From the NCBI RefSeq assembly GCF_003018235.1, contig NZ_CP027437.1: a stretch of 64,000 nt of DNA. The stretch is one strand, 5' to 3'. The stretch is from Escherichia coli. Lineage in GTDB: Bacteria; Pseudomonadota; Gammaproteobacteria; Enterobacterales; Enterobacteriaceae. The notes beneath the pieces are model-generated. The model searched no databases. It was not told the origin of the DNA and saw only the letters and a program-made list of their open reading frames with translations. Of this stretch, positions 1-64,000 are shown in pieces. The translations under genes were made by a program, and so were the position numbers. Numbering within the stretch: position 1 is the first letter of the stretch; each line of letters begins with the position of its first letter.

Positions 1-1332
1 GCGGCATTTTTTAACTTTTTTGGCGTATTGCTAGGCGGACTTAGCGTTGCCTATGCCATTGTCCATATGTTGCCAACCGATTTGTTGCTGAATATGGGGT
101 CAACTCACGGCCTGGCGATGGTCTTTTCCATGCTGCTGGCGGCGATTATCTGGAACCTGGGAACGTGGTTCTTTGGTTTACCGGCCTCCAGTTCGCATAC
201 CTTGATTGGTGCGATTATCGGCATCGGTTTAACCAACGCGCTGTTAACCGGCTCATCGGTGATGGATGCGTTAAACCTGCGTGAAGTGACCAAAATTTTC
301 TCCTCGCTGATTGTTTCCCCTATCGTCGGCCTGGTCATTGCGGGAGGCCTGATATTCCTGCTGCGCCGCTACTGGAGCGGGACGAAAAAGCGTGACCGTA
401 TTCACCGCATTCCGGAAGATCGCAAAAAGAAAAAAGGCAAACGTAAGCCACCATTCTGGACGCGTATTGCGCTGATTGTTTCCGCTGCGGGCGTGGCGTT
501 TTCGCACGGCGCGAACGACGGGCAGAAAGGGATCGGCCTGGTGATGCTGGTACTGGTGGGGATTGCCCCTGCTGGTTTCGTCGTCAATATGAATGCGTCC
601 GGCTATGAAATTACCCGTACCCGCGATGCCGTCACCAACTTTGAACACTATCTGCAACAGCATCCTGAACTGCCGCAGAAGTTGATTGCGATGGAACCTC
701 CATTGCCTGCGGCATCGACTGATGGCACGCAAGTAACGGAGTTTCACTGTCATCCGGCAAATACCTTTGATGCGATTGCGCGCGTTAAAACGATGCTGCC
801 AGGCAATATGGAAAGTTACGAGCCGTTAAGCGTGAGTCAGCGCAGCCAGCTGCGCCGCATTATGCTGTGCATCTCTGATACCTCCGCGAAGCTGGCGAAA
901 CTGCCAGGCGTCAGTAAAGAAGACCAGAACCTGCTGAAAAAACTGCGCAGCGATATGTTAAGCACCATTGAGTACGCTCCGGTGTGGATCATCATGGCAG
1001 TAGCTCTGGCGCTCGGCATTGGCACCATGATTGGCTGGCGTCGTGTAGCGATGACCATCGGTGAGAAGATTGGTAAGCGCGGCATGACGTATGCGCAAGG
1101 CATGGCGGCACAAATGACGGCGGCAGTGTCTATCGGCCTTGCCAGTTATATTGGGATGCCCGTCTCCACAACACACGTCCTCTCGTCTGCGGTAGCAGGG
1201 ACGATGGTGGTGGACGGCGGTGGGTTACAGCGTAAAACGGTAACCAGCATCCTGATGGCGTGGGTGTTTACTTTACCGGCGGCGATTTTTCTTTCTGGTG
1301 GGTTGTACTGGATAGCATTGCAGTTGATTTAA
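1..1332 (+). CDS. pitB: Low-affinity inorganic phosphate transporter PitB; 5' end lies outside the window
   Basis: ORF 28..1332 is in frame with position 1 and matches the C-terminal ~430 aa of the PiT-family phosphate permease (paired PiT repeats, lysine-rich cytoplasmic loop). Called pitB rather than pitA from the adjacent yghT/yghS/yghR. Confidence 0.85.
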
Positions 1333-1341
1333 TCTTCCTGA

Positions 1342-1378
1342 AAATGCCCGGTCCTGGCGATCGGGCATTTCCATTTTT
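1342..1378. terminator. Hairpin with flanking T-run between convergent pitB and yghT; likely bidirectional intrinsic terminator
   Basis: Inverted repeat aatgcccg / cgggcatt at 1343-1350 and 1362-1369, followed by ccatttttg. Confidence 0.6.
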
Positions 1379-1380
1379 GA

Positions 1381-2073
1381 CTAGTGATACCCACGCGCGG
1401 TCATAAAATCCGTAATCGCTTTTTCTGCATCAACCAGTACCTTTTCCAGTGGCTGATTGGCGTCGATATCAACCAGTTGTGCACCACCAAAGGTTAACTG
1501 TGGCGTTATGGCTATCTTTCTTGCCAGCGATTCCCTTTTGTGGTCAGGCTTACGCGCGCAGGCCACGTCTAGATCGACATTGAGTTTGATGACCAGATCA
1601 GGTTTATGGCTCGCCATCCAGTGAAACGCTTTACGTTCCTGGCTTGCCAGCCATGAGACAAAACGACCACCTTCAATGTTAGGTGGGAACACTGTACCAT
1701 CGTAAGCGCCAGGAATTTGGTCCTGAGGATAACGGTCGGTTAGAACAATTAACCCGCGACGACGACAGGCAAGCATATGACGAAAGCGCAGTAAGCGACG
1801 GGCGACAAACGCTGTAATTACCAGCGCCGGAACAGGGCCAGGCAATTTTTTTGCTGTTTTCACCTGATTTCGTTCAATTGTTTTATGTAAGGATTTTCCC
1901 ATCAACGGTAATTTTGTCACTGCACGACCGACATTTCCGGCCTGTTTTCCTAAATGAACTCTTTCGGCTGCACCATATTTTTCGACAACGGTAATGAGAT
2001 GTTCACACACCGTTGACTTGCCTGAACCATCGCTACCAATAACGGCAATTAATGGAGGTGTTATTGACTGCAT
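1381..2073 (-). CDS. yghT: P-loop NTPase, kinase-like (YghT family)
   Basis: 230-aa ORF with Walker [14 protein letters not shown] and a downstream LTDRYP motif resembling the DRY/DRH motif of thymidylate/nucleoside-kinase-fold enzymes; paralogous to the next two genes. Confidence 0.8.
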
Positions 2074-2246
2074 GAATATATCCTTTAATTTAAATATCCA
2101 TTAAAAATATTTATTTGGTTAATATGTTTTTATGAAAGCGTAATTCAGGTCAATGTCACAATTAACCATTGTCACAATAAGGTTGAACGGATATTCTGAG
2201 CACGGACCACGTAATATTCAATACATTATTTGCTGCCGGGTTTTTC

Positions 2247-2960
2247 GTGAATCAACGTAATATGTCAATAATTAATTCCACGCCAGTGCGTGTTATTGCC
2301 ATTGTAGGATGTGATGGTTCAGGTAAATCGACCCTCACGGCAAGCCTGGTAAATGAACTGGCAGCAAGAATGCCAACAGAACACATTTATCTCGGGCAAT
2401 CGTCCGGGCGAATTGGCGAATGGATTTCACAGCTCCCTGTTATTGGCGCACCTTTTGGGCGTTATTTGCGAAGTAAAGCGGCACATGTGCACGAAAAGCC
2501 CTCAGCACCGCCTGGCAATATTACTGCGCTGGTTATCTATCTGCTTTCCTGCTGGCGGGCGTACAAGTTTCGCAAAATGTTGTGTAAAAGCCAGCAAGGC
2601 TATCTGCTCATCACCGACCGCTACCCGCAGGTTGAAGTGCCGGGTTTTCGCTTTGATGGCCCGCAATTGGCAAAAACCACGGGCGGTAACGGTTGGATAA
2701 AAATGTTAAGGCAGCGCGAGCTGAAGCTGTACCAATGGATGGCGTCTTATTTGCCCGTATTGTTGATTCGTCTTGGCATTGATGAACAAACCGCGTTTGC
2801 GCGTAAACCTGACCACCAACTGGCAGCGTTACAGGAAAAAATCGCCGTTACGCCGCAACTGACATTCAATGGCGCAAAGATCCTTGAACTGGATGGTCGG
2901 CAACCAGCCGATGAAATTATGCAAGCGTCACTACGCGCAATTCACGCCGCGCTTTCCTGA
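2247..2960 (+). CDS. yghS: P-loop NTPase, kinase-like (YghS family)
   Basis: 237-aa ORF with Walker A IAIVGCDGSGKST and ITDRYPQ motif; clear paralog of yghT and yghR; no ABC signature (LSGGQ). Confidence 0.8.
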   Translation: MNQRNMSIINSTPVRVIAIVGCDGSGKSTLTASLVNELAARMPTEHIYLGQSSGRIGEWISQLPVIGAPFGRYLRSKAAHVHEKPSAPPGNITALVIYLLSCWRAYKFRKMLCKSQQGYLLITDRYPQVEVPGFRFDGPQLAKTTGGNGWIKMLRQRELKLYQWMASYLPVLLIRLGIDEQTAFARKPDHQLAALQEKIAVTPQLTFNGAKILELDGRQPADEIMQASLRAIHAALS

Positions 2961-2991
2961 TCACCAAAATGGATAGGGGATGATTTAACGA

Positions 2992-3748
2992 ATGGATGCA
3001 CTACAAACACAAACTGTTAAGAGTACAACCGCGCCGCAGCCCAACTACATTCCGGGGCTGATTGCGGTGGTCGGGTGTGATGGCACCGGTAAATCCACGC
3101 TGACCACCGACCTGGTGAAATCGCTGCAACAACACTGGCAAACCGAGCGGCGCTATCTGGGGCTGCTCTCCGGCGAAGACGGCGACAAAATCAAACGATT
3201 GCCGTTGGTTGGCGTCTGGCTGGAACGGCGGCTGGCGGCCAAATCCTCGAAAACCCAAAGCATGAAAACCAAATTTCCAGCGCTATGGGCGGCGGTGATT
3301 ATGTACTGCTTCTCGCTGCGAAGAATGGCGAATCTACGCAAGGTTCAGCGACTGGCGCAAAGTGGCGTTCTGGTGGTCAGCGATCGCTTCCCGCAGGCTG
3401 AAATTTCGGGCTTTTATTATGACGGACCGGGGATCGGCGTCGAACGTGCGACCGGGAAAATCAGCATGTTTCTGGCGCAGCGCGAACGGCGTTTATACCA
3501 ACAAATGGCGCTACCGTCCTGAATTAATCATTCGCCTGGGCATTGATATTGATACTGCCATCTCCCGCAAGCCTGACCATGACTATGCCGAGCTGCAGGA
3601 CAAAATCGGCGTCATGTCGACGATTGGCTATAACGGCACAAAAATTCTTGAGATTGATTCCAGAGCGCCTTACAGCGAGGTGCTGGAACAGGCACAGAAG
3701 GCGGTTTCTCTGGTTGCCATCGTTTCTGACCGCCGAAGTTTAACTTAA
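2992..3748 (+). pseudogene. yghR: P-loop NTPase paralog YghR, apparently frameshifted
   Basis: Paralog homology runs in frame 1 (ORF 2992..3522, Walker A IAVVGCDGTGKST, VSDRFPQ) and then continues in another frame (ORF 3362..3748, RPELIIRLGIDIDTAISRKPDH aligning with yghS LPVLLIRLGIDEQTAFARKPDH). The 757-nt span is not a multiple of 3. Confidence 0.55.
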
Positions 3749-3793
3749 GGCAGGCGGGATACTTTTTACTATCAACGATAAGGTCAGGCTGAA

Positions 3794-5143
3794 TTGGCGG
3801 GTTTTAACATCAAACATTGGTTTGCAGATGGCGCGTTTCGCACCATTATTCGCAATAGCGCCTGGTTAGGCTCCAGTAATGTCGTGAGCGCCTTGCTGGG
3901 TCTGTTGGCGCTCTCGTGTGCCGGTAAAGGGATGACGCCCGCCATGTTTGGCGTACTGGTGATTGTGCAATCGTACGCCAAGTCGATCAGCGATTTTATT
4001 AAGTTTCAGACATGGCAGCTGGTGGTTCAGTACGGAACGCCAGCCTTGACCAACAATAATCCGCAGCAATTTCGCAATGTTGTCTCATTTTCCTTCTCGC
4101 TGGATATCGTCAGCGGCGCGGTGGCGATTGTCGGCGGCATTGCCTTACTGCCATTCCTTTCCCATTCATTAGGTCTGGATGACCAAAGCTTTTGGCTGGC
4201 GGCGCTCTATTGCACGCTCATTCCTTCAATGGCTTCCTCCACGCCGACCGGCATTCTGCGTGCGGTAGATCGCTTTGATTTGATTGCTGTACAGCAGGCG
4301 ACGAAACCTTTTCTGCGCGCAGCGGGGAGCGTCGTAGCCTGGTATTTTGACTTTGGTTTTGCGGGTTTTGTTATTGCCTGGTACGTGTCGAATCTGGTTG
4401 GCGGCACCATGTACTGGTGGTTTGCCGCGCGCGAATTACGCCGCAGAAATATCCATAACACCTTCAAATTGAATCTGTTTGAGTCTGCCCGACACATTAA
4501 AGGCGCGTGGAGTTTTGTCTGGTCAACCAACATTGCCCACTCCATCTGGTCGGCACGTAACTCGTGCAGCACAGTGCTGGTGGGGATCGTGTTAGGACCC
4601 GCTGCCGCCGGGTTATTTAAAATCGCCATGACATTCTTCGACGCCGCCGGAACGCCAGCGGGTTTACTGGGTAAAAGTTTTTACCCAGAGGTGATGCGTT
4701 TAGATCCGCGCACCACCAGACCGTGGTTGTTAGGCGTGAAGTCCGGTTTACTGGCGGGCGGAATCGGTATTCTGGTGGCGCTCGCGGTGTTGATCGTCGG
4801 CAAGCCGCTCATTTCGCTGGTGTTTGGCGTTAAGTATCTCGAAGCGTATGACCTGATTCAGGTGATGCTGGGCGCAATTGTGATTTCGATGCTGGGCTTC
4901 CCACAGGAGTCATTGCTATTGATGGCGGGAAAACAGCGCGCTTTTCTCGTGGCGCAAACCATCGCCTCAATCGGCTACATCGTATTGCTGTTCATGTTCT
5001 GTCATCTGTTTGGCGTGCTGGGGGCTGCATTTGCTTACTTCGCTGGGCAATGTCTGGATGTGGTGTTCTCGCTAATTCCAACCTTAAAGGCATTTTTTCA
5101 GCGCCATTCCTTGCTTTATAACGCAGCCGGAGAGAAATCCTGA
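3794..5143 (+). CDS. yghQ: Polytopic inner-membrane protein, MOP-superfamily flippase-like (YghQ); true start uncertain
   Basis: 449-aa ORF with many hydrophobic segments; I recall YghQ being annotated as a putative polysaccharide/lipid flippase. K-12 protein is shorter by my recollection, so an internal start is possible. Confidence 0.7.
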   Translation: MAGFNIKHWFADGAFRTIIRNSAWLGSSNVVSALLGLLALSCAGKGMTPAMFGVLVIVQSYAKSISDFIKFQTWQLVVQYGTPALTNNNPQQFRNVVSFSFSLDIVSGAVAIVGGIALLPFLSHSLGLDDQSFWLAALYCTLIPSMASSTPTGILRAVDRFDLIAVQQATKPFLRAAGSVVAWYFDFGFAGFVIAWYVSNLVGGTMYWWFAARELRRRNIHNTFKLNLFESARHIKGAWSFVWSTNIAHSIWSARNSCSTVLVGIVLGPAAAGLFKIAMTFFDAAGTPAGLLGKSFYPEVMRLDPRTTRPWLLGVKSGLLAGGIGILVALAVLIVGKPLISLVFGVKYLEAYDLIQVMLGAIVISMLGFPQESLLLMAGKQRAFLVAQTIASIGYIVLLFMFCHLFGVLGAAFAYFAGQCLDVVFSLIPTLKAFFQRHSLLYNAAGEKS

Positions 5144-5967
5144 TGATGAGAAAATATTTCCCGCTTGAGGCTAGCGAGCGTCTATTTGTTGCGATTGAAG
5201 AAGATGATGTCGTTGATGCACAGGTCAGTTTGCCGCCGACTATCGCACTAAGTTGTACCACCGAAATCATCCATGATAATTACGCGTTATGCCTGAAATT
5301 CTGGCTGGATGGTGTTAATCGTCAGGAGCTACTGCGTTTAATCCGCAAACAGGCGAAAGGCGATGAGCTGACGACAGACGAGCGCAAAAAGTATAAATAC
5401 ATGCGAGCGCGCTACAAGCATCTGCGCTTTGCGCAACGGCTGTATTTAAAGAAGCATCAGGCCGGATTTTTATTCGGCAAAACGACCGTTTTTTTGGGGC
5501 GTTTTCAGGACGGCTTTCGTAACGGTAAGAAAAATATTGTGTCGTATTACGGCAACCTGTTACGGGTTTATTTAAGCTCTCCGGTCTGGTCGTTGGTGAA
5601 CTATTCATTACGCCATAGCCAGTTAGAAAGCGTAAGCGGTTTTATTGCCTATCGGCAAAAGCAAATGCATACCCTGAAAGAGATAATTGCCAAACCGCGA
5701 CTAACTGGCAGGGAATTTCATGATGTGCGAAAAATCATCAGCCAGCAGGTTTCTTATTACGACACCCTAAGATCGCTTGATCCTGAAAATAAAGAGGCGT
5801 TACAGATTTCCCGCTTCCTCGCCGCCATTAATGGCCTGATGGGGGATAAACACGACGACATGGTGGCGGATGATATGGAAAACCGCCAGTCGTATGATGC
5901 ACCGGTGGCGCTGGATAGCGATATTCGCCAGCGCTTAGAGCTGCTGATTTCGCGTTTTCCGCTATAA
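5143..5967 (+). CDS. Hypothetical basic protein, 274 aa, function unknown
   Basis: ORF start overlaps the yghQ stop (TGATG), indicating translational coupling; no motif I recognise. Confidence 0.55.
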   Translation: MMRKYFPLEASERLFVAIEEDDVVDAQVSLPPTIALSCTTEIIHDNYALCLKFWLDGVNRQELLRLIRKQAKGDELTTDERKKYKYMRARYKHLRFAQRLYLKKHQAGFLFGKTTVFLGRFQDGFRNGKKNIVSYYGNLLRVYLSSPVWSLVNYSLRHSQLESVSGFIAYRQKQMHTLKEIIAKPRLTGREFHDVRKIISQQVSYYDTLRSLDPENKEALQISRFLAAINGLMGDKHDDMVADDMENRQSYDAPVALDSDIRQRLELLISRFPL

Positions 5968-5975
5968 CCGGAGCA

Positions 5976-6539
5976 ATGATGTCATCTCGTTTGATTATTG
6001 CGCTGATTATCATGCTCTTAGCCCCGGGTGTGCAGGCACACAATTTCGTCACTGGCAAAACGGTTACCCCTGTTTATATCCAGGAAGGCGGCGAGCTGCT
6101 TCTGAATAGCGACGACGAAATTCACTACCAAAAGTGGAACAGCACACAGCTGGCGGGAAAAGTTCGCATTATTCAGTATATCGCCGGGCGTAAGTCGGCG
6201 AAGAAAAAGAACTCACTGTTAATTAAAGCGGTTGAAGCGGCAAACTTTCCGCAGGATCGTTTTCAGCCCACCACCATTGTGAACACCGATGATGCCATTT
6301 TTGGTACTGGCTATTTTGTCGTTGGCAAAATCGAAAAAAATAAACGCCGCTATCCGTGGGCGCAATTCGTTATTGACGGCAATGGACAGGGACGCGTTGC
6401 CTGGCGGTTGCCGGAGCAGAGTTCAACCATTCTGGTGCTGAATAAAGCCGGGCAAATTCAGTGGGCAAAGGACGGCAGCCTGACGCCGGAAGAGGTAGAA
6501 CATGTCATTGCGCTGGCGCAGAAACTGATCAATGAATAA
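5976..6539 (+). CDS. Secreted/periplasmic YtfJ-family protein
   Basis: 187-aa ORF with N-terminal signal peptide (MMSSRLIIALIIMLLAPGVQA then HNF). Blocks TTIVNTDDAI and WAKDGSLTPEEV match my memory of E. coli YtfJ. Confidence 0.6.
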   Translation: MMSSRLIIALIIMLLAPGVQAHNFVTGKTVTPVYIQEGGELLLNSDDEIHYQKWNSTQLAGKVRIIQYIAGRKSAKKKNSLLIKAVEAANFPQDRFQPTTIVNTDDAIFGTGYFVVGKIEKNKRRYPWAQFVIDGNGQGRVAWRLPEQSSTILVLNKAGQIQWAKDGSLTPEEVEHVIALAQKLINE

Positions 6540-6569
6540 AAAATTCAAAGGATTGAGGGCGTTAGTGAG

Positions 6570-7640
6570 ATGAAGCTGGTTGAACACTACATCATGCGTG
6601 GTACGCGCCGTCTGGTGCTGATTATCGTCGGTTTTCTGATCTTTATTTTCGCCAGCTACTCCGCACAGCGTTATCTGACCGAAGCGGCAAATGGGACATT
6701 AGCTCTTGATGTTGTGCTGGATATTGTTTTCTACAAGGTGCTGATTGCACTGGAGATGTTGTTACCTGTTGGACTGTATGTGTCAGTTGGCGTGACGCTA
6801 GGGCAGATGTATACCGACTCGGAAATTACCGCTATTTCTGCGGCGGGGGGCAGTCCGGGACGCTTGTACAAAGCCGTTCTTTATCTGGCGATACCGCTAA
6901 GTATTTTTGTCACCCTTCTGTCGATGTATGGTCGTCCGTGGGCTTATGCGCAGATTTATCAACTGGAGCAACAGTCACAGTCGGAGCTGGATGTTCGCCA
7001 GTTGCGGGCAAAGAAATTTAACACTAACGATAACGGACGAATGATCCTTTCGCAGACGGTTGATCAGGATAATAATCGCCTGACTGACGCGCTGATTTAT
7101 ACTTCTACTGCCAATCGAACCCGCATTTTCCGCGCCCGTTCGGTTGATGTGGTTGACCCATCACCTGAGAAACCGACCGTTATGTTGCATAACGGGACCG
7201 CCTATCTTCTCGATCATCAGGGGCGTGACGACAACGAACAGATCTACCGTAATCTGCAATTACATCTGAATCCGCTGGATCAAAGCCCTAACGTCAAACG
7301 CAAAGCAAAATCGGTCACGGAGCTGGCGCGCTCCGCCTTTCCTGCCGATCATGCCGAACTGCAATGGCGACAAAGCCGTGGCCTGACAGCATTGTTGATG
7401 GCGCTGCTGGCCATTTCATTAAGTCGGGTAAAACCGCGGCAAGGGCGATTTTCAACGTTATTGCCACTGACGTTGCTGTTTATTGCCATTTTTTATGGCG
7501 GCGACGTCTGCCGTACGCTGGTGGCTAACGGCGCGATTCCCCTCATTCCTGGTTTGTGGTTAGTACCCGGACTCATGCTAATGGGCCTGCTGATGCTGGT
7601 CGCACGCGACTTCTCATTGCTGCAGAAATTTTCCCGATGA
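6570..7640 (+). CDS. LptF/LptG-family (YjgP/YjgQ) permease, first of a pair
   Basis: 356-aa ORF with N-terminal TM helices, an LGQMYTDSEITAISAAG block resembling LptF LGKLYTESEIT, a central soluble domain and C-terminal TM helices. Confidence 0.7.
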   Translation: MKLVEHYIMRGTRRLVLIIVGFLIFIFASYSAQRYLTEAANGTLALDVVLDIVFYKVLIALEMLLPVGLYVSVGVTLGQMYTDSEITAISAAGGSPGRLYKAVLYLAIPLSIFVTLLSMYGRPWAYAQIYQLEQQSQSELDVRQLRAKKFNTNDNGRMILSQTVDQDNNRLTDALIYTSTANRTRIFRARSVDVVDPSPEKPTVMLHNGTAYLLDHQGRDDNEQIYRNLQLHLNPLDQSPNVKRKAKSVTELARSAFPADHAELQWRQSRGLTALLMALLAISLSRVKPRQGRFSTLLPLTLLFIAIFYGGDVCRTLVANGAIPLIPGLWLVPGLMLMGLLMLVARDFSLLQKFSR

Positions 7641-8716
7641 ATGTTTTCAGTCGCTATTTAATCCGTCATCTCTTTCTCGGTTTTGCCGCCGCCGCAGGGC
7701 TATTGCTGCCGCTTTTTACCACCTTCAACCTGATTAACGAACTGGATGATGTCAGCCCGGGCGGTTATCGCTGGACTCAGGCGGTGCTGGTGGTGCTGAT
7801 GACCTTACCGCGTACACTGGTCGAACTTTCGCCGTTTATCGCATTATTGGGAGGGATTGTTGGCCTGGGGCAGTTATCGAAAAACAGTGAGCTTACCGCC
7901 ATTCGCAGCACGGGGTTTTCTATCTTCCGTATTGCACTAGTGGCGCTGGTTGCCGGGATATTGTGGACTGTTTCGTTAGGCGCGATAGATGAGTGGGTGG
8001 CGTCGCCATTGCAGCAACAGGCGCTGCAAATCAAATCGACTGCCACCGCGTTGGGGGAGGACGATGACATTACCGGCAATATGCTTTGGGCCAGGCGCGG
8101 TAATGAATTTGTGACGGTGAAATCGCTGAACGAGCAGGGCCAGCCTGTGGGCGTGGAGATATTTCATTATCGCGACGATCTCTCGCTCGAATCCTACATT
8201 TTTGCACGCAGTGCCTCCATTGAAGACGACAAAACATGGATCCTGCATGGTGTGAATCATAAAAAATGGTTGAATGGCAAGGAAACGCTGGAAACATCAG
8301 ATAATCTTGCCTGGCAATCGGCCTTCACCAGTATGAATCTTGAAGAGTTATCGATGCCGGGAAATACTTTTTCTGTCCGTCAACTTAATCATTACATCCA
8401 TTATTTGCAGGAAACTGGGCAACCCAGCAGCGAATACCGCCTTGCACTGTGGGAAAAACTGGGACAACCCATCCTGACCCTGGCGATGATTTTGCTGGCT
8501 GTGCCGTTTACCTTTAGTGCCCCGCGTTCGCCTGGGATGGGTAGCCGTCTCGCTGTAGGCGTCATCGTGGGCTTACTTACCTGGATCAGCTATCAAATCA
8601 TGGTCAATCTGGGATTGCTATTTGCGTTGAGCGCACCTGTTACCGCGCTCGGTTTACCGGTAGCGTTTGTGCTGGTGGCGTTGAGCCTGGTGTATTGGTA
8701 TGACAGACAACATTAA
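7637..8716 (+). CDS. LptF/LptG-family (YjgP/YjgQ) permease, second of a pair
   Basis: Start MNVFSRYLIRH overlaps the upstream stop (ATGA at 7637-7640); SELTAIRSTGFS block resembles LptG SELVVMQASGF; same TM - periplasmic domain - TM layout. Confidence 0.7.
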   Translation: MNVFSRYLIRHLFLGFAAAAGLLLPLFTTFNLINELDDVSPGGYRWTQAVLVVLMTLPRTLVELSPFIALLGGIVGLGQLSKNSELTAIRSTGFSIFRIALVALVAGILWTVSLGAIDEWVASPLQQQALQIKSTATALGEDDDITGNMLWARRGNEFVTVKSLNEQGQPVGVEIFHYRDDLSLESYIFARSASIEDDKTWILHGVNHKKWLNGKETLETSDNLAWQSAFTSMNLEELSMPGNTFSVRQLNHYIHYLQETGQPSSEYRLALWEKLGQPILTLAMILLAVPFTFSAPRSPGMGSRLAVGVIVGLLTWISYQIMVNLGLLFALSAPVTALGLPVAFVLVALSLVYWYDRQH

Positions 8717-8717
8717 A

Positions 8718-8744
8718 CCCGCCGTGGCGCAACACCACAGCGGG
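8718..8744. terminator. Hairpin in the 35-bp gap between the convergent permease and Spt-like genes; possible bidirectional terminator
   Basis: cccgccgtgg (8718-8727) and ccacagcggg (8735-8744) form an imperfect inverted repeat with one mismatch. Confidence 0.4.
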
Positions 8745-8750
8745 CTCACA

Positions 8751-9923
8751 TTACTGCTTCAGAGTAGCGAACGCTTGAATGATGGCATCAATTTGCTCAC
8801 GACTGTGGGCAGCGTTTACGCTACAGCGCAGCAGCGTGATGCCTGCAGGCGCGGCAGGTGGCAGGATAAGATTCACATAAACGCCCAGCGAAATAAGCTC
8901 GCGCCAGATGCGTAAACCTTCCTCTTTCGAACCGATTATTACTGGCACTACCGGGCTAATATGTGAACTTAACTCATAATCCAGTTTTTGCAGACCGTCA
9001 TACAGATGGTTGGCATTATCCATCAGCTTTTGCCGCAACTCTGGTTGTGAGACAATGGTTCTTAACGACGAGCGCACGGTCGCAATGCAGGACGGAGAAG
9101 GAGAGGCGGTAAAAATATACGGGCGGCTGCCGTAGCGCAACACTTCCATCGCTTCCGAACCGACAGCAAAACCGCCAATCGAGGCCAGGCTTTTACTGAA
9201 GGTACCAACGATAATATCCACATCATCTTCAACGCCAACGGCTTCAGCCAGTCCGCGCCCCGTTGCGCCTAACACGCCAAACGAATGCGCTTCATCGACA
9301 ATCAAATAACCACCGAGACGACGTTTGATATCAACAATTTCCGCCAGCGGCGCAACGTCACCGAGCATACTGTAGATGCCTTCAACGATGATAATCGCCT
9401 CTTTTGCCCGTTCACCGAGGCGAACCATGCGCCGTTCCAGATCTTTAGCATCGTTATGGCGGAAACGAATAATTTCCGCGCCACCGAGAGAACAGGCGTC
9501 ATAAATACTGGCGTGGCTGTCGGCATCCAGTAACACCACGGCGTTATGGTCGGCAAGTGCGCTGATGACGCCTAAATTAGCGGTATAACCGGTTGAAAAA
9601 ACGATAGCGGTAGGGCGATTAAAAAACTCGGCGATCTCTTTCTCTAACGCCAGATGCGGCGCATAACTGCCGTTTGCCATACGAGAACCGGTGGTGCCGG
9701 TGCCTTGGGCCGCTAACGCTGCCTGACCTTCGGCGATGGCATCATGATTAAAGGTTAAACCGAGATAATTATTGGTCCCGGCCAGAATCACTTTTTTATT
9801 GCCGATCCGACCTTCGGTGGCGGAATACACTTCATCAATACAGGTGCCAAACGGTGTTAACCCGTTGTCACTAAATTGCAGTCGCTCGCCAGCAAGGCGC
9901 GCATATTTATCGTATAGCCCCAT
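8751..9923 (-). CDS. PLP-dependent alpha-oxoamine synthase, serine-palmitoyltransferase-like (Spt/Kbl/BioF family)
   Basis: 390-aa ORF with the PLP-lysine motif GTFSKSLASIGGF and DEAHSFG, as in serine palmitoyltransferase and 8-amino-7-oxononanoate synthase. Confidence 0.8.
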   Translation of the reverse strand: MGLYDKYARLAGERLQFSDNGLTPFGTCIDEVYSATEGRIGNKKVILAGTNNYLGLTFNHDAIAEGQAALAAQGTGTTGSRMANGSYAPHLALEKEIAEFFNRPTAIVFSTGYTANLGVISALADHNAVVLLDADSHASIYDACSLGGAEIIRFRHNDAKDLERRMVRLGERAKEAIIIVEGIYSMLGDVAPLAEIVDIKRRLGGYLIVDEAHSFGVLGATGRGLAEAVGVEDDVDIIVGTFSKSLASIGGFAVGSEAMEVLRYGSRPYIFTASPSPSCIATVRSSLRTIVSQPELRQKLMDNANHLYDGLQKLDYELSSHISPVVPVIIGSKEEGLRIWRELISLGVYVNLILPPAAPAGITLLRCSVNAAHSREQIDAIIQAFATLKQ

Positions 9924-10171
9924 TATTTATTCTCCAGCCATGGAAGTAGTGTTTCCATTAATTGCGCAGGGGTTTTGACATCCAGCAGAATATTAATAGG
10001 AATGGAAATATCGAATCTGTCTTCCAGCATCATTAAGAGATCCATCACTTTGATCGACTCCAGGCCAAGATCGTTGACGAGATCGCTGTCGGGCTTAATT
10101 TCCACACCGTTTTCGACCAAATCCTGTAAACAGGAAAGGATGTAATCCATTACTATTTCACGATTTACCAT
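9923..10171 (-). CDS. Acyl carrier protein
   Basis: 82-aa acidic ORF with phosphopantetheine-attachment motif DLGLESIKVMDL; its stop overlaps the Spt start (TAATG). Confidence 0.75.
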   Translation of the reverse strand: MVNREIVMDYILSCLQDLVENGVEIKPDSDLVNDLGLESIKVMDLLMMLEDRFDISIPINILLDVKTPAQLMETLLPWLENK

Positions 10172-10202
10172 AGAAACGTTAACACACCTTTAAACAAGAC
10201 AA

Positions 10203-11117
10203 TCAAAATAGCCCGTTGCGTAATGCGTGTTCCAGGCTAATCCCGGGAAACCAATTAATATCTTCAGAAATACGGTTATTACTTGCCGACCAGTCGGCAT
10301 GAGTTAATTCACGGATTTTCGAACGAGTCAGCATCGGTTCTTTACCCGCCAGACGGCTCAACGCGGTACTGATATCCGCAAGGCAGGTGAGTAGCGGCAG
10401 AGGAATACCGACCATCCGCACGGAACCGCAACGGGCGTCGGCGGCAAGCTGTCTTACGCGTTGCCAGTCATAGCCTCCGGCGACGCCATCGCATAATTCA
10501 TAGGTTTGCGTCTGTACAGTTTCGGCGCTTAACCACTGACCCACTGCTTGCGCAAAATCGGTGACGTGAAGAAAAGAGAGCTGTGTCTCTGGCGTGCCAA
10601 GTCGTGGCAGCAGGCCGCGCAGCATCCAGTCAAACAGCGGTTTTAACTCTTTATCGCCGGGACCATACACGGCTGTCGGGCGAAAAACGCCCAGCGTAAT
10701 TTCATCAGCCATTGCAGTCAGCCGTTGTTCGGCGACGTGTTTGGAATTTGCGTACCAGGAGAGTTCGGGATGGCGCGCCGCCAGCGAAGAGATAAACAGA
10801 AAACGTTGGCAAAAGCCGCTCTCTTTTGCCGCTTGCATCAGGCGCAGGCTGCCGTCAACGTTACAGCGGGTAAAAATCTCTTCTTTGTGTCCGCGCACTT
10901 GTCCGGCGCAATGGACCACCGCGCTGGCTCCGGCAACCAGTTCGCTAAGCGAATGTGTATCTTCCAGCGAACCGCGCACCCAGATGAGATTATCATTGAC
11001 GTGAGCGCGGGCAGTACGCGTCAATGCGCGAACGTGAAAGCCGCGGGCGAGCAGGTTATCGATAATATATTTACCGATAAACCCGGTAGCGCCCGTCACC
11101 GCGACAGTTTGATTCAT
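10203..11117 (-). CDS. NAD(P)-dependent epimerase/dehydratase-family (extended SDR) reductase, CerR-like
   Basis: 304-aa ORF with N-terminal Rossmann motif VTGATGFIG and catalytic YxxxK (YANSK). Confidence 0.75.
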   Translation of the reverse strand: MNQTVAVTGATGFIGKYIIDNLLARGFHVRALTRTARAHVNDNLIWVRGSLEDTHSLSELVAGASAVVHCAGQVRGHKEEIFTRCNVDGSLRLMQAAKESGFCQRFLFISSLAARHPELSWYANSKHVAEQRLTAMADEITLGVFRPTAVYGPGDKELKPLFDWMLRGLLPRLGTPETQLSFLHVTDFAQAVGQWLSAETVQTQTYELCDGVAGGYDWQRVRQLAADARCGSVRMVGIPLPLLTCLADISTALSRLAGKEPMLTRSKIRELTHADWSASNNRISEDINWFPGISLEHALRNGLF

Positions 11118-12823
11118 GCCAGGGATTCCTGCACATGAAGGCTTGCAGCATAACGTTTTTTCGCTTCCGCACGGGCAGGCTTGCCGGAGGACGTTCGGGG
11201 AATACTGTGGGGCGGCAACAGATCGATAGCCGCTGTTACGCCAAATTCGCTTTGGATCCGTGCTACCAGTGCGTGGATAAGCTGCCCACGACGTTCTTCG
11301 TCGCTGATCCTACACTGGATCTGCAGAATGATTTTTTCCTGGGCGGTAACAAAAGCAATCGCATCGCCAGAATGAATTTCCGGTTCCTGTTCCGCAATAT
11401 ATTCAATATCCTGCGGCCAGATATTACGGCCACGAATAATAATCAGATCTTTAATGCGTCCGGTGACATACAGATAACCGTCCAGCAGATAACCGAGGTC
11501 GCCGGTGTCTAACCAGCCCGTCGCGGCAATCTCGTCTTGTGAAATCTGGTCGCCAAAGTAACCGCTCATCAGGCTAGGGCCGGAGATGCAAATATGGCCT
11601 ACCACACGTTCCGCGACAGGTATACCTGCTTCATTGCGGATTTCAATGCCATGTTCCGGCAACGCTTTACCGCAGTTGACGAAAGTCGATACGGCGCGTG
11701 TTTCAGCATCCGGCGCGACGGCTTTGCCCTGATATTCGAGGATGTCGCGATCCACTTCGTTAACCACAACCCCGGAAGCTTCATCAGAGAAGCTGACAGC
11801 CAGCGCATTTTCTGCCAGTCCGTAGCACGGCATGAAAGTTTTATCGTCAAAGTTGACCTGACGGAAACATTCAGCGAATTGATGGAGTTGTTCTGCGGAG
11901 ATGGGTTCTGCACCAATACCAGCGACGCGCCAGCAGGAAAGATCCAGTTCAGCGAGATCTTTTTCATTCACGCGGCGCTGGCACAATTCATAGCCAAACG
12001 GCGGCGCAACGGAAACGGTGCCGCGATTTTTACTGATCAATTTAAGCCATTGCAGAGGACGCATGGCAAAATCCTGAGTGCGCAAATAATCTACTGAAAG
12101 CTGCGTGGCGACGGGGGGCAGGAGAAAGCCGACCAGTCCCATATCATGGTAGAAAGGCAGCCAGGAGACGCAGCGGTCGCCAGGGCGTAATTTAATGCCA
12201 TCGTGGCTTATAGCACGTAGATTAGCCATCACTTCGCGATGGGTGATAATGACGCCACGGGGAAAACGGGTGCTGCCGGAGGTGTACTGGAGGTAGGCGA
12301 TATCGTTCGGAACTGGACGCTGGAGCGCAACATCGGCTTCCGGTAATGCCTTAAACCAGGCGTGGCTTAAAACATGTAATTCGGGGTTGTTATGCGTAGC
12401 GGCATTGACCAGTGGCAACCACTCATCACCAGTGATAATGGCTGCGGGCTGGCAACTTGCCAGTAAACCCTGCAGTTTGGCGCTCCAGGAATCCCGCTGA
12501 CCGACGCCCATTGGAATCGCCAACGGGACGGCGACTAAGCCGGCATACTGGCAGGAAAAAAAAGCCTCTACGAACCCGCTACTGGTTTCGGCAATCAGCG
12601 CCACGCGATCGCCTTTTTTCAGGTTCAGCGATAACAACCGCTTCGCACCAGCTTCGGCACGCGCTTTTAACGTCTGATATTCCAGTTGATCTTCAAGTTG
12701 GCAACGTCTGTCATAAAAATTCATTCCGGCGCTACTCAGAGCGGCGTAGTCCAAAGCATCAACCAGCGTTGGAAAATCGGCATAGCGCATAGGTAGGGAA
12801 TGCGTAAAGATTTTATTAGACAT
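11114..12823 (-). CDS. Fatty-acyl-AMP ligase / acyl-ACP synthetase (AMP-binding superfamily)
   Basis: Adenylation motifs YTSGSTRFPRGV and TGDLGY...GRIKDLIIIRGRNI; stop overlaps the reductase start (ATGA). Start taken at the ATG for MSNKIF; the ORF track extends to 12850 on a TTG. Confidence 0.8.
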   Translation of the reverse strand: MSNKIFTHSLPMRYADFPTLVDALDYAALSSAGMNFYDRRCQLEDQLEYQTLKARAEAGAKRLLSLNLKKGDRVALIAETSSGFVEAFFSCQYAGLVAVPLAIPMGVGQRDSWSAKLQGLLASCQPAAIITGDEWLPLVNAATHNNPELHVLSHAWFKALPEADVALQRPVPNDIAYLQYTSGSTRFPRGVIITHREVMANLRAISHDGIKLRPGDRCVSWLPFYHDMGLVGFLLPPVATQLSVDYLRTQDFAMRPLQWLKLISKNRGTVSVAPPFGYELCQRRVNEKDLAELDLSCWRVAGIGAEPISAEQLHQFAECFRQVNFDDKTFMPCYGLAENALAVSFSDEASGVVVNEVDRDILEYQGKAVAPDAETRAVSTFVNCGKALPEHGIEIRNEAGIPVAERVVGHICISGPSLMSGYFGDQISQDEIAATGWLDTGDLGYLLDGYLYVTGRIKDLIIIRGRNIWPQDIEYIAEQEPEIHSGDAIAFVTAQEKIILQIQCRISDEERRGQLIHALVARIQSEFGVTAAIDLLPPHSIPRTSSGKPARAEAKKRYAASLHVQESLA

Positions 12824-13194
12824 ATACACCACGAAAAAATTGGATATCAAAAATAAAATGACAATAATGCGGTGGATTATATAGGCATAAAAGATAAATG
12901 AGATAGTATTTTCATCAGTGTGAAAATGAACATTGATTTAAATAATGAGTTTGAGTTTTTTTGTTTTTATTGTGAATGATATTTAATTTATGAATGTATT
13001 AAGAAGAAGCCTTGTCCGGTCGCCTTAAATCGACAAAAGGCATTGTGGCGCTTCTGTGTAGTCTCTGACCTTATCGTAATCATTAATAAATGCTATTTAT
13101 TCGTCGTTTGTATTCATTGGGTTGATTATTAAGGTGCCGTTCGTTGCTGTTGCAACCTGTTTGTCACCGTTAATTATTTGTTACCCACAGAACT
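12824..13194. promoter_or_regulatory. AT-rich divergent control region between the lipid operon (-) and yghO (+)
   Basis: ~370 bp of visibly AT-rich non-coding DNA with A/T tracts between two divergently oriented starts; typical of divergent promoters and H-NS-bound regions. No specific site identified. Confidence 0.45.
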
Positions 13195-14337
13195 ATGGAA
13201 TGCGATCTGCTGATGATTAAAATTGAAAAAGTAATTAATAAAAATGACCTTAAGGCATTTATCGCTTTTCCGTCATCACTTTATCCCGACGATCCAAACT
13301 GGATACCCCCTTTATTCATTGAACGCAACGAGCATTTGTCTGCGAAAAATCCGGGGACGGACCATATCATCTGGCAGGCGTGGGTGGCAAAAAAAGCCGG
13401 GCAGATAGTTGGGCGAATTACCGCGCAAATCGATACCTTGCACCGTGAGCGTTACGGTGAAGATACCGGTCATTTCGGCATGATTGACGCCATTGATGAT
13501 CCGCAGGTTTTTGCCGCGTTGTTTGGCGCAGCGGAAGCGTGGTTGAAGTCACAAGGAGCAAGTAAGATCAGCGGGCCTTTCAGCCTGAATATCAATCAGG
13601 AAAGCGGATTACTGATTGAAGGTTTCGATACACCACCCTGTGCGATGATGCCGCACGGTAAACCGTGGTATGCCGCGCATATTGAACAATTGGGTTATCA
13701 CAAAGGCATTGATTTACTGGCGTGGTGGATGCAGCGAACCGATCTCACTTTCTCTCCGGCGCTAAAAAAACTGATGGATCAGGTGCGTAAGAAGGTGACC
13801 ATTCGCTGCATCAATCGCCAGCGGTTTGCCGAAGAGATGCAGATCCTGCGTGAGATTTTCAACTCTGGCTGGCAGCACAACTGGGGATTTGTGCCGTTTA
13901 CCGAACATGAATTCGCGACCATGGGCGATCAACTTAAATATCTGGTGCCGGACGATATGATCTACATCGCTGAGATTGATTCTGCACCCTGCGCGTTTAT
14001 TGTCGGCTTGCCAAACATCAACGAGGCGATTGCCGATCTGAACGGATCGCTCTTTCCCTTCGGCTGGGCAAAATTGCTGTGGCGTTTAAAAGTCAGCGGT
14101 GTGCGAACTGCGCGAGTACCGCTGATGGGCGTGCGGGACGAGTATCAGTTTAGCCGCATCGGCCCGGTGATTGCGCTGTTATTGATTGAAGCCTTACGCG
14201 ATCCGTTTGCCCGCCGGAAGATCGATGCGCTGGAAATGTCATGGATCCTCGAAACCAATACAGGCATGAATAACATGCTGGAACGCATTGGGGCGGAGCC
14301 GTACAAGCGTTACCGATTGTATGAAAAGCAGATTTAA
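13195..14337 (+). CDS. yghO: YghO, candidate N-acyltransferase (possibly GNAT-like), intact here
   Basis: 380-aa ORF next to glcC, which is where yghO sits in E. coli. The acyltransferase assignment is from recollection of annotation and context, not from a motif I can verify. Start could be M7 (MIKIEKV). Confidence 0.65.
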   Translation: MECDLLMIKIEKVINKNDLKAFIAFPSSLYPDDPNWIPPLFIERNEHLSAKNPGTDHIIWQAWVAKKAGQIVGRITAQIDTLHRERYGEDTGHFGMIDAIDDPQVFAALFGAAEAWLKSQGASKISGPFSLNINQESGLLIEGFDTPPCAMMPHGKPWYAAHIEQLGYHKGIDLLAWWMQRTDLTFSPALKKLMDQVRKKVTIRCINRQRFAEEMQILREIFNSGWQHNWGFVPFTEHEFATMGDQLKYLVPDDMIYIAEIDSAPCAFIVGLPNINEAIADLNGSLFPFGWAKLLWRLKVSGVRTARVPLMGVRDEYQFSRIGPVIALLLIEALRDPFARRKIDALEMSWILETNTGMNNMLERIGAEPYKRYRLYEKQI

Positions 14338-14343
14338 TACCAG

Positions 14344-15108
14344 CTAACTCTGGTTCATCTCCAGCGGCACCGCCGAGCGAATCAAATGGTGGCCTTCCAG
14401 CTCGATATCGTGGAGATTCTTTTTCACGGTCCGCACATGATCGCGTGCTGCGCGCTGGGCGACGTGCGGCAGCCGCTGCAACACCGCGTTGTAGATCCGC
14501 GCATGCTGGCGATCGATCTGCTTTTTTTGCTGTGGTCGATGGTAGAGATTATTTACGCTGGCAAACACTGAATTAAACATCAGGTCGGTCAATGATTGCA
14601 GTGTAAACACCAACACCTGATTGTGAGAAGCCTGACAAATGGCGAGATGGAAAGCGTGATCCAACTGCGCATGTTCGATCAGCGAAATCTCTTTGTTGTT
14701 CTCACTGGCGGCGAGCATTTTTTCATAACAGCGGGTTATCACAACAAAATCAGCCTGCGTTCCCAGCGTTGCCGCCAGCCTTGCCGATTCGCCCTCCAGC
14801 AATGCGCGAACGTCGAGCAGATCATACAGCGTTCGCGGCTGCGTACTGAACAGATGGATCAGCGGGCTGGTGTCCTGCACCCGATTAAGCCGTGCGACAC
14901 GAGAATCGCGACCCTGCGCCGTTTCAATAATCCCGCGCCCGCGCAGCACGGTCAGCCCTTCACGCAGTGCGGAGCGTGAGAAGCCGAGCTTTTCACACAG
15001 TCGACGTTCCGAGGGAAGCGGCTGACCGACCTTCAGTACGCCGTCGATAATTAACCGTTCGATACTCTCTGCAACCACTTCGCAAATAGGGCGACGTTCA
15101 TCTTTCAT
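14344..15108 (-). CDS. glcC: GntR-family transcriptional activator of the glycolate operon
   Basis: 254 aa from MKDERRPICEVVAES; N-terminal GntR-type HTH; divergent from glcD. Confidence 0.9.
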   Translation of the reverse strand: MKDERRPICEVVAESIERLIIDGVLKVGQPLPSERRLCEKLGFSRSALREGLTVLRGRGIIETAQGRDSRVARLNRVQDTSPLIHLFSTQPRTLYDLLDVRALLEGESARLAATLGTQADFVVITRCYEKMLAASENNKEISLIEHAQLDHAFHLAICQASHNQVLVFTLQSLTDLMFNSVFASVNNLYHRPQQKKQIDRQHARIYNAVLQRLPHVAQRAARDHVRTVKKNLHDIELEGHHLIRSAVPLEMNQS

Positions 15109-15358
15109 TCCCGGACCTCGTGCACAGGTAGGACCAATTTTTCTGTTCTTGACTCGCAAAACACGCACATCACGTAAGTGATTATGTTACATCAATTTAA
15201 CATTAAGTTAACCAAGACAAGGTCACAGAGCTGGAAAAAAAATGGTCTGACCGGTAGCTAAAGAGATAGACGAAAACGAAAAGCCCGCTTAATAACTGTT
15301 CACAGAAGCAGCGCGCAAAAATCAGCTGCCACACAACACAACAAAGCGAAGCCTACTC
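15109..15358. promoter_or_regulatory. glcC-glcD divergent promoter region
   Basis: 250-bp intergenic region between divergent starts; the known architecture of the glc locus. Individual binding sites not mapped. Confidence 0.5.
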
Positions 15359-16858
15359 ATGAGCATCTTGTACGAAGAGCGTCTTGATGGCGCTTTACCC
15401 GATGTCGACCGCACATCGGTACTGATGGCACTGCGTGAGCATGTCCCTGGACTGGAGATCCTGCATACCGATGAGGAGATCATTCCTTACGAGTGTGACG
15501 GGTTGAGCGCGTATCGCACGCGTCCATTACTGGTTGTTCTGCCTAAGCAAATGGAACAGGTGACAGCGATTCTGGCTGTTTGTCACCGCCTGCGTGTACC
15601 GGTGGTGACCCGTGGTGCAGGCACCGGGCTTTCTGGTGGCGCGCTGCCGCTGGAAAAAGGTGTGTTGTTGGTGATGGCGCGCTTTAAAGAGATCCTCGAC
15701 ATTAACCCCGTTGGTCGCCGCGCGCGCGCGCAGCCGGGCGTGCGTAACCTGGCGATCTCCCAGGCCGTTGCGCCGCATAATCTCTATTACGCGCCGGATC
15801 CTTCCTCACAAATCGCCTGTTCAATTGGCGGCAATGTGGCGGAAAATGCCGGTGGCGTCCACTGCCTGAAATATGGTCTGACCGTACATAACCTGCTGAA
15901 AATTGAAGTGCAAACGCTGGACGGCGAGGCGCTGACGCTGGGATCGGACGCGCTGGATTCGCCTGGTTTTGACCTGCTGGCGCTGTTCACCGGATCGGAA
16001 GGTATGCTCGGCGTGACCACCGAAGTAACGGTGAAGCTGTTGCCGAAGCCGCCCGTGGCGCGGGTTCTGTTAGCCAGCTTTGACTCGGTAGAAAAAGCCG
16101 GACTTGCAGTTGGTGACATCATCGCCAATGGCATTATCCCCGGCGGGCTGGAGATGATGGATAACCTGTCGATCCGCGCGGCGGAAGATTTTATTCATGC
16201 CGGTTATCCCGTCGACGCCGAAGCGATTTTGTTATGCGAGCTGGACGGCGTGGAGTCTGACGTACAGGAAGACTGCGAGCGGGTTAACGACATCTTGTTA
16301 AAAGCGGGCGCGACTGACGTCCGTCTGGCACAGGACGAAGCAGAGCGCGTACGTTTCTGGGCCGGTCGCAAAAATGCGTTCCCTGCGGTAGGACGAATCT
16401 CCCCGGATTACTACTGCATGGATGGCACCATCCCGCGCCGTGCCCTGCCTGGCGTACTGGAAGGCATTGCCCGTTTATCGCAGCAATATGATTTACGTGT
16501 TGCTAACGTCTTTCATGCCGGAGACGGCAACATGCACCCGTTAATCCTTTTCGATGCCAACGAACCCGGTGAATTTGCCCGCGCGGAAGAGCTGGGCGGG
16601 AAGATCCTCGAACTCTGCGTTGAAGTTGGCGGCAGCATCAGTGGGGAACATGGCATCGGGCGAGAAAAAATCAATCAAATGTGCGCCCAGTTCAACAGCG
16701 ATGAAATCACGACCTTCCATGCGGTCAAGGCGGCGTTTGACCCCGATGGTTTGCTGAACCCTGGGAAAAACATTCCCACGCTACACCGCTGTGCTGAATT
16801 TGGTGCCATGCATGTGCATCACGGTCATTTACCTTTCCCTGAACTGGAGCGTTTCTGA
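15359..16858 (+). CDS. glcD: Glycolate oxidase FAD-binding subunit
   Basis: 499-aa ORF, FAD-binding PCMH-type oxidase; first gene of the glcDEFGBA order. Confidence 0.9.
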   Translation: MSILYEERLDGALPDVDRTSVLMALREHVPGLEILHTDEEIIPYECDGLSAYRTRPLLVVLPKQMEQVTAILAVCHRLRVPVVTRGAGTGLSGGALPLEKGVLLVMARFKEILDINPVGRRARAQPGVRNLAISQAVAPHNLYYAPDPSSQIACSIGGNVAENAGGVHCLKYGLTVHNLLKIEVQTLDGEALTLGSDALDSPGFDLLALFTGSEGMLGVTTEVTVKLLPKPPVARVLLASFDSVEKAGLAVGDIIANGIIPGGLEMMDNLSIRAAEDFIHAGYPVDAEAILLCELDGVESDVQEDCERVNDILLKAGATDVRLAQDEAERVRFWAGRKNAFPAVGRISPDYYCMDGTIPRRALPGVLEGIARLSQQYDLRVANVFHAGDGNMHPLILFDANEPGEFARAEELGGKILELCVEVGGSISGEHGIGREKINQMCAQFNSDEITTFHAVKAAFDPDGLLNPGKNIPTLHRCAEFGAMHVHHGHLPFPELERF

Positions 16859-17910
16859 TGCTACGCGAGTGTGATTACAGCCAGGCGCTGCTGGAGCAGG
16901 TGAATCAGGCGATTAGCGATAAAACGCCGCTGGTGATTCAGGGCAGCAATAGCAAAGCCTTTTTAGGTCGTCCTGTCACCGGGCAAACGCTGGATGTGCG
17001 TTGTCATCGCGGCATTGTTAATTACGACCCGACCGAGCTGGTGATAACCGCTCGTGCCGGAACGCCGCTGGTGGCGATTGAAGCGGCGCTGGAGAGCGCC
17101 GGGCAAATGCTCCCCTGCGAGCCGCCACATTATGGTGAAGAAGCCACCTGGGGCGGGATGGTCGCCTGCGGGCTGGCGGGGCCGCGTCGCCCGTGGAGCG
17201 GTTCGATCCGCGATTTTGTCCTCGGCACGCGCATCATTACCGGCACTGGAAAACATCTGCGTTTTGGTGGCGAAGTGATGAAAAACGTTGCTGGATACGA
17301 CCTCTCACGGTTAATGGCCGGAAGCTACGGTTGTCTGGGTGTGCTCACTGAAATCTCGATGAAAGTGTTACCGCTACCACGCGCCACCCTGAGTCTGCGT
17401 CGGGAAATCAGCCTGCAAGAAGCCATGAATGAAATCGCCCAGTGGCAACTCCAACCATTACCCATTAGTGGCTTATGTTACTTCGACAATGCGTTGTGGA
17501 TCCGCCTTGAGGGCGGCGAAGGATCGGTAAAAGCAGCGCGTGAACTGCTGGGGGGCGAAGAGGTTGCGGGTCAGTTCTGGCAGCAATTGCGTGAACAACA
17601 ACTGTCGTTCTTCTCGTTACCAGGTACCTTATGGCGCATTTCCTTACCCAGCGATGCGCCGATGATAGTTTTACCCGGCGAGCAACTGATCGACTGGGGC
17701 GGGGCGCTACGCTGGCTGAAATCGACAGCCGAGGACAATCAAATCCATCGCATCGCCCGCAACGCTGGCGGTCATGCGACCCGCTTTAGTGCCGGAGATG
17801 GTGGTTTTGCCCCGCTACCGGCTCCTTTATTCCGCTATCACCAGCAGCTTAAACAGCAGCTCGACCCTTGCGGCGTGTTTAATCCCGGTCGCATGTACGC
17901 GGAGCTTTAA
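16858..17910 (+). CDS. glcE: Glycolate oxidase FAD-binding subunit GlcE
   Basis: 350-aa ORF, start overlaps the glcD stop; position in the operon. Confidence 0.9.
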   Translation: MLRECDYSQALLEQVNQAISDKTPLVIQGSNSKAFLGRPVTGQTLDVRCHRGIVNYDPTELVITARAGTPLVAIEAALESAGQMLPCEPPHYGEEATWGGMVACGLAGPRRPWSGSIRDFVLGTRIITGTGKHLRFGGEVMKNVAGYDLSRLMAGSYGCLGVLTEISMKVLPLPRATLSLRREISLQEAMNEIAQWQLQPLPISGLCYFDNALWIRLEGGEGSVKAARELLGGEEVAGQFWQQLREQQLSFFSLPGTLWRISLPSDAPMIVLPGEQLIDWGGALRWLKSTAEDNQIHRIARNAGGHATRFSAGDGGFAPLPAPLFRYHQQLKQQLDPCGVFNPGRMYAEL

Positions 17911-17920
17911 GGAGCAGGCT

Positions 17921-19144
17921 ATGCAAACCCAATTAACCGAAGAGATGCGGCAGAACGCGCGGGCGCTGGAAGCCGACAGCATCCTGCGCGCCTGTGTTCA
18001 CTGCGGATTTTGTACCGCAACCTGCCCAACCTATCAGCTTCTGGGCGATGAACTGGACGGGCCGCGCGGGCGCATCTATCTGATTAAACAGGTGCTGGAA
18101 GGCAACGAAGTCACGCTTAAAACACAGGAGCATCTCGATCGCTGTCTCACTTGCCGCAATTGTGAAACCACCTGTCCTTCTGGTGTGCGCTATCACAATT
18201 TGCTGGATATCGGGCGTGATATTGTCGAGCAGAAAGTGAAACGCCCACTGCCGGAGCGAATGCTGCGCGAAGGATTGCGCCAGGTAGTGCCGCGTCCGGC
18301 GGTCTTCCGTGCGCTGACGCAGGTAGGGCTGGTGCTGCGACCGTTTTTACCGGAACAGGTCAGAGCAAAACTGCCTGCTGAAACCGTGAAAGCTAAACCG
18401 CGTCCACCGCTGCGCCATAAGCGTCGGGTTTTAATGCTGGAAGGCTGCGCCCAGCCTACGCTTTCGCCCAACACCAACGCGGCAACTGCGCGAGTGCTGG
18501 ATCGTCTGGGGATCAGCGTCATGCCAGCTAACGAAGCAGGCTGTTGTGGCGCGGTGGACTATCATCTTAATGCGCAAGAGAAAGGGTTAGCGCGGGCGCG
18601 CAATAATATTGATGCCTGGTGGCCCGCGATTGAAGCAGGTGCCGAGGCAATTTTGCAAACCGCCAGCGGTTGCGGCGCGTTCGTTAAAGAGTATGGGCAG
18701 ATGCTGAAAAACGATGCGTTGTATGCCGATAAAGCGCGTCAGGTCAGTGAACTGGCGGTCGATTTAGTCGAACTTCTGCGCAAGGAACCGCTGGAAAAAC
18801 TGGCAATTCGCGGCGATAAAAAACTGGCCTTCCACTGCCCGTGTACCCTGCAACATGCGCAAAAGCTGAACGGCGAAGTGGAAAAAGTGTTACTTCGTCT
18901 TGGATTTACCTTAACGGACGTTCCCGACAGCCATCTGTGCTGCGGTTCAGCGGGAACATATGCGTTAACGCATCCCGATCTGGCACGCCAGCTGCGGGAT
19001 AACAAAATGAATGCGCTGGAAAGCGGCAAACCGGAAATGATCGTCACCGCCAACATTGGTTGCCAGACGCAGCTGGCGAGCGCCGGTCGTACCTCTGTGC
19101 GTCACTGGATTGAAATTGTAGAACAAGCCCTTGAAAAGGAATAA
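17921..19144 (+). CDS. glcF: Glycolate oxidase iron-sulfur subunit
   Basis: 407 aa from MQTQLTEEMRQ; two CxxCxxCxxxCP ferredoxin-type cysteine clusters. Confidence 0.9.
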   Translation: MQTQLTEEMRQNARALEADSILRACVHCGFCTATCPTYQLLGDELDGPRGRIYLIKQVLEGNEVTLKTQEHLDRCLTCRNCETTCPSGVRYHNLLDIGRDIVEQKVKRPLPERMLREGLRQVVPRPAVFRALTQVGLVLRPFLPEQVRAKLPAETVKAKPRPPLRHKRRVLMLEGCAQPTLSPNTNAATARVLDRLGISVMPANEAGCCGAVDYHLNAQEKGLARARNNIDAWWPAIEAGAEAILQTASGCGAFVKEYGQMLKNDALYADKARQVSELAVDLVELLRKEPLEKLAIRGDKKLAFHCPCTLQHAQKLNGEVEKVLLRLGFTLTDVPDSHLCCGSAGTYALTHPDLARQLRDNKMNALESGKPEMIVTANIGCQTQLASAGRTSVRHWIEIVEQALEKE

Positions 19145-19148
19145 CAAA

Positions 19149-19553
19149 ATGAAAACTAAAGTCATTCTTAGCCAGCAAATGGCGAGTGCAATTATTGCCG
19201 CAGGTCAGGAAGAGGCGCAGAAAAATAACTGGTCTGTTTCCATTGCTGTTGCCGATGACGGCGGTCATCTGCTGGCGTTAAGTCGCATGGACGATTGCGC
19301 GCCGATTGCGGCTTACATCTCCCAGGAGAAAGCGCGTACCGCCGCGCTGGGGCGTCGTGAAACTAAGGGCTATGAAGAGATGGTGAACAACGGACGTACC
19401 GCGTTCGTGACTGCGCCGTTATTAACGTCGCTGGAAGGCGGCGTACCGGTTGTTGTGGATGGGCAAATTATTGGTGCCGTGGGCGTTTCTGGTTTAACCG
19501 GAGTACAGGATGCGCAGGTCGCGAAAGCGGCAGCAGCGGTGTTGGCGAAATAA
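19149..19553 (+). CDS. glcG: GlcG (DUF336-family) protein
   Basis: 134 aa from MKTKVILSQQ; operon position between glcF and glcB. Confidence 0.85.
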   Translation: MKTKVILSQQMASAIIAAGQEEAQKNNWSVSIAVADDGGHLLALSRMDDCAPIAAYISQEKARTAALGRRETKGYEEMVNNGRTAFVTAPLLTSLEGGVPVVVDGQIIGAVGVSGLTGVQDAQVAKAAAAVLAK

Positions 19554-19574
19554 GCGAAAACGAGGAGATAAACA

Positions 19575-21746
19575 ATGAGTCAAACCATAACCCAGGGCCG
19601 TTTACGCATTGACGCCAATTTTAAACGTTTTGTGGATGAAGAAGTTTTACCGGGAACAGGGCTGGACGCTGCGGCGTTCTGGCGCAATTTTGATGAGATC
19701 GTTCACGATCTGGCACCAGAAAATCGTCAGTTGCTGGCAGAACGCGATCGCATTCAGGCGGCGCTTGATGAGTGGCATCGCAGCAATCCGGGGCCGGTAA
19801 AAGATAAAGCGGCCTATAAATCTTTCCTGCGTGAACTGGGCTATCTCGTGCCGCAGCCTGACCACGTTACGGTGGAAACCACGGGCATCGACAGCGAAAT
19901 CACCAGTCAGGCGGGGCCACAGCTGGTGGTTCCGGCAATGAATGCCCGCTACGCGCTGAACGCGGCGAACGCTCGCTGGGGCTCACTGTACGATGCGTTA
20001 TACGGCAGCGACATCATCCCGCAGGAAGGGGCGATGGTCAGCGGCTACGATCCGCAGCGCGGTGAGCAGGTTATCGCCTGGGTTCGGCGTTTCCTCGATG
20101 AATCTCTACCGCTGGAAAACGGCAGCTATCAGGATGTCGTGGCGTTTAAGGTGGTCGACAAACAATTACGTATCCAGTTGAAAAATGGTAAAGAAACCAC
20201 GTTACGTACCCCGGCACAGTTTGTCGGTTATCGTGGCGATGCTGCTGCGCCGACCTGCATTTTGCTGAAAAATAACGGCCTGCATATTGAGCTACAAATC
20301 GATGCCAACGGGCGGATTGGTAAAGACGATCCGGCGCATATCAACGACGTAATCGTCGAAGCTGCCATCAGTACCATTCTCGACTGCGAAGATTCGGTCG
20401 CTGCGGTTGATGCGGAAGATAAAATCCTGCTGTACCGCAACCTTCTGGGCCTGATGCAGGGGACTCTGCAAGAGAAAATGGAGAAAAACGGTCGGCAAAT
20501 CGTGCGTAAACTGAATGACGATCGTCAGTACACCGCCGCCGATGGCTCTGAAATTTCTCTGCACGGACGCTCGTTGCTGTTTATCCGCAACGTGGGTCAT
20601 TTGATGACCATTCCTGTGATTTGGGACAGCGAAGGCAATGAAATCCCGGAAGGCATTCTTGATGGCGTCATGACTGGCGCGATTGCCCTCTATGATTTAA
20701 AAGTGCAGAAAAACTCGCGCACTGGCAGCGTCTATATTGTGAAACCGAAAATGCACGGTCCGCAGGAAGTGGCGTTCGCCAACAAACTGTTTACCCGCGT
20801 TGAGACAATGCTCGGCATGGCGCCGAATACCCTGAAAATGGGCATAATGGATGAAGAACGCCGGACCTCGCTGAACTTGCGTAGCTGTATCGCTCAGGCG
20901 CGCAACCGCGTGGCGTTCATCAATACCGGTTTCCTCGACCGTACCGGCGATGAAATGCATTCGGTGATGGAAGCGGGCCCGATGCTGCGTAAAAACCAGA
21001 TGAAATCGACGCCGTGGATCAAAGCCTACGAGCGTAATAACGTGCTTTCCGGTCTGTTCTGTGGGCTGCGTGGCAAAGCGCAAATCGGTAAAGGCATGTG
21101 GGCAATGCCGGATCTGATGGCAGACATGTACAGCCAGAAGGGCGACCAACTGCGTGCCGGGGCAAACACGGCCTGGGTTCCGTCGCCAACTGCCGCTACG
21201 CTCCATGCGCTGCACTACCACCAAACCAACGTACAGAGCGTGCAGGCCAACATTGCCCAGAGCGAGTTCAATGCTGAATTTGAACCGCTGCTGGACGATC
21301 TGCTGACTATTCCGGTGGCTGAAAACGCTAACTGGTCGGTGGAAGAGATCCAACAAGAGCTGGATAACAACGTGCAGGGGATTCTGGGGTACGTGGTGCG
21401 TTGGGTGGAGCAGGGGATTGGTTGTTCAAAAGTGCCGGATATTCACAACGTGGCGCTGATGGAAGACCGCGCAACGCTGCGCATCTCCAGCCAGCATATC
21501 GCCAACTGGTTACGTCACGGTATTCTGACCAAAGAACAGGTGCAGGCGTCGCTGGAGAATATGGCGAAAGTGGTTGATCAGCAAAACGCTGGCGATCCGG
21601 CTTATCGTCCGATGGCGGGGAATTTCGCTAACTCGTGTGCTTTTAAAGCTGCCAGCGATTTAATCTTCCTCGGCGTGAAACAGCCAAACGGCTATACCGA
21701 ACCGCTATTACACGCCTGGCGTTTACGCGAAAAAGAAAGTCATTAA
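19575..21746 (+). CDS. glcB: Malate synthase G
   Basis: 723-aa ORF beginning [13 protein letters not shown], matching monomeric malate synthase G. Confidence 0.9.
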
Positions 21747-22100
21747 TAGCGTCAAAAAAGCCCCGGCAAGTTTTATTGTCGGGGCTATGATAGTAACTGC
21801 GGTAGTACATTTATCCCGGAAATAACCGGAGCGATTATCAGGGTTTAACAATATTAAATACCCGTAGCGCATTACTAGCGGGCCTAAAACAACAATATGG
21901 ACATCTTAACGATATTCTGCGCCTGCGTGTGCGGAACAGAAACCCTTACCCGATATACTTGTTATGCCAGAGGTAGCAATTGCGTTAGCAGCGTACTGTT
22001 GCTGTAAAGTATAACTCCTATATTTTACAGTTCAGTCCTCTTTTGCTTATTACAACCTTAAGTATATCAAGCATATAAAGATAATAAGAGACTGAACAAT

Positions 22101-23783
22101 ATGGTTACCTGGACCCAAATGTATATGCCGATGGGAGGACTGGGGCTATCCGCTCTGGTCGCCCTGATCCCGATAATATTCTTCTTCGTTGCACTCGCGG
22201 TATTACGTCTGAAAGGACATGTCGCCGGAGCAATAACCCTTATATTATCTATTCTGATTGCGATATTCGCCTTTAAAATGCCAATTGATATGGCATTTGC
22301 TGCTGCGGGCTATGGCTTTATTTATGGTTTATGGCCTATTGCGTGGATTATTGTCGCGGCGGTATTCCTGTATAAATTAACCGTTGCCAGCGGCCAGTTC
22401 GATATTATCCGCAGCTCGGTTATCTCCATCACCGACGATCAGCGTTTGCAGGTGTTACTGATTGGTTTCTCCTTTGGCGCGTTGCTGGAAGGGGCGGCTG
22501 GCTTTGGTGCGCCGGTGGCGATTACCGGTGCGCTGCTGGTGGGCCTGGGCTTCAAACCGTTATACGCGGCGGGGCTGTGTCTGATTGCCAACACTGCGCC
22601 GGTGGCGTTTGGTGCGTTGGGCGTGCCGATTCTGGTCGCCGGTCAGGTAACGGGAATCGATCCGTTCCACATTGGCGCAATGGCGGGACGTCAGTTACCG
22701 TTCCTGTCGGTTCTTGTGCCGTTCTGGCTGGTAGCAATGATGGACGGCTGGAAAGGGGTGAAAGAGACGTGGCCAGCGGCGCTGGTTGCTGGGGGAAGCT
22801 TCGCTGTCACGCAGTTCTTTACCTCTAACTATATTGGTCCGGAACTGCCGGATATTACTTCGGCGCTGGTGAGTATCGTCTCACTCGCTTTATTCCTTAA
22901 AGTCTGGCGGCCGAAAAATACCGAAACGGCAATCAGCATGGGACAATCCGCAGGTGCGATGGTGGTGAATAAACCATCTTCTGGCGGTCCCGTGCCTTCA
23001 GAATATAGTCTGGGGCAAATCATTCGTGCGTGGTCACCGTTTTTAATCTTAACGGTGCTGGTCACCATCTGGACCATGAAGCCGTTTAAAGCGTTATTTG
23101 CTCCGGGCGGCGCGTTTTATTCACTGGTGATTAATTTCCAGATCCCTCATTTGCATCAACAAGTGTTGAAAGCGGCACCCATTGTCGCCCAACCAACGCC
23201 AATGGATGCGGTGTTTAAATTCGACCCTCTCTCGGCTGGCGGCACCGCTATTTTTATTGCGGCGATTATCTCTATCTTCATCCTCGGCGTGGGCATCAAG
23301 AAAGGGATTGGCGTCTTTGCCGAAACGCTAATTAGTCTGAAGTGGCCGATATTGTCGATTGGCATGGTGCTGGCGTTCGCCTTCGTCACCAACTATTCCG
23401 GCATGTCCACCACGCTGGCGCTGGTACTGGCAGGTACAGGCGTGATGTTCCCGTTTTTCTCACCGTTTCTCGGCTGGCTGGGCGTATTCCTTACCGGCTC
23501 GGACACTTCTTCAAACGCCCTGTTTGGTTCACTGCAATCGACCACGGCGCAGCAAATCAACGTCTCTGACACTCTGCTGGTGGCAGCAAATACCAGCGGC
23601 GGCGTAACTGGCAAGATGATCTCCCCGCAATCTATCGCCGTGGCCTGTGCCGCGACGGGCATGGTGGGCCGGGAATCTGAACTGTTCCGCTACACCGTGA
23701 AGCACAGTCTGATTTTTGCCAGCGTTATCGGCATTATCACGCTGTTGCAGGCGTATGTGTTTACTGGGATGTTAGTCTCGTAA
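22101..23783 (+). CDS. glcA: Glycolate/lactate:H+ permease (LctP family)
   Basis: 560-aa polytopic membrane ORF following glcB. Confidence 0.9.
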
Positions 23784-23792
23784 ATCAATAAT

Positions 23793-23828
23793 GCCGGATG
23801 ATCGTTAATATCATCCGGCTTCATTTAC
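23793..23828 (+). terminator. Rho-independent terminator after glcA
   Basis: Perfect 10-bp inverted repeat gccggatgat / atcatccggc (23793-23802, 23810-23819) with 7-nt loop, then a T-rich tract. Confidence 0.7.
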
Positions 23829-24267
23829 ATTATTCTGTCTTATTAATTGAAAATTATTTCTCGCTTTATTATCCATGCGGCAATAATGTTTTGTGTTTAG
23901 ATAACCTGCTAAATAATTAAGATCGTGAGAACATCTATTTTTTATCACGCGAAACAAGTCTGTACTAATTATGTTCGCTTGATGAGCAAACACCGTTCTA
24001 TCTGTTGCTTTTGCAATCTTAATCGTTAAAACTACCAACGAATTTATATAGTTACGTTGTGAAAAGTTGTTAATTTTTTGTTTAATGAAATTTCGTAAAA
24101 ATCACCAGCCAGACATCGAATAGGGGTTATTCTTATAAATTTCACCTGCTTTGCTATCAATGATGCCGTTTTATTAAGAATGGAGGAAGTTATTAGAGAA
24201 GATAAAGCATAAAACTATTTCTCCCAGTTACGAATTTTTTAACATTGTTTTGTCACTTGCGTTATTA
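23829..24267. promoter_or_regulatory. AT-rich upstream region of sslE/yghJ; probable promoter of the sslE-pppA-yghG-gsp transcription unit
   Basis: ~440 bp of AT-rich non-coding DNA upstream of the first gene of a co-directional, closely packed cluster. This operon is reported to be H-NS silenced. Confidence 0.45.
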
Positions 24268-27200
24268 ATGAATAAGAAATTTAAATATAAGAAATCGCTT
24301 TTAGCGGCTATTTTGAGCGCAACCCTGTTAGCCGGTTGTGATGGCGGTGGTTCCGGATCTTCCTCCGATACGCCGCCTGTAGATTCTGGAACAGGGTCTT
24401 TGCCGGAAGTGAAACCTGATCCAACACCAAACCCGGAGCCGACGCCTGAGCCAACGCCGGACCCAGAACCTACGCCGGAACCGACACCTGATCCTGAGCC
24501 AACACCAGAACCGGAGCCAGAACCTGTTCCTACGAAAACGGGTTATCTGACCCTGGGCGGAAGCCAGCGGATAACTGGTGCTACTTGTAATGGTGAATCC
24601 AGCGATGGCTTTACCTTTACGCCAGGCGACAAAGTCACCTGTGTGGCAGGGAACAACACGACAATTGCTACCTTCGACACCCAGTCAGAAGCTGCGCGTA
24701 GCCTGCGTGCGGTTGAAAAAGTGTCGTTTAGTCTTGAGGATGCGCAAGAACTGGCGGCTTCCGATGACAAGAAAAGCAATGCGGTTTCGCTGGTAACGTC
24801 CAGTAACAGCTGTCCGGCGAATACAGAACAGGTTTGCCTGTCGTTCTCCTCTGTGATCGAGAGTAAACGTTTCGACTCACTGTATAAGCAAATCGATCTG
24901 GCACCGGAAGAGTTCAAAAAGCTGGTCAATGAAGAGGTGGAAAACAATGCTGCGACCGATAAAGCGCCATCCACTCATACCTCACCGGTTGTGCCTGTCA
25001 CCACGCCGGGAACAAAACCGGATCTGAACGCTTCCTTCGTGTCGGCTAACGCGGAACAGTTTTATCAGTATCAACCTTCGGAAATCATTCTCTCCGAAGG
25101 CCGACTGGTCGATAGCCAGGGATATGGTGTTGCTGGCGTCAACTACTACACCAATTCAGGCCGTGGCGTGACAGGGGAAAATGGTGAATTTTCCTTTAGC
25201 TGGGGCGAAACCATCTCCTTTGGTATCGATACCTTTGAACTGGGTTCAGTGCGCGGCAATAAGTCGACCATTGCGCTGACTGAACTGGGTGATGAAGTTC
25301 GCGGGGCGAATATTGATCAGCTTATTCATCGCTATTCGACGACCGGGCAAAATAATACCCGTGTTGTTCCGGACGATGTACGCAAGGTCTTTGCCGAATA
25401 TCCCAACGTGATCAACGAGATTATCAATCTCTCGTTATCCAACGGTGCGACGCTGGATGAAGGTGAGCAAGTTGTTAATCTGCCAAACGAATTTATTGAG
25501 CAGTTTAAGACGGGTCAAGCCAAAGAGATCGATACCGCGATTTGTGCGAAAACCGACGGTTGTAACGAGGCTCGCTGGTTCTCGCTGACGACGCGCAATG
25601 TTAATGACGGCCAGATTCAGGGCGTTATCAACAAGCTGTGGGGCGTGGATACGAACTACAAATCTGTCAGCAAGTTCCATGTATTCCATGACTCTACCAA
25701 CTTCTATGGCAGCACGGGTAATGCGCGCGGTCAGGCGGTGGTGAATATCTCCAACGCGGCCTTCCCGATTCTGATGGCGCGTAATGATAAAAACTACTGG
25801 CTGGCGTTTGGCGAAAAACGCGCCTGGGATAAAAACGAGCTGGCGTACATTACGGAAGCGCCTTCTCTTGTTGAGCCGGAAAACGTTACGCGCGATACCG
25901 CCACCTTCAACCTGCCGTTTATCTCGTTGGGGCAAGTCGGCGATGGCAAGCTGATGGTTATCGGTAACCCGCACTACAACAGCATTTTGCGTTGTCCGAA
26001 CGGTTACAGTTGGAACGGAGGCGTTAATAAAGACGGGCAGTGTACGCTCAGCGGTGATTCAGATGACATGAAGAACTTCATGGAGAACGTGCTGCGCTAT
26101 CTGTCAAATGATCGCTGGTTGCCGGATGCAAAATCCAATATGACCGTAGGCACCAACCTGGATACTGTCTATTTCAAACGTCATGGTCAGGTTACAGGAA
26201 ACAGCGCTGAGTTCGGCTTCCATCCGGATTTTGCGGGTATCTCCGTTGAGCATTTAAGTAGCTATGGCGATCTCGACCCGCAGGAAATGCCGCTGCTGAT
26301 CCTCAACGGCTTTGAGTATGTGACTCAGGTGGGGGGCGATCCTTATGCAATCCCGCTGCGTGCAGATACCAGCAAACCGAAGCTGACTCAGCAGGATGTG
26401 ACCGATCTGATCGCCTATCTGAACAAAGGTGGATCGGTGCTGATCATGGAAAACGTGATGAGCAATCTTAAGGAAGAGAGCGCGTCTGGTTTTGTGCGTC
26501 TGTTGGATGCTGCAGGTCTGTCAATGGCACTGAACAAGTCGGTGGTGAATAACGATCCTCAAGGGTATCCGAACCGCGTTCGTCAGCAGCGCGCAACGGG
26601 CATTTGGGTCTATGAACGTTATCCTGCCGTAGACGGTGCGCTGCCGTACACCATCGATAGTAAGACAGGGGAAGTTAAGTGGAAATATCAGGTAGAAAAC
26701 AAACCTGATGACAAACCGAAGCTGGAAGTTGCCAGCTGGCTGGAAGATGTAGATGGCAAACAGGAAACGCGTTATGCCTTTATTGATGAGGCCGATCATA
26801 AAACAGAGGATTCTCTGAAGGCTGCGAAGGAGAAAATTTTCGCGGCGTTCCCGGGGCTGAAAGAGTGTACTAATCAGGCATATCACTACGAGGTCAACTG
26901 TCTGGAATATCGTCCTGGCACGGGGGTTCCGGTTACTGGTGGCATGTATGTTCCACAGTATACGCAACTAAGCCTTAACGCCGACACGGCAAAAGCGATG
27001 GTGCAGGCTGCGGATTTAGGCACCAACATTCAGCGTCTGTATCAGCATGAGCTCTACTTCCGGACCAATGGTCGCAAAGGTGAGCGTCTGAGCAGCGTCG
27101 ATCTGGAACGTCTGTACCAGAACATGTCGGTCTGGCTGTGGAACGATACGAGCTATCGTTATGAAGAAGGCAAAAATGACGAGCTGGGCTTTAAAACGTT

Positions 27201-28830
27201 CACCGAGTTCCTGAACTGCTATACCAACGATGCCTATACCGATGGCACACAGTGCTCCGCAGATCTGAAAAAATCGCTGGTCGATAACAACATGATCTAC
27301 GGTGACGGTAGCAGCAAAGCGGGCATGATGAACCCGAGCTATCCACTCAACTATATGGAAAAACCGCTGACGCGCCTGATGCTGGGCCGTTCCTGGTGGG
27401 ATCTGAACATTAAGGTTGATGTGGAGAAGTACCCAGGAGCGGTATCTGTAGGGGGAGAAGAGGTTACTGAAACCATCAGCCTGTACTCGAATCCGACCAA
27501 ATGGTTTGCAGGTAACATGCAGTCAACTGGCCTGTGGGCACCGGCTCAGAAAGAGGTCACCATTAAGTCCAATGCGAACGTTCCTGTGACCGTCACCGTG
27601 GCGCTGGCTGACGACCTGACCGGAAGAGAGAAGCATGAAGTCGCGCTGAACCGTCCGCCAAGAGTAACCAAAACGTACTCTCTGGACGCTAGCGGTACGG
27701 TGAAGTTCAAGGTGCCTTACGGTGGCCTGATTTATATCAAGGGCAATAGCTCTACCAATGAATCTGCCAGCTTCATCTTTACTGGCGTGGTAAAAGCACC
27801 GTTCTATAAAGACGGCGCATGGAAAAACGATCTGAACTCACCGGCTCCGCTGGGTGAGCTGGAATCAGACGCTTTCGTCTATACCACACCGAAGAAGAAC
27901 CTGAATGCCAGCAATTACACGGGCGGACTGGAGCAATTCGCTAACGATCTGGATACCTTTGCCAGCTCGATGAATGACTTCTACGGTCGTAATGATGAAG
28001 ACGGTAAGCACCGGATGTTTACCTATAAAAACTTGACGGGCCACAAGCATCGTTTCACCAACGATGTGCAGATCTCCATCGGTGATGCGCACTCGGGTTA
28101 TCCGGTAATGAACAGCAGCTTCTCGACGAACAGCACCACGCTGCCGACGACGCCGCTGAACGACTGGCTGATCTGGCACGAAGTTGGTCACAACGCCGCC
28201 GAAACGCCGCTGACTGTTCCTGGCGCAACTGAAGTAGCGAACAACGTGCTGGCGCTGTACATGCAGGATCGCTATCTCGGCAAGATGAACCGTGTCGCTG
28301 ACGATATTACTGTCGCGCCGGAATATCTGGAGGAGAGCAACGGTCAGGCATGGGCGCGCGGCGGTGCGGGTGACCGTCTGCTGATGTACGCGCAGCTGAA
28401 GGAGTGGGCAGAGAAAAACTTTGATATCAAACAGTGGTATCCAGAAGGCTCTCTGCCAGAGTTCTACAGCGAGCGTGAAGGGATGAAAGGCTGGAACCTG
28501 TTCCAGTTGATGCACCGTAAAGCGCGCGGCGATGAGGTTGGCAATAACAAGTTCGGCAGTAAGAACTACTGTGCTGAATCTAACGGTAACGCTGCCGACA
28601 CGCTGATGCTGTGTGCCTCCTGGGTCGCCCAGACGGATCTTTCGGAGTTCTTTAAGAAATGGAATCCGGGCGCGAATGCTTACCAGTTGCCGGGAGCGAC
28701 GGAGATGAGCTTCGAAGGCGGTGTGAGCCAGTCGGCTTACAACACGCTCGCGTCACTCGATCTGCCGAAACCGAAGCAAGGGCCGGAAACCATTAATAAG
28801 GTTACCGAATATTCGATGCCTGCTGAATAA
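24268..28830 (+). CDS. sslE: SslE/YghJ secreted lipoprotein, M60-like zinc metalloprotease (mucinase)
   Basis: 1520 aa from MNKKFKYKK; lipobox LLAGC; proline-rich PEPTPD repeats; zinc motif HEVGH at 28177-28191. Confidence 0.9.
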   Translation: MNKKFKYKKSLLAAILSATLLAGCDGGGSGSSSDTPPVDSGTGSLPEVKPDPTPNPEPTPEPTPDPEPTPEPTPDPEPTPEPEPEPVPTKTGYLTLGGSQRITGATCNGESSDGFTFTPGDKVTCVAGNNTTIATFDTQSEAARSLRAVEKVSFSLEDAQELAASDDKKSNAVSLVTSSNSCPANTEQVCLSFSSVIESKRFDSLYKQIDLAPEEFKKLVNEEVENNAATDKAPSTHTSPVVPVTTPGTKPDLNASFVSANAEQFYQYQPSEIILSEGRLVDSQGYGVAGVNYYTNSGRGVTGENGEFSFSWGETISFGIDTFELGSVRGNKSTIALTELGDEVRGANIDQLIHRYSTTGQNNTRVVPDDVRKVFAEYPNVINEIINLSLSNGATLDEGEQVVNLPNEFIEQFKTGQAKEIDTAICAKTDGCNEARWFSLTTRNVNDGQIQGVINKLWGVDTNYKSVSKFHVFHDSTNFYGSTGNARGQAVVNISNAAFPILMARNDKNYWLAFGEKRAWDKNELAYITEAPSLVEPENVTRDTATFNLPFISLGQVGDGKLMVIGNPHYNSILRCPNGYSWNGGVNKDGQCTLSGDSDDMKNFMENVLRYLSNDRWLPDAKSNMTVGTNLDTVYFKRHGQVTGNSAEFGFHPDFAGISVEHLSSYGDLDPQEMPLLILNGFEYVTQVGGDPYAIPLRADTSKPKLTQQDVTDLIAYLNKGGSVLIMENVMSNLKEESASGFVRLLDAAGLSMALNKSVVNNDPQGYPNRVRQQRATGIWVYERYPAVDGALPYTIDSKTGEVKWKYQVENKPDDKPKLEVASWLEDVDGKQETRYAFIDEADHKTEDSLKAAKEKIFAAFPGLKECTNQAYHYEVNCLEYRPGTGVPVTGGMYVPQYTQLSLNADTAKAMVQAADLGTNIQRLYQHELYFRTNGRKGERLSSVDLERLYQNMSVWLWNDTSYRYEEGKNDELGFKTFTEFLNCYTNDAYTDGTQCSADLKKSLVDNNMIYGDGSSKAGMMNPSYPLNYMEKPLTRLMLGRSWWDLNIKVDVEKYPGAVSVGGEEVTETISLYSNPTKWFAGNMQSTGLWAPAQKEVTIKSNANVPVTVTVALADDLTGREKHEVALNRPPRVTKTYSLDASGTVKFKVPYGGLIYIKGNSSTNESASFIFTGVVKAPFYKDGAWKNDLNSPAPLGELESDAFVYTTPKKNLNASNYTGGLEQFANDLDTFASSMNDFYGRNDEDGKHRMFTYKNLTGHKHRFTNDVQISIGDAHSGYPVMNSSFSTNSTTLPTTPLNDWLIWHEVGHNAAETPLTVPGATEVANNVLALYMQDRYLGKMNRVADDITVAPEYLEESNGQAWARGGAGDRLLMYAQLKEWAEKNFDIKQWYPEGSLPEFYSEREGMKGWNLFQLMHRKARGDEVGNNKFGSKNYCAESNGNAADTLMLCASWVAQTDLSEFFKKWNPGANAYQLPGATEMSFEGGVSQSAYNTLASLDLPKPKQGPETINKVTEYSMPAE
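24409..24525 (+). repeat. In-frame tandem repeat encoding a proline-rich PEPTP(D/E) linker in SslE
   Basis: Repeated ccngaacc(n)acnccn units encoding PDPTPNPEPTPEPTPDPEPTPEPTPDPEPTPEPEPEP. Confidence 0.7.
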
Positions 28831-28831
28831 C

Positions 28832-28962
28832 CCGGATAAGGCGCTCGCGCCGCATCCGGCATGAAATAAGGCGCATCGGGTCAACACATATGCCCGATGC
28901 GCCAGCTTATCGGGCCTGGAGGAAAGCCGTATGGCATACACCTGCAGGCCCGCATCCGGCAA
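28832..28962. repeat. Cluster of REP (repetitive extragenic palindromic) elements
   Basis: Canonical REP-type palindromes (ccggataaggcgctcgcgccgcatccgg, gcgcatcggg...cccgatgcgc, gcccgcatccggcaag) between sslE and pppA. Confidence 0.8.
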
Positions 28963-28985
28963 GTTAGAACAAATAACCTTTAACC

Positions 28986-29795
28986 ATGTTTTTTGATGTT
29001 TTTCAGCAATACCCCGCGGCGATGCCCGTCCTGGCTACCGTCGGAGGATTGATTATCGGCAGTTTTTTGAATGTGGTGATTTGGCGTTACCCCATCATGC
29101 TGCGCCAACAAATGGCGGAGTTTCACGGTGAAATGCCGAGTACGCAGTCAAAAATAAGCCTGGCGCTGCCACGCTCGCACTGTCCGCATTGCCAGCAGAC
29201 TATCCGCGTTCGTGACAATATTCCGCTGCTCTCCTGGCTGATGCTCAAAGGGCGCTGCCGCGACTGTCAGGCGAAAATCAGCAAGCGTTATCCGCTGGTG
29301 GAGTTATTGACGGCACTCGCTTTTTTGCTGGCGAGCCTGGTGTGGCCGGAAAGTGGATGGGGGCTGGCGGTGATGATATTATCCGCCTGGCTGATTGCCG
29401 CGAGTGTCATCGACCTCGATAACCAATGGCTGCCCGATGTCTTTACTCAGGGCGTATTGTGGACGGGGCTGATTGCGGCATGGGCGCAACAGAGTCCGTT
29501 AACACTACAAGATGCAGTCACCGGCGTCCTGGTGGGGTTTATCACTTTTTACTCTCTGCGCTGGATAGCCGGAATAGTTCTGCGTAAAGAAGCATTAGGC
29601 ATGGGCGATGTATTATTGTTCGCTGCGTTAGGTAGTTGGGTGGGGCCGTTGTCGCTGCCCAATGTTGCTTTAATCGCCTCATGCTGCGGCCTGATATATG
29701 CCGTTATTACAAAAAGAGGATCAACCACACTGCCTTTTGGACCGTGTTTAAGTCTGGGCGGTATAGCAACACTTTATCTACAGGCATTGTTTTAA
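28986..29795 (+). CDS. pppA: Prepilin peptidase (leader peptidase/N-methyltransferase)
   Basis: 269-aa polytopic ORF with the cytoplasmic tetracysteine motif CPHC...CRDC typical of PilD/GspO. Confidence 0.85.
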
Positions 29796-29860
29796 TGATA
29801 ACCACGTCATTATCAAAGTGACATTTTAACTCTTATTAATAACCTTAGAGATTATTTACC

Positions 29861-40974: not shown

Positions 40975-41079
40975 AACGGGGCGCATTAAACCTGATTCGC
41001 CTCGTCTCGTCAATCAAATTTCTTCAATTTACTGCAGACTGCACAATCTATCATCACTTTGCCGCTATTGCACGCATTG

Positions 41080-41808
41080 TCAGGCAAACCAGGCGGTCCA
41101 GGCGGCGGAAAGCGGCATTGCCAGAAGGAGTGCTGGAAGCATGTTGACCACCGGGAACATTTTAATGCCACAGATGCGTAATCCGGTTGCCAGCAGCAAT
41201 AAACCGCCTACGGCGCTGAAGTCTGCCATCATCGACGGTGTGGTCAGCGGTAATATCAACGCGGCAGCCCACGCTAGCGTTAGCTGGATGATCAGTAATG
41301 GGATACTAATTACCGACACCGCAATACCCAACGAGCAGGCGAAGATCATCGCCGTAAAGAAATCGAGAAATGACTTGGCGATTAAAATACTCGGATCGCC
41401 GGTCATCCCTTCGTTCATCGCCCCGAAGATCCCGGTGCCGCTGGCGCAAAACAGGACAATAATCGCGACATAATTCTGAATAAAAGATTCATGCGCTGGC
41501 TTCTTACGTGAGTGGCGAAACAGATTTTGTGCTTTGGTGACCGCGGTATTGACGCCTTTTTCCAGCAGACAAATTTCGCCGATTAATGCACCGAGTAAGG
41601 TTGCTAAAACCATCGCCGGAAGGTTGGCGCATTTCACCACCAGTAAAATACCAATCCCCAGCGATGCCAGACCAAAAATTGATGTCATGGAGACGCGGAT
41701 ACGTTCCGGTAAGCGTTGGCTAAGGAGTGCACCGAGAACGCCACCCAGTAATACTGCACTTGCGTTGATAAAAGGACCGATGACCACAAGAGTTCCTGTT
41801 AGCTGCAT
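41080..41808 (-). CDS. yqgA: DUF554-family inner-membrane protein YqgA
   Basis: 242-aa hydrophobic ORF next to pheV, matching the K-12 neighbourhood; K-12 protein is slightly shorter by my recollection. Confidence 0.8.
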
Positions 41809-42185
41809 TGTCTGATTTTCTTATTATGACCGTTTGGCACCTTCGATGGCTTGTTTGTTCGCAAAGTCCTGGCTTGCACGCTCTGGTGAAAGGTGCCATG
41901 ATTGCGCGAATTTTCTCCTCTCTGTACGGAGTTTGCCCGATGCACGCCACCTCCTTACATTCTCTCGCTTATCGCCGTTTCGCGCGAAACTCTTCTCTTT
42001 TCATGCTACTGCTCATGCGGTGAAGTTAACGCACGCTCACTGCAGGACAACAGTAAAATCAGAGCGTTTCTGCTTTTACTGATGTCTGGCGGTCGGAGCT
42101 GGTGACCAGTTTGACCCATATCTCGTGGGGCAGGGTTTTTCACCTTGTCCGGTATTCTTACTTCCCCGAAACGGGTTTTGCGCTT

Positions 42186-44321
42186 ATGAAATCAATGAAT
42201 ATTGCCGCCAGTAGTGAACTGGTATCCCGACTTTCTACTCATCGCCGCGTGGTGGCGTTGGGAGATACTGATTTTACTGACGTCGCGGCAGTCGTCATTA
42301 CCGCTGCGGATAGTCGCAGTGGCATTCTTGCGTTGCTTAAGCGCACCGGTTTTCATCTACCGGTGTTTTTGTATTCCGAACATGTTGTTGAATTACCTGC
42401 GGGCGTTACGGCGGTAATCAACGGCAACGAGCAGCAGTGGCTGGAGCTGGAATCCGCAGCCTGTCAGTATGAAGAGAATTTGCTGCCACCGTTTTATGAC
42501 ACGCTGACGCAGTACGTTGAGATGGGCAACAGCACTTTTGCTTGCCCTGGGCATCAACATGGTGCGTTCTTTAAAAAGCATCCTGCCGGACGCCATTTTT
42601 ACGATTTCTTTGGTGAGAACGTCTTTCGCACCGATATGTGTAACGCTGACGTAAAATTGGGCGATCTGCTTATTCATGAAGGATCGGCGAAGGATGCGCA
42701 GAAATTCGCAGCCAAAGTCTTTCATGCCGATAAAACCTATTTTGTCCTGAACGGCACATCGGCAGCGAATAAAGTGGTGACGAATGCGCTGTTAACGCGT
42801 GGCGATCTGGTGCTCTTCGACCGTAACAACCATAAGTCGAATCATCACGGCGCGCTGATTCAGGCGGGGGCGACGCCGGTCTATCTGGAAGCTTCACGTA
42901 ACCCGTTTGGTTTCATTGGCGGTATTGATGCGCACTGTTTTAATGAAGAGTATCTGCGCCAGCAAATTCGCGACGTTGCGCCAGAAAAAGCTGAGTTGCC
43001 GCGCCCGTTTCGCCTGGCGATTATTCAGCTGGGAACCTATGACGGCACTGTCTATAACGCCCGCCAGGTGATCGATACCGTTGGGCATCTGTGTGATTAC
43101 ATTCTGTTTGATTCCGCGTGGGTCGGTTACGAACAGTTTATCCCGATGATGGCGGATAGCTCGCCGCTGCTGTTAGAACTTAACGAAAACGATCCGGGGA
43201 TCTTTGTGACCCAGTCAGTGCACAAACAGCAGGCGGGATTCTCACAGACGTCGCAGATCCATAAAAAAGATAACCATATCCGCGGACAGGCGCGTTTTTG
43301 CCCGCATAAGCGGTTGAATAATGCCTTTATGCTCCATGCTTCTACCAGCCCGTTCTATCCGCTGTTTGCCGCGCTGGACGTTAACGCCAAAATTCATGAA
43401 GGAGAGAGTGGGCGTCGGCTGTGGGCTGAGTGTGTTGAGATAGGGATTGAAGCGCGCAAGGCTATTCTTGCGCACTGTAAGCTGTTCCGCCCGTTTATCC
43501 CGCCCGTTGTTGATGGCAAATTGTGGCAGGATTATCCGACATCAGTGTTAGCCAGCGACCGCCGTTTTTTCAGTTTTGAGCCGGGGGCGAAGTGGCACGG
43601 CTTTGAAGGATATGCCGCGGATCAGTATTTTGTTGATCCGTGCAAGCTGTTACTCACTACACCAGGTATTAATGCCGAAACTGGCGAATATAGCGACTTT
43701 GGCGTTCCGGCGACGATTCTGGCGCACTATCTGCGTGAGAACGGCATTGTGCCGGAGAAGTGCGATCTCAACTCCATTCTGTTCTTATTAACTCCGGCGG
43801 AAAGCCACGAGAAGCTGGCGCAACTGGTGGCGATGCTGGCGCAGTTTGAACAGCATATTGAGGATGACTCGCCGCTGGCTGAGGTGTTGCCGAGCGTTTA
43901 TAACAAATATCCGGTGCGCTATCGCGACTACACCCTGCGCCAGTTGTGTCAGGAGATGCACGATCTGTATGTCAGTTTCGACGTCAAAGACCTACAAAAA
44001 GCGATGTTCCGCCAGCAGAGTTTCCCGTCAGTGGTGATGAACCCCCAGGATGCACATAGTGCTTATATTCGTGGTGAAGTGGAGTTGGTGCGGATTCGTG
44101 ATGCCGAAGGGCGAATTGCGGCAGAAGGGGCGTTGCCTTATCCACCAGGCGTGCTTTGCGTGGTACCCGGAGAAGTCTGGGGTGGGGCGGTTCAACGTTA
44201 TTTCCTTGCGCTGGAAGAAGGGGTGAATTTGTTGCCGGGATTTTCGCCGGAGCTGCAAGGTGTCTATAGCGAAACCGATGCAGATGGCATGAAACGATTG
44301 TACGGTTATGTGTTGAAGTAA
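42186..44321 (+). CDS. speC: Ornithine decarboxylase, constitutive
   Basis: 711 aa from MKSMNIAASSELVS; large PLP-dependent Orn/Lys/Arg decarboxylase fold. Confidence 0.9.
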   Translation: MKSMNIAASSELVSRLSTHRRVVALGDTDFTDVAAVVITAADSRSGILALLKRTGFHLPVFLYSEHVVELPAGVTAVINGNEQQWLELESAACQYEENLLPPFYDTLTQYVEMGNSTFACPGHQHGAFFKKHPAGRHFYDFFGENVFRTDMCNADVKLGDLLIHEGSAKDAQKFAAKVFHADKTYFVLNGTSAANKVVTNALLTRGDLVLFDRNNHKSNHHGALIQAGATPVYLEASRNPFGFIGGIDAHCFNEEYLRQQIRDVAPEKAELPRPFRLAIIQLGTYDGTVYNARQVIDTVGHLCDYILFDSAWVGYEQFIPMMADSSPLLLELNENDPGIFVTQSVHKQQAGFSQTSQIHKKDNHIRGQARFCPHKRLNNAFMLHASTSPFYPLFAALDVNAKIHEGESGRRLWAECVEIGIEARKAILAHCKLFRPFIPPVVDGKLWQDYPTSVLASDRRFFSFEPGAKWHGFEGYAADQYFVDPCKLLLTTPGINAETGEYSDFGVPATILAHYLRENGIVPEKCDLNSILFLLTPAESHEKLAQLVAMLAQFEQHIEDDSPLAEVLPSVYNKYPVRYRDYTLRQLCQEMHDLYVSFDVKDLQKAMFRQQSFPSVVMNPQDAHSAYIRGEVELVRIRDAEGRIAAEGALPYPPGVLCVVPGEVWGGAVQRYFLALEEGVNLLPGFSPELQGVYSETDADGMKRLYGYVLK

Positions 44322-44323
44322 GA

Positions 44324-44360
44324 AAAAAACGGGTCACCTTCTGGCGACCCGTTTTTCTTT
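44324..44360. terminator. Bidirectional terminator between convergent speC and nupG
   Basis: aaacgggtc / gacccgttt inverted repeat flanked by A-run upstream and tttttcttt downstream. Confidence 0.7.
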
Positions 44361-44366
44361 GCGTAA

Positions 44367-45623
44367 TTAGTGGCTCACCGTCTGTGTACCTGTCGGGACA
44401 CGAACGTGTTTATATTTGAACATCGCCATGAACGCGAAGGCCAGAACCACGGAGTAACCAGCGAAAATCAACCATACGGTCTGCCAGTCGGTAATGCCGT
44501 TTTGGGTGTACATCTCAACAACTTTACCGCTCACGATGCCGCCAAGGATACAGCCGAAGCCGTTAGTCATCATCAGGAACATCCCCTGCGCACTGGCGCG
44601 AATTGCCGGGCTAACTTCTTTTTCGACAAACACCGAACCAGAGATGTTGAAGAAGTCGAATGCGCAACCGTAAACGATCATCGACAGTACCAGCAGTACA
44701 GTACCGAACGGAGTCGGGTCGCCGTAAGCAAACAGCGCAAAACGCAGGATCCACGCCACAATACTGATCATCATTACGTTCTTAATACCGTAGCGGCTTA
44801 AGAAGAACGGGATAGTCAGAATGAACAGGGTTTCAGAGATCTGCGAAATCGACATGATGATTGACGCATGCTGCACAATAAAGCTGCTGGCAAACATCGG
44901 ATCTTTGTCGAAGCTGTGCAGGAAGGTGTTACCGAACATGTTGGTAATCTGCAGTTCCGCGCCCAGCAGCATTGAGAAGATGAAGAAGATTGCCATACGC
45001 TTGTTTTTAAACAGCGCGAATGCATCGAGGCCCAGCAGGGTTGTCCAGCTTTGATTCGCTTGCTGTTTAGCAACCGGAATGTGCGGCAGAGTCAGGGTAA
45101 ACAGAACCAGAATGGCGGAAAGTGCTGCGCCAATATACAGCTGCATGTGGCTTAATTCGAAGCCAGACAGGCTCACCACCCACATTGCCATGATAAAGCC
45201 GATGGTGCCCCAGATACGGATTGGCGGGAAGTCAGTAACGATATCCATCCCGGCATTTTGCAGGCGATAGTAAGAGATGGTGTTGATTAACCCAAGCGTT
45301 GGCATATAAGCAAACGAGTTAATCAATATCACAAGGAACATCGCTTCCGGCGTCGTGACCTGTGCCGCCATGAACAGCGTGATAGCGCCAATGGTGTGGC
45401 AAATGGCATAGACCCATTTCGCACTTAACCATTTGTCGGCCACAATCCCCAGCAGCGCAGGCATAAAGACCGCGGCGATACCCAGTGAACTATAAACTGC
45501 GCCAATAGAAGCACCGTCAAACTTCAGGGTAACAAACATATAGGAGCCGAGGGTCGTCAGCCAACTTCCCCACAGACAGAACTGCAGAAAAGAGAGGATT
45601 TTCAGCTGCAGCTTAAGATTCAT
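44367..45623 (-). CDS. nupG: Nucleoside:H+ symporter
   Basis: 418 aa from MNLKLQLKILSF; 12-TM MFS-like transporter. Confidence 0.9.
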   Translation of the reverse strand: MNLKLQLKILSFLQFCLWGSWLTTLGSYMFVTLKFDGASIGAVYSSLGIAAVFMPALLGIVADKWLSAKWVYAICHTIGAITLFMAAQVTTPEAMFLVILINSFAYMPTLGLINTISYYRLQNAGMDIVTDFPPIRIWGTIGFIMAMWVVSLSGFELSHMQLYIGAALSAILVLFTLTLPHIPVAKQQANQSWTTLLGLDAFALFKNKRMAIFFIFSMLLGAELQITNMFGNTFLHSFDKDPMFASSFIVQHASIIMSISQISETLFILTIPFFLSRYGIKNVMMISIVAWILRFALFAYGDPTPFGTVLLVLSMIVYGCAFDFFNISGSVFVEKEVSPAIRASAQGMFLMMTNGFGCILGGIVSGKVVEMYTQNGITDWQTVWLIFAGYSVVLAFAFMAMFKYKHVRVPTGTQTVSH

Positions 45624-45824
45624 GTTAATTTCCTCACATCGTGATGCGGATGAGTGTTTGAAAAAGCACATTTGACCGTGCGAGATGATGGGATTCTATC
45701 AACTTCGCGGACTGGTTTTTTGTTACCTGTGGCAAATAATTGCAAACATTCCCAATTTGCAAAACGAAATTGTGATGTGAATAACATTTTTGCCCCTGAG
45801 CATCGTCAGGGGCGGTTAGTGGAA

Positions 45825-46931
<1,107 letters not shown>

Positions 46932-46968
46932 TTATGCAAGTTGCCGGAGGCGTGCTCCGGCACTGTTT

Positions 46969-47247
<279 letters not shown>

Positions 47248-47271
47248 TCATCCTCTTTATCGACTCACGCG

Positions 47272-48324
47272 CTAAACCGGCGCGCCAGTGCGTAACTGCT
47301 GTAACAAACGCTCCACGGGAGCCGCCAGGCCAACTGACGGCGGTTGCGCTAAGTTATACCAGAGCGCATTGCCTTCATCCATGCAGCCGGTGAATGACGA
47401 CACGGGAAGCCACATAGGCACAATATCTAAGTGGAAATGGCTGAAGGTATGCCGAAACGCGGTCAGCTGCGTCAAGTTATCGGCAGAAATCTGTCGTTGC
47501 GCCAGCCACTGCCGCAAACTTTCTTCATCGGCAAACTGCGGGAAACAGTATAAACCGCCCCACAATCCGCTCGGCGGACGCTGCGCCAGCAATACTTCAT
47601 CTTCGTGCTGTAACAGCAAAAAGTAGCCGGTGCGCTCTGGCAGCGTCTGTTTCGGTTTTTTGCCCGGATAAAGCGACCAGCTATTGTTGGCGGCGGCAAT
47701 ACATCCGTTTTGTAGCGGACAGAGCGAACATTTCGGCTTAGAGCGCGTACAAATCATCGCGCCCAAATCCATCATCGCCTGATTAAACCGTTCCACGCCA
47801 ACCGCGGGCGTCACCTGCTCGCTCAAACTCCATAGTTTATTCTCGACCTCTTTTTTCCCAGGCCAGCCGCTTACAGCATAGCAGCGCGCCAGCACCCGTT
47901 TGACGTTACCGTCGAGAATCGGAAAGTGCTTACCCAGAGAAAGCGAGAGAATCGCGCCTGCGGTGGAACGCCCGACGCCCGGTAACGCCGCGACTTCTTC
48001 AAAGGTTTCCGGGAATTTACCGCCGTGTAAGGTCGCCACTTGTTGTGCCGCTTTATGCAGATTGCGCGCGCGGGCGTAATAGCCAAGCCCGGTCCACAAG
48101 TGGAGAACTTCGTCGAGCGGCGCATTGGCGAGATCGGTCACCGTTGGGAAGCGCGCCATAAAACGTTCAAAATAGGGGATAACGGTCGCAACCTGAGTTT
48201 GTTGCAACATCACTTCTGAGAGCCATACTTTGTAGGGCGTCTTGTCAATTTGCCAGGGCAGCGTTTTCCGCCCGTATTTATCGTACCAGTCCAGAACCTG
48301 GGCTGAAAATTGCGACGCTTGCAT
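47272..48324 (-). CDS. mutY: Adenine DNA glycosylase
   Basis: 350 aa from [25 protein letters not shown]; HhH-GPD and C-terminal 4Fe-4S cysteines. Confidence 0.9.
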
Positions 48325-48484
48325 GGTCACCGAATTCACTGTTGTTGGGGGCAAGATTGCAGCACAGCGACGGCAGGGTGTAAACCGGAACTTTCCGCAG
48401 CCACGGCCTTATCATGCTTGCATCCGGCAACTAACTTTGGATAATGCCCGTTTTCAGAACACTTTCACAAGCGACTAAATCTTT

Positions 48485-49204
48485 ATGAAAAACGACGTCA
48501 TCTCACCGGAATTTGATGAAAACGGCCGCCCACTGCGCCGTATCCGTAGTTTTGTGCGCCGCCAGGGGCGACTGACCAAAGGCCAGGAACATGCGCTGGA
48601 AAACTACTGGCCGGTGATGGGCGTTGAGTTCAGCGAAGATATGCTGGATTTCCCTGCGCTTTTTGGCCGTGAAGCGCCGGTGACGCTTGAGATTGGTTTC
48701 GGCATGGGGGCGTCGCTGGTGGCAATGGCTAAAGATCGCCCCGAGCAGGACTTCCTCGGCATTGAAGTGCATTCACCGGGCGTTGGTGCGTGCCTGGCTT
48801 CTGCGCATGAAGAGGGCTTAAGCAACCTGCGCGTGATGTGTCACGATGCGGTTGAAGTGCTGCATAAAATGATTCCTGACAATTCATTGCGCATGGTGCA
48901 GCTCTTTTTCCCTGACCCGTGGCACAAAGCGCGCCATAATAAACGCCGTATCGTTCAGGTGCCGTTTGCCGAACTGGTAAAAAGCAAACTGCAACTGGGG
49001 GGCGTATTCCATATGGCGACCGACTGGGAACCTTATGCGGAACATATGCTTGAAGTGATGTCTTCTATTGACGGTTATAAAAACCTGTCAGAGAGCAATG
49101 ATTACGTACCGCGTCCGGCATCACGTCCGGTGACGAAATTTGAACAACGTGGTCATCGTCTTGGTCACGGAGTATGGGACTTAATGTTCGAGAGGGTGAA
49201 ATAA
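48485..49204 (+). CDS. trmB: tRNA (guanine46-N7)-methyltransferase
   Basis: 239-aa ORF with SAM-MTase motif LEIGFGMG; divergent from mutY. Confidence 0.9.
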
Positions 49205-49530
49205 TGGCAAAGAACCGTAGCCGTCGTCTGCGTAAAAAAATGCACATCGACGAATTCCAGGAATTAGGATTTTCGGTGGCATGGCGATTCCCGGAAGGTA
49301 TATCGGAAGAACAGATTGATAAAACCGTTGATGACTTTATTAACGAGGTTATCGAACCGAACAAACTGGCCTTTGACGGCAGCGGTTATCTGGCCTGGGA
49401 AGGTCTGATCTGCATGCAGGAAATCGGCAAATGCACCGAAGAACATCAGGCGATTGTGCGTAAGTGGCTGGAAGAGCGCAAACTGGGCGAGGTACGCACC
49501 AGCGAACTTTTCGACGTTTGGTGGGACTAA
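49204..49530 (+). CDS. yggL: DUF469 protein YggL
   Basis: 108 aa from [18 protein letters not shown]; start adjacent to the trmB stop. Confidence 0.85.
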   Translation: MAKNRSRRLRKKMHIDEFQELGFSVAWRFPEGISEEQIDKTVDDFINEVIEPNKLAFDGSGYLAWEGLICMQEIGKCTEEHQAIVRKWLEERKLGEVRTSELFDVWWD

Positions 49531-49561
49531 GAAAACATACGGGCGATGACAAATGCAAAAC

Positions 49562-49642
<81 letters not shown>

Positions 49643-49713
49643 TGGATGACATGTACTTTGTTATCAATCTGGGGCCAGCAAATGCTGGCCTGATTTGTTC
49701 TTGAGGGAAGACT

Positions 49714-50433
49714 ATGATGCGCAAAATGCTGCTGGCGGCAGCACTTTCAGTGACGGCAATGACCGCTCACGCCGACTACCAGTGCAGCGTCACGCCGCGT
49801 GACGATGTGATTGTCAGCCCGCAAACCGTGCAGGTGAAGGGCGAAAACGGCAATCTGGTGATCACGCCAGACGGCAACGTGATGTATAACGGTAAGCAAT
49901 ATTCCCTGAATGCCGCCCAGCGCGAGCAGGCGAAGGATTATCAGGCTGAACTGCGTAGCACCCTGCCGTGGATTGATGAAGGCGCGAAAAGCCGCGTCGA
50001 AAAAGCCCGTATTGCGCTGGATAAAATTATCGTTCAGGAGATGGGCGAAAGCAGCAAAATGCGCAGCCGTCTGACCAAACTTGATGCGCAGCTGAAAGAG
50101 CAGATGAACCGCATTATCGAAACGCGCAGCGATGGCCTGACGTTCCACTATAAAGCCATTGATCAGGTTCGCGCCGAAGGCCAGCAATTAGTGAATCAGG
50201 CAATGGGCGGAATTTTACAGGACAGCATTAATGAAATGGGCGCGAAAGCGGTGCTGAAAAGCGGTGGTAACCCATTACAGAATGTGCTGGGAAGCCTGGG
50301 CGGTCTGCAATCCTCAATCCAAACCGAATGGAAAAAGCAGGAAAAAGATTTCCAGCAGTTTGGCAAAGATGTTTGTAGCCGCGTTGTGACTCTGGAAGAT
50401 AGTCGCAAAGCCCTGGTCGGGAATTTAAAATAA
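49714..50433 (+). CDS. yggN: DUF2884 periplasmic protein YggN
   Basis: 239-aa ORF with signal peptide (MMRKMLLAAALSVTAMTAHA). Confidence 0.85.
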   Translation: MMRKMLLAAALSVTAMTAHADYQCSVTPRDDVIVSPQTVQVKGENGNLVITPDGNVMYNGKQYSLNAAQREQAKDYQAELRSTLPWIDEGAKSRVEKARIALDKIIVQEMGESSKMRSRLTKLDAQLKEQMNRIIETRSDGLTFHYKAIDQVRAEGQQLVNQAMGGILQDSINEMGAKAVLKSGGNPLQNVLGSLGGLQSSIQTEWKKQEKDFQQFGKDVCSRVVTLEDSRKALVGNLK

Positions 50434-50537
50434 TCCTCTATTTTAAGACGGCATAATACTTTTTTATGCCGTTTAATTCTTCGTTTTGTTACCTGCCTCT
50501 AACTTTGTAGATCTCCAAAATATATTCACGTTGTAAA

Positions 50538-50551
50538 TTGTTTAACGTCAA
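50538..50551 (+). promoter_or_regulatory. Candidate FNR-type site in the ansB promoter
   Basis: TTGTT-TAAC-GTCAA matches the FNR consensus TTGAT-N4-ATCAA at 8 of 10 positions, ~55 bp upstream of the ansB start. ansB is known to be anaerobically induced via FNR and CRP. Confidence 0.4.
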
Positions 50552-50608
50552 ATTTCCCATACAAAGCTAAGGGATAATGCGTAGCGTTCACGTAACTGGA
50601 GGAATGAA

Positions 50609-51655
50609 ATGGAGTTTTTCAAAAAGACGGCACTTGCCGCACTGGTTATGGGTTTTAGTGGTGCAGCATTGGCATTACCCAATATCACCATTTTAGCAAC
50701 CGGCGGGACCATTGCCGGTGGTGGTGACTCCGCAACCAAATCTAACTACACAGCGGGTAAAGTTGGCGTAGAAAATCTGGTTAATGCGGTGCCGCAACTG
50801 AAGGACATTGCGAACGTTAAAGGCGAGCAGGTAGTGAATATCGGCTCCCAGGACATGAACGATAATGTCTGGCTGACACTGGCGAAAAAAATTAACACCG
50901 ACTGCGATAAAACCGACGGCTTCGTCATTACCCACGGTACCGACACGATGGAAGAAACCGCTTACTTCCTCGACCTGACGGTGAAATGCGACAAACCGGT
51001 GGTGATGGTCGGCGCAATGCGCCCGTCCACGTCCATGAGCGCAGACGGTCCATTCAACCTGTATAACGCGGTAGTGACCGCAGCTGATAAAGCCTCCGCT
51101 AATCGTGGCGTGCTGGTGGTGATGAACGACACCGTACTGGACGGTCGCGATGTCACCAAAACCAACACCACCGACGTAGCGACCTTCAAGTCTGTTAACT
51201 ACGGTCCTCTGGGTTACATTCACAACGGTAAGATTGACTACCAACGTACCCCGGCACGTAAGCATACCAGCGACACGCCGTTCGATGTCTCTAAGCTGAA
51301 TGAACTGCCGAAAGTCGGCATCGTTTATAACTACGCTAACGCATCCGATCTTCCGGCTAAAGCACTGGTAGATGCGGGCTATGATGGCATCGTCAGCGCT
51401 GGTGTGGGTAACGGTAACCTGTATAAATCCGTGTTCGACACTCTGGCGACCGCCGCGAAAAACGGCACTGCAGTCGTGCGTTCTTCCCGCGTACCGACGG
51501 GCGCTACCACTCAGGATGCTGAAGTGGATGATGCGAAATACGGCTTCGTCGCCTCTGGCACGCTGAACCCGCAAAAAGCGCGCGTTCTGCTGCAGCTTGC
51601 TCTGACGCAAACCAAAGATCCGCAGCAGATCCAGCAGATCTTCAATCAGTACTAA
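50609..51655 (+). CDS. ansB: Periplasmic L-asparaginase II
   Basis: 348-aa ORF with signal peptide and catalytic N-terminal motif ILATGGTIAG. Confidence 0.9.
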   Translation: MEFFKKTALAALVMGFSGAALALPNITILATGGTIAGGGDSATKSNYTAGKVGVENLVNAVPQLKDIANVKGEQVVNIGSQDMNDNVWLTLAKKINTDCDKTDGFVITHGTDTMEETAYFLDLTVKCDKPVVMVGAMRPSTSMSADGPFNLYNAVVTAADKASANRGVLVVMNDTVLDGRDVTKTNTTDVATFKSVNYGPLGYIHNGKIDYQRTPARKHTSDTPFDVSKLNELPKVGIVYNYANASDLPAKALVDAGYDGIVSAGVGNGNLYKSVFDTLATAAKNGTAVVRSSRVPTGATTQDAEVDDAKYGFVASGTLNPQKARVLLQLALTQTKDPQQIQQIFNQY

Positions 51656-51662
51656 TCACCTC

Positions 51663-51688
51663 GCCCCGGTATCGTGCCGGGGCTTTTC
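51663..51688 (+). terminator. Rho-independent terminator after ansB
   Basis: gccccgg / ccggggc stem followed by ttttcac. Confidence 0.7.
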
Positions 51689-51770
51689 ACTTCAGACTTA
51701 CGTCCATTGCCAATTTTCATTACCCTGATGATAATAACCGGAATAAATTATTCCTCGTGAGGGTTTTCGG

Positions 51771-52778
51771 GTGAAAAAGCAATGGATTGTTGGCACGGCG
51801 CTGCTTATGTTGATGACTGGTAATGTCTGGGCAGATGGCGAACCGCCAACTGAAAATATCTTAAAAGATCAATTCAAAAAGCAGTATCACGGCATTCTCA
51901 AGCTTGATGCCATCAGCTTAAAAAATCTTGATGCTAAGGGTAATCAGGCCACCTGGTCAGCGGAAGGCGATGTCTCTTCCAGTGACGATCTCTATACCTG
52001 GGTCGGTCAGTTGGCAGATTACGAACTGCTCGAACAGACCTGGACGAAAGATAAACCGGTAAAATTCTCGGCGATGTTAACCAGTAAAGGAACGCCCGCG
52101 TCTGGCTGGTCGGTGAACTTTTACTCTTTTCAGGCGGCAGCCAGCGATCGTGGACGGGTGGTCGACGATATCAAAACGAATAATAAATATCTGATCGTGA
52201 ATAGCGAAGATTTCAATTATCGCTTTAGTCAGCTTGAATCAGCGTTGAATAACCAGAAGAACTCGATTCCTGCGCTGGAAAAGGAAGTGAAAGCGCTTGA
52301 TAAGCAAATGGTGGCGGCGCAGAAAGCAGCGGATGCATATTGGGGAAAAGATGCAAACGGTAAGCAAATGACCCGCGAAGACGCCTTTAAAAAAATTCAC
52401 CAACAGCGTGATGAGTTTAATAAACAGAACGATAGCGAGGCGTTCGCGGTTAAATATGACAAAGAGGTTTATCAACCGGCGATTGCGGCATGTCATAAAC
52501 AGAGTGCAGATTGTTATGAAGTGCCGATTCAGCAGAAGCGAGATTTCGATATCAACGAACAACGGCGACAGACTTTTCTGCAATCACAAAAACTTAGCCG
52601 TAAATTGCAGGATGACTGGATAACGCTCGAAAAAGGGCAATATCCGTTAACGATGAAAGTTTCAGAAATAAACAGTAAAAAAGTCGCGATTTTGATGAAA
52701 ATTGACGATATCAATCAGGCTAATGAACGCTGGAAAAAAGATACCGAACAACTGCGGCGCAATGGGGTGATTAAGTAA
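51771..52778 (+). CDS. yggM: DUF1202-family protein YggM
   Basis: 335-aa ORF with signal peptide; position after ansB. Confidence 0.8.
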   Translation: MKKQWIVGTALLMLMTGNVWADGEPPTENILKDQFKKQYHGILKLDAISLKNLDAKGNQATWSAEGDVSSSDDLYTWVGQLADYELLEQTWTKDKPVKFSAMLTSKGTPASGWSVNFYSFQAAASDRGRVVDDIKTNNKYLIVNSEDFNYRFSQLESALNNQKNSIPALEKEVKALDKQMVAAQKAADAYWGKDANGKQMTREDAFKKIHQQRDEFNKQNDSEAFAVKYDKEVYQPAIAACHKQSADCYEVPIQQKRDFDINEQRRQTFLQSQKLSRKLQDDWITLEKGQYPLTMKVSEINSKKVAILMKIDDINQANERWKKDTEQLRRNGVIK

Positions 52779-52796
52779 CTCATGTTAAGTGCCTTT

Positions 52797-52836
52797 GCCG
52801 GATAATATAAAAAGTTATCCGGCAAATTATTTTTTA
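52797..52836. terminator. Bidirectional terminator between yggM and the TRAP operon
   Basis: Perfect 9-bp inverted repeat gccggataa / ttatccggc followed by aaattatttttt. Confidence 0.65.

Positions 52837-64000: not shown

Follow-up and report, generated by a model that had tools for sequence, protein, structure and literature searches.

The stretch of DNA analysed here (64,000 nucleotides of an Escherichia coli genome, hereafter the window) very probably carries, at positions 1381-14337, the enterobacterial version of a proteobacterial sphingolipid locus. ORF calls place 13 genes between pitB and glcC (Table 1), and these can be arranged into a pathway for making, decorating and exporting a ceramide. 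The locus has already been described, and the ceramide interpretation is supported here and is not new. Our own contribution is the prevalence of the locus, its purifying selection, the cohesion of the 13 genes in Serratia and an accessory module standing in place of the Caulobacter-type head-group genes.

Table 1. Features of the pitB-glcC interval, in window positions, with profile scores and model cut-offs in bits
Feature	Position	Strand	Assignment and basis
yghT	1381-2073	-	ORF; thymidylate-kinase-fold P-loop protein, paralog 1
yghS	2247-2960	+	ORF; thymidylate-kinase-fold P-loop protein, paralog 2; opens 8-gene plus-strand unit
yghR	2992-3748	+	Paralog 3; frameshifted pseudogene; split ORFs 2992-3522 and 3362-3748
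yghQ	3794-5143	+	Full length, 449 aa; MOP/Wzx-type inner-membrane flippase candidate
274-aa ORF	5143-5967	+	Cytoplasmic, all-helical, basic; CHAD-like fold
YtfJ-family periplasmic protein	5976-6539	+	TIGR01626 212 bits, cut-off 151; paralog of core ytfJ
lptF2 (LptF paralog)	6570-7640	+	TIGR04407 319 bits, cut-off 230
lptG2 (LptG paralog)	7637-8716	+	TIGR04408 305 bits, cut-off 240
Hairpin, 16-bp stem	8714-8748	none	Between convergent lptG2 and spt
spt, serine palmitoyltransferase	8751-9923	-	NF047599 595 bits, cut-off 500
acpR, specialised acyl carrier protein	9923-10171	-	ACP models; DLGLES motif
cerR/epi, extended-SDR 3-keto reductase candidate	10203-11117	-	GATGFIG and YANSK motifs
aasR, FAAL-type acyl-AcpR synthetase	11114-12838	-	NF006624 867 bits, cut-off 600
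aasR/yghO divergent promoter region	12839-13194	none	AT-rich, 41-43% GC; deleted in K-12
yghO, bCerS-type tandem-GNAT N-acyltransferase, ceramide synthase candidate	13195-14337	+	Fold, synteny

In the proposed pathway AasR, a ligase of the FAAL type, would put a free fatty acid on the dedicated carrier AcpR, as shown with near-identical BL21 proteins, and Spt would form 3-oxo-sphinganine from acyl-AcpR and serine, the reaction shown for the BL21 enzyme. Going by homology and synteny, YghO would N-acylate the long-chain base and the SDR (CerR) would reduce its 3-keto group, the product being dihydroceramide. Decoration and export of this lipid would fall to the second operon, yghS-yghR-yghQ-CHAD-like-ytfJ-like-lptF2-lptG2, and to the divergent yghT. 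At the cytoplasmic face its head group may be the target of the CHAD-fold protein and of the three proteins with a thymidylate-kinase fold, with phosphorylation the likeliest chemistry; YghQ would flip the lipid across the inner membrane, and LptF2/LptG2, driven by the housekeeping ATPase LptB, would extract it towards the outer membrane.

Every gene listed in an earlier note on this DNA was recovered, either in place or a few codons away. The core runs in the order faal-sdr-acp-spt, with the acp stop overlapping the spt start at 9923, and the lptG2 start overlaps the lptF2 stop. The hairpin is a probable bidirectional terminator. The aasR start codon is ambiguous (12850, 12838, 12823 or 12802), and a promoter scan of 12839-13194 returned nothing above chance.

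The same locus is found in E. coli BL21(DE3), with an identical pitB-to-glcC order and proteins 96.4-100% identical; the differences are at strain level, namely the frameshift of yghR in the window and small insertions or deletions affecting the SDR gene and the 5' portion of the FAAL gene. In BL21(DE3), ECD_02850 is yghO/cerS (aca) and ECD_02851-02854 are aasR, epi/cerR, acpR and spt (Padilla-Gomez et al. 2022, Front Microbiol 13:961041; PMC9386255). The five ceramide proteins of the window are 96-100% identical to these: YghO 99.7% (ECD_02850), AasR 96.9% (ECD_02851), the SDR 96.4% (ECD_02852), AcpR 100% (ECD_02853) and Spt 98.7% (ECD_02854). Because sequence and order agree so closely, the published BL21 biochemistry applies directly. 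Co-expressed E. coli AasR, AcpR and Spt produced 3-oxo-sphinganine from serine; AcpR carries 4'-phosphopantetheine, Spt prefers acyl-AcpR, and the co-expression data indicate that AasR acylates AcpR-Ec. BL21 overexpressing the upstream steps yielded TLC compounds migrating like sphinganine and ceramide (PMC9386255). The earlier note's view that the locus has no characterised product is therefore outdated, the E. coli B enzymes having given 3-oxo-sphinganine in 2022. That study covers the five ceramide genes; yghRST, yghQ, the 274-aa gene, the ytfJ paralog and lptF2/G2 are outside its scope. No native E. coli sphingolipid is reported in the searchable literature.

The sequence of the window's alpha-oxoamine synthase, whose gene RefSeq already labels spt, supports its assignment as a bacterial serine palmitoyltransferase. 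A grouping with BioF or Kbl, named in the earlier note as speaking against a sphingolipid role, was not seen: the protein exceeds the NF047599 cut-off (Table 1), it is far nearer to solved SPTs (2JG2, 373 bits) than to Kbl or BioF (176-199 bits), and it scores below the cut-offs, given in brackets, of the models for bioF at 332 bits (426), Kbl at 294 (460), CqsA-type enzymes at 218 (428) and ALAS at 216 (339). Aligned to 2JG2, it keeps the equivalents of His159, Asp231, His234, Lys265 and Arg390, in the numbering of the Sphingomonas enzyme; the PLP-binding lysine, the catalytic His/Asp/His and the carboxylate-binding Arg are all present. Arg378 is replaced by Leu, so an equivalent of this arginine of the Sphingomonas enzyme is missing, yet the BL21 enzyme is active.

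For the carrier and its ligase, a small ACP gene directly precedes spt in the same operon, and a FAAL-type ligase is encoded nearby. The SDR gene sits between aasR and acpR; its product carries GATGFIG at residues 9-15 and YANSK at 122, and has NDUFA9-type SDRs as its best PDB relatives. Compared with Caulobacter, the BL21 proteins show 53% identity for Spt, 34% for CerR (CC_1164) and, for YghO against CC_1154 (bCerS), 44% at 98% coverage (E 1e-107; PMC9386255, Table S2).

YghO matched none of the Pfam and NCBIfam models, and its AF2 model (pLDDT 95.8) has tandem GNATs (2wpw, 5kf1, 7q3a) as its top PDB matches. The family is large, with 1129 representatives at E <= 1e-30. An indirect link to CC_1154 runs through N. 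eutropha, whose Neut_1100 shares 41% identity with CC_1154 and whose homolog in our survey (locus L059) shares 50% with YghO. That survey searched 80 loci of other species holding a YghO homolog, by tblastn within about 10 kb, and found spt in 32 of the 80, acp and sdr in 30 each, faal in 33, lptF2 in 36 and lptG2 in 41. A recurrent arrangement among them is spt-acp-sdr-faal | yghO-X-lptF2-lptG2, and the YghO homolog adjoins spt-acp-sdr-faal and/or lptF2-lptG2 in many unrelated proteobacteria, as also in locus L090. From sequence and model, YghO is a candidate ceramide synthase of the bCerS family. The five-enzyme ceramide route put forward in the earlier note thus has a matching gene for every step, as judged by the Spt model score, the tandem-GNAT fold of YghO, synteny and the BL21-Caulobacter identities.

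LptF2 and LptG2 have about six hydrophobic segments per subunit and belong to PF03739, the permease family of canonical LptB2FG, passing the TIGR04407/TIGR04408 cut-offs. They differ from the canonical pair in being distant in sequence, lying away from lptB, being accessory (absent in K-12) and standing among sphingolipid genes; LptF2 scores 77-115 bits against solved LptF proteins, and 94-96 bits for the 6s8g/6s8h/6mhu set. The ORF and annotation list shows no LptB-like ATPase gene within the locus, so that a second LptF/LptG pair sits in a sphingolipid locus without an LptB of its own, as in the Caulobacter crescentus region CC_1152-CC_1168. In Caulobacter, LptF2/G2 are linked to sphingolipid export: they form a complex, LptB binds it, and they can be deleted only in the absence of spt; LptC2 is reportedly restricted to Caulobacter species, and Fig. 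2B of the same work depicts the locus of E. coli UTI89 as a sphingolipid operon (bioRxiv 10.64898/2026.04.12.717747). The export step suggested in the earlier note agrees with these data, and by analogy the pair is presumed to form the permease halves of a sphingolipid extractor. The YtfJ paralog has an N-terminal hydrophobic signal segment (residues 1-19); it is present in the Serratia cluster and in none of the 80 non-enterobacterial loci.

It could be proposed that the end product is no outer-membrane sphingolipid but an amino-lipid that is soluble or secreted, for instance an N-acyl signalling molecule or a free long-chain base, with the LptF/G paralogs working on LPS or some other glycolipid. 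CAI-1-type signals too are made by alpha-oxoamine synthases, and the PDB relatives include a cysteate acyltransferase; the paralogs pass the NCBI LptF and LptG equivalog cut-offs, and the annotation of YghQ reads LPS biosynthesis protein. We give this proposal hardly any credence. Spt clears the SPT cut-off by a wide margin and falls far short of those for CqsA, BioF and Kbl, and 3-oxo-sphinganine is what the E. coli enzyme forms from serine (PMC9386255). Moreover lptF2/G2 co-localise with bCerS homologs across phyla, LptF2/G2 are far from solved LptF proteins, and Caulobacter genetics tie them to sphingolipids (bioRxiv 10.64898/2026.04.12.717747).

Turning to the accessory genes, YghR, YghS and YghT share 34-42% identity (YghT 34-36% with the other two) and are true paralogs; the P-loop, DR[YF]PQ and RKPDH motifs are invariant in the family, and its profile matches TMPK structures at E 1.6e-6. 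The earlier note had counted three P-loop paralogs, which are indeed present and related, but only two are intact in the window, yghR having lost 2 bp (AA) near 3512, as its alignment to VCSW5 and to a strain of K-12 type shows. The role hinted at there finds no backing in homology to the Caulobacter ceramide kinase, which has an LCB5/DAG-kinase fold. We also rejected the RefSeq name dTMP kinase for YghS and YghT: TIGR00041 gives 24-31 bits (24 for YghT) against a cut-off of 83, and the fold with its P-loop/DRY-type motifs is all that is shared.

If those names were right, YghR/S/T would be dTMP kinases that merely neighbour the lipid system, a reading to which the thymidylate-kinase-like fold and the retention of yghR/S/T in K-12 after loss of the core would lend themselves. 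We regard it as improbable, both on the TIGR00041 scores and on gene context. In loci from Pseudomonas (L003), a betaproteobacterial MAG (L021), Serratia (L087), Saccharibacter (L089) and Methylotenera (L090), and in locus L091, homologs, some of them fused double-domain forms, are immediate neighbours of spt-acp-sdr-faal, YghQ-like and CHAD-like genes. The yghS homologs adjoin spt clusters in Pseudomonas, Methylotenera and other loci, the kinase/CHAD-like/flippase trio also occurs in an acetic-acid bacterium, and the module stands beside spt in some beta- and gammaproteobacteria.

YghQ has at least seven hydrophobic segments and a weak match to the MOP flippase model NF007773, and its Serratia ortholog matches PF01943 and PF13440. 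Caulobacter CC_1166 is likewise a polysaccharide-flippase-type membrane protein, reportedly assigned to InterPro IPR002797 and called an oligosaccharide flippase (PMC11324152, S1 Text). The 274-aa protein shows the two four-helix bundles of a CHAD fold; the Pfam CHAD model matched none of 28 family members, and homologs occur in 2 of the 80 YghO-homolog loci. CHAD domains are polyphosphate-binding helical modules (PDB 6qv5, 3e0s, 6rn5); here there is neither fusion to a CYTH triphosphatase nor one as a neighbour. We infer the roles of YghQ, YghR/S/T, the CHAD-like protein and the YtfJ paralog from gene neighbourhood and fold.

The accessory genes also set the locus apart from the Caulobacter region (Olea-Ozuna 2021/2024; Stankeviciute 2022; Uchendu 2026 preprint). 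A tblastn search at E <= 1e-3, with Pseudomonas proteins corresponding to CC_1153, to the CpgB lipid kinase and to the adjacent 321-aa gene, gave no match in the three stretches searched: the 64-kb window and the loci of BL21 and Serratia. A Caulobacter-type ceramide phosphoglycerate pathway (CpgA/B/C, CC_1152/1153) was accordingly rejected for this locus, these stretches having yielded no CpgB-like LCB5 kinase, CC_1153-like nucleotidyltransferase or partner gene; copies may lie elsewhere in the genome. In place of the Caulobacter head-group genes E. coli has the three TMPK-fold proteins, the CHAD-fold protein and the YtfJ paralog. Clusters of the Pseudomonas/Nitrosomonas/Azotobacter type (PMC11324152, Fig 7 and S2 tables; L003-L082) resemble E. 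coli in having spt-acp-sdr-faal divergent from yghO, followed by lptF2-lptG2, and the Pseudomonas marginalis proteins are 57-75% identical to those of E. coli. Unlike E. coli, these clusters have a nucleotidyltransferase resembling CC_1153 inserted behind yghO, in 67 of 80 loci, and a lipid kinase resembling CpgB, in 39; in P. marginalis an MsbA-like ABC transporter adjoins spt, with MsbA-like homologs in 15 of the 80 loci. Tentatively, and with more doubt than conviction, we suggest that the Enterobacterales-type module (the three P-loop proteins, the CHAD-fold protein, YghQ and the YtfJ paralog) builds a head group unlike ceramide phosphoglycerate, likeliest a phosphate-rich one such as ceramide phosphate, pyrophosphate or oligophosphate.

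The earlier note described K-12 as carrying an IS5 and a disrupted yghO, and this was right: in a K-12-type genome IS5 replaces window positions 4863-13234, so that yghQ is missing its 3' end, yghO its first 40 bases, and the eight intervening genes are gone entirely, while yghR, yghS and yghT are retained. Absence from K-12 does not make the locus rare, as 4066 of 5426 complete E. coli genomes, about three quarters, have the core (5143-12850) with at least 80% coverage. Compared with BL21, dN/dS is 0.00-0.18 for nine locus genes (yghT 0.04, yghO 0.012; three others were not scorable) and 0.05 for the flanking glcC. On these ratios the locus is under purifying selection in most E. coli. Since yghR is broken in this strain and a quarter of complete genomes lack the core, the system is dispensable. 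In Serratia the same 13 genes are contiguous, with the two modules rearranged and different flanks.

The BL21 locus is not visibly active under laboratory conditions, and empty-vector BL21 shows no such lipid on TLC (PMC9386255). This could be read as the mark of a silent, decaying remnant whose enzymes work when overexpressed, in a cell that makes no product and gains nothing. The missing core in some 25% of complete genomes, its loss to IS5 in K-12, the frameshift of yghR in the window and AT-rich divergent promoter regions of a composition compatible with silencing could all be cited for it. We think such decay very improbable: the nine dN/dS values are like that of glcC, the ORFs are intact in 4066 genomes, and, rearrangement notwithstanding, Serratia and other Enterobacterales have kept the set of 13 genes.

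A maintained sphingolipid locus is thus the reading that we retain. If the phosphate-rich head group suggested above proves true, YghR/S/T would be a new class of lipid kinase and the CHAD-like protein would handle either a polyphosphate donor or the anionic head group. Under some conditions, the outer membrane of E. coli would then contain an anionic sphingolipid that mimics LPS.

The pitB-glcC interval of E. coli, corresponding to positions 1-15500 of the window, carries 13 genes arranged as four transcription units (table below). An earlier note had described this gene set as a candidate island for ceramide-like lipid synthesis and export; gene content confirms the observation, and RefSeq already labels genes here 'spt: serine palmitoyltransferase', 'fatty acyl-AMP ligase', 'acyl carrier protein', 'lptF' and 'lptG'. 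The ceramide interpretation is likewise supported, by the score on the serine palmitoyltransferase (SPT) equivalog, by the synteny of YghO loci and by published BL21 biochemistry (PMC9386255). It is correct and, having appeared in prior papers, was a rediscovery of something previously known. GC content is ~50% across the locus, with two AT-rich divergent intergenic regions (2074-2246 and 12839-13194), and promoter-like sites occur at chance level (14 found, 15 expected). The hairpin between the convergent units is the region's strongest terminator-like structure. The start of the fatty acyl-AMP ligase (FAAL) gene is ambiguous, with TTG at 12850 and ATG at 12838 and 12823, while the BL21 annotation begins at the position matching 12802; indel differences among strains also fall in the 5' part of this gene.

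Features of the pitB-glcC locus and of related loci elsewhere (window positions unless a locus is named)
Feature	Position	Strand	Remarks
yghT	1381-2073	minus	own unit
yghS, yghR, yghQ, 274-aa ORF, YtfJ-family gene, lptF-like, lptG-like	2247-8716	plus	short gaps/overlaps
yghT and yghS	within 1381-2960		named 'dTMP kinase' by RefSeq/PGAP
yghR	2992-3748		split in source strain
274-aa ORF	5143-5967		CHAD-like predicted fold
lptF-like, lptG-like	6570-8716		named LptF/LptG by RefSeq/PGAP
Hairpin	8714-8748		16-bp GC-rich stem, exactly between convergent lptG2 and spt stop codons
FAAL, SDR, ACP, spt	12838-8751	minus	four-gene operon convergent with plus-strand run
FAAL	11114-12850		start ambiguous
yghO	13195-14337		divergent from FAAL gene
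Interval replaced in K-12-type genomes	4863-13234		IS5 in its place
Kinase-family genes in recurrent neighborhoods			Pseudomonas marginalis (L003), betaproteobacterial MAG (L021), Methylotenera (L090), L091, Serratia
Extra genes of the P. marginalis locus	L003 555-5505 and 14165-16898		around same core
Fused YghR/S/T-type double domains	L089 (Saccharibacter) 10001-11404; L091 10001-11464		proteins P0391-P0415

Spt scores 595 bits on the NCBI SPT equivalog (cut-off 500) and stays under the cut-offs of BioF, Kbl, ALAS and CqsA; its nearest solved structure is Sphingomonas SPT at 373 bits, against 176-199 bits for Kbl and BioF, and the PLP lysine and catalytic His/Asp/His are conserved. The FAAL reaches 867 bits on NF006624, and the SDR carries GATGFIG and YANSK motifs, with NDUFA9-type SDRs as closest structural relatives. 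Sequence searches of Pfam, NCBIfam and PDB returned no match for YghO or the 274-aa protein, so fold prediction was needed; the YghO model is a tandem GNAT (pLDDT 95.8), and its family is large, with 1129 representatives at E <= 1e-30.

Part of this pathway has been characterized in BL21(DE3) by Padilla-Gomez et al. 2022 (PMC9386255), who name as its dihydroceramide genes ECD_02851 (aasR), ECD_02852 (epi), ECD_02853 (acpR), ECD_02854 (spt) and 'yghO ECD_02850' (aca). In that study AcpR-Ec was found to bear 4'-phosphopantetheine, co-expression of AasR-Ec, AcpR-Ec and SPT-Ec yielded 3-oxo-sphinganine, SPT-Ec preferred acyl-AcpR, and no such sphingolipid was seen in empty-vector BL21. The window proteins are 96.4-100% identical to those of BL21. 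Comparison with Caulobacter proteins was taken from published BLAST tables, which put YghO at 44% identity to CC_1154, Spt at 53% and CerR at 34% (PMC9386255, Table S2). A flippase candidate and LptC2/F2/G2 have also been described in the Caulobacter region (Olea-Ozuna et al. 2024, PMC11324152). LptF2 and LptG2 associate with each other and with LptB, and their deletion is possible only where spt is absent; the same study draws a 'sphingolipid operon' of E. coli UTI89 (Uchendu et al. 2026, bioRxiv 10.64898/2026.04.12.717747, Fig. 2B). A native E. coli sphingolipid was not found reported in the literature searched, and the K-12 papers naming yghQ/R/S/T (on chlorhexidine adaptation and on virulence in a silkworm screen) deal with the truncated remnant and shed no light on function.

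Two sets of RefSeq names in the locus are probably over-annotations. The LptF-like and LptG-like proteins score 319 and 305 on the LptF and LptG equivalogs, and it is by exceeding those cut-offs (230 and 240) that they are called 'LPS export ABC transporter permease LptF/LptG'. YghS and YghT are named 'dTMP kinase' although they reach 24 bits where the cut-off is 83, and we rejected them as true dTMP kinases on that score.

The locus is widespread. At least 80% of the 15.5-kb query was covered in 4044 of 5426 complete E. coli genomes, and at least 80% of the core (5143-12850) in 4066. K-12-type genomes carry an IS5 in place of 4863-13234, in agreement with the earlier note, with yghQ truncated and the first 40 bases of yghO gone. 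The best match to the 15.5-kb stretch is the drain-sediment strain VCSW5, at 98.7% along its whole length, and only one of the 5426 genomes reaches 99% identity or more, so the source strain is not close kin of most sequenced lineages. It might be supposed that such a locus is a decaying remnant; this idea is largely rejected by dN/dS between the window and BL21(DE3), which is 0.00-0.18 for the nine scorable locus genes (0.05 for the flanking glcC). Serratia marcescens holds the same 13 genes contiguously, with the two halves rearranged and different flanks, and together with the low dN/dS this argues for a maintained functional unit rather than debris. In the source strain yghR carries a 2-bp 'AA' deletion near 3512, relative to VCSW5 and a K-12-type strain, which splits it into two overlapping ORFs and makes it a pseudogene; yghS and yghT are intact.

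A genome scan with the YghO-family alignment as query gave 80 loci in other proteobacteria, Nitrospira and related groups. By tblastn with the window proteins, spt, acp, sdr and faal were present in 30-33 of these and lptF2/lptG2 in 36-41, usually in the order spt-acp-sdr-faal, then yghO-X-lptF2-lptG2. Head-group genes were also present: a CC_1153-like nucleotidyltransferase in 67/80, a CpgB-like lipid kinase in 39/80 and an adjacent 321-aa gene in 37/80. Pseudomonas-cluster queries for these three had no match in the window, BL21 or Serratia, so that ceramide-phosphoglycerate head-group genes appear to be missing from the enterobacterial locus. The 20-mer cpgB primer from the literature gave two matches in metagenome contigs, at 71% GC and without homology to any locus protein.

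What the enterobacterial locus does carry is an accessory set. YghT, YghS and YghR are mutually paralogous (34-42% identity) and share an invariant P-loop as well as the motifs DR[YF]PQ and RKPDH; a profile relates them remotely to the thymidylate-kinase fold (E 1.6e-6), and all three fall well short of the dTMP kinase cut-off. We considered whether they are homologs of CpgB, the Caulobacter ceramide kinase, and rejected this, since they are P-loop proteins of TMPK fold, whereas CpgB has a GGDG motif in an LCB5/DAG-kinase domain. YghQ is a candidate flippase of the MOP type, and the YtfJ paralog bears a signal peptide. The 274-aa 'hypothetical' protein has a confident CHAD-like predicted fold with many invariant basic and His residues; UniRef labels one homolog 'CHAD domain-containing protein', and 'TPR repeat protein, clustered with yghQ' occurs once as a RAST-style label. 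Otherwise, neither the literature searched nor the source names gave a link to CHAD.

In several taxa, genes of the kinase family, some as fused doublets, have spt-acp-sdr-faal, YghQ-like and/or CHAD-like genes as neighbors, and in Saccharibacter the kinase/CHAD-like/flippase trio lies beside a histidine phosphatase. This recurrence supports grouping the accessory genes as one putative module of the sphingolipid system, and suggests that the module may modify the head group by phosphate chemistry. Acetobacteraceae (Saccharibacter, Bombella, Oecophyllibacter) and certain other lineages have two YghR/S/T-type domains joined in one protein (~470-515 aa), suggesting that the separate paralogs may act as a hetero-oligomer. 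The P. marginalis locus differs in adding a CptA-like phosphoethanolamine transferase, an MsbA-like ABC transporter, a YegS/CpgB-like lipid kinase and an LpxO/OlsC-like acyl hydroxylase; it holds TMPK-like and CpgB-like kinases together, so neither simply substitutes for the other. These accessory-gene observations go beyond the published work we found.

E. coli is the reference organism of Gram-negative envelope biology and, to our knowledge, is usually portrayed as lacking sphingolipids. About three-quarters of the strains sequenced, BL21 and major pathotypes among them, nonetheless carry a full predicted ceramide pathway that is maintained by selection and has an Lpt-like exporter of its own. 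The comparison offers a concrete handle in the form of an alternative conserved module where Caulobacter-type head-group genes were not found, and what is still of interest is the native product and how it is regulated, together with the kinase/CHAD-like/YtfJ module. One question raised by the locus is whether the lipid would affect the outer-membrane barrier, polymyxin or bile sensitivity, or host signaling.

Follow-up and report, generated by a model that had tools for sequence, protein, structure and literature searches.

Three thymidylate kinase-like paralogs and a CHAD-fold protein as a candidate head-group module in an Escherichia coli sphingolipid locus

The window analysed here, a 64,000-nucleotide stretch of an Escherichia coli contig (NZ_CP027437.1), carries three neighboring genes for P-loop kinase-like proteins next to a sphingolipid locus (Table 1). 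RefSeq E. coli genomes use the names yghT, yghS and yghR for these same three genes. The encoded proteins have Walker A motifs ([18 protein letters not shown] and GCDGTGKST) and a second motif that reads DRYPQ in YghT and YghS and DRFPQ in YghR. Pairwise BLASTP aligned YghT with YghS at 36% identity (E 3e-53), YghT with YghR at 34% (E 4e-48) and YghS with YghR at 44% (E 5e-62), placing their paralogy far above chance. These ORFs, motifs and alignments bear out an initial annotation that had recognized three paralogs with Walker A and DRYP/DRFP motifs; its description of them as tandem is accurate for yghS and yghR, which lie 31 bp apart, but not for yghT, which is divergently transcribed. The extent of yghS equals that of the RefSeq annotation in strain M114, and a protein search with YghS yielded 1,299 homologues, of which the named ones span many Enterobacterales genera. 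The 173 bp between yghT and yghS have a GC content of 30% compared to 52% for the window and contain a single sigma-70-like match (2169-2197, plus strand) that is at chance level. Counts from the promoter and terminator scan were likewise at chance level, and two long hairpins alone were retained from it.

The third kinase gene, yghR, is not intact in the window, a lesion that the initial annotation had overlooked. The gene is split into two overlapping ORFs in different frames (2992-3522 and 3362-3748), and alignment to its E. coli M114 counterpart, which is intact and encodes 252 aa, revealed the deletion of AA (2 bp) after base 3511. None of 5,426 complete E. coli genomes contains this deletion junction, so the lesion is a private mutation or else an error of assembly. 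With yghR frameshifted, the kinase module may be defective in the window.

Table 1. Coordinates of the kinase genes, the sphingolipid locus and intergenic features within the window.
Feature	Position	Strand	Description
Hairpin, terminator-like	1342-1370		12-pair stem then T run; between pitB and 3' end of yghT
yghT	1381-2073	-	TMPK-like P-loop kinase paralog T; intact ORF, 230 aa
yghT/yghS divergent intergenic region	2074-2246		173 bp; presumed promoter region
yghS	2247-2960	+	TMPK-like P-loop kinase paralog S; intact ORF, 237 aa, GTG start
yghR	2992-3748	+	TMPK-like P-loop kinase paralog R; broken by 2-bp deletion, 252 aa if repaired
yghQ	3794-5143	+	MOP (Wzx-like) flippase family, 449 aa; weak NCBIfam match, E 1e-8
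CHAD-fold protein	5143-5967	+	274 aa, annotated hypothetical; conserved kinase partner
YtfJ-family protein paralog	5976-6539	+	TIGR01626, 212 bits vs cut-off 151
LptF paralog (LptF2)	6570-7640	+	RefSeq annotation of orthologue; Pfam LptF_LptG in Serratia
LptG paralog (LptG2)	7637-8716	+	ORF and annotation; 4-bp overlap with lptF2
Hairpin	8714-8748		16-pair stem; between convergent lptG2 and spt
spt, serine palmitoyltransferase	8751-9923	-	NF047599, 595 bits vs cut-off 500
acpR, specialised acyl carrier protein	9923-10171	-	ORF, annotation, PMC9386255
cerR/epi, NAD-dependent epimerase/reductase family	10203-11117	-	ORF, annotation; PMC9386255
aasR, fatty acyl-AMP ligase (acyl-AcpR synthetase)	11114-12850	-	NF006624, 867 bits vs cut-off 600
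yghO, N-acyltransferase	13195-14337	+	ORF, annotation; ceramide synthase homologue (aca/bCerS) by PMC9386255

The genes from yghS through lptG2 are closely spaced, at intervals of -4 to 45 bp, and the segment from yghQ to yghO contains a full set of predicted ceramide-synthesis and export genes. At least 80% of this segment is present in 4,062 of 5,426 complete E. coli genomes, and the spt orthologue of E. coli BL21 yields 3-oxo-sphinganine in vitro (PMC9386255). BL21 and UTI89 are among the strains with an intact locus. The Serratia orthologue of yghQ bears the Pfam domain Polysacc_synt_3. In Caulobacter, the LptF2 and LptG2 paralogs have a demonstrated role in sphingolipid export and rely on the housekeeping LptB; an LptB paralog is absent from the locus in the window. 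We found no nucleotidyltransferase, CDP-alcohol transferase or other obvious head-group transferase in the E. coli, Serratia and Carnimonas loci, and clustering of neighboring ORFs revealed no conserved head-group-transferase family. The E. coli locus also contains no hydroxylase and no glycosyltransferase. YghT, YghS, YghR and the CHAD-fold protein are the sole head-group candidates of the locus.

The initial annotation had guessed at a deoxynucleoside or thymidylate kinase (TMPK) fold, and fold recognition showed this to be correct. Single-sequence searches against the PDB returned nothing useful for the kinases, and a family profile built from 50 sequences was required. This profile matched solved thymidylate kinases (E 2.5e-11), the alignment falling into three blocks at the P-loop, at the DRY motif and at the LID/C-terminus. 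The AF2 model of YghT (pLDDT 91.9) returned almost exclusively thymidylate kinases as its best Foldseek matches (E around 1e-8, TM-score by target 0.6-0.7), and together with the kept motifs these searches place the trio in the thymidylate-kinase superfamily at the level of fold. Membership in the canonical dTMP kinase family (EC 2.7.4.9; PF02223 / TIGR00041) does not follow: the trio scored 22-25 bits against TIGR00041, far below its curated cut-off of 83.25, and Pfam gave only sub-threshold P-loop/TMPK matches, none of them significant (Thymidylate_kin i-E 0.013-0.43). Based on these scores, the RefSeq product name 'dTMP kinase' is probably an over-annotation.

Thymidylate kinases and the trio have in common a P-loop with an acidic position 3, the DR(Y/F) motif, a basic LID and the acceptor-phosphate helix arginine. 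Family residues R93 and R114 align with Arg78 and Arg99 of the Plasmodium enzyme, which we take to be its dTMP-phosphate-binding arginines. In the same HMM alignment, 'FPNRETGIG' of Plasmodium TMPK lies opposite 'LGkgsGnlG' of the family, so the arginine of the R-x-P segment appears to be lost while both phosphate-clamping arginines align. Unlike in thymidylate kinase, the nucleotide-binding segment appears to be replaced by the family-specific motifs LG..G, LPxxG, (Y/F)DG and RKPDH. The trio is also very basic (pI 9.4-9.9, a range that takes in the CHAD-fold protein as well) and is kept as three paralogs in lipid loci rather than in nucleotide metabolism.

We surveyed 79 loci from gamma- and betaproteobacteria, comprising 212 kinase sequences, with orthogroup T present in 79 loci. 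For all 212 sequences (212/212) the nearest neighbor from another locus belonged to the same orthogroup, and median identity was 54-59% within orthogroups versus 34-41% between them. By these sequence comparisons, T, S and R are clean ancient orthogroups that we predict to have three distinct functions. Across the 212 sequences, the P-loop, D113-R114-x-P116-Q117, D125, E146, R174-K175-P-D-H178 and K186 are conserved at about 100% in all three orthogroups. Natural fusions join S to R (P0126), T-like to S/R-like kinases (P0125 and P0127) and a MOP flippase to a kinase of the YghT/S/R family (P0201 and P0269). Flippase-fused related kinases occur in Wzx/Wzy polysaccharide clusters, and no CHAD-like gene was found in the polysaccharide-type loci with fused kinases (L005 and L006). 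In more distant kinase relatives, the fusion partner is a nucleotidyltransferase-like domain (NTP_transf_5, E 1.9e-5). We considered whether the 274-aa CHAD-fold protein corresponds to the N-terminal domain of these fusions of about 500 aa and rejected this; there is no similarity, and the domain is NTP_transf_5-like.

To the initial annotation the trio stood beside a flippase-like gene and a lipid pathway, and the link to that pathway is much stronger than could be told then, because genes for ceramide synthesis, Lpt paralogs and flippases accompany the trio in many genera. Almost always, its neighbors include ceramide-synthesis genes, LptF/G paralogs, a MOP flippase gene and the gene for the 274-aa CHAD-fold protein. 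Among 50 loci with full 10-kb flanks, S and R adjoin T in 45, exactly three kinases are present in 43, the CHAD-fold gene in 43, and at least one ceramide-synthesis gene in 39; no ceramide gene was seen within 10 kb in the other 11. For additional neighbors we examined 30 diverse loci. A relative of LmtA, the lipid A 1-phosphate O-methyltransferase, is encoded in 8 of them (E 1e-30), each time 12-30 bp upstream of the YghT-type gene on the same strand (8/8). A PAP2 phosphatase gene occurs in 17, always downstream and on the same strand (17/17) and within 262 bp in 9. In some taxa the YghT-type gene is sandwiched between relatives of LmtA and of a PAP2 lipid phosphatase. Of the 30 loci, 9 encode an OlsC/LpxO-like hydroxylase and 6 a GT4 glycosyltransferase, and 19 of the 79 surveyed loci carry a DgkA paralog.

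These neighbors led us to compare the Ygh loci with the phosphate chemistry of lipid A (LpxK, the LpxT 1-diphosphate, the LpxE/LpxF phosphatases and the LmtA methyltransferase). LpxK, the lipid A 4'-kinase, is a P-loop kinase that acts on a membrane lipid, and lipid A can bear a 1-diphosphate. Relatives of LmtA, LpxE/F-type PAP2 enzymes and LpxO/OlsC directly adjoin the YghT-type gene in many loci; in contrast, no LpxK-like structure appeared among the top 50 Foldseek matches, and the associated genes are those of ceramide, not of lipid A.

The 274-aa protein has a CHAD (polyphosphate-binding-type) fold, with two four-helix bundles and conserved His and basic residues; the likeness shows by fold and not by sequence. 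CHAD folds are tied to phosphoanhydride chains (PMC12995831), and by analogy the archaeal polyphosphate kinase PPK3 is the nearest precedent for the trio with its CHAD-fold partner. In Sulfolobus acidocaldarius, PPK3 (Saci_2019/Saci_2020) comprises two dTMPK paralogs encoded in one operon with a CHAD protein; these paralogs, mis-annotated as thymidylate kinases, form a hetero-oligomer, use a non-nucleotide phosphate acceptor and have no dTMP kinase activity, and the regulatory subunit has lost the DRX arginine (PMC12995831). PPK3 neighborhoods contain ppx, sixA, pstSC and Nudix genes, and PPK3 hosts mostly lack PPK1 and PPK2 (PMC12995831). Similarly, the Ygh loci combine adjacent dTMPK-like paralogs with a CHAD-fold protein, which co-occur in 43/50 loci. 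They differ in having three paralogs rather than two, in retaining the DRX arginine (R114, 100% conserved in all three orthogroups, with no subunit having lost it), and in their context of ceramide synthesis, Lpt paralogs and a flippase.

The initial annotation had also proposed a comparison with bacterial ceramide kinases. The trio is unrelated to CpgB, the Caulobacter ceramide kinase, because CpgB is a GGDG/DAG-kinase type enzyme (PMC10331486); homology between them was rejected, the Ygh proteins having a P-loop and the TMPK fold. At the level of the module there is a likeness, as Caulobacter CpgA-D also belong to a sphingolipid locus and turn ceramide into a lipid of strongly anionic character whose export involves LptF2/G2 paralogs. 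The enzymes nevertheless are not homologous, the other Cpg proteins being a nucleotidyltransferase and transferases, and we saw no Cpg module in the E. coli-type loci that we inspected. The Cpg and Ygh modules look like alternative head-group solutions.

Together, our results suggest that the trio most likely phosphorylates the sphingolipid of the neighboring pathway and not nucleotides. Our preferred reading, held tentatively and at a little short of an even chance, is that the trio and the CHAD-fold protein constitute a head-group module for the sphingolipid of spt, acpR, cerR, aasR and yghO, with the kinases acting as non-redundant phosphotransferases of the TMPK superfamily. This reading builds on the observed fold, conservation, neighborhoods and fusions; for its substrate, order of steps and oligophosphate product we infer the following scheme. 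The trio would have been recruited away from nucleotide metabolism as three catalytically competent phosphotransferases. Ceramide synthesis would take place on the cytoplasmic side of the inner membrane, and the ceramide would receive its first phosphate from one of the trio kinases, from DgkA or from a locus-encoded DgkA paralog. The trio would then use ATP as donor and add its gamma-phosphate to the already phosphorylated head group, in the way that TMPK phosphorylates dTMP, giving a strongly anionic lipid with a di- or oligophosphate whose phosphate chain the CHAD-fold protein would bind or hold. The MOP flippase YghQ could flip this lipid, and LptB-LptF2G2 could export it to the outer membrane. 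The trio probably works as a hetero-oligomer. A three-step relay on one substrate, as the initial annotation had suggested, is possible, and it gains some indirect support from the CHAD-fold neighbor and the natural kinase-kinase fusions. The most specific version, in which the trio and the CHAD-fold protein build an oligo- or polyphosphate anchored in a lipid (ceramide di-, tri- or oligophosphate), we consider unlikely; no ceramide pyro-, tri- or polyphosphate is described in the literature we searched.

Several alternatives place the phosphate elsewhere. The kinases might phosphorylate different hydroxyls, namely the C1-OH, C3-OH or 2-hydroxyacyl group of ceramide or an added sugar, so that no phosphoanhydride forms and the CHAD-fold protein merely binds a multiply phosphorylated head group. 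The invariant D125 and E146, both beyond the blocks that match TMPK, could act as catalytic bases; as general bases for a hydroxyl acceptor they would count against phosphate-on-phosphate chemistry. The hydroxylases, which would add lipid hydroxyls (9/30 loci), the GT4 genes (6/30) and the flippase-kinase fusions in polysaccharide clusters point the same way, and because flippase-fused relatives sit in such clusters, which lack a CHAD gene, the ancestral acceptor may be a sugar on a lipid carrier. However, the DRX and helix arginines, which clamp the phosphate acceptor in TMPK, are retained, E. coli encodes neither hydroxylase nor glycosyltransferase in the locus, and CHAD folds accompany phosphoanhydride chains (PMC12995831), making phosphorylation of hydroxyls alone improbable. 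It is quite unlikely that the trio instead acts on a soluble head-group precursor (a polyol, sugar, glycerate or amino alcohol) that is later moved to ceramide, given that no transferase is present in the E. coli, Serratia and Carnimonas loci or among conserved neighbor families and that the tightest neighbors, LmtA-like and PAP2 proteins, are relatives of lipid-phosphate enzymes. Such a route would nonetheless suit P-loop kinases with the TMPK fold, for which soluble substrates are usual; the NTP_transf_5 fusions resemble kinase-plus-nucleotidyltransferase activation pathways, and the Caulobacter head group derives from soluble phosphoglycerate via CpgD.

The operon arrangement shared with Sulfolobus PPK3, the basic proteins and the fusions suggestive of hetero-oligomers would also fit a heteromeric, PPK3-like polyphosphate kinase, either producing or using up free inorganic polyphosphate, with the CHAD protein as the polymer's binding partner and only a loose tie to the lipid pathway. 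We regard this as decidedly unlikely: the DRX arginine is present in all three paralogs rather than lost from one, ppx, sixA, pst and Nudix genes are found neither in annotated or Pfam-labelled Ygh layouts nor among the identified conserved neighbor families, and the family profile scores 47 bits against canonical TMPKs but 27.5 bits, through the P-loop alone, against 2plr/5h70, the cPPK3 homologue of S. tokodaii. Ceramide, Lpt and flippase genes are moreover consistent companions of the trio. E. coli has PPK1, unlike PPK3 hosts, which mostly have neither PPK1 nor PPK2. The MOP flippase fusions in some organisms and the missing LptB paralog raise the idea that the trio are not kinases and serve as ATPases energising or gating YghQ or LptF2G2, but this is very improbable for a kinase-type fold with DRX and LID motifs that is neither ABC- nor RecA-like, and housekeeping LptB serves LptF2G2 in Caulobacter. 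To our knowledge, MOP flippases are not ATP-driven. Least credible, at a very slim chance, are extra dTMP or nucleoside/nucleotide kinases, as RefSeq names them and as the shared fold and motifs would allow; the TIGR00041 and Pfam scores, the family-specific LG..G and LPxxG motifs in place of the R-x-P segment, the three conserved copies in lipid loci of many taxa and the inactivity of the Sulfolobus dTMPK-annotated paralogs on dTMP all speak against them.

The yghT, yghS and yghR genes are already known, and their function and sphingolipid context appear undescribed. Consistent with the initial annotation, which could name no substrate, the papers we found merely list the three as uncharacterized ATP-binding proteins, and our literature search returned nothing relevant on their function or on any link between thymidylate kinase and sphingolipid. 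In a transposon mutant panel of K-12, no striking phenotype was recorded for yghT/S/R, which says little because K-12 does not have the ceramide genes.

E. coli is described in textbooks as having three membrane phospholipids, yet roughly three in four of its complete genomes carry this locus, as do many gamma- and betaproteobacteria. Determining the function of the trio would reveal what the finished enterobacterial sphingolipid looks like and would test for a lipid A-like anionic outer-membrane lipid with bearing on polymyxin binding, barrier function and host recognition. The present analysis corrects the widespread 'dTMP kinase' annotation and builds on the recent finding that TMPK paralogs, when paired with CHAD proteins, act on phosphate chains. 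If the ceramide oligophosphate reading is true, the locus would produce a new class of strongly anionic outer-membrane lipid, exported through a YghQ-type flippase and LptF/G paralogs, and would represent a second, independent recruitment of TMPK paralogs to phosphoanhydride chemistry after PPK3.

The three kinase genes lie on DNA of E. coli chromosome type: their 2.5-kb region, annotated in RefSeq as pitB, yghT, yghS, yghR and a 'lipopolysaccharide biosynthesis protein' (yghQ), has matches at 95-99% identity in 4,743 of 5,426 complete E. coli genomes. These y-genes were named long ago and are listed in the literature as uncharacterized ATP-binding proteins. Pairwise comparison confirmed paralogy (T-S 36%, T-R 34% and S-R 44% identity; E-values 1e-48 to 1e-62), and the Walker A and DRYP/DRFP motifs quoted in the initial annotation are present in the ORFs. 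Its description of the genes as tandem needs correcting for yghT, which diverges from yghS. The 173-bp spacer between them (window 2074-2246) is 30% GC versus 52% window-wide and yghS rose about 3-fold under SlyA overexpression in one K-12 transcriptome, both compatible with a silenced promoter. Compared with the intact gene of strain M114, yghR lacks 2 bp after base 3511 and is thereby split into two frames (window 3499-3520, GCGC--TACC versus GCGCAATACC, not a homopolymer run). As a 46-base query spanning the junction had 0 matches in 5,426 complete E. coli genomes, this is either an assembly error or a mutation private to this genome; in the window, the frameshift could abolish the module's function or exert polar effects on downstream genes.

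Features of the kinase and sphingolipid genes in the window
Feature	Position	Strand	Description
yghT	1381-2073	-	ORF, 230 aa
yghS	2247-2960	+	ORF, 237 aa
yghR	2992-3748	+	ORF region, broken in the window; 252 aa when intact (M114)
yghQ	3' of yghR		MOP-flippase family
274-aa 'hypothetical' gene	5143-5967	+	downstream of yghR, after yghQ
Second YtfJ-family gene	5976-6539		TIGR01626 above cut-off; conserved inside the locus in Enterobacterales
LptF and LptG paralog genes	after YtfJ-family gene		
spt, acpR, reductase gene, aasR; then yghO			spt to aasR convergent to the yghQ-to-lptG2 genes

From yghR to lptG2, adjacent genes are separated by -4 to 45 bp. The window's Spt scores 595 bits on the curated serine palmitoyltransferase model, above the cut-off of 500; its BL21 orthologue makes 3-oxo-sphinganine in vitro, and E. 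coli's set of five ceramide genes has been noted previously (PMC9386255). In Caulobacter, sphingolipid export needs the LptF2/G2 paralogs, according to a preprint that draws the E. coli UTI89 locus and leaves the kinases undiscussed. The yghQ-to-yghO segment (3794-14337), which in the window contains the predicted genes for making and exporting the sphingolipid, is at least 80% covered in 4,062 of 5,426 complete E. coli genomes; in at least one listed genome, yghQ and yghO alone are left, on either side of an IS5 element. Beyond yghO, the large ORFs at 14344-21746 correspond by synteny with M114 to the glycolate operon (glcC, glcDEFG, glcB), as in other E. coli. Our literature search found no paper linking yghT/S/R to sphingolipids, CHAD or polyphosphate, and none on ceramide pyro-, tri- or polyphosphates.

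A thymidylate-kinase-type fold had been guessed from the motifs, correctly: a profile of 50 family members matched solved thymidylate kinases (TMPKs) at E 2.5e-11 in three blocks (P-loop, DRY strand and LID/C-terminus), and nearly all top Foldseek matches of the YghT AlphaFold model (pLDDT 91.9) were thymidylate kinases (E ~1e-8, TM-score by target 0.6-0.7). As single sequences, YghT/S/R had no significant Pfam match and scored 22-25 bits on the NCBIfam dTMP kinase model against a curated cut-off of 83.25, so the RefSeq product name 'dTMP kinase' is unjustified by that model. Both TMPK arginines are kept, R114 (DRX) and R93 (helix), aligning in the profile with Plasmodium TMPK Arg99 and Arg78, which clamp the acceptor phosphate; family-specific LG..G and LPxxG replace the R-x-P nucleotide-binding segment. 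That these are true dTMP kinases is thus hardly credible, for all the shared fold. The proteins are very basic (pI 9.6-9.9). Kinship to the Caulobacter ceramide kinase CpgB, a GGDG/DAG-kinase type, was ruled out.

Scanning 100,044 species genomes yielded 79 loci with a YghT relative, in Enterobacterales, Rhodanobacteraceae, Halioglobus, Methylotenera, Rhodocyclaceae, Nitrotoga and others. For all 212 kinases taken from these loci, the closest relative from another locus belonged to the same orthogroup, with median identities of 54-59% inside orthogroups versus 34-41% across; the triplication is older than the locus's spread. Across the three orthogroups there is essentially no variation in the P-loop, D113-R114-x-P116-Q117, D125, E146, R174-K175-P-D-H178 and K186, and by sequence none looks like a dead subunit. 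Natural single-chain fusions of S with R (protein P0126) and of T-like with S/R-like kinases (P0125, P0127) suggest that the paralogs act in physical contact.

Other relatives are fused to a MOP flippase (P0201, P0269). Distant kinase relatives of ~500 aa (P0170, P0178, P0187) carry an N-terminal NTP_transf_5-like domain, an arrangement extended by the flippase in the ~1,000-aa P0201 and P0269. Such NTP_transf_5 fusions occur with a second weak kinase paralog in Wzx/Wzy polysaccharide clusters (loci L005, L006), in which we found no CHAD gene.

Serratia and Carnimonas (Halomonadaceae) share the E. coli arrangement, including all three kinases. Among 50 loci with full 10-kb flanks, S and R adjoin T in 45, exactly three kinases and the 274-aa gene each occur in 43, at least one ceramide gene in 39, yghQ in 33 and lptF2/G2 in 28. 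Clustering leftover ORFs from 30 diverse loci revealed a secreted PAP2 phosphatase (17 loci), a second PAP2 phosphatase (9), an OlsC/LpxO-like lipid hydroxylase (9; E 1e-66), a relative of the lipid A 1-phosphate O-methyltransferase LmtA (8; E 1e-30), and GT4 glycosyltransferase, LptA-like and RND/OMF genes. In all loci with an LmtA-like gene (8/8), it precedes a YghT-type gene by 12-30 bp in the same orientation, and the PAP2 gene lies downstream on the same strand, at most 262 bp away in 9 loci. This layout is found in beta- and gammaproteobacteria (locus L049, 9057-20670; L058, L073, L076 and L082, ~9100-11400), with GT4, LptA-like and RND/OMF efflux genes nearby. Some Betaproteobacteria have a module with T and without S or R, alone beside housekeeping genes, ordered LmtA-like, YghT, GT4, CHAD-fold, PAP2, PAP2, RND.

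The 274-aa protein had no sequence match in Pfam or PDB. Its all-helical model (pLDDT 94.4) agrees weakly with CHAD in Foldseek, and unrelated helical bundles align over only ~100 residues; on the model, we assign it as a CHAD-fold protein. CHAD domains are characterised as polyphosphate-binding modules, and in Sulfolobus two genes annotated 'thymidylate kinase' share an operon with ppx and a CHAD-protein gene and encode PPK3, a heteromeric polyphosphate kinase (PMC12995831). This very recent system is the closest precedent, yet a PPK3-like kinase making free polyphosphate is improbable here: all three Ygh paralogs keep the DRX arginine that the PPK3 regulatory subunit has lost, the loci have no ppx, sixA or pst genes in their annotated layout or clustered neighbours, the Ygh profile scores 27.5 bits to the solved cPPK3 homologue (2plr/5h70) and 47 bits to ordinary TMPKs, and the genes stand among those for lipid synthesis and export. 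Kinases phosphorylating hydroxyls at several sites are an unlikely solution, and phosphorylation of a soluble head-group precursor is rather improbable. Transport ATPases, a role that the flippase fusions might call to mind, are very improbable.

Instead, we tentatively favour, at slightly less than even odds, that the kinases phosphorylate the lipid head group within the sphingolipid pathway; that the product is specifically an oligophosphate lipid is doubtful. The TMPK-type chemistry, basic kinases, CHAD-fold partner, flippase fusions and neighbours, the closest of which are related to methyltransferases and phosphatases acting on lipid phosphates, point to a membrane lipid whose head-group phosphate is extended, trimmed and capped. 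A DgkA (prokaryotic diacylglycerol kinase) paralog, absent from the window, sits at the sphingolipid-locus edge in 19 of the 79 loci (L002, 2279-2644; L004, 12404-12730; 17 more), in Serratia, Pantoea, Rosenbergiella, Mangrovibacter, Carnimonas and others. E. coli DgkA phosphorylates ceramide in vitro, and the paralog is a candidate ceramide kinase adding the first phosphate. The analysis shows fold, conservation and gene contexts; we infer the kinase substrate, the step order and a phosphoanhydride product as follows: once ceramide is phosphorylated, at least one of YghT, YghS and YghR would add further phosphate, giving a di- or oligophosphate head group, and YghQ would flip the product for export by LptB-LptF2G2.

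Follow-up and report, generated by a model that had tools for sequence, protein, structure and literature searches.

A 2-bp deletion in yghR points to an inherited frameshift pseudogene in a small, rare Escherichia coli lineage

The yghR gene of Escherichia coli K-12 (b2984) is annotated as 'uncharacterized ATP-binding protein YghR', a protein of 252 aa, and forms a kinase-like triad with yghS and yghT. Insertion mutants of yghR, yghS, yghT and the neighbouring yghQ are viable (PMC9278758), and the literature yielded no functional or biochemical study of any member of the triad. Disrupted copies of yghR are on record. In the unrelated O103:H2 strain CEC12044 (NZ_AP038983.1, L003:1001-1758), an independent 1-bp loss at gene position 613, within an A4 run, has led PGAP to label the gene 'frameshifted'; as this lesion comes from one assembly and lies at a homopolymer site, it could be an error. 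Strain TUM1880 keeps only the first 99 bp of yghR. Here, we describe a yghR lesion present in a stretch of E. coli DNA of 64,000 nt (contig NZ_CP027437.1), hereafter the window. Like the CEC12044 copy, the window copy combines a small single indel, a premature stop and intact neighbours, as is usual for a pseudogene flagged by PGAP. The two differ in that the O103:H2 lesion is a 1-bp homopolymer loss seen in one assembly, whereas the window has lost 2 bp in a non-repetitive context and shares this loss with several assemblies.

The window carries the genes pitB, yghT (minus strand), yghS (plus), yghR (plus) and yghQ-like (plus) in the order and with the spacing of RefSeq-annotated genomes, and this synteny confirms the gene names at the locus. 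The yghT gene (1381..2073, minus strand) is divergently oriented and encodes an intact paralog of 230 aa, while yghS (2247..2960, plus strand), also intact and encoding 237 aa, shares the strand of yghR and ends 31 nt before it. Synteny and alignment delimit the whole yghR pseudogene at 2992..3748 on the plus strand, a span of 757 nt where the intact form has 759 nt and 252 codons. The intact yghQ-like gene, of the polysaccharide-biosynthesis/flippase family (3794..5143, plus strand), starts 45 nt past the native yghR stop codon. Collinearity of the window with NZ_AP022261 extends over 40.7 kb, and the yghR DNA of the window is 97-99% identical to the copies in 4,611 complete E. coli genomes. 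Thus, by synteny and identity the window copy is the orthologous locus, and it does not contain a single intact 252-codon ORF. It shares locus and synteny with K-12 yghR, as well as ∼98% amino-acid identity over both fragments and the P-loop, DRFPQ and RKPDH motifs; what sets it apart is the 2-bp deletion in codon 174, the stop after 176 codons and a private S95F change. Further along the window, at 40746-40851, yghD, which closes the type II secretion gsp cluster, is followed almost directly by tRNA-Phe; at this site NZ_AP022261 carries an inserted kps/neu capsule island of about 19 kb.

Alignment of the window yghR to intact copies from three complete E. coli genomes showed that exactly two bases (AA) are absent at the junction 3511..3512 (plus strand), where the reference reads ATGGCGCAATACCGT and the window ATGGCGC--TACCGT. 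The deleted bases are the AA of codon 174 (Gln, CAA), their placement is unambiguous, and GCG CAA TAC of the reference has become GCG C/TAC in the window, the slash marking the junction. The reference context, GGCGCAATACCG, shows that a lone AA was lost, from neither a homopolymer nor a repeat tract. The 5′ fragment of the gene (2992..3522, plus strand) runs from the ATG at 2992 through 173 native codons and, past Ala173, reads Leu-Pro-Ser and then TGA (3520-3522), giving a product of 176 residues out of 252, of which 173 are native (69%). The 3′ fragment (3512..3748, plus strand) lies in the next frame and comprises native codons 175-252 (YRPELIIRLGIDIDTAISRKPDH...SLT) followed by TAA (3746-3748); it has no usable start codon. 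A tblastn search with the reference YghR placed residues 1-173 at 2992-3510 with 98.3% protein identity and residues 168-252 at 3491-3745, in a different frame, with 92.9%, the latter value being depressed by out-of-frame overlap. The initial annotation had read an ORF at 2992-3522 ending in TGA with its continuation in the ORF 3362-3748, a span that is not a multiple of three and a frame switch at about 3505-3515. All these coordinates hold: the span length is 1 mod 3 and the aligned junction falls within the estimated interval. The paralogy of yghR with yghS and yghT, on which that reading was built, is borne out by the identity of YghR to YghS (41%) and YghT (34%).

Three motifs are common to YghR, YghS and YghT: a P-loop of the form G-x-DG-x-GKST, DR(F/Y)PQ, and (A/S)RKPDH, the RKPDH of which is invariant. 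Family models gave subthreshold scores: intact YghR reaches 30.9 bits against TIGR00041, below the dTMP kinase family cut-off of 83.25, and 25.8 bits against PF02223, for which the threshold is 27, with YghS and YghT scoring lower. A single-sequence phmmer search against PDB yielded nothing but a P-loop match to Aquarius helicase, which is spurious. With a four-sequence paralog profile, the best solved relatives were thymidylate kinases (E about 1e-3), and the alignment paired the YghR segment 'kPeliirlgidldtaiarkP' with the strand-plus-LID segment of TMK. An AF2 model of YghR of moderate quality (mean pLDDT 62, pTM 0.55) contained strands at residues 24-27, 51-54, 127-130, 179-184 and 218-223. 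In a Foldseek search of PDB with this model, the 9 best matches were all thymidylate kinases, as were nearly all of the first 50; the lowest E was 2.7e-5, TM was 0.5-0.6 and identity 12-19%. On this moderate model, YghR is predicted to adopt a TMK-like P-loop kinase fold. It has in common with Tmk (TIGR00041/PF02223) the P-loop NMP-kinase fold with five parallel strands, the DR(Y/F) motif after beta3 and a segment in which PDL and a hydrophobic strand precede a basic LID. It departs from Tmk in its extra helical insertions (residues about 56-123) and in a LID-like RKPDH instead of the arginine-rich TMK LID. E. coli possesses a separate, essential tmk. RefSeq gives yghS and yghT the product name 'dTMP kinase', with a TIGR00041 score of only about 24-25 bits, also below the Pfam threshold; this name probably over-annotates a distinct TMK-like family.

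Since the frameshift falls after residue 173, the parts encoded by the 3′ fragment, that is, beta4, the LID-like RKPDH segment, beta5 and the C-terminal helix, are lost. The 176-residue product retains the Walker A motif (GCDGTGKST) in the P-loop and the DRFPQ motif, and would keep three of the five predicted core strands. We infer from the moderate model and the weak family matches that such a fragment, lacking beta4, the RKPDH segment, beta5 and the C-terminal helix, would neither fold nor catalyse and is very probably without function.

The lesion is shared by other isolates. In all, 17 contigs encode exactly this 176-aa product, namely 16 Logan assemblies of public runs and one NCBI contig of 5,012,557 bp; each Logan contig is assembled from a single public run and is the closest stand-in for read-level support. 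At the DNA level we read four of roughly 17-37 related contigs, located via an identical allele of the neighbouring YghQ: SRR11357309 (Logan), GCA_025590685.1, GCA_026700625.1 and GCA_012128275.1. The deletion junction was present in 4/4 of these loci and the wild-type junction (GCGCAATACC) in 0/4. Over 6,350 bp they differ from the window, in the order listed, by 1, 2, 0 and 2 SNPs, located at window positions 1891, 5941 and 6302, and 6774 and 6867. None of these SNPs falls in yghR. The deletion is thus common to at least four genotypes and older than the divergence of these relatives. The NCBI records of the relatives have no protein called at the yghR locus, as expected of an annotated pseudogene. 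The sampled assemblies are close relatives, and so prove the inheritance of the allele and not its spread. The initial annotation had left the choice between a real pseudogene and a sequencing or assembly indel. The identical deletion in four independently made assemblies of close relatives, together with the product on 17 contigs, argues for the former, and the identity of the junction in independent assemblies with differing SNPs elsewhere contradicts the latter. An intact single ORF in other assemblies, which that annotation had named as a refutation, does exist in other E. coli lineages (4,611 genomes), but every sampled member of this lineage is frameshifted.

Of 5,426 complete E. coli genomes, 4,611 contain a full-length match to yghR; among the rows inspected, nearly all matches measured 759 bp, with 774 bp in three and 758 bp in one. 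Set against thousands of intact orthologues, the deletion is a defined lesion and no chance pattern. A 70-base query spanning the junction had no match of at least 95% identity in the complete E. coli genomes, where the best rows were all gapped 72-base alignments. Scans for the exact junction gave 0 matches in GTDB species-representative genomes and 0 in JGI metagenome contigs, because the lineage is not in those sets. In a collection of 15 billion proteins, a 'repaired' 252-aa form of this YghR allele was absent, with no intact sister allele found, and the YghT allele of the window was absent as well. The best matches to the window among the 5,426 complete RefSeq E. coli genomes are 98.6-98.9% identical over 20-23 kb. 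The proteins encoded next to yghR carry the label Escherichia coli. The window therefore represents a rare E. coli lineage that is missing from the complete-genome set. The public record of this lineage consists of a few dozen draft assemblies and one chromosome-sized contig of 5.01 Mb.

The dN/dS of yghR is 0.06-0.07 among intact alleles and 0.08-0.10 against the window allele (deleted codon masked), and these values place the gene under purifying selection across the species. Five substitutions separate the window copy from the nearest intact allele. Four are synonymous; the fifth, S95F, is non-synonymous and sits where the paralogs vary and the AF2 model is of low confidence. With one lesion and one amino-acid change only, the sequence bears no sign of prolonged relaxed selection. 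The presence of one disabling lesion and negligible extra change indicates that the pseudogene is young, and its loss is a single-lineage event and not a general decay of the gene. Across E. coli, yghT, yghS and yghR are retained together or lost together: 4,614 of the 5,426 complete genomes have full-length yghT-yghS and 4,611 have full-length yghR, and roughly 680-800 genomes match neither query. The suggestion that redundancy among the paralogs had set a decay in motion thus fared unevenly, in that yghS and yghT are indeed intact, but yghR is under purifying selection elsewhere and the triad is kept or lost jointly. Functional redundancy among yghR, yghS and yghT is plausible as an assumption.

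Comparison of the window with NZ_AP022261 revealed 13 indel events over about 57 kb, among which the yghR indel is the sole frame-breaking one within a gene. All others are intergenic or, within sslE and the acyl-AMP ligase gene, add up to multiples of three, and 49 of the 50 reference CDSs mapped to the window are intact end to end. Thus, the record is not prone to errors, nor is the genome in general decay. Several of the remaining differences can be located precisely. The acyl-AMP ligase gene carries a 12-bp deletion at 11150 that keeps the frame, and sslE has, at 24442-24653, 12 bp inserted into a Pro/Glu/Thr-rich repeat and a further net 3 bp, with the frame again kept. A 16-bp insertion at 28882 lies inside a GC-rich hairpin just after sslE. 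At 41940-42011, a small annotated ORF upstream of speC (25 aa in the reference) has four small insertions totalling 6 bp and 87.5% protein identity, and is the most divergent stretch in the right-hand part of the window.

Taken together, these observations suggest, with a probability that we put at roughly 90%, that the window yghR is a genuine, inherited frameshift pseudogene, vertically transmitted in one small, rare E. coli lineage. The likely course of events would be a spontaneous 2-bp deletion, of the AA of codon 174, that arose once in the ancestor of this lineage; translation from the normal ATG would then leave the frame after Ala173 and halt at the TGA at 3520-3522. What has happened is an isolated, young gene loss and not genome-wide decay, with the paralogs and the other mapped genes intact. 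The data show directly the lesion, that it is inherited and that other lineages lack it; the loss of function and any influence on the next gene downstream are inferred.

Downstream of yghR, the window contains at 3794-12823 an intact gene cluster that is absent from the usual K-12 picture. Its first part comprises the yghQ-like flippase-family gene, a hypothetical gene, a YtfJ-family gene and LptF and LptG paralogues, and the rest consists of spt (serine palmitoyltransferase), an acyl carrier protein, an NAD-dependent epimerase/dehydratase and a fatty acyl-AMP ligase. This composition resembles a unit for the synthesis and export of sphingolipid-like lipids.

Could the loss have been selected instead of neutral, either because inactivation of yghR is advantageous in the niche of the lineage or through polarity on the adjacent yghQ/LptFG-like/spt lipid cluster? 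We regard this as unlikely, although it is the alternative that fares best. The lesion has become fixed among the four genotypes sampled from this lineage, but drift or hitch-hiking would be equally expected to fix an allele in a clonal lineage. Purifying selection on yghR elsewhere implies that its loss is not obviously free; yet no yghR phenotype is described beyond the viability of insertion mutants (PMC9278758). Loss does recur, as the whole yghRST block is absent in about 800 of 5,426 genomes and the O103:H2 frameshift is independent, but among 39 full-length genomes sampled across the spread only one frameshift was encountered. As for polarity, yghS, yghR and yghQ lie on one strand with gaps of 31 and 45 nt and no promoter-like site between them, and the premature yghR stop leaves 271 nt untranslated before yghQ. 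Against a strong Rho-dependent effect, the newly untranslated 271 nt contain no marked C-rich, G-poor tract, and a promoter and terminator scan together with the C/G composition of this stretch gave nothing above background. A polar effect on the downstream yghQ would therefore be speculation. A more specific version, which we consider highly doubtful, is that YghR, YghS and YghT could be kinases acting not on nucleotides but on an intermediate of the adjacent lipid/glycolipid cluster, meaning the yghQ flippase-like gene, the LptF/G paralogues, serine palmitoyltransferase, ACP and acyl-AMP ligase, and that yghR loss would be an envelope adaptation. If this were true, one modification step would have been silenced in the lineage, or polarity would have dampened the cluster downstream.

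A sequencing or assembly error, according to which the true genome has an intact yghR and the gap belongs to one record, would fit some of the same data. An isolated single frameshift in a conserved gene is the usual mark of such errors, and the deletion is absent from complete RefSeq E. coli genomes, as is the junction from GTDB species representatives and JGI metagenome contigs. Nevertheless, an error in one record does not explain why four independent assemblies with different SNPs carry the same junction and why contigs of different runs share the 176-aa product. The loss of 2 bases in a non-repetitive context is also unlike a homopolymer-length error, and no further coding frameshift exists anywhere in the window. 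We consider an artefact extremely improbable and retain the reading of yghR as an inherited pseudogene.

Equally improbable is that a functional whole is still made from the frameshifted gene, by programmed +1 ribosomal frameshifting in the 9-nt overlap or from two polypeptides that reassemble. A +1 shift between the junction and the UGA (GCG CUA CCG UCC UGA) would restore the frame with the loss of one residue, and a stop so close behind the lesion makes a shift-prone hungry-stop context formally possible. However, programmed frameshifts are conserved, whereas this one is a derived state of one small lineage set against thousands of in-frame orthologues, and neither a slippery re-pairing codon nor an upstream Shine-Dalgarno-like stimulator is present near 3500-3520, with no SD-like motif found within 3340-3596. 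For a separate C-terminal polypeptide, the first in-frame start past the lesion is the ATG at 3614, which would yield 44 residues beginning beyond beta4 and RKPDH; the overlapping ORF from the GTG at 3362 would first add 50 out-of-frame residues and has no ribosome-binding site. Useful translation of the 3′ part of yghR would thus not be expected. A prfB-type programmed +1 frameshift was rejected with orthologues in frame and an unfavourable context, and split-gene expression is ruled out by the sequence context and the in-frame state of the orthologues. A phase-variable (contingency) locus is ruled out by the lack of a simple-sequence repeat tract at the lesion, and Shigella-style decay or poor assembly by the 49 of 50 mapped genes that are intact and the absence of a second coding frameshift.

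The window yghR, as a frameshift pseudogene, has direct consequences for annotation: the locus should be recorded as a yghR pseudogene (frameshifted) and not as two hypothetical ORFs, and there is no need to suspect an error. The locus is an ordinary lineage-specific frameshift pseudogene, involving no new mechanism, and it opens no long-standing question. The 2-bp deletion could act as a simple clonal marker of this rare lineage. For the family, it adds one more datum that the kinase-like yghRST triad is dispensable and occasionally lost, either singly, as in the window and in the O103:H2 strain, or as a block, as in about 15% of complete E. coli genomes.

Follow-up and report, generated by a model that had tools for sequence, protein, structure and literature searches.

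A predicted CHAD-fold protein encoded next to the YghQ flippase in a sphingolipid-linked island of Escherichia coli

The route by which bacterial sphingolipids exit the inner membrane is only beginning to be understood. In Caulobacter crescentus, the locus CC_1152-CC_1168 combines spt, acpR, aasR, cerR and cerS with the cpg head-group genes, a putative flippase (CC_1166) and LptF2/G2/C2. Anionic sphingolipids are produced and exported by this organism, and the LptF2/G2 homologues were found to be required for sphingolipid transport. According to the published work on Caulobacter, the flippase for bacterial sphingolipids had not yet been identified. A second described system is the PPK3 operon of Sulfolobus acidocaldarius (saci_2017-2021), which encodes SixA, PPX, two dTMP-kinase paralogues and a CHAD protein. 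The two kinase paralogues of archaeal PPK3 form a heteromeric polyphosphate kinase, one subunit of which is degenerate and regulatory.

An island with likenesses to both systems was analysed in a stretch of 64,000 nucleotides of E. coli DNA (hereafter the window). In common with the Caulobacter locus, it displays clustered core ceramide genes, a Polysacc_synt-type putative flippase and LptF/G paralogues. The cpg head-group genes are present in Caulobacter and missing from E. coli, and the head group made by the Enterobacterales-type island therefore probably differs from that of Caulobacter. Neither the gene investigated here (the target, positions 5143-5967, plus strand) nor the kinase genes yghR, yghS and yghT have a homologue in the Caulobacter locus. 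Since anionic sphingolipids are exported there without it, the target protein is not a general requirement for export. Homology of the target to CC_1167 was considered and rejected, the latter being glycerophosphotransferase-like. As in the PPK3 operon, at least two dTMP-kinase-superfamily paralogues are found beside a protein of predicted CHAD fold. The E. coli island differs from that operon by having three paralogues, all with intact catalytic motifs and none degenerate, by the absence of PPX and SixA from its annotated region, and by the addition of a MOP flippase and LptF/G paralogues.

The kinase genes yghS (2247-2960) and yghR (2992-3748) are located on the plus strand, while the third paralogue, yghT (1381-2073, minus strand), is divergently transcribed; all three products belong to the P-loop kinases of the dTMP-kinase superfamily. 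In the window yghR is split into separate ORFs by a 2-bp deletion, as seen by comparison with strain 200164, whose aligned yghR is intact (759 bp). The next gene, yghQ (3794-5143, plus strand), is full length and codes for a 449-aa MOP/Wzx-type (Polysacc_synt) flippase-like membrane protein (PF01943, 4.7e-11; NCBIfam MOP flippase). Located 8-11 nt 3' of the target, a gene for a YtfJ-family protein (5976-6539, plus strand, RefSeq start 5979; PF09695, 1.3e-59; TIGR01626) is present in 48 of 50 Enterobacterales loci. It is followed on the same strand by the genes for an LptF paralogue (LptF2-like permease, 6570-7640; PF03739, 4.1e-54) and an LptG paralogue (LptG2-like permease, 7637-8716 from the RefSeq start; PF03739, 1.6e-68). 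The latter closes the predicted plus-strand operon, after which a 16-bp hairpin is found at 8714-8748. The minus strand then carries spt (serine palmitoyltransferase, 8751-9923, from domain match and RefSeq annotation), acpR (specialised acyl carrier protein, 9923-10171), cerR/epi (NAD-dependent epimerase-family ceramide reductase homologue, 10203-11117) and aasR (fatty acyl-AMP ligase/acyl-ACP synthetase, 11114-12850). The E. coli B orthologue of spt, ECD_02854, has already been characterised. On the plus strand, yghO (13195-14337) encodes an acyl-CoA N-acyltransferase/bacterial ceramide synthase homologue.

The target is predicted to be a 274-aa cytoplasmic, basic, all-alpha protein belonging to a divergent CHAD subfamily. 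The first-pass annotation had described it as uncharacterised and basic, and both statements were borne out. RefSeq labels the identical ORF of strain 200164 (100% DNA identity) as 'hypothetical protein' (WP_000984965.1), and scans of the target against Pfam and NCBIfam gave no match even at E<=10. Its pI is 9.39 (about 9.4), with 43 K+R against 34 D+E. The basic charge lies mostly within residues 61-210, and both the N- and C-terminal ends are acidic. No hydrophobic or transmembrane segment was detected in the protein (KD19 maximum 0.82).

As the first-pass annotation had reported, the target starts on the stop codon of yghQ. The stop TGA (5141-5143) and the target ATG (5143-5145) overlap by 1 nt, and the resulting TGATG (5141-5145, plus strand), as read from the sequence, would be a signature of translational coupling. 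A second ATG is present at 5146. A GGAGAG Shine-Dalgarno-like site (5129-5134, plus strand) lies at the 3' end inside yghQ and is separated from the target ATG by 8 nt, and GAGAG or GGAG-like strings occur at the equivalent position in most related loci. These loci were gathered with the closer of the target-family alignments (A2), and the junction could be evaluated in 66 of them, which belong to Enterobacterales, Rhodanobacteraceae, Sphingomonadales and Acetobacteraceae. In all 66 the target is immediately preceded by a yghQ homologue; stop and start overlap in 54 and are 0-13 nt apart in 11 more. The order of yghQ then target, with overlapping or abutting stop and start, is found in 65 of the 66 loci across alpha- and gammaproteobacteria, and this pair stays constant while spt, lptFG and yghRST shift their position around it. 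The functional tie to the flippase-like gene and to the lipid island, proposed earlier from the window alone, is well supported by this order. A stop/start overlap could arise from operon compaction alone. Considering the junction, it is reasonable to infer that the target and YghQ are made stoichiometrically.

Co-occurrence with spt, which had been suggested as a check, gave a divided result. The spt gene was found at most 10 kb from the target in 43 of 50 Enterobacterales and 5 of 5 Rhodanobacteraceae loci, and in 0 of 15 Sphingomonadales loci. In all 15 of the latter, kinase paralogues and yghQ precede the target; published work describes spt, acpR, aasR, cerR and cerS as scattered in Sphingomonadales. 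The link of the target to spt is seen in gammaproteobacteria; it is YghR/S/T-like kinases and yghQ, rather than spt, that accompany the target most widely. YghRST-like genes are located near the target in nearly all loci. YghT-like kinases also adjoin relatives that are only 27-31% identical to the target and have no adjacent yghQ (including locus L006), and one relative consists of a kinase fused to two CHAD-like units. The P-loop GxDGxGK(S/T), a DR motif and a lid-like RK motif are invariant across the three kinase paralogues; the P-loop lysine, DR and RKxDH are invariant in all 30 YghR-, S- and T-type sequences. The nearest structures to these kinases are dTMP kinases. Enzymes of this type put phosphate onto phosphate, and the E. 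coli host carries a canonical tmk elsewhere.

Remote homology search and structure prediction, also proposed at first pass, both led to the CHAD fold. The AF2 model of the target (pLDDT 96.9) is all-alpha and consists of two four-helix bundles with pseudo-two-fold symmetry, as in CHAD domains, and Foldseek matched it to 6qv5 with a probability of 0.93. According to this model, the fold of the target is CHAD. Sequence identity to the CHAD structures compared, i.e. 6qv5 (Ricinus CHAD), 3e0s (Chlorobium CtCHAD), 6rn5 (Streptomyces PptA 'phosin') and 5a61 (C-terminal domain of E. coli YgiF), is 9-17%. Unlike known CHAD domains, the target has a reduced arginine ladder in its second half and a conserved N-terminal extension (residues 1-39).

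The target does not reach the PF05235 gathering score (25.6 bits) and gave no CHAD match even at E<=10; among ten yghQ-coupled orthologues, nine had no match to Pfam CHAD and one scored 15.3 bits. PF05235 was matched by 25 of 77 more distant family members (best 1.7e-8), and P0190 (40.9 bits), P0250 (36.8) and P0257 (30.7), which exceed the gathering score, also match the target with E-values of 1e-26 to 5e-11. The earlier remark that no motif is recognisable thus holds for the target itself against Pfam; it does not extend to its predicted fold or to its distant relatives. Direct comparisons were less productive. A phmmer search of the target against PDB sequences returned noise only (E>0.5), the family profile A1 found nothing among them but an interferon (E 0.12), and the CHAD-positive relative P0190 had no phmmer match in PDB. 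The alignment of A1 with the CHAD domain of E. coli YgiF by hhalign had a probability of 0.3%, a single 'short' CHAD sequence being a poor template.

Residues R88, D123, H193 and R196 are invariant in the target family, and K92, R95, H105, K197, H237 and D238 are kept in at least 90% of the sequences. In the alignment, H193-x-x-R196-K197 and K85-x-x-R88-x3-K92-x2-R95 appear as conserved motifs. Both seem similar to the H-x-x-R-x3-R motif with which CtCHAD and SsCHAD contact polyphosphate; in CHAD domains, conserved histidine and basic residues of this type line the central cavity. From the second-half motif of the target, H193-x-x-R196-K197, the arginines that follow in canonical CHAD are missing. 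A pattern F-(K/H)-x-x-R ... M-G-x-x-(Q/H)-D is common to both halves of the target. Two other assignments were discarded. The SEED label 'TPR repeat protein, clustered with yghQ' is not supported, as the target has no TPR Pfam match and its structural neighbours are CHAD domains; one homologue gave TPR_11 at E 0.076. A role as substitute for LptB or LptC would call for an ABC ATPase fold with Walker motifs or for a membrane-anchored beta-jellyroll, and is disfavoured by the all-alpha model, in which neither a P-loop nor a transmembrane segment is present.

The CHAD domains known so far bind polyphosphate without being catalytic, and of the two roles offered at first pass, that of an accessory factor is therefore favoured over that of a tailoring enzyme. 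The preferred reading, to which about an even chance is given, is that the target is a soluble, non-catalytic cytoplasmic CHAD-fold binder of a phosphate-rich ligand, which forms one module with YghQ and YghR/S/T and is linked to sphingolipids. The steps that follow, from the binding of a ligand and its identity to contact with YghQ or the kinases and to transport, are inferred. The target would be co-made with the MOP-type flippase YghQ through the stop/start overlap. The YghR/S/T kinases would generate a phosphate-rich anionic group. Given their likeness to dTMP kinases, whose reaction places one phosphate on another, the most plausible candidate for this group is a sphingolipid head group carrying phosphate or pyrophosphate. 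The CHAD-like target may grip this group via the conserved K85/R88/K92/R95 and H193/R196/K197 helices, and keep it, or offer it for flipping, on the side of YghQ that faces the cytoplasm. The lipid would then be extracted towards the outer membrane by the LptF2/G2 permeases, whose genes lie downstream.

Relatives of the MOP flippase flip pyrophosphate-linked lipids. A bolder version of the proposal, held to be improbable, is that YghR/S/T, YghQ and the CHAD-like target together make and export an oligo- or polyphosphate anchored on a lipid. The three kinases would successively add phosphates to a ceramide (or other lipid) phosphate through phosphoanhydride bonds, and the CHAD-like target would keep hold of the chain as it lengthens at the membrane. 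Translocation would fall to the MOP flippase, and LptF2/G2 would carry the product on to the outer membrane. If true, many E. coli, other Enterobacterales and sphingomonads would bear surface lipids of a new, highly anionic class.

The first alternative, considered unlikely, is that the target serves YghQ as a cytoplasmic subunit with a purely structural or regulatory task, such as that of a plug, chaperone or assembly factor, and that its CHAD-like bundle was reused for protein contact without any phosphate ligand. The conserved gene pair with its overlapping stop and start would agree with such a role, as would the divergence of the target clade, which the Pfam CHAD model no longer detects, and the partial loss of the canonical arginine ladder. 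However, the conserved residues (R88, D123, H193, R196, K92, R95, K197, H237 and D238) are charged or histidine, and their pseudo-symmetric pattern is typical of a ligand site rather than of a hydrophobic interface. The relatives that lack an adjacent flippase and have kinases beside them (L006), or that are fused to a kinase, also argue against it.

Less probable still is that the target is a classical polyphosphate-granule protein ('phosin') binding free inorganic polyphosphate, with YghR/S/T acting as a polyphosphate kinase of PPK3-like type in bacteria. In that case the connection with the lipid island would be indirect, for instance through phosphate or energy supply next to pitB, but pitB adjoins in only 9 of 50 Enterobacterales loci. 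Known CHAD domains are encoded with ppk, ppx or CYTH enzymes, whereas the context of the target is a membrane flippase, with which the tight and widely kept stop/start overlap is formed, and lipid genes. The surrounding genes across loci are always of envelope-lipid types (spt, lptFG, LpxO-like, ArnT-like, PAP2 and PEMT). PPX, SixA and PPK were not found nearby, and no PPK1, PPK2, PPX or CYTH was located at most 10 kb from the target in the window, in 76 related loci (screened with island proteins) or in the Pfam-annotated contexts. The three kinase paralogues are all catalytically intact by motif, in contrast to PPK3 with its degenerate regulatory subunit, and YghS resembles 2plr, a cPPK3 homologue, no more closely than it does ordinary dTMP kinases, the profile E-value of 2plr being only 0.018.

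A tailoring enzyme, e.g. a metal-dependent phosphatase, phosphotransferase or hydrolase acting on the lipid head group with conserved His/Asp pairs as active site, is given little credence. The option had been raised at first pass, H105, H193, H237, D123 and D238 are invariant or nearly so, and helical-bundle metalloenzymes exist; the CHAD fold of the model, with the non-catalytic nature of its known members, speaks against it.

A recurring three-part unit of dTMP-kinase-like kinases, a YghQ MOP flippase and a hidden CHAD-fold protein thus emerges from loci of several proteobacterial orders, and would bring the CHAD fold, known from polyphosphate granules, into the setting of membrane transport. 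CHAD-like recognition leads to the testable idea that phosphate-chain chemistry takes part in head-group synthesis or export by the island. If the target binds a lipid-linked phosphate group, it could offer a handle on the substrate of YghQ and possibly a probe for the lipid. The literature on yghQ/R/S/T and the BL21 locus tags ECD_02855-02859 contained no functional study of the target, and no binding, interaction or lipid data for the protein were found in the searchable literature; papers on chlorhexidine and on silkworm treat only the truncated yghQ of K-12. The target was lost from K-12 by an IS5-linked deletion, which may help to explain why the unit has been little studied.

The first-pass annotation had named loss or disruption of the ORF in related genomes that carry the rest of the island as evidence against its proposal; this check did not refute it. 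Any match to the target was found in 4165 E. coli genomes, in 4127 of which it is full length, i.e. in about three quarters of 5426 complete genomes, including the B strains in general laboratory use. Compared with three other Escherichia lineages (dS 0.63-0.71), its dN/dS is about 0.07, comparable to that of neighbouring genes (0.03-0.15). Homologues extend to about 25% identity and form 204 clusters at 50% identity. The target is a real gene under purifying selection, far beyond a chance ORF. The alternative of a spurious ORF, or of an island remnant in decay, to which the lack of a domain match and a G+C content of 46.9%, below the window average of 51.8%, might point, is refuted by this conservation, by homologues spanning two proteobacterial classes and by a highly confident structure prediction, and retains next to no probability. 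Minus-strand ORFs of 92, 97 and 76 aa also occur within the region, and are disfavoured by the strongly conserved plus-strand frame.

The target ORF, located immediately downstream of the MOP flippase-like gene yghQ, occupies plus-strand positions 5143-5967, encodes 274 residues and is labelled as a hypothetical protein in RefSeq. Its ATG (5143-5145) shares one base with the TGA of yghQ (5141-5143), giving a TGATG overlap, and a GGAGAG site is found at 5129-5134, 8 nt 5' of the start. The product is basic (pI 9.39; 43 Lys+Arg versus 34 Asp+Glu), with a positive region between residues 61 and 210 and acidic N- and C-termini. As the sequence profile contains no hydrophobic stretch, a soluble cytoplasmic protein is predicted. 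No match was obtained against Pfam and NCBIfam with the threshold relaxed to E<=10. All factual elements of the first-pass annotation (ORF length, start on the yghQ stop codon, basic character, absence of a recognised motif) were thus confirmed. A literature search retrieved no paper dealing with the protein. The target is a real gene: among 5426 complete E. coli genomes, 4165 contain its DNA, 4127 of them with a coverage of at least 80%. Its dN/dS against three other Escherichia lineages (0.068-0.070 at dS 0.63-0.71) falls inside the range of its neighbours (0.03-0.04 for both yghQ and spt, 0.09-0.13 for ytfJ). Full-length clusters (274-278 aa) comprise thousands of member sequences, and truncated forms are rare.

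Among 1.84 billion cluster representatives, phmmer identified 204 relatives, mostly of 270-300 aa. In a 77-sequence alignment, R88, D123, H193 and R196 are invariant, and at least 90% of the sequences share K92, R95, H105, G119, K197, N230, M233, G234, H237, D238 and Y251. The AlphaFold2 model obtained with this alignment is all-helical (pLDDT 96.9, pTM 0.93). Pfam CHAD was matched by 25 of the 77 relatives (best 1.7e-8); longer relatives, whose matches to the target have E-values of 1e-26 to 5e-11, clear the CHAD gathering score. CHAD domains are built of two four-helix bundles with a basic cavity and bind polyphosphate through an H-x-x-R-x3-R motif (Lorenzo-Orts et al., 10.1101/567040). The two halves of the target display parallel motifs, F-K85-x-x-R88 ... 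M-G119-x-x-Q-D123 and F-H193-x-x-R196 ... M-G234-x-x-H237-D238, which fits a pseudo-two-fold CHAD architecture, the half-versus-half alignment being statistically weak (E 0.006). Since neither the target nor its yghQ-coupled orthologues themselves reach the Pfam CHAD model, and profile comparison of the family with the CHAD domain of E. coli YgiF gave no match, the family is described as a divergent CHAD-fold subfamily and not as a Pfam CHAD member. It resembles CHAD modules in fold and presumed mode of working, but fails the Pfam sequence test. A CHAD protein in this genomic context is not described in the literature searched.

A pattern-based scan that took one genome from each species delivered 76 loci from many genera of Enterobacterales, Luteibacter/Rhodanobacter/Dyella, Sphingomonadales, Carnimonas and Acetobacteraceae; these loci were screened with the proteins of the sphingolipid gene island. 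In 66 loci, the gene directly before the target on the same strand is a yghQ homologue. Its stop codon overlaps the target start in 54 of these (34 as ATGA, 12 as TGATG or TAATG), and the remainder show a gap of 0-13 nt (11 loci) or 33 nt (one locus). The two genes are kept paired, with lptFG, the spt block and yghRST shifting place and orientation around them. spt is located within 10 kb of the target in 43/50 Enterobacterales and 5/5 Rhodanobacteraceae loci. At the 15 Sphingomonadales loci, the target is without exception preceded by yghQ and two or three kinase paralogues, and spt is not nearby; sphingolipid genes of this order are scattered, according to published work. A metagenomic homologue 40% identical to the target belongs to the same four-gene unit, which adjoins a PAP2 gene and a two-component system. 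In Luteibacter, two tandem CHAD-like copies follow yghQ (10001-10807 and 10960-11763 in locus L055; 9152-9955 and 10001-10816 in locus L060).

Relatives 27-31% identical to the target adjoin YghT-like kinases (45-49% identical) in loci L006 (4867-5547) and L092 (5470-6150 and 7059-7709). Both loci carry an NTP_transf_3 (NTP-transferase) gene, and L092 additionally a PEMT gene, a second kinase copy and a MOP flippase. The 976-residue protein P0250 (10001-12931 in locus L009) combines an APH/choline-kinase-type phosphotransferase domain with two tandem CHAD-like units, a naturally occurring fusion between a kinase and the target family. Unlinked second copies adjoin envelope-lipid genes: in Pluralibacter (L027, L035), a BCCT transporter gene precedes the copy at a distance of about 350 nt, and an LpxO-like Asp/Asn beta-hydroxylase is encoded a few kb upstream; in Carnimonas (L065), ArnT-like PMT_2 and GT2 genes come before the copy and a two-component system after it. 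Over all these loci, the kinases are thus the most constant partners of the target, followed by the flippase. That the target is a ligand-free structural subunit of YghQ, the partner with which it is paired, is considered unlikely.

The YghR/S/T profile matches thymidylate kinases over the full length (~5e-7). Among 30 YghR-, S- and T-type sequences, the P-loop GxDGxGK(S/T) is invariant, and a DR and an RKxDH motif are common to all. PPK3 is a heteromeric polyphosphate kinase made of two dTMP-kinase paralogues, with 2plr as a homologue of its catalytic subunit, and its operon also contains a CHAD protein (PMC12995831). The gene organisation of the island, with dTMP-kinase paralogues and CHAD, is strikingly alike. 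In contrast to PPK3, each of the three E. coli paralogues seems equipped for catalysis, and neither PPX nor SixA is present. YghR/S/T are at most candidate members of the PPK3 clade, and a polyphosphate-granule protein serving a PPK3-like kinase appears an even less probable identity for the target than a flippase subunit. In the YghS model (2247-2960), residues ~50-90 form an extra helical insertion relative to dTMP kinases, with hydrophobic stretches and lower pLDDT (63-69); YghS aligns to dTMP kinase over 164 of 237 residues only. This insertion may serve to bind the membrane or a lipid.

Enzymes of the dTMP-kinase type add phosphate to a phosphate acceptor, and MOP flippases (Wzx, MurJ) translocate pyrophosphate-linked lipids. 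CHAD domains hold phosphate chains (Lorenzo-Orts et al., 10.1101/567040). In Caulobacter, LptF2/G2 homologues are required for taking sphingolipids out of the inner membrane, and no bacterial sphingolipid flippase has been identified according to published work on this organism. The most economical reading leads from the kinases over the CHAD binder and YghQ to LptF2/G2; fold, conservation and synteny of the target family are its demonstrated part, and ligand, protein contacts and direction of flow are inferred. YghR/S/T would make a phosphate-rich head group, the CHAD-like target would bind it at the cytoplasmic face and pass it to, or gate, YghQ, and LptF2/G2 would carry the flipped lipid onward. 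An enzymatic function of the target is the least supported option and rather improbable, because no CHAD domain is reported as catalytic in the literature searched. Like the island, the Caulobacter sphingolipid locus holds a flippase candidate and LptF2/G2, but it has no homologue of the target or of YghR/S/T; therefore, the Enterobacterales-type island probably makes a different head group. The target offers a concrete, testable handle on the bacterial sphingolipid export problem and hints at lipid-linked phosphate-chain chemistry.

In E. coli strain 200164, the annotated twin region comprises, in order, pitB, then yghT on the minus strand, then yghS, yghR and yghQ, with the target, a YtfJ-family gene and lptF- and lptG-like genes behind them. 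On the minus strand follow spt and the genes for an ACP, an NAD-dependent epimerase-family protein and a fatty acyl-AMP ligase; yghO and then glcC come after these. The five ceramide genes correspond to ECD_02850-02854 of E. coli B, whose biochemistry was studied by Padilla-Gomez et al. (PMC9386255). Plus-strand intergenic gaps from yghS through lptG do not exceed 45 nt; a promoter-like site is located between yghT and yghS, lptG is followed by a strong hairpin, and no promoter-like or hairpin signal above chance was detected in between. The stretch from yghS to lptG looks like one operon. The hairpin (8714-8748; 16 bp, G+C-rich) separates the convergent lptG-like and spt genes and is probably a bidirectional terminator. 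The YtfJ-family gene (5976-6539, start at 5976 or 5979) begins 8-11 nt after the target; 48 of the 50 Enterobacterales loci contain it, and none from Sphingomonadales or Rhodanobacteraceae does. Relative to the 759-bp gene that is intact in strain 200164, yghR (2992-3748) has a 2-bp deletion near 3511-3512 (GGCGC--TACC), so that it falls into two ORFs with an overlap (2992-3522 and 3362-3748). Either the gene is a pseudogene in the strain that carries the window, or the deletion is a sequencing error.

The target is missing from K-12 MG1655 (3129043-3132408), where IS5 and a deletion took out everything from the 3' part of yghQ up to yghO, including the entire ytfJ-like to aasR stretch. IS5 (insH9) is flanked there by yghO and by a yghQ truncated to 355 aa, so that studies of yghQ in K-12 concern a remnant. 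A separate deletion variant was observed in E. coli SW07091, in which the target breaks off after ~48 codons at a junction near spt, and a truncated aasR abuts partial type II secretion genes (gspD, gspE, gspF, gspL).

Follow-up and report, generated by a model that had tools for sequence, protein, structure and literature searches.

Introduction

The best-described relative of the genes analysed here is the LPS extractor LptB2FG(C) of Escherichia coli (PDB 6MHU, 6S8H, 6MIT), whose permease genes lptF and lptG are adjacent and translationally coupled. In strain K-12 this pair is flanked by pepA and yjgR, and lptB belongs to the lptCAB operon, at a distance of more than 1 Mb. Both permeases contact LptB through a Glu in the coupling helix between TM2 and TM3, and these residues, LptF E84 and LptG E88, were reportedly found to be functionally important by Simpson and colleagues in 2016. 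LPS is bound at its lipid A phosphates and inner core by the basic residues K34, K40, K41, K62, R133, and R136 of LptG together with R33 and K317 of LptF (Tang et al. 2019).

A second LptF/LptG pair is known from Caulobacter crescentus, where a role in sphingolipid biology was proposed earlier for LptF2/LptG2 in PMC11324152 and the proteins (CCNA_01214/CCNA_01213) have since been studied experimentally (Uchendu, Isom & Klein, bioRxiv 2026, doi 10.64898/2026.04.12.717747). The latter work showed an F2-G2 complex, co-purified LptF2 and LptG2 with the single LptB, and found LptF2G2 to be essential only if anionic sphingolipid is made (synthetic lethality); the corresponding E. coli UTI89 locus is drawn in its Figure 2B and legend. 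As the model has thus been published for Caulobacter, the idea of a dedicated sphingolipid extractor is no longer new. For the E. coli locus, the Spt enzyme of strain BL21 is active, and enzymatic activity has been shown for E. coli Spt, AcpR, and AasR; the same study named yghO/ECD_02850 "aca" (PMC9386255). It could not detect 3-oxo-sphinganine in BL21 carrying an empty vector, and the locus may therefore be silent under laboratory conditions. There is no report of a native E. coli sphingolipid.

Gene content of the locus

The window, a 64-kb stretch of E. coli DNA, covers the pitB-yghTSRQ…yghO-glcC region. Its segment 5976-8716 encodes three proteins, namely a YtfJ-family signal-peptide protein and paralogues of LptF and LptG, which we refer to as YtfJ2, LptF2, and LptG2. 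The features of the locus are as follows.

1381-2073, minus strand: yghT, P-loop kinase-like
2247-2960, plus strand: yghS, P-loop kinase-like
2992-3748, plus strand: yghR, P-loop kinase-like, frameshifted in the window
3794-5143, plus strand: yghQ, MOP-family flippase-like membrane protein, 449 aa at full length, with weak matches to MOP flippases
5143-5967, plus strand: 274-aa conserved protein, all-helical, with a basic conserved patch
5976-6539, plus strand: ytfJ2, 187 aa (TIGR01626 and PF09695)
6570-7640, plus strand: lptF2, LptF-family permease paralogue, 356 aa (TIGR04407, alignment to PDB LptF)
7637-8716, plus strand: lptG2, LptG-family permease paralogue, 359 aa (TIGR04408, alignment to PDB LptG)
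8714-8748: GC-rich, terminator-like hairpin with a 16-bp stem, separating the stop codons of the convergent genes lptG2 and spt
8751-9923, minus strand: spt, serine palmitoyltransferase (annotation and PMC9386255, as for the four genes below)
9923-10171, minus strand: acpR, specialised acyl carrier protein
10203-11117, minus strand: epi/cerR-type NAD-dependent reductase
11114-12850, minus strand: aasR, acyl-AcpR synthetase
13195-14337, plus strand: yghO, N-acyltransferase, candidate bacterial ceramide synthase

A sequence-only reading of this DNA had described two adjacent permeases with an ATGA overlap beside a signal-peptide protein and convergent with a lipid operon, and all three ORFs are as described. 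The 4-nt overlap can be read directly off the sequence at 7637-7640, giving lptF2 and lptG2 the same adjacent and translationally coupled arrangement as the canonical E. coli genes, and lptG2 on the plus strand faces spt on the minus strand across the hairpin. This hairpin was the only element to stand out in a scan for promoter and terminator consensus sequences, counts of which did not exceed those in shuffled sequence. The frameshift in yghR is a 2-bp deletion near 3512. Both permease genes are named "LPS export ABC transporter permease LptF/LptG" by RefSeq/PGAP, and yghQ is annotated as a "lipopolysaccharide biosynthesis protein".

Family and architecture of the permeases

Each permease scored above the cutoff of its own equivalog model and far below on that of its partner: LptF2 reached 319 bits on TIGR04407 (cutoff 230) vs 67 bits on the LptG model, and LptG2 reached 305 bits on TIGR04408 (cutoff 240) vs 85 bits on the LptF model. 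Both also aligned over their full length to solved PDB chains (LptF2 to LptF, E 5e-32; LptG2 to LptG, E 5e-42), with 29% identity between LptF2 and K-12 LptF and 28% between LptG2 and K-12 LptG. Hydropathy profiles give the two proteins three TM segments, a periplasmic domain of ~160 aa, and three further TM segments, like K-12 LptF/LptG, with the fourth TM of LptF2 falling slightly under the threshold. By these sequence comparisons, lptF2 and lptG2 are members of the LptF/LptG family (PF03739) that are paralogous to the housekeeping pair and have in common with LptB2FG(C) both family and predicted architecture. The earlier suggestion of a second copy of the LptFG platform is thus borne out, and the alignment to LptF and LptG that had been proposed as its check gave a full-length match in which the coupling-helix Glu is retained.

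Genomic linkage, distribution, and selection

For the analysis of synteny we used 75 loci with long enough flanks from Enterobacterales, Pseudomonadaceae, and Betaproteobacteria. In nearly all of them the pair adjoins spt-acpR-epi-aasR-yghO, and this linkage was found in Escherichia, Hafnia, Serratia, Erwinia, Pantoea, Citrobacter, Rosenbergiella, Pseudomonas, Azotobacter, Stutzerimonas, and Methyloversatilis. LPS genes were never found beside the pair across the 75 loci. The sphingolipid neighbours distinguish lptF2G2 from canonical E. coli lptFG, which lies beside pepA, and the conserved gene order argues for the proposed dedication of the pair to the lipid of the locus.

Some distant LptG2-like genes have comparable surroundings. 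One of them (P0140) adjoins ACP, epimerase, and AMP-ligase genes, and lipid-kinase genes adjoin P0140, P0131, and P0294; the P0294 locus has the lipid kinase with no spt within 8 kb. The cluster names of these distant representatives were uninformative, and the conserved 321-aa gene that follows the lipid kinase in loci of the Pseudomonas type had no Pfam match.

Among 5426 complete E. coli genomes, the second pair is present in 4151 (intact in 4103-4151) and housekeeping lptFG in 5425. The 23% that are missing the second pair include K-12, in which an IS5 element takes the place of lptF2G2 and truncates yghQ. Because it is absent from K-12, lptF2G2 is dispensable, unlike canonical E. coli lptFG. 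Values of dN/dS were 0.05-0.09 for lptF2, 0.03-0.04 for lptG2, 0.09-0.24 for ytfJ2, and 0.07 for the 274-aa gene; every gene tested is under purifying selection, which is strong on lptF2 and lptG2.

Substrate-pocket residues

Several of the LPS-contacting positions are altered in the LptG2 family, in which K34 of LptG is replaced by D/N/T, K40 by D/E, K41 by D, and R133 by L/Q/I/V. Basic character is kept at LptG K62 (R) and R136 (K/R) and at LptF R33 and K317, and other cavity residues are retained (LptF F26, LptG L26, LptG Y257). In our alignments, three LPS-phosphate-binding lysines of LptG are accordingly acidic or neutral in LptG2, an observation that is new here. We had considered using the LPS-contact residues to test cleanly for substrate but dropped this use of them when the same lysines proved to be missing from canonical P. 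aeruginosa LptG. As that protein also has no K34, K40, or K41, these residues do not define the family, and the comparison is only suggestive of a substrate pocket in LptF2G2 that differs from the E. coli LPS pocket.

These residues bear on the possibility that the pair is a redundant or back-up exporter that moves LPS as LptFG does, as the PGAP names imply. Such a role would fit the equivalog scores of both proteins, the lptF and lptG annotation in RefSeq, and the retained cavity residues, including LptF R33 and LptG R136. We nevertheless regard it as very improbable: the pair shares no more than 28-29% identity with the housekeeping permeases of the same species, its neighbours are sphingolipid genes and in no case LPS genes, and the position of K34, where K34E is lethal in canonical LptG, is occupied by D, N, or T. 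Moreover, K-12 does without the pair with no consequence, and canonical lptFG is kept in all but one of the E. coli genomes.

One further position in the permeases varies from the canonical state. The equivalent of LptF R212, A211 in LptF2, is A/S/G/T in the LptF2 family, with Ala in the HMMER and 77-sequence MAFFT alignments and a gap in the four-way alignment; a small residue at this site resembles lptC-bypass suppressors.

Coupling helices and the ATPase

The coupling-helix Glu of canonical LptF and LptG is retained in both paralogues, as E85 of LptF2 (equivalent to LptF E84) in 75 of 75 orthologues and as E85 of LptG2 (equivalent to LptG E88) in 75 of 76, and the S84/E85 columns are invariant in the four-way alignment. 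The coupling helices are also the best-conserved cytoplasmic segment: LptF2 and LptF share 7 of 13 residues there, compared with 29% identity overall.

Among the ORFs of 100 aa or more in the 64-kb window, none has a Walker A motif together with an ABC signature, and tblastn with E. coli LptB found no match there; searches with LptB, LptC, and LptA likewise returned no paralogue in ~80 loci. The lack of a nearby ABC ATPase, to which the sequence-only reading drew attention, is therefore real for the window. It is not distinctive, as canonical K-12 lptFG also has no lptB in cis, and in this family a missing ATPase gene is the normal state rather than an anomaly.

YghR, YghS, and YghT are paralogous P-loop kinase-like proteins that are always present in the Enterobacterales locus. 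As had been noted, they carry Walker A but no ABC signature, and their only matches are weak ones of the dTMP-kinase type; on these grounds we rejected them as the missing ATPase. Their constancy in Enterobacterales, together with the absence of an ATPase in cis and the fact that an LptB interaction has been shown in Caulobacter alone, for proteins whose orthology is unclear, could still be taken to mean that the pair extracts the lipid of the locus with power from YghR/S/T or from another unlinked ABC ATPase. Several observations make this improbable: the similarity of YghR/S/T is to dTMP kinases only; matches to them in Pseudomonas-type loci are absent or ~32-39% identical, except in one metagenome bin (L051, ~70%); the conserved coupling helices include the critical Glu; and an unlinked LptB also serves canonical LptFG. 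By analogy with Caulobacter, where LptF2 and LptG2 co-purify with LptB, the retained Glu and the lack of an LptB copy in these loci support the idea of a borrowed ATPase, and LptF2G2 of E. coli would probably use LptB.

YtfJ2, the 274-aa protein, and YghQ

YtfJ2 matched TIGR01626 at 212 bits (cutoff 151) and PF09695 at E 1.5e-59. Its N-terminus, MMSSRLIIALIIMLLAPGVQA followed by HNF, resembles a signal peptide and is conserved in orthologues, with cleavage predicted before HNF. The periplasmic K-12 protein YtfJ (b4216) belongs to the same families, is 54% identical to YtfJ2, and shares with it a signal peptide and the invariant residues, among them the AGRxSAK loop; in comparison, YtfJ2 is a second copy that is embedded in the sphingolipid locus and confined to Enterobacterales. 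An AlphaFold2 model of YtfJ2 (pLDDT 87) matched TlpA, ResA, CcmG, and peroxiredoxin folds in Foldseek with TM scores of 0.5-0.6, and in this model YtfJ2 is a cysteine-free, thioredoxin-like fold, predicted to be periplasmic and redox-inactive. A sequence search of the PDB gave nothing significant, and a literature search on YtfJ found no function. We also considered YtfJ2 as a substitute for the beta-jellyroll bridge of LptC/LptA (OstA) and rejected it, since the modelled fold is alpha/beta and thioredoxin-like.

The 274-aa protein had no Pfam or NCBIfam match, and its AlphaFold2 model (pLDDT 92) gave a weak CHAD-like match to 6qv5 (E 0.05, TM 0.48). Its gene always adjoins yghQ in the same locus as ytfJ2, and in the synteny set ytfJ2 was found in Enterobacterales loci alone, travelling with these two genes. 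In Sodalis, Rosenbergiella, and some Serratia and Erwinia, the block yghQ-274-aa-ytfJ2 moves separately from lptF2G2. The YtfJ-like gene is thus not tied to the permeases, contrary to its earlier grouping with them, though YtfJ2 may have a role in the lipid pathway. The fold of YtfJ2, its confinement to Enterobacterales, and its association with yghQ and the 274-aa gene are likewise new here.

This mobility of the block raises the possibility that the E. coli locus is cryptic, with genes that are maintained but permeases that handle a non-sphingolipid lipid or act solely in a niche-specific programme and with YtfJ2, the 274-aa protein, and YghQ forming a separate module for export of a head group or polymer. 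The failure to detect sphingolipid in BL21 without over-expression and the distant locus that has a lipid kinase and no nearby spt would agree with this. We consider it unlikely, however, given the purifying selection on all genes tested and the occurrence of the five ceramide genes together with lptF2G2 in almost every locus with enough flank.

Proposed mechanism and significance

Taken together, we think it likely that lptF2-lptG2 encodes the membrane part of an additional Lpt-type ABC extractor, powered by LptB and dedicated to the ceramide-derived lipid made by spt-acpR-epi-aasR and yghO. The basis provided by our analysis consists of family, architecture, the coupling-helix Glu, purifying selection, synteny, and the absence of dedicated copies of LptB, LptC, and LptA; from this we infer the E. 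coli substrate of LptF2G2 and the route of the lipid past the inner membrane. In this pathway, ceramide would be assembled at the inner membrane's cytoplasmic face and probably modified there with a head group, for which the kinase-like YghR/S/T are candidates. The lipid would then be flipped over the inner membrane, the candidate flippase being MOP-type YghQ in Enterobacterales and, in Pseudomonadaceae, an exporter resembling MsbA. An LptF2-LptG2 heterodimer, carrying two copies of housekeeping LptB at its conserved coupling helices, would extract it from the inner membrane's outer leaflet and probably pass it to the shared LptA/LptDE bridge. Nothing in the locus itself accounts for passage of the lipid through the periplasm.

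A ceramide-synthesis locus that is complete, kept by selection, and equipped with an Lpt-type extractor of its own is present in about three quarters of sequenced E. coli, as well as in many Enterobacterales and pseudomonads, but was lost from the K-12 laboratory reference through an IS5 event. Should LptF2G2 share LptB, and perhaps LptA/LptDE, with the LPS pathway, export of sphingolipid and LPS would compete for one essential ATPase, and antibiotics that target Lpt would strike both pathways. The "LPS export" naming in RefSeq makes lptFG look duplicated in thousands of genomes and may mask a distinct class of transporter.

Relationship to Caulobacter LptF2G2

Like the E. coli pair, Caulobacter LptF2G2 is a second LptF/LptG located inside an spt locus without a second LptB, and it too is a proposed sphingolipid extractor that shares the LPS ATPase. 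Using Caulobacter sequences machine-read from a figure, E. coli LptG2 scored 58 bits vs Caulobacter LptG2 and 130-145 bits vs E. coli LptG, and E. coli LptF2 scored 40 bits vs Caulobacter LptF2 and 84-92 bits vs E. coli LptF. In a bootstrapped neighbour-joining tree, which has long branches and includes the same machine-read sequences, the gamma/beta LptG2 clade (92/100) never paired with Caulobacter LptG2. Orthology of the two pairs, which we had entertained, is thus unsupported by the pairwise scores and the tree, and the gamma/beta pair appears nearer to gamma/beta-type LptG. As the pairs are not demonstrably orthologous, transfer of function from Caulobacter rests on analogy and synteny.

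The separation of the gamma/beta pair from Caulobacter LptF2G2 in these comparisons is new here and favours independent duplication. A more tentative extension, which we hold to be possible but on balance doubtful, is that separate duplications recruited Lpt extractors to sphingolipids at least twice, with an LptC-free form in Enterobacterales that uses an additional periplasmic and cytoplasmic module of YtfJ2, the CHAD-like 274-aa protein, and YghQ. If true, the orphan YtfJ family would thereby gain a functional context for the first time. The gene content of the loci also differs, in that the gamma/beta loci have no LptC2, unlike Caulobacter, and Caulobacter has no YtfJ2, 274-aa protein, or YghRST.

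A second LptF/LptG-family permease pair

The window, a stretch of E. coli chromosome, encodes a genuine LptFG-like pair, here named LptF2 and LptG2 after the Caulobacter nomenclature. As a sequence-only reading had described, the two genes overlap by ATGA, adjoin a YtfJ-family gene (ytfJ2) and are convergent with the lipid operon that contains spt.

Features of the permease region and its flank in the window
1342-1370, plus strand: terminator-like hairpin (12-bp stem, T-rich tail) just past the pitB stop, before the convergent yghT
5976-6539, plus strand: ytfJ2 ORF, 187 aa
6570-7640, plus strand: lptF2 ORF, 356 aa
7637-7640, plus strand: ATGA overlap of lptF2 and lptG2, read from the sequence
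7637-8716, plus strand: lptG2 ORF, 359 aa
8714-8748: hairpin (16-bp stem) between the stops of lptG2 and spt

On the LptF equivalog model, with a cutoff of 230 bits, LptF2 reached 319 bits; on the LptG model, with a cutoff of 240, LptG2 reached 305. Both could be aligned across their whole length to LptF and LptG chains of solved structure (from Vibrio, Pseudomonas, Shigella, E. coli, Klebsiella, Enterobacter, and Acinetobacter; E 5e-32 and 5e-42, respectively). Hydropathy gave the layout of that family, with three TM segments on either side of a periplasmic domain of ~160 residues. Identity to the K-12 housekeeping proteins was 29% for LptF2 (against LptF) and 28% for LptG2 (against LptG). 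Because the paralogues exceed the equivalog cutoffs, PGAP names them “LPS export ABC transporter permease LptF/LptG” (e.g., NZ_CP010121.1); it also names YghS and YghT “dTMP kinase”, though they fall far below the cutoff (24 bits versus 83). Both sets of names are probably over-specific. A 456-aa database protein annotated as GspC (P0024) combines PF11356 with a 98%-identical LptG2 segment, and is probably a mis-assembly or a mis-called fusion.

The missing ATPase and the coupling helices

Among ORFs of at least 100 aa across the whole 64-kb window, none combined a Walker A motif with an ABC signature, and E. coli LptB used as a tblastn query had no match in the window, bearing out the earlier observation that no LptB-like ABC ATPase lies nearby. 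Walker A motifs occurred in YghT, YghS, YghR, the 274-aa ORF upstream of ytfJ2, and two unrelated ORFs (around 33 kb and 59 kb); as previously read, YghR, YghS, and YghT lack the ABC signature, and they gave weak matches of dTMP-kinase type only. The missing ATPase in cis is not distinctive, because the canonical K-12 lptF-lptG genes, between pepA and yjgR, are also more than 1 Mb from lptB in its lptC-lptA-lptB operon.

The coupling helices are more informative than this absence. Simpson et al. are said to have found in 2016 that the Glu residues LptF E84 and LptG E88 couple LptFG to LptB. The equivalent Glu was invariant in a four-way alignment and was kept in 75/75 LptF2 and 75/76 LptG2 orthologues, and the coupling helices of LptF2 and LptF matched at 7 of 13 positions, compared to the 29% identity overall.

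LptF2-LptG2 in sphingolipid loci

Scanning one genome per species with an alignment of LptG2 orthologues recovered 75 loci, distributed among Enterobacterales (Escherichia, Hafnia, Shimwellia, Sodalis, Serratia, Pluralibacter, Pseudocitrobacter, Erwinia, Pantoea, Citrobacter, Mangrovibacter, Klebsiella indica, Cedecea, Rahnella, Tatumella, and Rosenbergiella), Pseudomonadaceae (Pseudomonas, Azotobacter, Azomonas, and Stutzerimonas), and two Betaproteobacteria, including Methyloversatilis. In all loci reaching that far lptF2 lies directly 5′ of lptG2, and nearly all whose flanks are long enough have spt, acpR, epi, aasR, and yghO within 10 kb of the pair, in an order and orientation that vary between lineages. 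A back-up LPS exporter, the function that the family models would name, is an unlikely reading of a pair found in this company.

The locus occurs in two versions. Enterobacterales additionally carry yghQ, the 274-aa ORF, ytfJ2, and yghT/S/R. Pseudomonadaceae and Betaproteobacteria carry an MsbA-like fused ABC exporter, an IspD-like nucleotidyltransferase, a YegS/DAGK-type lipid kinase, a 321-aa protein without a Pfam match, and an OlsC/LpxO-like hydroxylase; these accessory genes are represented by a Pseudomonas marginalis locus (L055) and 25-30 similar loci.

Accessory genes of this second version in the Pseudomonas marginalis locus
699-2729, minus strand
8003-8860
11089-13819, plus strand

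The lptF2-lptG2-kinase-321aa string recurs in a distant metagenomic locus (L084), and two loci (L079 and L080) have a looser form of it with an intervening Metallophos/CDP-alcohol phosphotransferase block. By tblastn, none of the collected loci encodes an LptC or LptA homologue, and the only LptB-like matches in them (roughly 27-38%, at NBD level) hit the MsbA-like exporter or else unrelated ABC genes at a distance of several kb. An ATPase other than LptB is a less probable partner of LptF2-LptG2.

An exhaustive HMMER search gave a sharp similarity break, with LptG2-type representatives at least 44% identical and all others at most 37%. Among the nearest outliers, one has ACP, epimerase, and AMP-ligase genes in its locus, and it adjoins a DAGK-type kinase, as do two other LptG2-like ones; lipid-locus LptFG paralogues may therefore form a wider set.

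A putative sphingolipid extractor

Spt, AcpR, and AasR of E. coli BL21 are active enzymes; in a five-gene dihydroceramide pathway, clustered in both E. coli and Caulobacter, yghO is listed as the N-acyltransferase and the epimerase-family gene as the reductase (PMC9386255). The sphingolipid region of Caulobacter encodes a second LptC, LptF, and LptG, which have been proposed as transporters (PMC11324152). A 2026 preprint (10.64898/2026.04.12.717747) reports that the Caulobacter genes can be deleted only in cells lacking spt or the anionic head-group step, that LptF2 and LptG2 co-purify, and that the single LptB co-purifies with both; it draws the E. coli UTI89 locus in its Figure 2B and places lptF2/lptG2 in many alpha- and gammaproteobacterial sphingolipid loci, with lptC2 in Caulobacter only.

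We consider it likely that the sphingolipid made by the locus has an ABC extractor with LptF2-LptG2 as the membrane part. Housekeeping LptB would energise it, and it would act downstream of a flippase that differs between lineages, YghQ in Enterobacterales and the MsbA-like exporter in Pseudomonadaceae, and probably upstream of the shared LptA/LptDE bridge. The sequence-only reading had proposed a dedicated extractor for the locus’s lipid with an ATPase encoded elsewhere, and sphingolipid synteny, the conserved Glu, and, by analogy, the Caulobacter LptB co-purification support it. The proposal is also pre-empted, because the preprint reports the same scheme for Caulobacter. The E. coli pair would be a new member of this recently described kind; new here are the relationship to the Caulobacter pair, the substrate-pocket residues, the LptC-bypass position, and the YtfJ2 fold.

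Relationship to the Caulobacter pair

We compared the E. coli proteins with Caulobacter sequences taken from the machine-read Supplemental Figure 1.

Pairwise scores of the E. coli paralogues
E. coli LptG2 with E. coli LptG: 130-145 bits
E. coli LptG2 with Caulobacter LptG2: 58 bits
E. coli LptG2 with Caulobacter LptG: 50 bits
E. coli LptF2 with E. coli LptF: 84-92 bits
E. coli LptF2 with Caulobacter LptF2: 40 bits
E. coli LptF2 with Caulobacter LptF: 51 bits

In a neighbor-joining tree rooted with LptF, gamma/beta LptG2 were monophyletic in 92 of 100 bootstraps, and Caulobacter LptG2 was never their sister but clustered with Caulobacter LptG. This favours duplications that arose independently in the alpha and the gamma/beta lineages, a provisional result given OCR errors in the sequences, long branches, and the use of NJ; the E. 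coli pair has thus possibly evolved independently of the recently described Caulobacter type. The Caulobacter sphingolipid locus contains lptC2, whereas the collected gamma/beta loci contain no LptC homologue.

Substrate pocket and LptC-bypass position

The LPS contacts of Tang et al. 2019 were mapped onto 75 LptF2/LptG2 orthologues.

Residues at LPS-contact positions in the LptF2 and LptG2 families
LptG K34: D/N/T
LptG K40: D/E
LptG K41: D
LptG R133: L/Q/I/V
LptG I66: D/E/N
LptG K62: R (still basic)
LptG R136: K/R (still basic)
LptF R33: R (still basic)
LptF K317: R/K (still basic)

In canonical LptG, K34E is lethal. The pattern fits a smaller, less anionic head group, but is no more than suggestive, since K34, K40, and K41 are missing from the canonical LptG of P. 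aeruginosa too. LptF R212G/C/S substitutions bypass LptC (PMC4986956, PMC9972910), and the matching LptF2 residue is A/S/G/T across the family. A small residue here would fit a transporter without its own LptC, which remains a lead because one of three alignments places R212 opposite a gap.

YtfJ2 and the 274-aa protein

YtfJ2 scored 212 bits on the YtfJ model (PF09695, E 1.5e-59) and is 54% identical to K-12 YtfJ, with invariant residues in common. It has no cysteine, and it is modelled (pLDDT 87) with a thioredoxin-like fold similar to those of TlpA, ResA, CcmG, and peroxiredoxins; these features make it neither a redox enzyme nor a beta-jellyroll bridge element. An invariant AGRxSAK loop follows strand 63-70 in the model, which we take to be the expected place of the active-site motif in such folds; anion binding there is a guess. 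ytfJ2 stays in the locus through rearrangements, mostly beside the 274-aa ORF and yghQ, and is absent from Pseudomonas-type loci. The 274-aa protein (5143-5967, plus strand) is conserved, predicted to be cytoplasmic, and without a family match in Pfam or NCBIfam. Its confident model (pLDDT 92) is an all-helical bundle with an invariant basic cluster (K85, R88, R90, K92, H93, and R95) and a weak likeness to polyphosphate-binding CHAD domains.

Distribution, selection, and loss in K-12

Of 5426 complete E. coli genomes, 4151 had a match to window positions 5900-8800 (95-99.5% identity), under the RefSeq names YtfJ family protein, lptF, lptG, and convergent spt. The ytfJ2-lptF2-lptG2 segment had 4164 matching places, one on a plasmid record, and some genomes had two. 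Canonical lptFG was present in 5425/5426 genomes, so that both pairs occur together in about 77% of E. coli strains. The order in strain C4 is pitB, yghT, yghS, yghR homologue, full-length yghQ (annotated “LPS biosynthesis protein”), hypothetical protein, YtfJ family, lptF, and lptG, then, convergent to lptG, spt, acyl carrier protein, epimerase/dehydratase-family, and fatty acyl-AMP ligase genes, followed by yghO and glcC.

A less probable reading is that the locus is cryptic in E. coli: 3-oxo-sphinganine was undetectable in BL21 with empty vectors (PMC9386255), and our literature search turned up no sphingolipid described as native to E. coli. Within Escherichia, dN/dS was 0.05-0.09 for lptF2, 0.03-0.04 for lptG2, 0.09-0.24 for ytfJ2, 0.07 for the 274-aa ORF, and 0.03-0.07 for spt. 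The locus is missing from the model strain K-12 because of IS5 replacement: in MG1655 (L003, 3130146-3131340, corresponding to window ~5000-13200) IS5 stands in place of aasR, epi, acpR, spt, lptG2, lptF2, ytfJ2, the 274-aa ORF, and the 3′ end of yghQ, leaving a truncated yghQ remnant and overlapping the end of yghO.

The yghR homologue of the window (2992-3748, plus strand) has a 2-bp deletion near 3512 relative to strain C4 and K-12 and loses its frame after residue 176 of 252, being either a strain-specific pseudogene or a sequencing error. Window positions 52000-56000 have a G+C of 0.41-0.45, compared to about 0.51-0.55 elsewhere, and may be a horizontally acquired segment.

Follow-up and report, generated by a model that had tools for sequence, protein, structure and literature searches.

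The closest described relative of the locus considered here is the chromosomal cluster of Escherichia coli BL21(DE3), ECD_02850-ECD_02854, which encodes yghO/aca, aasR, epi, acpR, and spt (PMC9386255). It has been reported that AcpR-Ec carries 4'-phosphopantetheine (Padilla-Gomez et al. 2022, PMC9386255), that AasR-Ec acylates AcpR-Ec, that SPT-Ec prefers acyl-AcpR, and that the three proteins expressed together yield 3-oxo-sphinganine (PMC9386255). The ligase is also known as EcFAAL, whose structure (3PBK) is credited to Zhang et al. 2011, as cited in PMC8460268 and PMC11837247. EcFAAL forms an acyl-adenylate, loads the fatty acid on its cognate holo-EcACP, and rejects CoA (PMC8460268); its crystals held C12/C14 adenylates. 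In Caulobacter crescentus, the same five functions are encoded by CC_1162-CC_1165 and CC_1154 (spt, acpR, epi/cerR, aasR, and aca/bcerS), with the same four-gene order, and their products have been published as 53% (Spt), 42% (AasR), 34% (Epi, CC_1164), and 44% (Aca) identical to those of E. coli. A third reference is the serine palmitoyltransferase (SPT) of Sphingomonas paucimobilis and S. wittichii (2JG2, 2X8U), which has its fold and catalytic residues in common with E. coli Spt. The operon described below is already annotated, partly crystallised, and biochemically characterised, and it represents known biology rather than a discovery; since the enzymology of its first steps has already been worked out, the present finding adds no new biology to it.

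The window analysed is a stretch of 64,000 nucleotides of E. coli chromosomal DNA (NZ_CP027437.1), in which four intact open reading frames occupy positions 8751-12823 on the minus strand. In the direction of transcription, they are aasR/EcFAAL, a fatty acyl-AMP ligase that serves as a dedicated acyl-ACP synthetase (11114-12823); epi/cerR, an extended-SDR, NDUFA9-like protein and predicted 3-keto reductase (10203-11117); acpR, a specialised acyl carrier protein (9923-10171); and spt, the SPT of the PLP-dependent alpha-oxoamine synthase (AOS) type (8751-9923). The ligase stop and the SDR start share an ATGA (11117-11114, a 4-nt overlap), the ACP stop and the Spt start share a TAATG (9925-9921, a 1-nt overlap), and a gap of 31 nt (10172-10202) separates the SDR stop from the ACP start. 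The four minus-strand genes, their junctions, and the sequence motifs listed by the initial annotation are all borne out by the reading of the sequence, and the identities and order it gave to the genes agree with the tests reported here and with experiments published for E. coli proteins that are nearly identical. Family and structure matches of the cluster proteins have E-values of 1e-110 to 0, far beyond chance. RefSeq names the products fatty acyl-AMP ligase, NAD-dependent epimerase/dehydratase, acyl carrier protein, and spt (serine palmitoyltransferase). The locus shares its order, junctions, and chromosomal position, between the yghQ/lptFG paralogues and yghO-glcC, with that of BL21(DE3), and the proteins are 96.4-100% identical, with allelic differences only (5-13 substitutions per enzyme).

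AasR carries the adenylation motif YTSGSTRFPRGV at residues 180-191 (12251-12286). It exceeds the cut-off of the NCBIfam model NF006624 (867 bits against 600) and matches 3PBK over its full length, FAAL-specific insertion included, with E=0 and about 98% identity, together with the core motifs of adenylate-forming enzymes. The alignment is ungapped save for 4 C-terminal residues; EcFAAL is the same protein, and the allele in the window differs from the crystallised chain by a deletion of positions 561-564, on the C-terminal side of both the A10 lysine and the 545-553 loop. The same rare deletion sets it apart from BL21(DE3) ECD_02851 (97.0% identity), as four codons (QKAY) are missing between 11149 and 11150, near the C-terminus. 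Three starts may be considered for the gene, namely ATG 12823, an alternative in-frame TTG at 12850, and the shorter RefSeq start corresponding to 12790. The first, which was the one originally proposed, is supported by the crystallised EcFAAL construct, which contains this start and the N-terminal MSNKIF... extension, and by DNA conservation with Hafnia and Citrobacter, which continues through the ATG.

The reductase shows the Rossmann motif TGATGFIG, an NAD(P)-binding site of the TGxxGxxG type, at residues 8-15 (11073-11096) and the YxxxK motif YANSK at residues 122-126 (10740-10754). It matches the Pfam Epimerase family (PF01370, 4.4e-23), and its best solved relatives are NDUFA9/39-kDa subunits of complex I. 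These are the features of the CerR/Epi family, CerR having been reported as NDUFA9-like (PMC11087976). The protein is 96.4% identical to ECD_02852. The evidence that CerR/Epi reduces the 3-keto group is genetic only and comes from Caulobacter, so that the same activity in E. coli is a predicted one. AcpR, a protein of 82 residues identical (100%) to ECD_02853, bears its phosphopantetheine serine in the motif DLGLESI (residues 34-40; 10052-10072), and this serine aligns with that of the DSL motif of ACP. AcpR matches the ACP models, yet falls under the cut-offs of the housekeeping proteins, and its gene lies directly upstream of spt, as in the AcpR family of small phosphopantetheine-binding proteins.

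Several features of the locus suggest that the four genes form a single translationally coupled operon and are co-transcribed as one transcript, namely the common strand, the short or overlapping junctions, and an order kept in other genera. In Hafnia and Citrobacter, the ATGA overlap and a gap of 29-31 nt are retained as well. Terminator-like matches inside the cluster do not exceed chance (7 seen against 6.0 expected). Directly after the spt stop, between spt and the convergent lptG paralogue, a minus-strand stem-loop at 8714-8748 has a 16-bp stem and a folding energy of -29 kcal/mol (z = -6.0 against shuffles) and is the probable terminator of the operon. On the opposite side, the intergenic stretch that separates the divergent genes aasR and yghO (12824-13194) is presumed to hold the promoter and regulatory elements. 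Its GC content is 32%, compared with 52% for the cluster, it is poorly conserved across genera except near the aasR start, and a promoter scan of it gave no consensus sigma-70 match above chance.

Taken as a pathway, the locus is very probably the E. coli operon for sphingolipid (dihydroceramide) biosynthesis, aasR-epi/cerR-acpR-spt. AasR would adenylate a free fatty acid and, since it cannot use CoA, would pass the acyl group on to its dedicated carrier, AcpR, whose 4'-phosphopantetheine arm would receive it. The soluble PLP enzyme Spt would then join acyl-AcpR and L-serine with release of CO2, giving 3-oxo-sphinganine. The tandem-GNAT protein YghO would N-acylate this long-chain base, and the NDUFA9-like SDR would reduce the 3-keto group to form dihydroceramide. 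The chemistry of the ligase, ACP, and Spt has been shown in the literature for proteins 97-100% identical to these (PMC9386255), while the steps assigned to YghO and the reductase, as well as their order, are those predicted for E. coli. The logic set out by the initial annotation, in which a fatty acid passes via acyl-AMP and a dedicated acyl-ACP to a PLP-dependent condensation with an amino acid, with a reductase in addition, fits both our tests and published experiments. Its four genes were the right ones, but a pathway of four is short of a fifth, the divergent N-acyltransferase gene yghO (13195-14337, plus strand). The predicted model of YghO is a tandem GNAT, and the protein is orthologous to Caulobacter CC_1154; it is a candidate bacterial ceramide synthase or N-acyltransferase (bCerS/Aca).

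The identity of Spt was examined against its sister families. The motif GTFSKSLASIGGF at residues 240-252 (9168-9206) contains the PLP lysine, K244. The protein exceeds the cut-off of the SPT equivalog NF047599 (594.9 bits against 500) and remains below those for bioF (331.9 against 426.45), Kbl (293.5 against 460), ALAS (216.4 against 338.55), and CqsA-type enzymes (217.9 against 428). The preference for pimeloyl or glycine substrates that would have spoken against the original assignment therefore finds no counterpart in these scores, which pass for SPT and fail for BioF and Kbl. The match to the S. paucimobilis enzyme (SpSPT, 2JG2) has E=1.4e-110, and the catalytic residues H159, D231, H234, K265, and R390 are conserved: the first four correspond to H137, D210, H213, and K244, and the carboxylate-binding R390 to the Arg in LLRCS. 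Unlike the Sphingomonas enzymes, E. coli Spt scores best on NCBIfam SerpalmtaseBetaP and not on SerpalmtaseAlphaP. It also has Leu354 (LILPPAAPAG) at the position of SpSPT Arg378, a residue of the PPATP loop which contacts the serine carboxylate in SpSPT. The Leu is kept in Hafnia, Citrobacter, Pseudocitrobacter, and E. albertii, and an Arg378 equivalent is evidently not essential, because SPT-Ec, 98.7% identical to the protein in the window (ECD_02854; 5 residues differ), is active.

It is very improbable that the AOS is instead a BioF-, Kbl-, or CqsA-like enzyme, whose product would be 8-amino-7-oxononanoate, 2-amino-3-ketobutyrate, or an alpha-amino-ketone signal or natural product made from an ACP-bound acyl chain. 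The fold and the PLP-lysine motif are common to all of them and all match strongly, many older database entries call the protein 8-amino-7-oxononanoate synthase, and the replacement of Arg378 by Leu could be taken in the same sense. Beside the family scores, however, bacterial SPTs come closest among the solved structures, with 1e-110, whereas Kbl and BioF reach about 1e-57, and the synthesis of 3-oxo-sphinganine by SPT-Ec means that published enzymology already contradicts such an assignment. The order of the last two steps is disputed. The order assumed by the initial annotation was that of eukaryotes, in which 3-oxo-sphinganine is reduced to sphinganine and then N-acylated by YghO. Its "condense, then reduce" corresponds to one of two published models, but the other places N-acylation before reduction. 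Reduction first was proposed by Olea-Ozuna et al. 2021, as restated by Padilla-Gomez et al. 2022 (PMC9386255), and would suit the spots migrating like sphinganine and ceramide in BL21 with the three-protein system (PMC9386255), as well as the E. coli SDR, which has no recognisable signal peptide and whose Rossmann motif begins at residue 8. In Caulobacter, on the other hand, deletion of cerR causes oxidised ceramide to build up, and CerR behaves as periplasmic whereas Spt and bCerS are cytoplasmic; both observations favour acylation before reduction (PMC11087976), and an early reduction by the SDR is regarded as unlikely, though not negligible.

The initial annotation left out a larger conserved setting of the operon, along with yghO and the dispute over the order of the two steps. 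Convergent with spt lies a pair of plus-strand genes (6570-8716), encoding paralogues of LptF (6570-7640; TIGR04407, 319 bits) and LptG (7637-8716; TIGR04408, 304.7 bits). The Caulobacter locus too has LptF/LptG paralogues, and LptF2/LptG2 have been implicated there in sphingolipid transport in a preprint which also draws the locus of E. coli UTI89; by analogy, the E. coli pair are candidate permeases of a sphingolipid exporter. Further out on the plus strand, family scans found a yghQ-like MOP/Polysacc_synt flippase (3794-5143), a 274-aa hypothetical protein (5143-5967), and a YtfJ-family protein (5976-6539), and the same three genes occur in the same order in Hafnia and Citrobacter amalonaticus. 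The yghRST region (1381-3750) encodes three dTMP-kinase-like P-loop proteins, with yghT (1381-2073) on the minus strand and, on the plus strand, yghS (2247-2960) and yghR (from 2992), the last of which is frameshifted in the window, in contrast to BL21(DE3). Their matches to TIGR00041 are weak and far under the cut-off, and their synteny is conserved. These genes and the flippase, hypothetical, and YtfJ-family genes stand in the E. coli block where the Caulobacter locus has an LptC paralogue and cpgABC, whose products build the head group of its ceramide phosphoglycerate. Altogether, a block of about 14 kb and 13 genes (yghT, yghS, yghR, yghQ, the 274-aa protein gene, the YtfJ-like gene, LptF, LptG, spt, acpR, epi, aasR, and yghO) is retained as a single unit across Escherichia, Hafnia, and Citrobacter. 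Given this conservation, we put forward tentatively, and with some doubt, that wild E. coli make an undescribed head-group-modified sphingolipid, possibly phosphorylated by the P-loop proteins and carried by an LptB-LptF2G2 machine to the outer membrane; the loss of the locus from K-12 and the silence of the operon in laboratory culture would explain why such a lipid had escaped notice.

In the literature searched, no report of a sphingolipid from wild-type E. coli was found. Despite its chromosomal cluster, BL21(DE3) contains no 3-oxo-sphinganine with empty vectors or with SPT alone over-expressed (PMC9386255), so that in these settings the native operon seems to be silent. It might be argued that the genes, functional in vitro, belong to a cryptic or decaying locus in the strain of the window and that the lipid is made under no natural condition. 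Besides the lack of a reported native product and the need for over-expression in BL21, the AT-rich upstream region without a consensus promoter, the frameshift in yghR, and the rare AasR allele would agree with such decay, as would the loss of the cluster from K-12 through an IS5-associated deletion without obvious cost. Even so, we consider it rather unlikely. None of the five core genes is disrupted, nor is either of the LptF/LptG paralogues, their products are 96-100% identical to the BL21 proteins, and the whole block is retained in Hafnia and Citrobacter, where the identity of Spt is about 84-85%. The four-gene cluster is kept in 4165 of 5426 complete E. coli genomes (77%), so that most natural E. 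coli, K-12 being an exception, carry a complete ceramide pathway. The intact genes, this retention within the species, and the persistence of the block in other genera argue for purifying selection.

The four-gene cluster at 8751-12823 is already known biology. It consists of four intact open reading frames on the minus strand, encoding a ligase (AasR, 569 aa, 11114-12823), an SDR (Epi, 304 aa, 10203-11117), an ACP (AcpR, 82 aa, 9923-10171), and an alpha-oxoamine synthase (Spt, 390 aa, 8751-9923). The corresponding RefSeq names are fatty acyl-AMP ligase, NAD-dependent epimerase/dehydratase family protein, acyl carrier protein, and spt, serine palmitoyltransferase. The four proteins share 97.0% (AasR), 96.4% (Epi), 100% (AcpR), and 98.7% (Spt) identity with ECD_02851-02854 of BL21(DE3), and the exact protein sequences of the window are present in NCBI E. 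coli assemblies. The initial annotation, which proposed an operon for acyl activation, ACP loading, condensation, and reduction, is supported save for a missing fifth gene and the disputed order of steps.

The ligase scores 867 bits on the fatty acyl-AMP ligase model, above the cut-off of 600, and its match to PDB 3PBK (E=0, about 98% identity) identifies it as EcFAAL itself. With lauric acid as substrate, EcFAAL loads holo-EcACP and does not accept CoA (Patil et al. 2021, PMC8460268), and its crystals contain lauroyl- and myristoyl-adenylate. The start of the ligase varies among databases, with forms of 562, 573, and 576-577 aa. The ATG at 12823, chosen in the initial annotation, is contained in the crystallised protein, and DNA conservation across genera extends through it. 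A 12-nt in-frame deletion at 11149/11150 on the minus strand has removed from AasR the residues QKAY near its C-terminus, which are present in BL21, in strain 300444, and in the crystal structure. The deleted residues are positions 561-564 of the 3PBK chain, outside the EcFAAL active-site loop (545-553). Counted from the RefSeq-type start at 12790, the protein has 558 aa, and this exact sequence occurs on only 12 contigs, in a cluster of 14,649 members.

Spt passes the NCBIfam serine palmitoyltransferase equivalog NF047599 with 594.9 bits against a cut-off of 500. Its nearest solved relatives are Sphingomonas SPTs (E=1.4e-110), with Kbl and BioF at about 1e-57. On the bioF, Kbl, ALAS, and CqsA-type synthase models, its scores are below all four cut-offs. 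The residues His159, Asp231, His234, Lys265, and Arg390 of the S. paucimobilis enzyme (SpSPT) are conserved. Leu354 (8862-8864, minus strand; LILPPAAPAG) is aligned with SpSPT Arg378 of the PPATP loop, and leucine is also found at this position in the orthologues of Hafnia, Citrobacter, Pseudocitrobacter, and E. albertii. The best 120 matches in the Spt homologue search are all at least 84% identical. The SDR has an Epimerase-family Rossmann domain with NDUFA9-type proteins as best solved relatives, the same kinship that has been reported for Caulobacter CerR. In alignments, the ACP serine falls on the serine that carries phosphopantetheine in known ACPs.

Co-expression of the E. coli AasR, AcpR, and SPT yields 3-oxo-sphinganine (Padilla-Gomez et al. 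2022, PMC9386255). In the same study, AasR acylated its own AcpR and not that of Caulobacter, and acyl-AcpR was the preferred thioester substrate of SPT (PMC9386255). The enzymology of these near-identical proteins therefore establishes the proposed mechanism for its first three steps, acyl activation, ACP loading, and condensation; the proposal placed reduction last, in an order that is disputed, and left a fifth gene out. Published orthology relates the Caulobacter ceramide genes to E. coli at 53% for Spt, 42% for AasR, 34% for Epi, and 44% for YghO/Aca, a candidate N-acyltransferase encoded by the divergent neighbour of aasR (13195-14337, plus strand). In the model of one group, reduction precedes acylation; in that of the other, acylation comes first and is followed by reduction by a periplasmic CerR (PMC11087976, the source here for the conclusions of Stankeviciute et al. 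2022). In BL21, 3-oxo-sphinganine is detectable only when the genes are over-expressed; therefore, the native operon seems to be silent in culture. The literature search turned up no paper in which wild-type E. coli yields a sphingolipid. The remaining interest lies in the native lipid of the E. coli locus and the roles of the conserved neighbour genes.

The gene junctions are as initially described, with a stop/start overlap of 4 nt between ligase and SDR (ATGA, 11117-11114), a 1-nt overlap between ACP and Spt (TAATG, 9925-9921), and a 31-nt spacer between SDR and ACP (10172-10202); all five motifs quoted at the time were also located at the expected places. The ATGA overlap and an SDR-ACP spacer of 29-31 nt are kept in Hafnia and Citrobacter. 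A 16-bp hairpin directly follows the spt stop (-29 kcal/mol, z=-6.0), and terminator-like sites within the cluster are not more frequent than in shuffled sequence. We infer that the four genes are co-transcribed. The divergent aasR-yghO intergenic region (12824-13194) spans 371 bp and has a GC content of 32% vs 52% in the cluster. It may be, speculatively, a silenced regulatory region of the H-NS type. Its alignment with Hafnia and Citrobacter revealed little conservation except beside the aasR start and no callable regulatory motif. The consensus scan gave no promoter in these 371 bp upstream of aasR. Overall, promoter and terminator sites were no more numerous than in shuffled sequence, and no Rfam family matched within 8500-13400.

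The 4073-bp cluster segment has a match in 4165 of the 5426 complete E. coli genomes, nearly always at 95-99% identity. One of the 4181 matching places is plasmid-borne and not chromosomal. In K-12 MG1655 (L002, 12147-13341), IS5 (insH9) lies between the yghO 5′ end and a truncated yghQ, and all eight genes located between yghQ and yghO in the window are absent. K-12 lacks the sphingolipid genes because these eight are missing where the insertion sequence sits.

The chromosomal order in the window is pitB, yghT, yghS, yghR, yghQ ... yghO, glcC, glcDEFGB. The block itself comprises yghT, yghS, yghR, a yghQ-type flippase, a 274-aa hypothetical protein, a YtfJ-family protein, LptF/LptG paralogues, spt-acpR-epi-aasR, and yghO. 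Hafnia and Citrobacter amalonaticus share this gene order, with Spt at 84-85% identity; the pitB-to-yghO stretch is conserved whole in both (L004, L005), and the flanks beyond yghO differ. The second LptF/LptG pair (6570-8716, plus strand) passes the LPS-export equivalog cut-offs and is convergent with spt, sharing the terminator hairpin region. The Caulobacter paralogues LptF2/LptG2 have been implicated in sphingolipid export by a 2026 preprint, in which the E. coli UTI89 locus is also drawn. RefSeq names the two genes lptF and lptG, though they are sphingolipid-locus paralogues.

Among the other neighbours, the 274-aa protein (5143-5967, plus strand) has no Pfam or NCBIfam match beyond Pfam noise. 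Its gene shares base 5143 with that of the yghQ-type flippase, the two being translationally coupled, and is conserved in the block in three genera. The dTMP-kinase-like P-loop gene yghR (2992-3750, plus strand) is frameshifted after about residue 172, its reading frame ending at 3522; in other E. coli it is intact, at 252 aa. One neighbourhood of distant YghO relatives contains lipid head-group genes, namely a CDP-alcohol phosphatidyltransferase, a fatty-acid hydroxylase, and nucleotidyltransferases. In Hafnia (L004, 4570-5226), a 4′-phosphopantetheinyl transferase gene (PF17837 and PF01648) adjoins the yghO homologue, and its product may serve specifically to activate AcpR; at that position, no such gene occurs in the E. 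coli loci that were examined. The stretch from 14344 to 40750 is ordinary-looking E. coli chromosome, with glcC, glcDEFGB, and then glcA. An open reading frame of 1526 aa (24250-28830) occupies the yghJ position and is followed by a run of plus-strand reading frames.

Follow-up and report, generated by a model that had tools for sequence, protein, structure and literature searches.

Does Escherichia coli make ceramide, and when? Gut-bacterial sphingolipids are known to affect host immunity, and E. coli is assumed not to produce any. Of the complete E. coli genomes, 76% nevertheless have an intact five-gene ceramide cluster, which is under purifying selection and encodes enzymes that are active when overexpressed; no native ceramide product of E. 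coli is known to have been reported, only overexpression data. The two halves of the pathway have to be turned on at a single place, the gap between the divergent genes aasR and yghO, and knowing what holds this gap off (H-NS, a missing activator, or both) would make the question of when E. coli makes ceramide a testable one. We note that the interest of the gap comes mainly from the pathway that it controls; as a sequence feature it is ordinary.

Results

The gap lies between the two units of the ceramide cluster

Our analysis covered a window of 64 kb of E. coli DNA, whose coordinates are used throughout. The aasR-epi(cerR-like)-acpR-spt operon occupies 8751-12823 on the minus strand (RefSeq annotation and PMC9386255) and consists of aasR, encoding a fatty acyl-AMP ligase (11114-12823, 52.7% GC), the cerR-like epi, encoding an NAD-dependent epimerase/dehydratase (10203-11117, 54.6% GC), acpR, encoding an acyl carrier protein (9923-10171, 249 nt, 40.6% GC), and spt, encoding serine palmitoyltransferase (8751-9923, 51.6% GC). 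On the plus strand, yghO (13195-14337, 49.8% GC) encodes a GNAT-type N-acyltransferase homologous to Caulobacter CC_1154 (aca/bCerS). The BL21(DE3) genes studied by Padilla-Gómez 2022 (PMC9386255) are aasR (ECD_02851), epi (ECD_02852), acpR (ECD_02853) and spt (ECD_02854); the same work enters yghO (ECD_02850) as the acyl-CoA N-acyltransferase “aca”, counterpart of CC_1154 (bCerS), and describes the five dihydroceramide genes as clustered in Caulobacter and E. coli BL21 only. Co-expression of AasREc, AcpREc and SPTEc gave 3-oxo-sphinganine, and empty-vector extracts of BL21(DE3) showed no 3-oxo-sphinganine or SPT activity (PMC9386255).

Annotation, tblastn across genera and the literature assignment of ECD_02850-02854 place homologs of all five cluster genes here (spt, acpR, aasR, epi/cerR and aca/bCerS). 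The gap sits inside this published five-gene dihydroceramide cluster, between its two transcription units; the genes themselves and their enzymology were previously known. Relative to other Escherichia species, spt, acpR, epi and yghO show dN/dS of 0.03-0.12 at dS of 0.10-0.37, so the cluster genes are kept by selection and must be expressed somewhere in nature. Their GC content is 47-55%, the short acpR being the sole low-GC gene; in composition the locus is no foreign island. No candidate regulator gene is annotated by RefSeq inside the cluster. Convergent with spt, a plus-strand run at 3794-8716 encodes a flippase-like “LPS biosynthesis protein” (yghQ), a hypothetical protein, a YtfJ-family protein and LptF-like and LptG-like permeases, and may be a candidate export system for the ceramide product.

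Boundaries and base composition of the gap

The preliminary description had placed divergent starts at both edges of the stretch, and 12824-13194 is indeed the exact 371-nt gap from the aasR ATG (minus strand, 12823) to the annotated yghO ATG (plus strand, 13195). Annotation of the start codons themselves is less settled. RefSeq begins aasR at 12823 in strains ST2747, W and APEC and at 12790, 33 nt further in, in BL21-AI, MNCRE44, THO-010, 042 and CFT073; a weak GGTG lies upstream of the former start only. The yghO start is likely mis-set, as homologs in other genera have 374 aa and their first residue corresponds to Met7 of the E. coli protein (13213), which by this comparison is the probable real start. 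A TAAGG ribosome-binding site precedes yghO in other genera, and no Shine-Dalgarno sequence was found for E. coli yghO at either 13195 or 13213. With this disagreement over start codons the real untranslated gap is 371-423 nt. The 601 nt around the gap are 100% identical to strain ST2747.

At 32.1% GC (67.9% AT over 371 nt) the gap is far below the window as a whole (51.8%), its coding DNA (52.9%) and its pooled intergenic DNA (41.2%), and only 0.56% of 371-nt sliding windows are this AT-rich. The description of the gap as one of the most AT-rich non-coding stretches therefore holds, in that its GC ranks fourth lowest among 23 intergenic regions, and it is not unique: pppA|gspS2 (27.7%, 65 nt), yghT|yghS (30.1%, 173 nt) and glcA|sslE (31.0%, 484 nt) all have lower GC. 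The yghT|yghS gap (2074-2246) is, like aasR|yghO, divergent. A/T tracts were also correctly described (A6, A5, T7 and T5), with runs of A or T not exceeding 13 nt. The short repeats described alongside them did not bear scrutiny, since searches for direct, inverted and tandem repeats gave nothing above chance; they turned up a single 2.2-copy T-rich 8-9-mer and a handful of imperfect matches, two-copy or inverted, in some of which one arm falls within coding DNA.

AT-richness is unevenly spread along the gap. The AT-richest core, at 12924-12998, falls to 18% GC in 50-nt windows (82% AT over 75 nt), includes the T7 and T5 tracts at 12956-12968 and is placed some 55-130 nt upstream of where aasR transcription is predicted to start. 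Beside it, a GC-neutral central island (12999-13073) has 44-46% GC and is the most divergent segment between allele classes. The gap is a real, correctly delimited and ordinary kind of AT-rich divergent promoter region.

Constraint and allele exchange within Escherichia

We aligned 10 Escherichia gaps from several species, namely those of the window, BL21-AI, W, APEC IMT5155, ST131 MNCRE44, THO-010, E. whittamii and three other Escherichia lineages. The alignment divides the gap in two. In the aasR-proximal block (12824-12915, read on the minus strand as core promoter plus a 5' UTR of about 46 nt), 96% of columns are invariant. Compared with strain SCPM-O-B-8794, 2 of 92 positions differ in this block and 100 of 279 elsewhere in the gap (binomial P ~2.5e-15). 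These 92 nt are far better conserved than synonymous sites and are thereby shown to be under strong purifying selection. The block stops about 10 nt further upstream than the predicted -35 hexamer, at a perfect palindrome, ATTTTCA-N6-TGAAAAT (12908-12927), centred some 48 nt before the predicted aasR start. This palindrome is lineage-specific, because its right arm is altered (TGATATT or CGATATT) in ST131, THO-010 and other Escherichia.

The remaining, yghO-proximal 279 nt (12916-13194) evolve fast and occur as two allele classes of 73-80% identity. This part is 14% diverged in ST131, with flanks 98% identical, and 30% diverged in THO-010, with flanks 97-98% identical. In THO-010 the gap allele shares 95% identity with the one in Escherichia sp. 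E1V33, and the flanking genes keep their 97-98% identity to the window; the swapped intergenic segment corresponds to positions 7190-7585 of the THO-010 locus (L007) against 12916-13194 of the window. Gap alleles of 60-80% identity occur in about 26 of 4160 E. coli genomes. Most of the gap changes at about the synonymous rate (28-36% differences versus dS 0.22-0.37), and the variable 279 nt do so between species and change faster than that within E. coli, a pattern that indicates relaxed constraint together with recombination. Outside the proximal block there is one sole long invariant island, TGAACATTGATT at 12927-12938.

Two smaller polymorphisms were seen. The T-run at 12956-12962, which is T7 in both the window and BL21, is one nucleotide shorter (T6) in W and APEC, and it falls within a spacer that belongs to a secondary promoter candidate on the minus strand; BL21-AI carries a 5-nt ACAGA duplication directly 5' of the yghO ATG. 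What appears to be new here is this constraint map, a near-invariant aasR promoter block beside a hypervariable, exchangeable remainder. Also new are the placement of the gap in the ceramide cluster, the weak promoter and translation signals and the conserved box in other genera described below.

Promoter and factor-site predictions

The top-scoring promoter candidate in the region (score 10.2) has a perfect predicted -10 hexamer, TATAAT, for aasR (12876-12881, minus strand) and, at 17-nt spacing, a poor -35, ATCTCA (12899-12904, minus strand, 3/6). Transcription would start near 12869, giving a 46-nt leader that ends in a weak Shine-Dalgarno-like GGTG (12827-12830, minus strand), 3 nt before the aasR ATG at 12823. 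Composition-matched shuffles reach a higher best score on average (11.6 +/- 1.4) than this best sigma-70 match. Candidates on the yghO side score only 6.8-8.5, all under the shuffle expectation and none a convincing match, and the gap holds no strong sigma-70 promoter. By these predictions both units look intrinsically weak or activator-dependent.

We also scored 18 consensus sequences (Fur, CRP, FNR, IHF, CpxR, PhoP, PhoB, RcsAB, marbox, Lrp, ArcA, OmpR, NarL, LexA, FadR, Fis, H-NS and an enterobacterial 15-mer), none of which was significant in the gap after correction for multiple testing. Just upstream of yghO, a candidate ArcA-like direct repeat, CGTTAATTATTTGTTA (13168-13183, plus strand, 13/16), has an invariant 3' half, TTTGTTA; its score was reached in 7 of 300 shuffles, which is non-significant with 18 motifs tried. 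A Fur-box look-alike noticed by eye, TAATCATTA (13077-13085), matched at 12/19, the chance level, and was discarded. The available part of the ChIP supplementary data for ETEC H10407, a strain that may or may not carry the cluster, contains no CRP or MarA target near the cluster genes.

The same junction beyond Escherichia

The divergent aasR|yghO junction is kept in Enterobacterales, Pseudomonas and marine (Halieaceae-type) Gammaproteobacteria, in more than 60 genomes. Throughout the Enterobacterales genomes examined, the gap spans 288-1113 nt, lacks any large or recurrent ORF and lies 7-27 GC points under its flanks; in E. coli it contains no ORF of at least 40 aa. The placement of a “control hub” in the preliminary description is borne out to this extent, that two divergent units of one lipid pathway share the gap as their upstream region and that the junction is conserved across genera. 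No homology of the E. coli gap was found outside Escherichia past the coding edges.

Most other Enterobacterales share a strictly conserved 15-mer, GCATTAAGTGGTAAA, with 19 matches at no more than 1 mismatch in the 1.08 Mb of loci compared, against 0.09 expected. Every copy lies in the aasR|yghO gap and on the yghO strand, mostly 300-350 nt upstream of yghO (for instance at L013:6885, L018:5866 and L052:6689 among the non-Escherichia Enterobacterales loci L012-L073), and it is absent from Escherichia. The 15-mer has partners, AAAAGTGAAyGnyTCATTTAA about 35 nt before it and GATAAT about 17 nt after it, and in some genera a palindrome, AGCATAATATGCCTAACG, lies further downstream. No Rfam family was found for the region of the 15-mer in eight other genera. 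Given its distribution, the 15-mer may be the site of a dedicated regulator; by eye it is marbox-like (GCAy-N7-TAAA), which we regard as a lead.

Distribution among strains

The gap is present at a coverage of at least 80% in 4136 of 5426 complete E. coli genomes (76%), with no annotated feature within it. EAEC 042 and UPEC CFT073 carry it; in CFT073 (NC_004431.1) it lies at 3544845-3545253, between yghO (3543702-3544844) and C_RS17605-17620 (3545254-3549305), and the corresponding genes of 042 are EC042_RS17425-17445. K-12 lacks it, having an IS5 between a truncated yghQ and a 5'-truncated yghO, and this truncated yghQ is all that K-12 keeps of the export-like run at 3794-8716. O157:H7 Sakai lacks the whole segment and has SpLE3 in its place, next to pheV. 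At that site SpLE3 also removed glc, sslE-gsp and the ceramide cluster. The tRNA-Phe (pheV) site of the window, at 40899-40974 with its neighbours, is empty; ST2747 carries a kps capsule island there.

The preliminary description had suggested that silencing may explain why any product has gone unnoticed. There is a simpler reason than H-NS, namely that K-12 (IS5 deletion) and O157 Sakai (SpLE3) are without the cluster, and the lack of the cluster in K-12 is alone sufficient to explain an unnoticed product. Since the region is absent from K-12, public K-12 ChIP data do not cover it, and it is also a blind spot of K-12-based regulatory atlases.

Discussion

Possible silencing by H-NS and StpA

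The base composition had been called typical of H-NS-silenced accessory loci. H-NS/StpA silencing is plausible here, a reasonable hypothesis drawn from composition: H-NS filaments need just about 0.2 kb (PMC9765446), and the composition and length of the gap are adequate for an H-NS patch, with AT well above average over at least about 200 bp. The low-GC, foreign composition of silenced genes is not seen in the cluster (spt, epi, aasR and yghO have 49.8-54.6% GC), and because the coding DNA is not AT-rich any H-NS patch would be short and might not silence. Using tCGATAAATT as the high-affinity nucleation motif (Lang 2007), we found one 2-mismatch match in the gap (12985-12994), which is at chance level; a proven target, sslE, also has one, so the result is uninformative. 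Across the window there are 74 matches versus 62 +/- 7 expected. No link between yghO or the other cluster genes and H-NS was found in the literature. The native cluster looks silent in the laboratory, as judged from BL21 extracts, which represent one strain and one medium and are no proof of transcriptional silence. We consider it rather probable that H-NS/StpA would be found to occupy the gap, and put forward more tentatively, as something short of an even bet, that H-NS would be the main cause of the silence.

A proposed role for the gap

Our best explanation, to which we give an even chance, is that the gap is a shared divergent promoter and regulatory region with nucleoid-protein silencing of the dihydroceramide cluster. 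Leftward it would drive aasR-epi-acpR-spt, the unit that makes 3-oxo-sphinganine and contains the reductase, and rightward yghO, the N-acyltransferase. The 92-nt block would hold the aasR core promoter, with its perfect -10 and poor -35, and a short leader, and the AT-rich, fast-evolving 279 nt would be a platform for nucleoid proteins (H-NS/StpA, possibly Fis/IHF). Nucleoid proteins, weak promoters and weak yghO translation signals might together keep both units nearly off in standard culture, until some signal or activator relieves the repression.

Going further, one might speculate that a cryptic ceramide pathway is turned on and off at the gap, that the architecture of the gap, an ultra-conserved aasR promoter beside a hypervariable, exchangeable yghO-side segment, reflects lineage-specific rewiring of the timing of the acyltransferase versus the long-chain-base enzymes, and that Escherichia lost the dedicated regulator site formed in other Enterobacterales by GCATTAAGTGGTAAA and its partner boxes and relies on nucleoid-protein silencing instead. 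We rate this extended version as improbable.

Several alternatives must be set beside nucleoid-protein silencing. The promoters might be activator-limited: both would be weak and need a dedicated activator or condition (for instance envelope stress, oxygen via ArcA, or phosphate limitation), H-NS would play little or no part, and the AT-richness would be a by-product of promoter-rich, unconstrained intergenic DNA. This is as simple a rival as H-NS silencing and agrees with much of what we found, including a best sigma-70 match under the shuffle expectation with its poor -35, a conserved block ending about 10 nt upstream of that -35 at a palindrome, coding DNA that is not AT-rich, an H-NS motif at chance level, the ArcA-like repeat at 13168-13183, and, before yghO in other Enterobacterales, a strand-specific 15-mer that resembles the site of a dedicated factor. 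Against it, the cluster contains no candidate regulator gene, 0 of 18 consensus motifs were significant after multiple testing, the 15-mer is missing from Escherichia itself, and no nearby CRP or MarA target appears in what is available of the H10407 supplementary data, with the reservation on cluster carriage already given. We regard activator limitation as possible, though less likely than not.

Alternatively, the gap could be an ordinary spacer that merely houses two housekeeping-type promoters, both units being constitutive at a low level. The three other intergenic regions of the window that are equally or more AT-rich, and the near-synonymous rate of change over most of the gap, are what such a spacer would predict. 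It is harder to square with a 92-nt block conserved far beyond synonymous sites, with a gap that remains long (288-1113 nt) and free of any large or recurrent ORF in all Enterobacterales genomes examined, and with BL21 extracts that lack SPT activity, and we think it quite unlikely. The remaining idea is that the gap encodes a structured cis-regulatory RNA (a riboswitch or leader), an sRNA or a small protein. A long yghO leader is possible, other genera have conserved boxes about 300-350 nt upstream of yghO, and a 13-codon ORF, MSLSFFVFIVNDI, can be read at 12945-12986. That ORF is frame-shifted by the T7/T6 polymorphism in W and APEC and is not conserved. Moreover, 12000-14000 gave no Rfam match even at E<=10, only noise, and in eight other genera no Rfam family matched within the gap at the gathering threshold, an unrelated TPP riboswitch lying outside it. 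Single-sequence folds of four segments had z-scores of +0.2 to -0.9, and the alignment fold of the central island had a consensus energy of -1.96 kcal/mol with little covariation. We consider an encoded RNA or small protein near refuted for E. coli.

Comparison with known systems

Caulobacter crescentus has the same five enzymes, and its spt (CC_1162), acpR (CC_1163), epi/cerR (CC_1164) and aasR (CC_1165) are adjacent as in E. coli. Judged by locus numbers, its aca/bCerS (CC_1154) is several genes off, whereas yghO of E. coli divergently abuts aasR.

The exchange of gap alleles recalls intergenic-region switching, which Oren and co-workers are said to have described in 2014 as horizontal replacement of promoters between conserved genes. 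THO-010 likewise has a gap with an E1V33-like allele between typical E. coli flanks. The swap in THO-010 differs in that it leaves the aasR core promoter untouched and is confined to the distal and yghO-proximal part.

With regard to silencing, bgl, proU and csgD-csgB are the classical H-NS-controlled regulatory regions, in which a short AT-rich patch lies between flanks of normal composition and silencing is relieved by specific signals or factors. They have demonstrated nucleation sites and are derepressed in hns mutants, whereas the aasR|yghO gap is likened to them by its composition. A close comparison is provided by the window itself, 11 kb away, in the promoter region of sslE (yghJ; the glcA|sslE gap, 23784-24267). 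The DNA of this promoter is curved, and H-NS and StpA bind to it and repress it as a function of temperature (PMC5012682). The sslE region is unidirectional and has a mapped promoter, a Fis site and H-NS footprints, whereas the aasR|yghO gap is divergent and is so far known from its sequence. The two are the same in composition, with 31.0% GC for sslE and 32.1% for the aasR|yghO gap, and in both sslE and the ceramide cluster AT-rich DNA stands before an envelope-related operon that some strains have and others lack.

Follow-up and report, generated by a model that had tools for sequence, protein, structure and literature searches.

Within the window (the whole stretch of E. coli DNA analysed here, 64,000 nucleotides), yghO is an uninterrupted open reading frame of 380 codons on the + strand, running from an ATG at 13195 to a stop at 14337. 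In E. coli genomes with 99.9% identity across the locus it carries the RefSeq name 'protein YghO', and RefSeq places glcC on one side of it and, on the other, a divergent gene for a 'fatty acyl-AMP ligase'. The features of the cluster to which we refer below are as follows.

3794–5143, + strand: yghQ, flippase of the MOP family (cut short by IS5 in K-12)
5143–5967, + strand: CHAD-like protein, 274 aa, all-helical
5976–6539, + strand: YtfJ-family protein with a signal-like sequence at its N-terminus (TIGR01626, 212 bits)
6570–8716, + strand: LptF-like (6570–7640) and LptG-like (7637–8716) second-copy permeases (RefSeq)
8751–9923, − strand: serine palmitoyltransferase, Spt (NCBIfam NF047599, 595 bits, cutoff 500)
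9923–10171, − strand: specialised acyl carrier protein, AcpR (ECD_02853 in PMC9386255)
10203–11117, − strand: NAD(P)-dependent SDR/epimerase-family reductase, homologue of CC_1164 (CerR, 3-keto reductase)
11114–12823, − strand: fatty acyl-AMP ligase (FAAL), AasR-type acyl-ACP synthetase, ECD_02851 homologue (NCBIfam NF006624, 867 bits; RefSeq)
12824–13194, no strand: AT-rich intergenic spacer between the divergent aasR (FAAL) and yghO, 371 bp, 32.1% GC
13195–14337, + strand: yghO, predicted tandem-GNAT N-acyltransferase of the bCerS (CC_1154) family, 380 aa

A preliminary description of this DNA had claimed a full-length yghO of 380 aa that shares an AT-rich region of some 370 bp with the biosynthetic operon, and both claims hold: the reading frame is intact, and the 371-bp spacer has a GC content of 32.1%, compared with 51.8% for the window as a whole. 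The spacer presumably carries both promoters and acts as a shared control region. A scan for the sigma-70 consensus found two sites in it, no excess over shuffled sequences (3.0 ± 2.0), and an Rfam search of the spacer found no family. Most YghO orthologues are 374 aa long and begin at the position of M7, and both the 374-aa and the 380-aa forms have been deposited for E. coli; the better conserved ATG at 13213 may therefore be the true start, giving a 374-aa product.

Several of the neighbouring genes have been studied. In E. coli BL21 the activity of Spt has been demonstrated, AasR has been found to acylate AcpR, and the reductase gene, ECD_02852, has been named epi (all PMC9386255). The one unannotated protein of the cluster, of 274 aa, was considered as a rival acyltransferase and ruled out by its CHAD-like helical fold. 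The CerR-like SDR begins MNQTVAVTGATGFIG; a Rossmann motif as early as residue 8 leaves no space for a signal peptide. Caulobacter CerR, on the other hand, is a periplasmic protein according to PMC11087976, and the two organisms may thus differ in the compartment of this step and, with it, in the order of the reactions.

Prevalence in E. coli and loss from K-12

Among 5426 complete E. coli genomes, a 1.8-kb query spanning the locus found matches in 4558, and 4062 (about 75%) keep at least 80% of the 10.5-kb cluster. K-12 is different: in MG1655 (L087 6147–7341) an IS5 element (insH9) replaces 8.4 kb, positions 4863–13234 of the window, such that the K-12 sequence aligns up to 4862 and then again from 13235. 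The replacement removes the first 13 codons of yghO, the spacer, the FAAL and SDR genes, acpR and spt, together with the LptF/G-like, YtfJ-like and CHAD-like genes and the 3' part of yghQ. What is left of yghO in MG1655 (b2981) abuts the IS5 and is annotated 'putative DNA-binding transcriptional regulator YghO'.

Fold of YghO

Searches of Pfam, NCBIfam and the PDB (phmmer) with the single YghO sequence returned no matches, and its relationship to the GNATs emerged only through profiles and structure. Clustering at 50% identity divides this large family into 6489 clusters, nearly all members being 370–400 aa long and aligned end to end. AlphaFold2, given an 88-sequence alignment, produced a model with a mean pLDDT of 97.3, a pTM of 0.93 and a pLDDT of at least 90 at each residue, in which two GNAT domains account for the entire chain. 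The structures that match it best are themselves GNATs: MAB_4324 (match score 23.8), the glucosamine N-acetyltransferase GlmA (22.7), clavulanate ORF14 (20.9), mycothiol synthase MshD (20.3) and Eis (about 17), followed by N-myristoyltransferase (15.6) and FemX (14.5). The GNAT fold that had been proposed as a possibility in the preliminary description is thus predicted with high confidence, and the FemAB-like (Acetyltransf_6) alternative offered with it falls away, a Fem-type protein being neither the nearest structural nor the nearest profile match.

The family profile aligns with GNATs in the PDB over residues 305–379, which comprise beta4-alpha3 and motif B, and nine of the 88 family members reach the Pfam family Acetyltransf_1 at E ≤ 0.001. 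From this we place the acyl-thioester site most likely in the C-terminal half of YghO. YghO has the hallmarks of the GNAT superfamily in the fold itself, the beta4-alpha3 pyrophosphate-binding loop and the Asn of motif B (Asn349), which is invariant across the family. The corresponding loop of the N-terminal half is acidic (DDPQ), and this half probably does not bind CoA. No segment of TM-grade hydrophobicity is present (maximum KD19 1.36).

These results bear directly on the legacy label of the K-12 gene, according to which YghO would be a DNA-binding transcriptional regulator of the operon from which it diverges. A divergent arrangement is typical of local regulators, and beyond this the label draws on the K-12 annotation string and its propagated copies. 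With two GNAT domains filling the chain, and no DNA-binding domain (HTH, wHTH, RHH and the like) found by Pfam or NCBIfam, the doubt that had been cast on the label was well placed, and we regard a regulatory role as effectively refuted. Relatives of the YghO model in AFDB50 have near-identical folds (TM 0.95–0.99) but inconsistent names in UniProt/AFDB ('DNA-binding protein', 'N-acetyltransferase', 'dATP pyrophosphohydrolase'). None of these relatives is named a ceramide synthase, which indicates that annotation lags the literature; the regulator label persists by propagation.

Relationship to bacterial ceramide synthase

Caulobacter CC_1154 (CCNA_01212; bCerS), one of five Caulobacter genes needed for dihydroceramide, converts 3-oxo-sphinganine or sphinganine into N-acyl products (supplement of PMC11324152). 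In a published BLAST table it is 44% identical to yghO of E. coli BL21(DE3), ECD_02850, over 98% of its length (E = 1e-107; PMC9386255). We supplemented this with a transitive check through Neut_1100 (ABI59355.1), the Nitrosomonas eutropha orthologue of CC_1154 (100% coverage, E = 5e-105; PMC11324152, Table S2D), to which YghO is 50% identical over its full length (E = 2e-140). In N. eutropha, Neut_1100 is followed by a nucleotidyltransferase gene (Neut_1101) and then by the LptF/G-like genes Neut_1102/1103 (PMC11324152, Table S2D). The N. eutropha locus in our own set (L069) has the same order downstream of its YghO homologue (P0273), which falls in the same 90% cluster as ABI59355.1. By the published table and this transitive check, the comparison with Caulobacter bCerS proposed in the preliminary description finds the two proteins homologous from end to end.

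Genomic context across bacteria

One genome per species was scanned with a 13-sequence alignment, yielding 80 homologue loci from Enterobacterales, Pseudomonas, Nitrosomonas, Nitrospira, Gemmatimonadota, Desulfobacterota and Alphaproteobacteria, which were searched for cluster genes with the E. coli proteins of the cluster as tblastn queries. Spt and FAAL are present at 11 of the 12 loci whose YghO homologue is at least 70% identical to YghO. Below 70% identity, relatives of Spt, FAAL or LptF/G lie within the flank at 58 of 68 loci, or at 40 of 43 when only loci with full flanks (± 10 kb) are counted. LptF/G relatives adjoin YghO homologues in 50 of the 80 loci, across phyla, and in 30 FAAL and YghO are again divergent. 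In Serratia liquefaciens, too, the YghO orthologue diverges from FAAL-SDR-ACP-Spt, with a different opposite flank; a 43%-identical family member sits in an ACP-Spt-YghO operon, and a 50%-identical relative is followed by a nucleotidyltransferase gene and then an LptF/LptG pair.

Two gene fusions tie the family to lipid enzymes. P0191 (940 aa, L088 8001–10823) joins a YghO-like domain to a FAAL that is 31% identical to that of E. coli (E = 5e-76), and P0132 (630 aa, L089 8001–9893) has a fatty-acid hydroxylase domain (Pfam E = 1.1e-18) fused with a YghO-like one. The P0191 gene adjoins one for an MGDG-synthase-type glycosyltransferase, and a third protein, P0121 (784 aa), is a tandem double YghO. 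Directly downstream of the S. liquefaciens yghO orthologue lies a gene for a DgkA-type (DAGK_prokar) lipid kinase (L002/L003 11354–11716); in E. coli this position holds glcC and no DgkA-type gene.

No cluster gene was found near 10 of the 68 distant loci. Shimwellia pseudoproteus carries a second YghO copy, 75% identical (L014 10001–11152), between der/bamB and an enterochelin-esterase-like gene with a fused ABC exporter (a siderophore-type cluster), and no sphingolipid genes were found within 10 kb of it. The substrate cannot therefore be read from family membership alone, and not all members need be ceramide synthases.

Proposed role and alternatives

Taking together the fold, family membership, synteny and fusions established here, we conclude that YghO very probably acts as the ceramide synthase of a sphingolipid pathway encoded on the E. 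coli chromosome; the earlier suggestion that it is a candidate N-acyltransferase of the bCerS kind draws support from all four. Others have shown that the E. coli proteins Spt, AcpR and AasR are active and that Caulobacter bCerS carries out N-acylation. TLC of BL21 overexpressing Spt/AcpR/AasR gave indirect evidence of ceramide-like spots (PMC9386255). For YghO we infer the substrate, the acyl donor (acyl-CoA or acyl-AcpR), the reaction order and the export route. AasR would load a fatty acid onto AcpR, and Spt would condense acyl-AcpR with serine to give 3-ketosphinganine. YghO, as a soluble or peripheral cytoplasmic tandem-GNAT enzyme, would then N-acylate 3-ketosphinganine, or sphinganine if the SDR acts first in reducing the 3-keto group. 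In such an enzyme the C-terminal GNAT half would bind the long-chain acyl thioester, and the amino group of the sphingoid base might be held in the cleft between the halves, which would be lined by the family-invariant loop W-x-x-N-W-G-F-x-P. The product would be moved to the outer membrane by YghQ (as flippase) and the LptF/G paralogues; the occurrence of this second LptF/G pair and its linkage to YghO homologues across phyla suggest a dedicated sphingolipid export route, for which the pair at 6570–8716 is the candidate exporter.

The nearest solved structures to YghO acetylate sugars or small molecules, not lipids, and YghO could be a GNAT for some non-lipid acceptor (a protein lysine, an aminoglycoside, an amino sugar or a thiol, as for Eis, GlmA and MshD) that stands beside the lipid operon by position only. 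We consider this quite improbable, given that YghO is a full-length homologue of a characterised bCerS, that its synteny with spt/aasR/lptFG is kept across phyla, and that YghO-like domains are fused to FAAL and to a fatty-acid hydroxylase. As for protein lysines, a lysine acetyltransferase screen of 25 GNATs that included the K-12 yghO allele showed no acetyl-lysine bands for it, though that allele is N-terminally altered.

A second alternative keeps YghO in the pathway and gives it a variant reaction, with acyl-AcpR as donor or with another amine or intermediate as acceptor, and a product other than a classical ceramide. The natural YghO–FAAL fusion favours such a reading, as does the L089 fusion gene, which is followed by ACP and ketosynthase genes and not by Spt. 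Relatives of the Caulobacter head-group genes CC_1152/1153 and CC_1159–1161 are also missing from the E. coli cluster, so the end product probably differs. Even so, 44% identity to CC_1154 over 98% of its length usually implies the same chemistry, and Spt, AcpR, AasR, the SDR and YghO correspond to the five Caulobacter genes required for dihydroceramide; a variant reaction is in our view unlikely, and we retain the ceramide-synthase assignment.

The head group itself is another matter. Relatives of the head-group genes Neut_1101 and Neut_1104–1106 were sought in the window and none was found, which, with the missing Caulobacter relatives, makes the kinases YghR/S/T candidates for a different head-group chemistry. 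Their genes (yghT, yghS and yghR, 1381–3748) are three paralogous P-loop, dTMP-kinase-like genes flanking the cluster, homologues of which directly adjoin spt in Serratia (L002 2379–4980). In the present strain yghR (2992–3748, + strand) appears frameshifted: residues 1–173 and 168–252 of the intact 252-aa YghR of strain EFF60 are encoded in two frames around 3491–3522.

Relation to earlier work and implications

The assignment of YghO as a ceramide synthase has been published before. Padilla-Gomez et al. (2022; PMC9386255) listed yghO (ECD_02850) by homology, together with CC_1154, as the N-acyltransferase 'aca', and noted that five sphingolipid genes lie together in both C. crescentus and E. 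coli BL21; conceptually, the present claim adds nothing to theirs. In the literature searched, theirs was the sole paper linking yghO to sphingolipids, and the ISME J supplements searched mention neither Escherichia nor Serratia. The same search found no direct enzyme assay of E. coli YghO, no lipidomics of a yghO mutant and no report of a native sphingolipid in E. coli. What the present analysis contributes is a high-confidence tandem-GNAT model, a count of synteny across phyla, two Rosetta-stone fusions, the exact boundaries of the K-12 deletion, a figure for prevalence, and the exclusion of the lone unannotated neighbour as a rival. Among current database labels, 'protein YghO', 'DNA-binding transcriptional regulator' and 'dATP pyrophosphohydrolase' are outdated and should give way to 'bCerS-family N-acyltransferase'.

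It is conceivable, if somewhat short of probable, that most natural E. coli (about 75% of complete genomes) and many other Enterobacterales have a latent capacity to produce an outer-membrane lipid of the ceramide type. This lipid would be synthesised by YghO and exported by YghQ together with the second LptF/G pair. In its head group it would depart from Caulobacter ceramide phosphoglycerate, since the phosphoglycerate genes are absent and the P-loop kinase-like YghR/S/T and the CHAD-like protein are present. The lipid biology of E. coli has largely been defined in K-12, a strain without the operon. Two things could explain why such a lipid was overlooked: the IS5 event that cost K-12 the operon, and possible silence of the AT-rich promoter region under laboratory conditions. 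Should YghO and its neighbours function in wild strains, a sphingolipid pathway would have gone unrecognised in the best-studied of all bacteria, a matter of relevance to the biology of the outer membrane and perhaps to interaction with the host.

Comparison with known systems

The tandem-repeat GNATs of known structure, namely MAB_4324 of M. abscessus (7q3a), GlmA of C. acetobutylicum (5kf1), clavulanate ORF14 (2wpw), MshD (1ozp) and Eis, share just 13–17% sequence identity with YghO. Their acceptors are sugars, thiols or aminoglycosides, and the group transferred is acetyl or an acyl group of about that length, whereas the role proposed for YghO is the transfer of a long acyl chain to a lipid amine. 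N-myristoyltransferase (2p6e) is a weaker structural match and a eukaryotic enzyme, with a protein N-terminal glycine as its acceptor. In that enzyme it is the N-terminal half that binds acyl-CoA.

The eukaryotic ceramide synthases (Lag1/CerS, TLC domain) catalyse the reaction proposed for YghO, N-acylation of a sphingoid base. They are integral membrane proteins (PMC11087976) that have no homology to YghO, which is without a TM segment; YghO is an analogue of these enzymes by convergence. A Lag1/TLC-type identity for YghO itself was ruled out, there being no Pfam match of any kind and no TM-grade segment.

The closest likeness is to Caulobacter bCerS and its family. The Caulobacter genes for the phosphoglycerate head group are missing from the E. 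coli cluster, and the arrangement differs, in that the Caulobacter bCerS gene lies eight genes away, beside lptF2/G2, whereas yghO divergently adjoins the aasR-cerR-acpR-spt operon. Caulobacter LptF2/LptG2 (CC_1155/CC_1156) are nonetheless paralleled by the second LptF/LptG-like pair inside the E. coli cluster. YghO shares with the family a GNAT-type fold, a similar size (374–386 aa in YghO and Neut_1100) and a soluble or peripheral character with no TM segment, and its gene, too, is linked to spt, acpR, aasR, a cerR-like SDR and paralogues of lptF/G.
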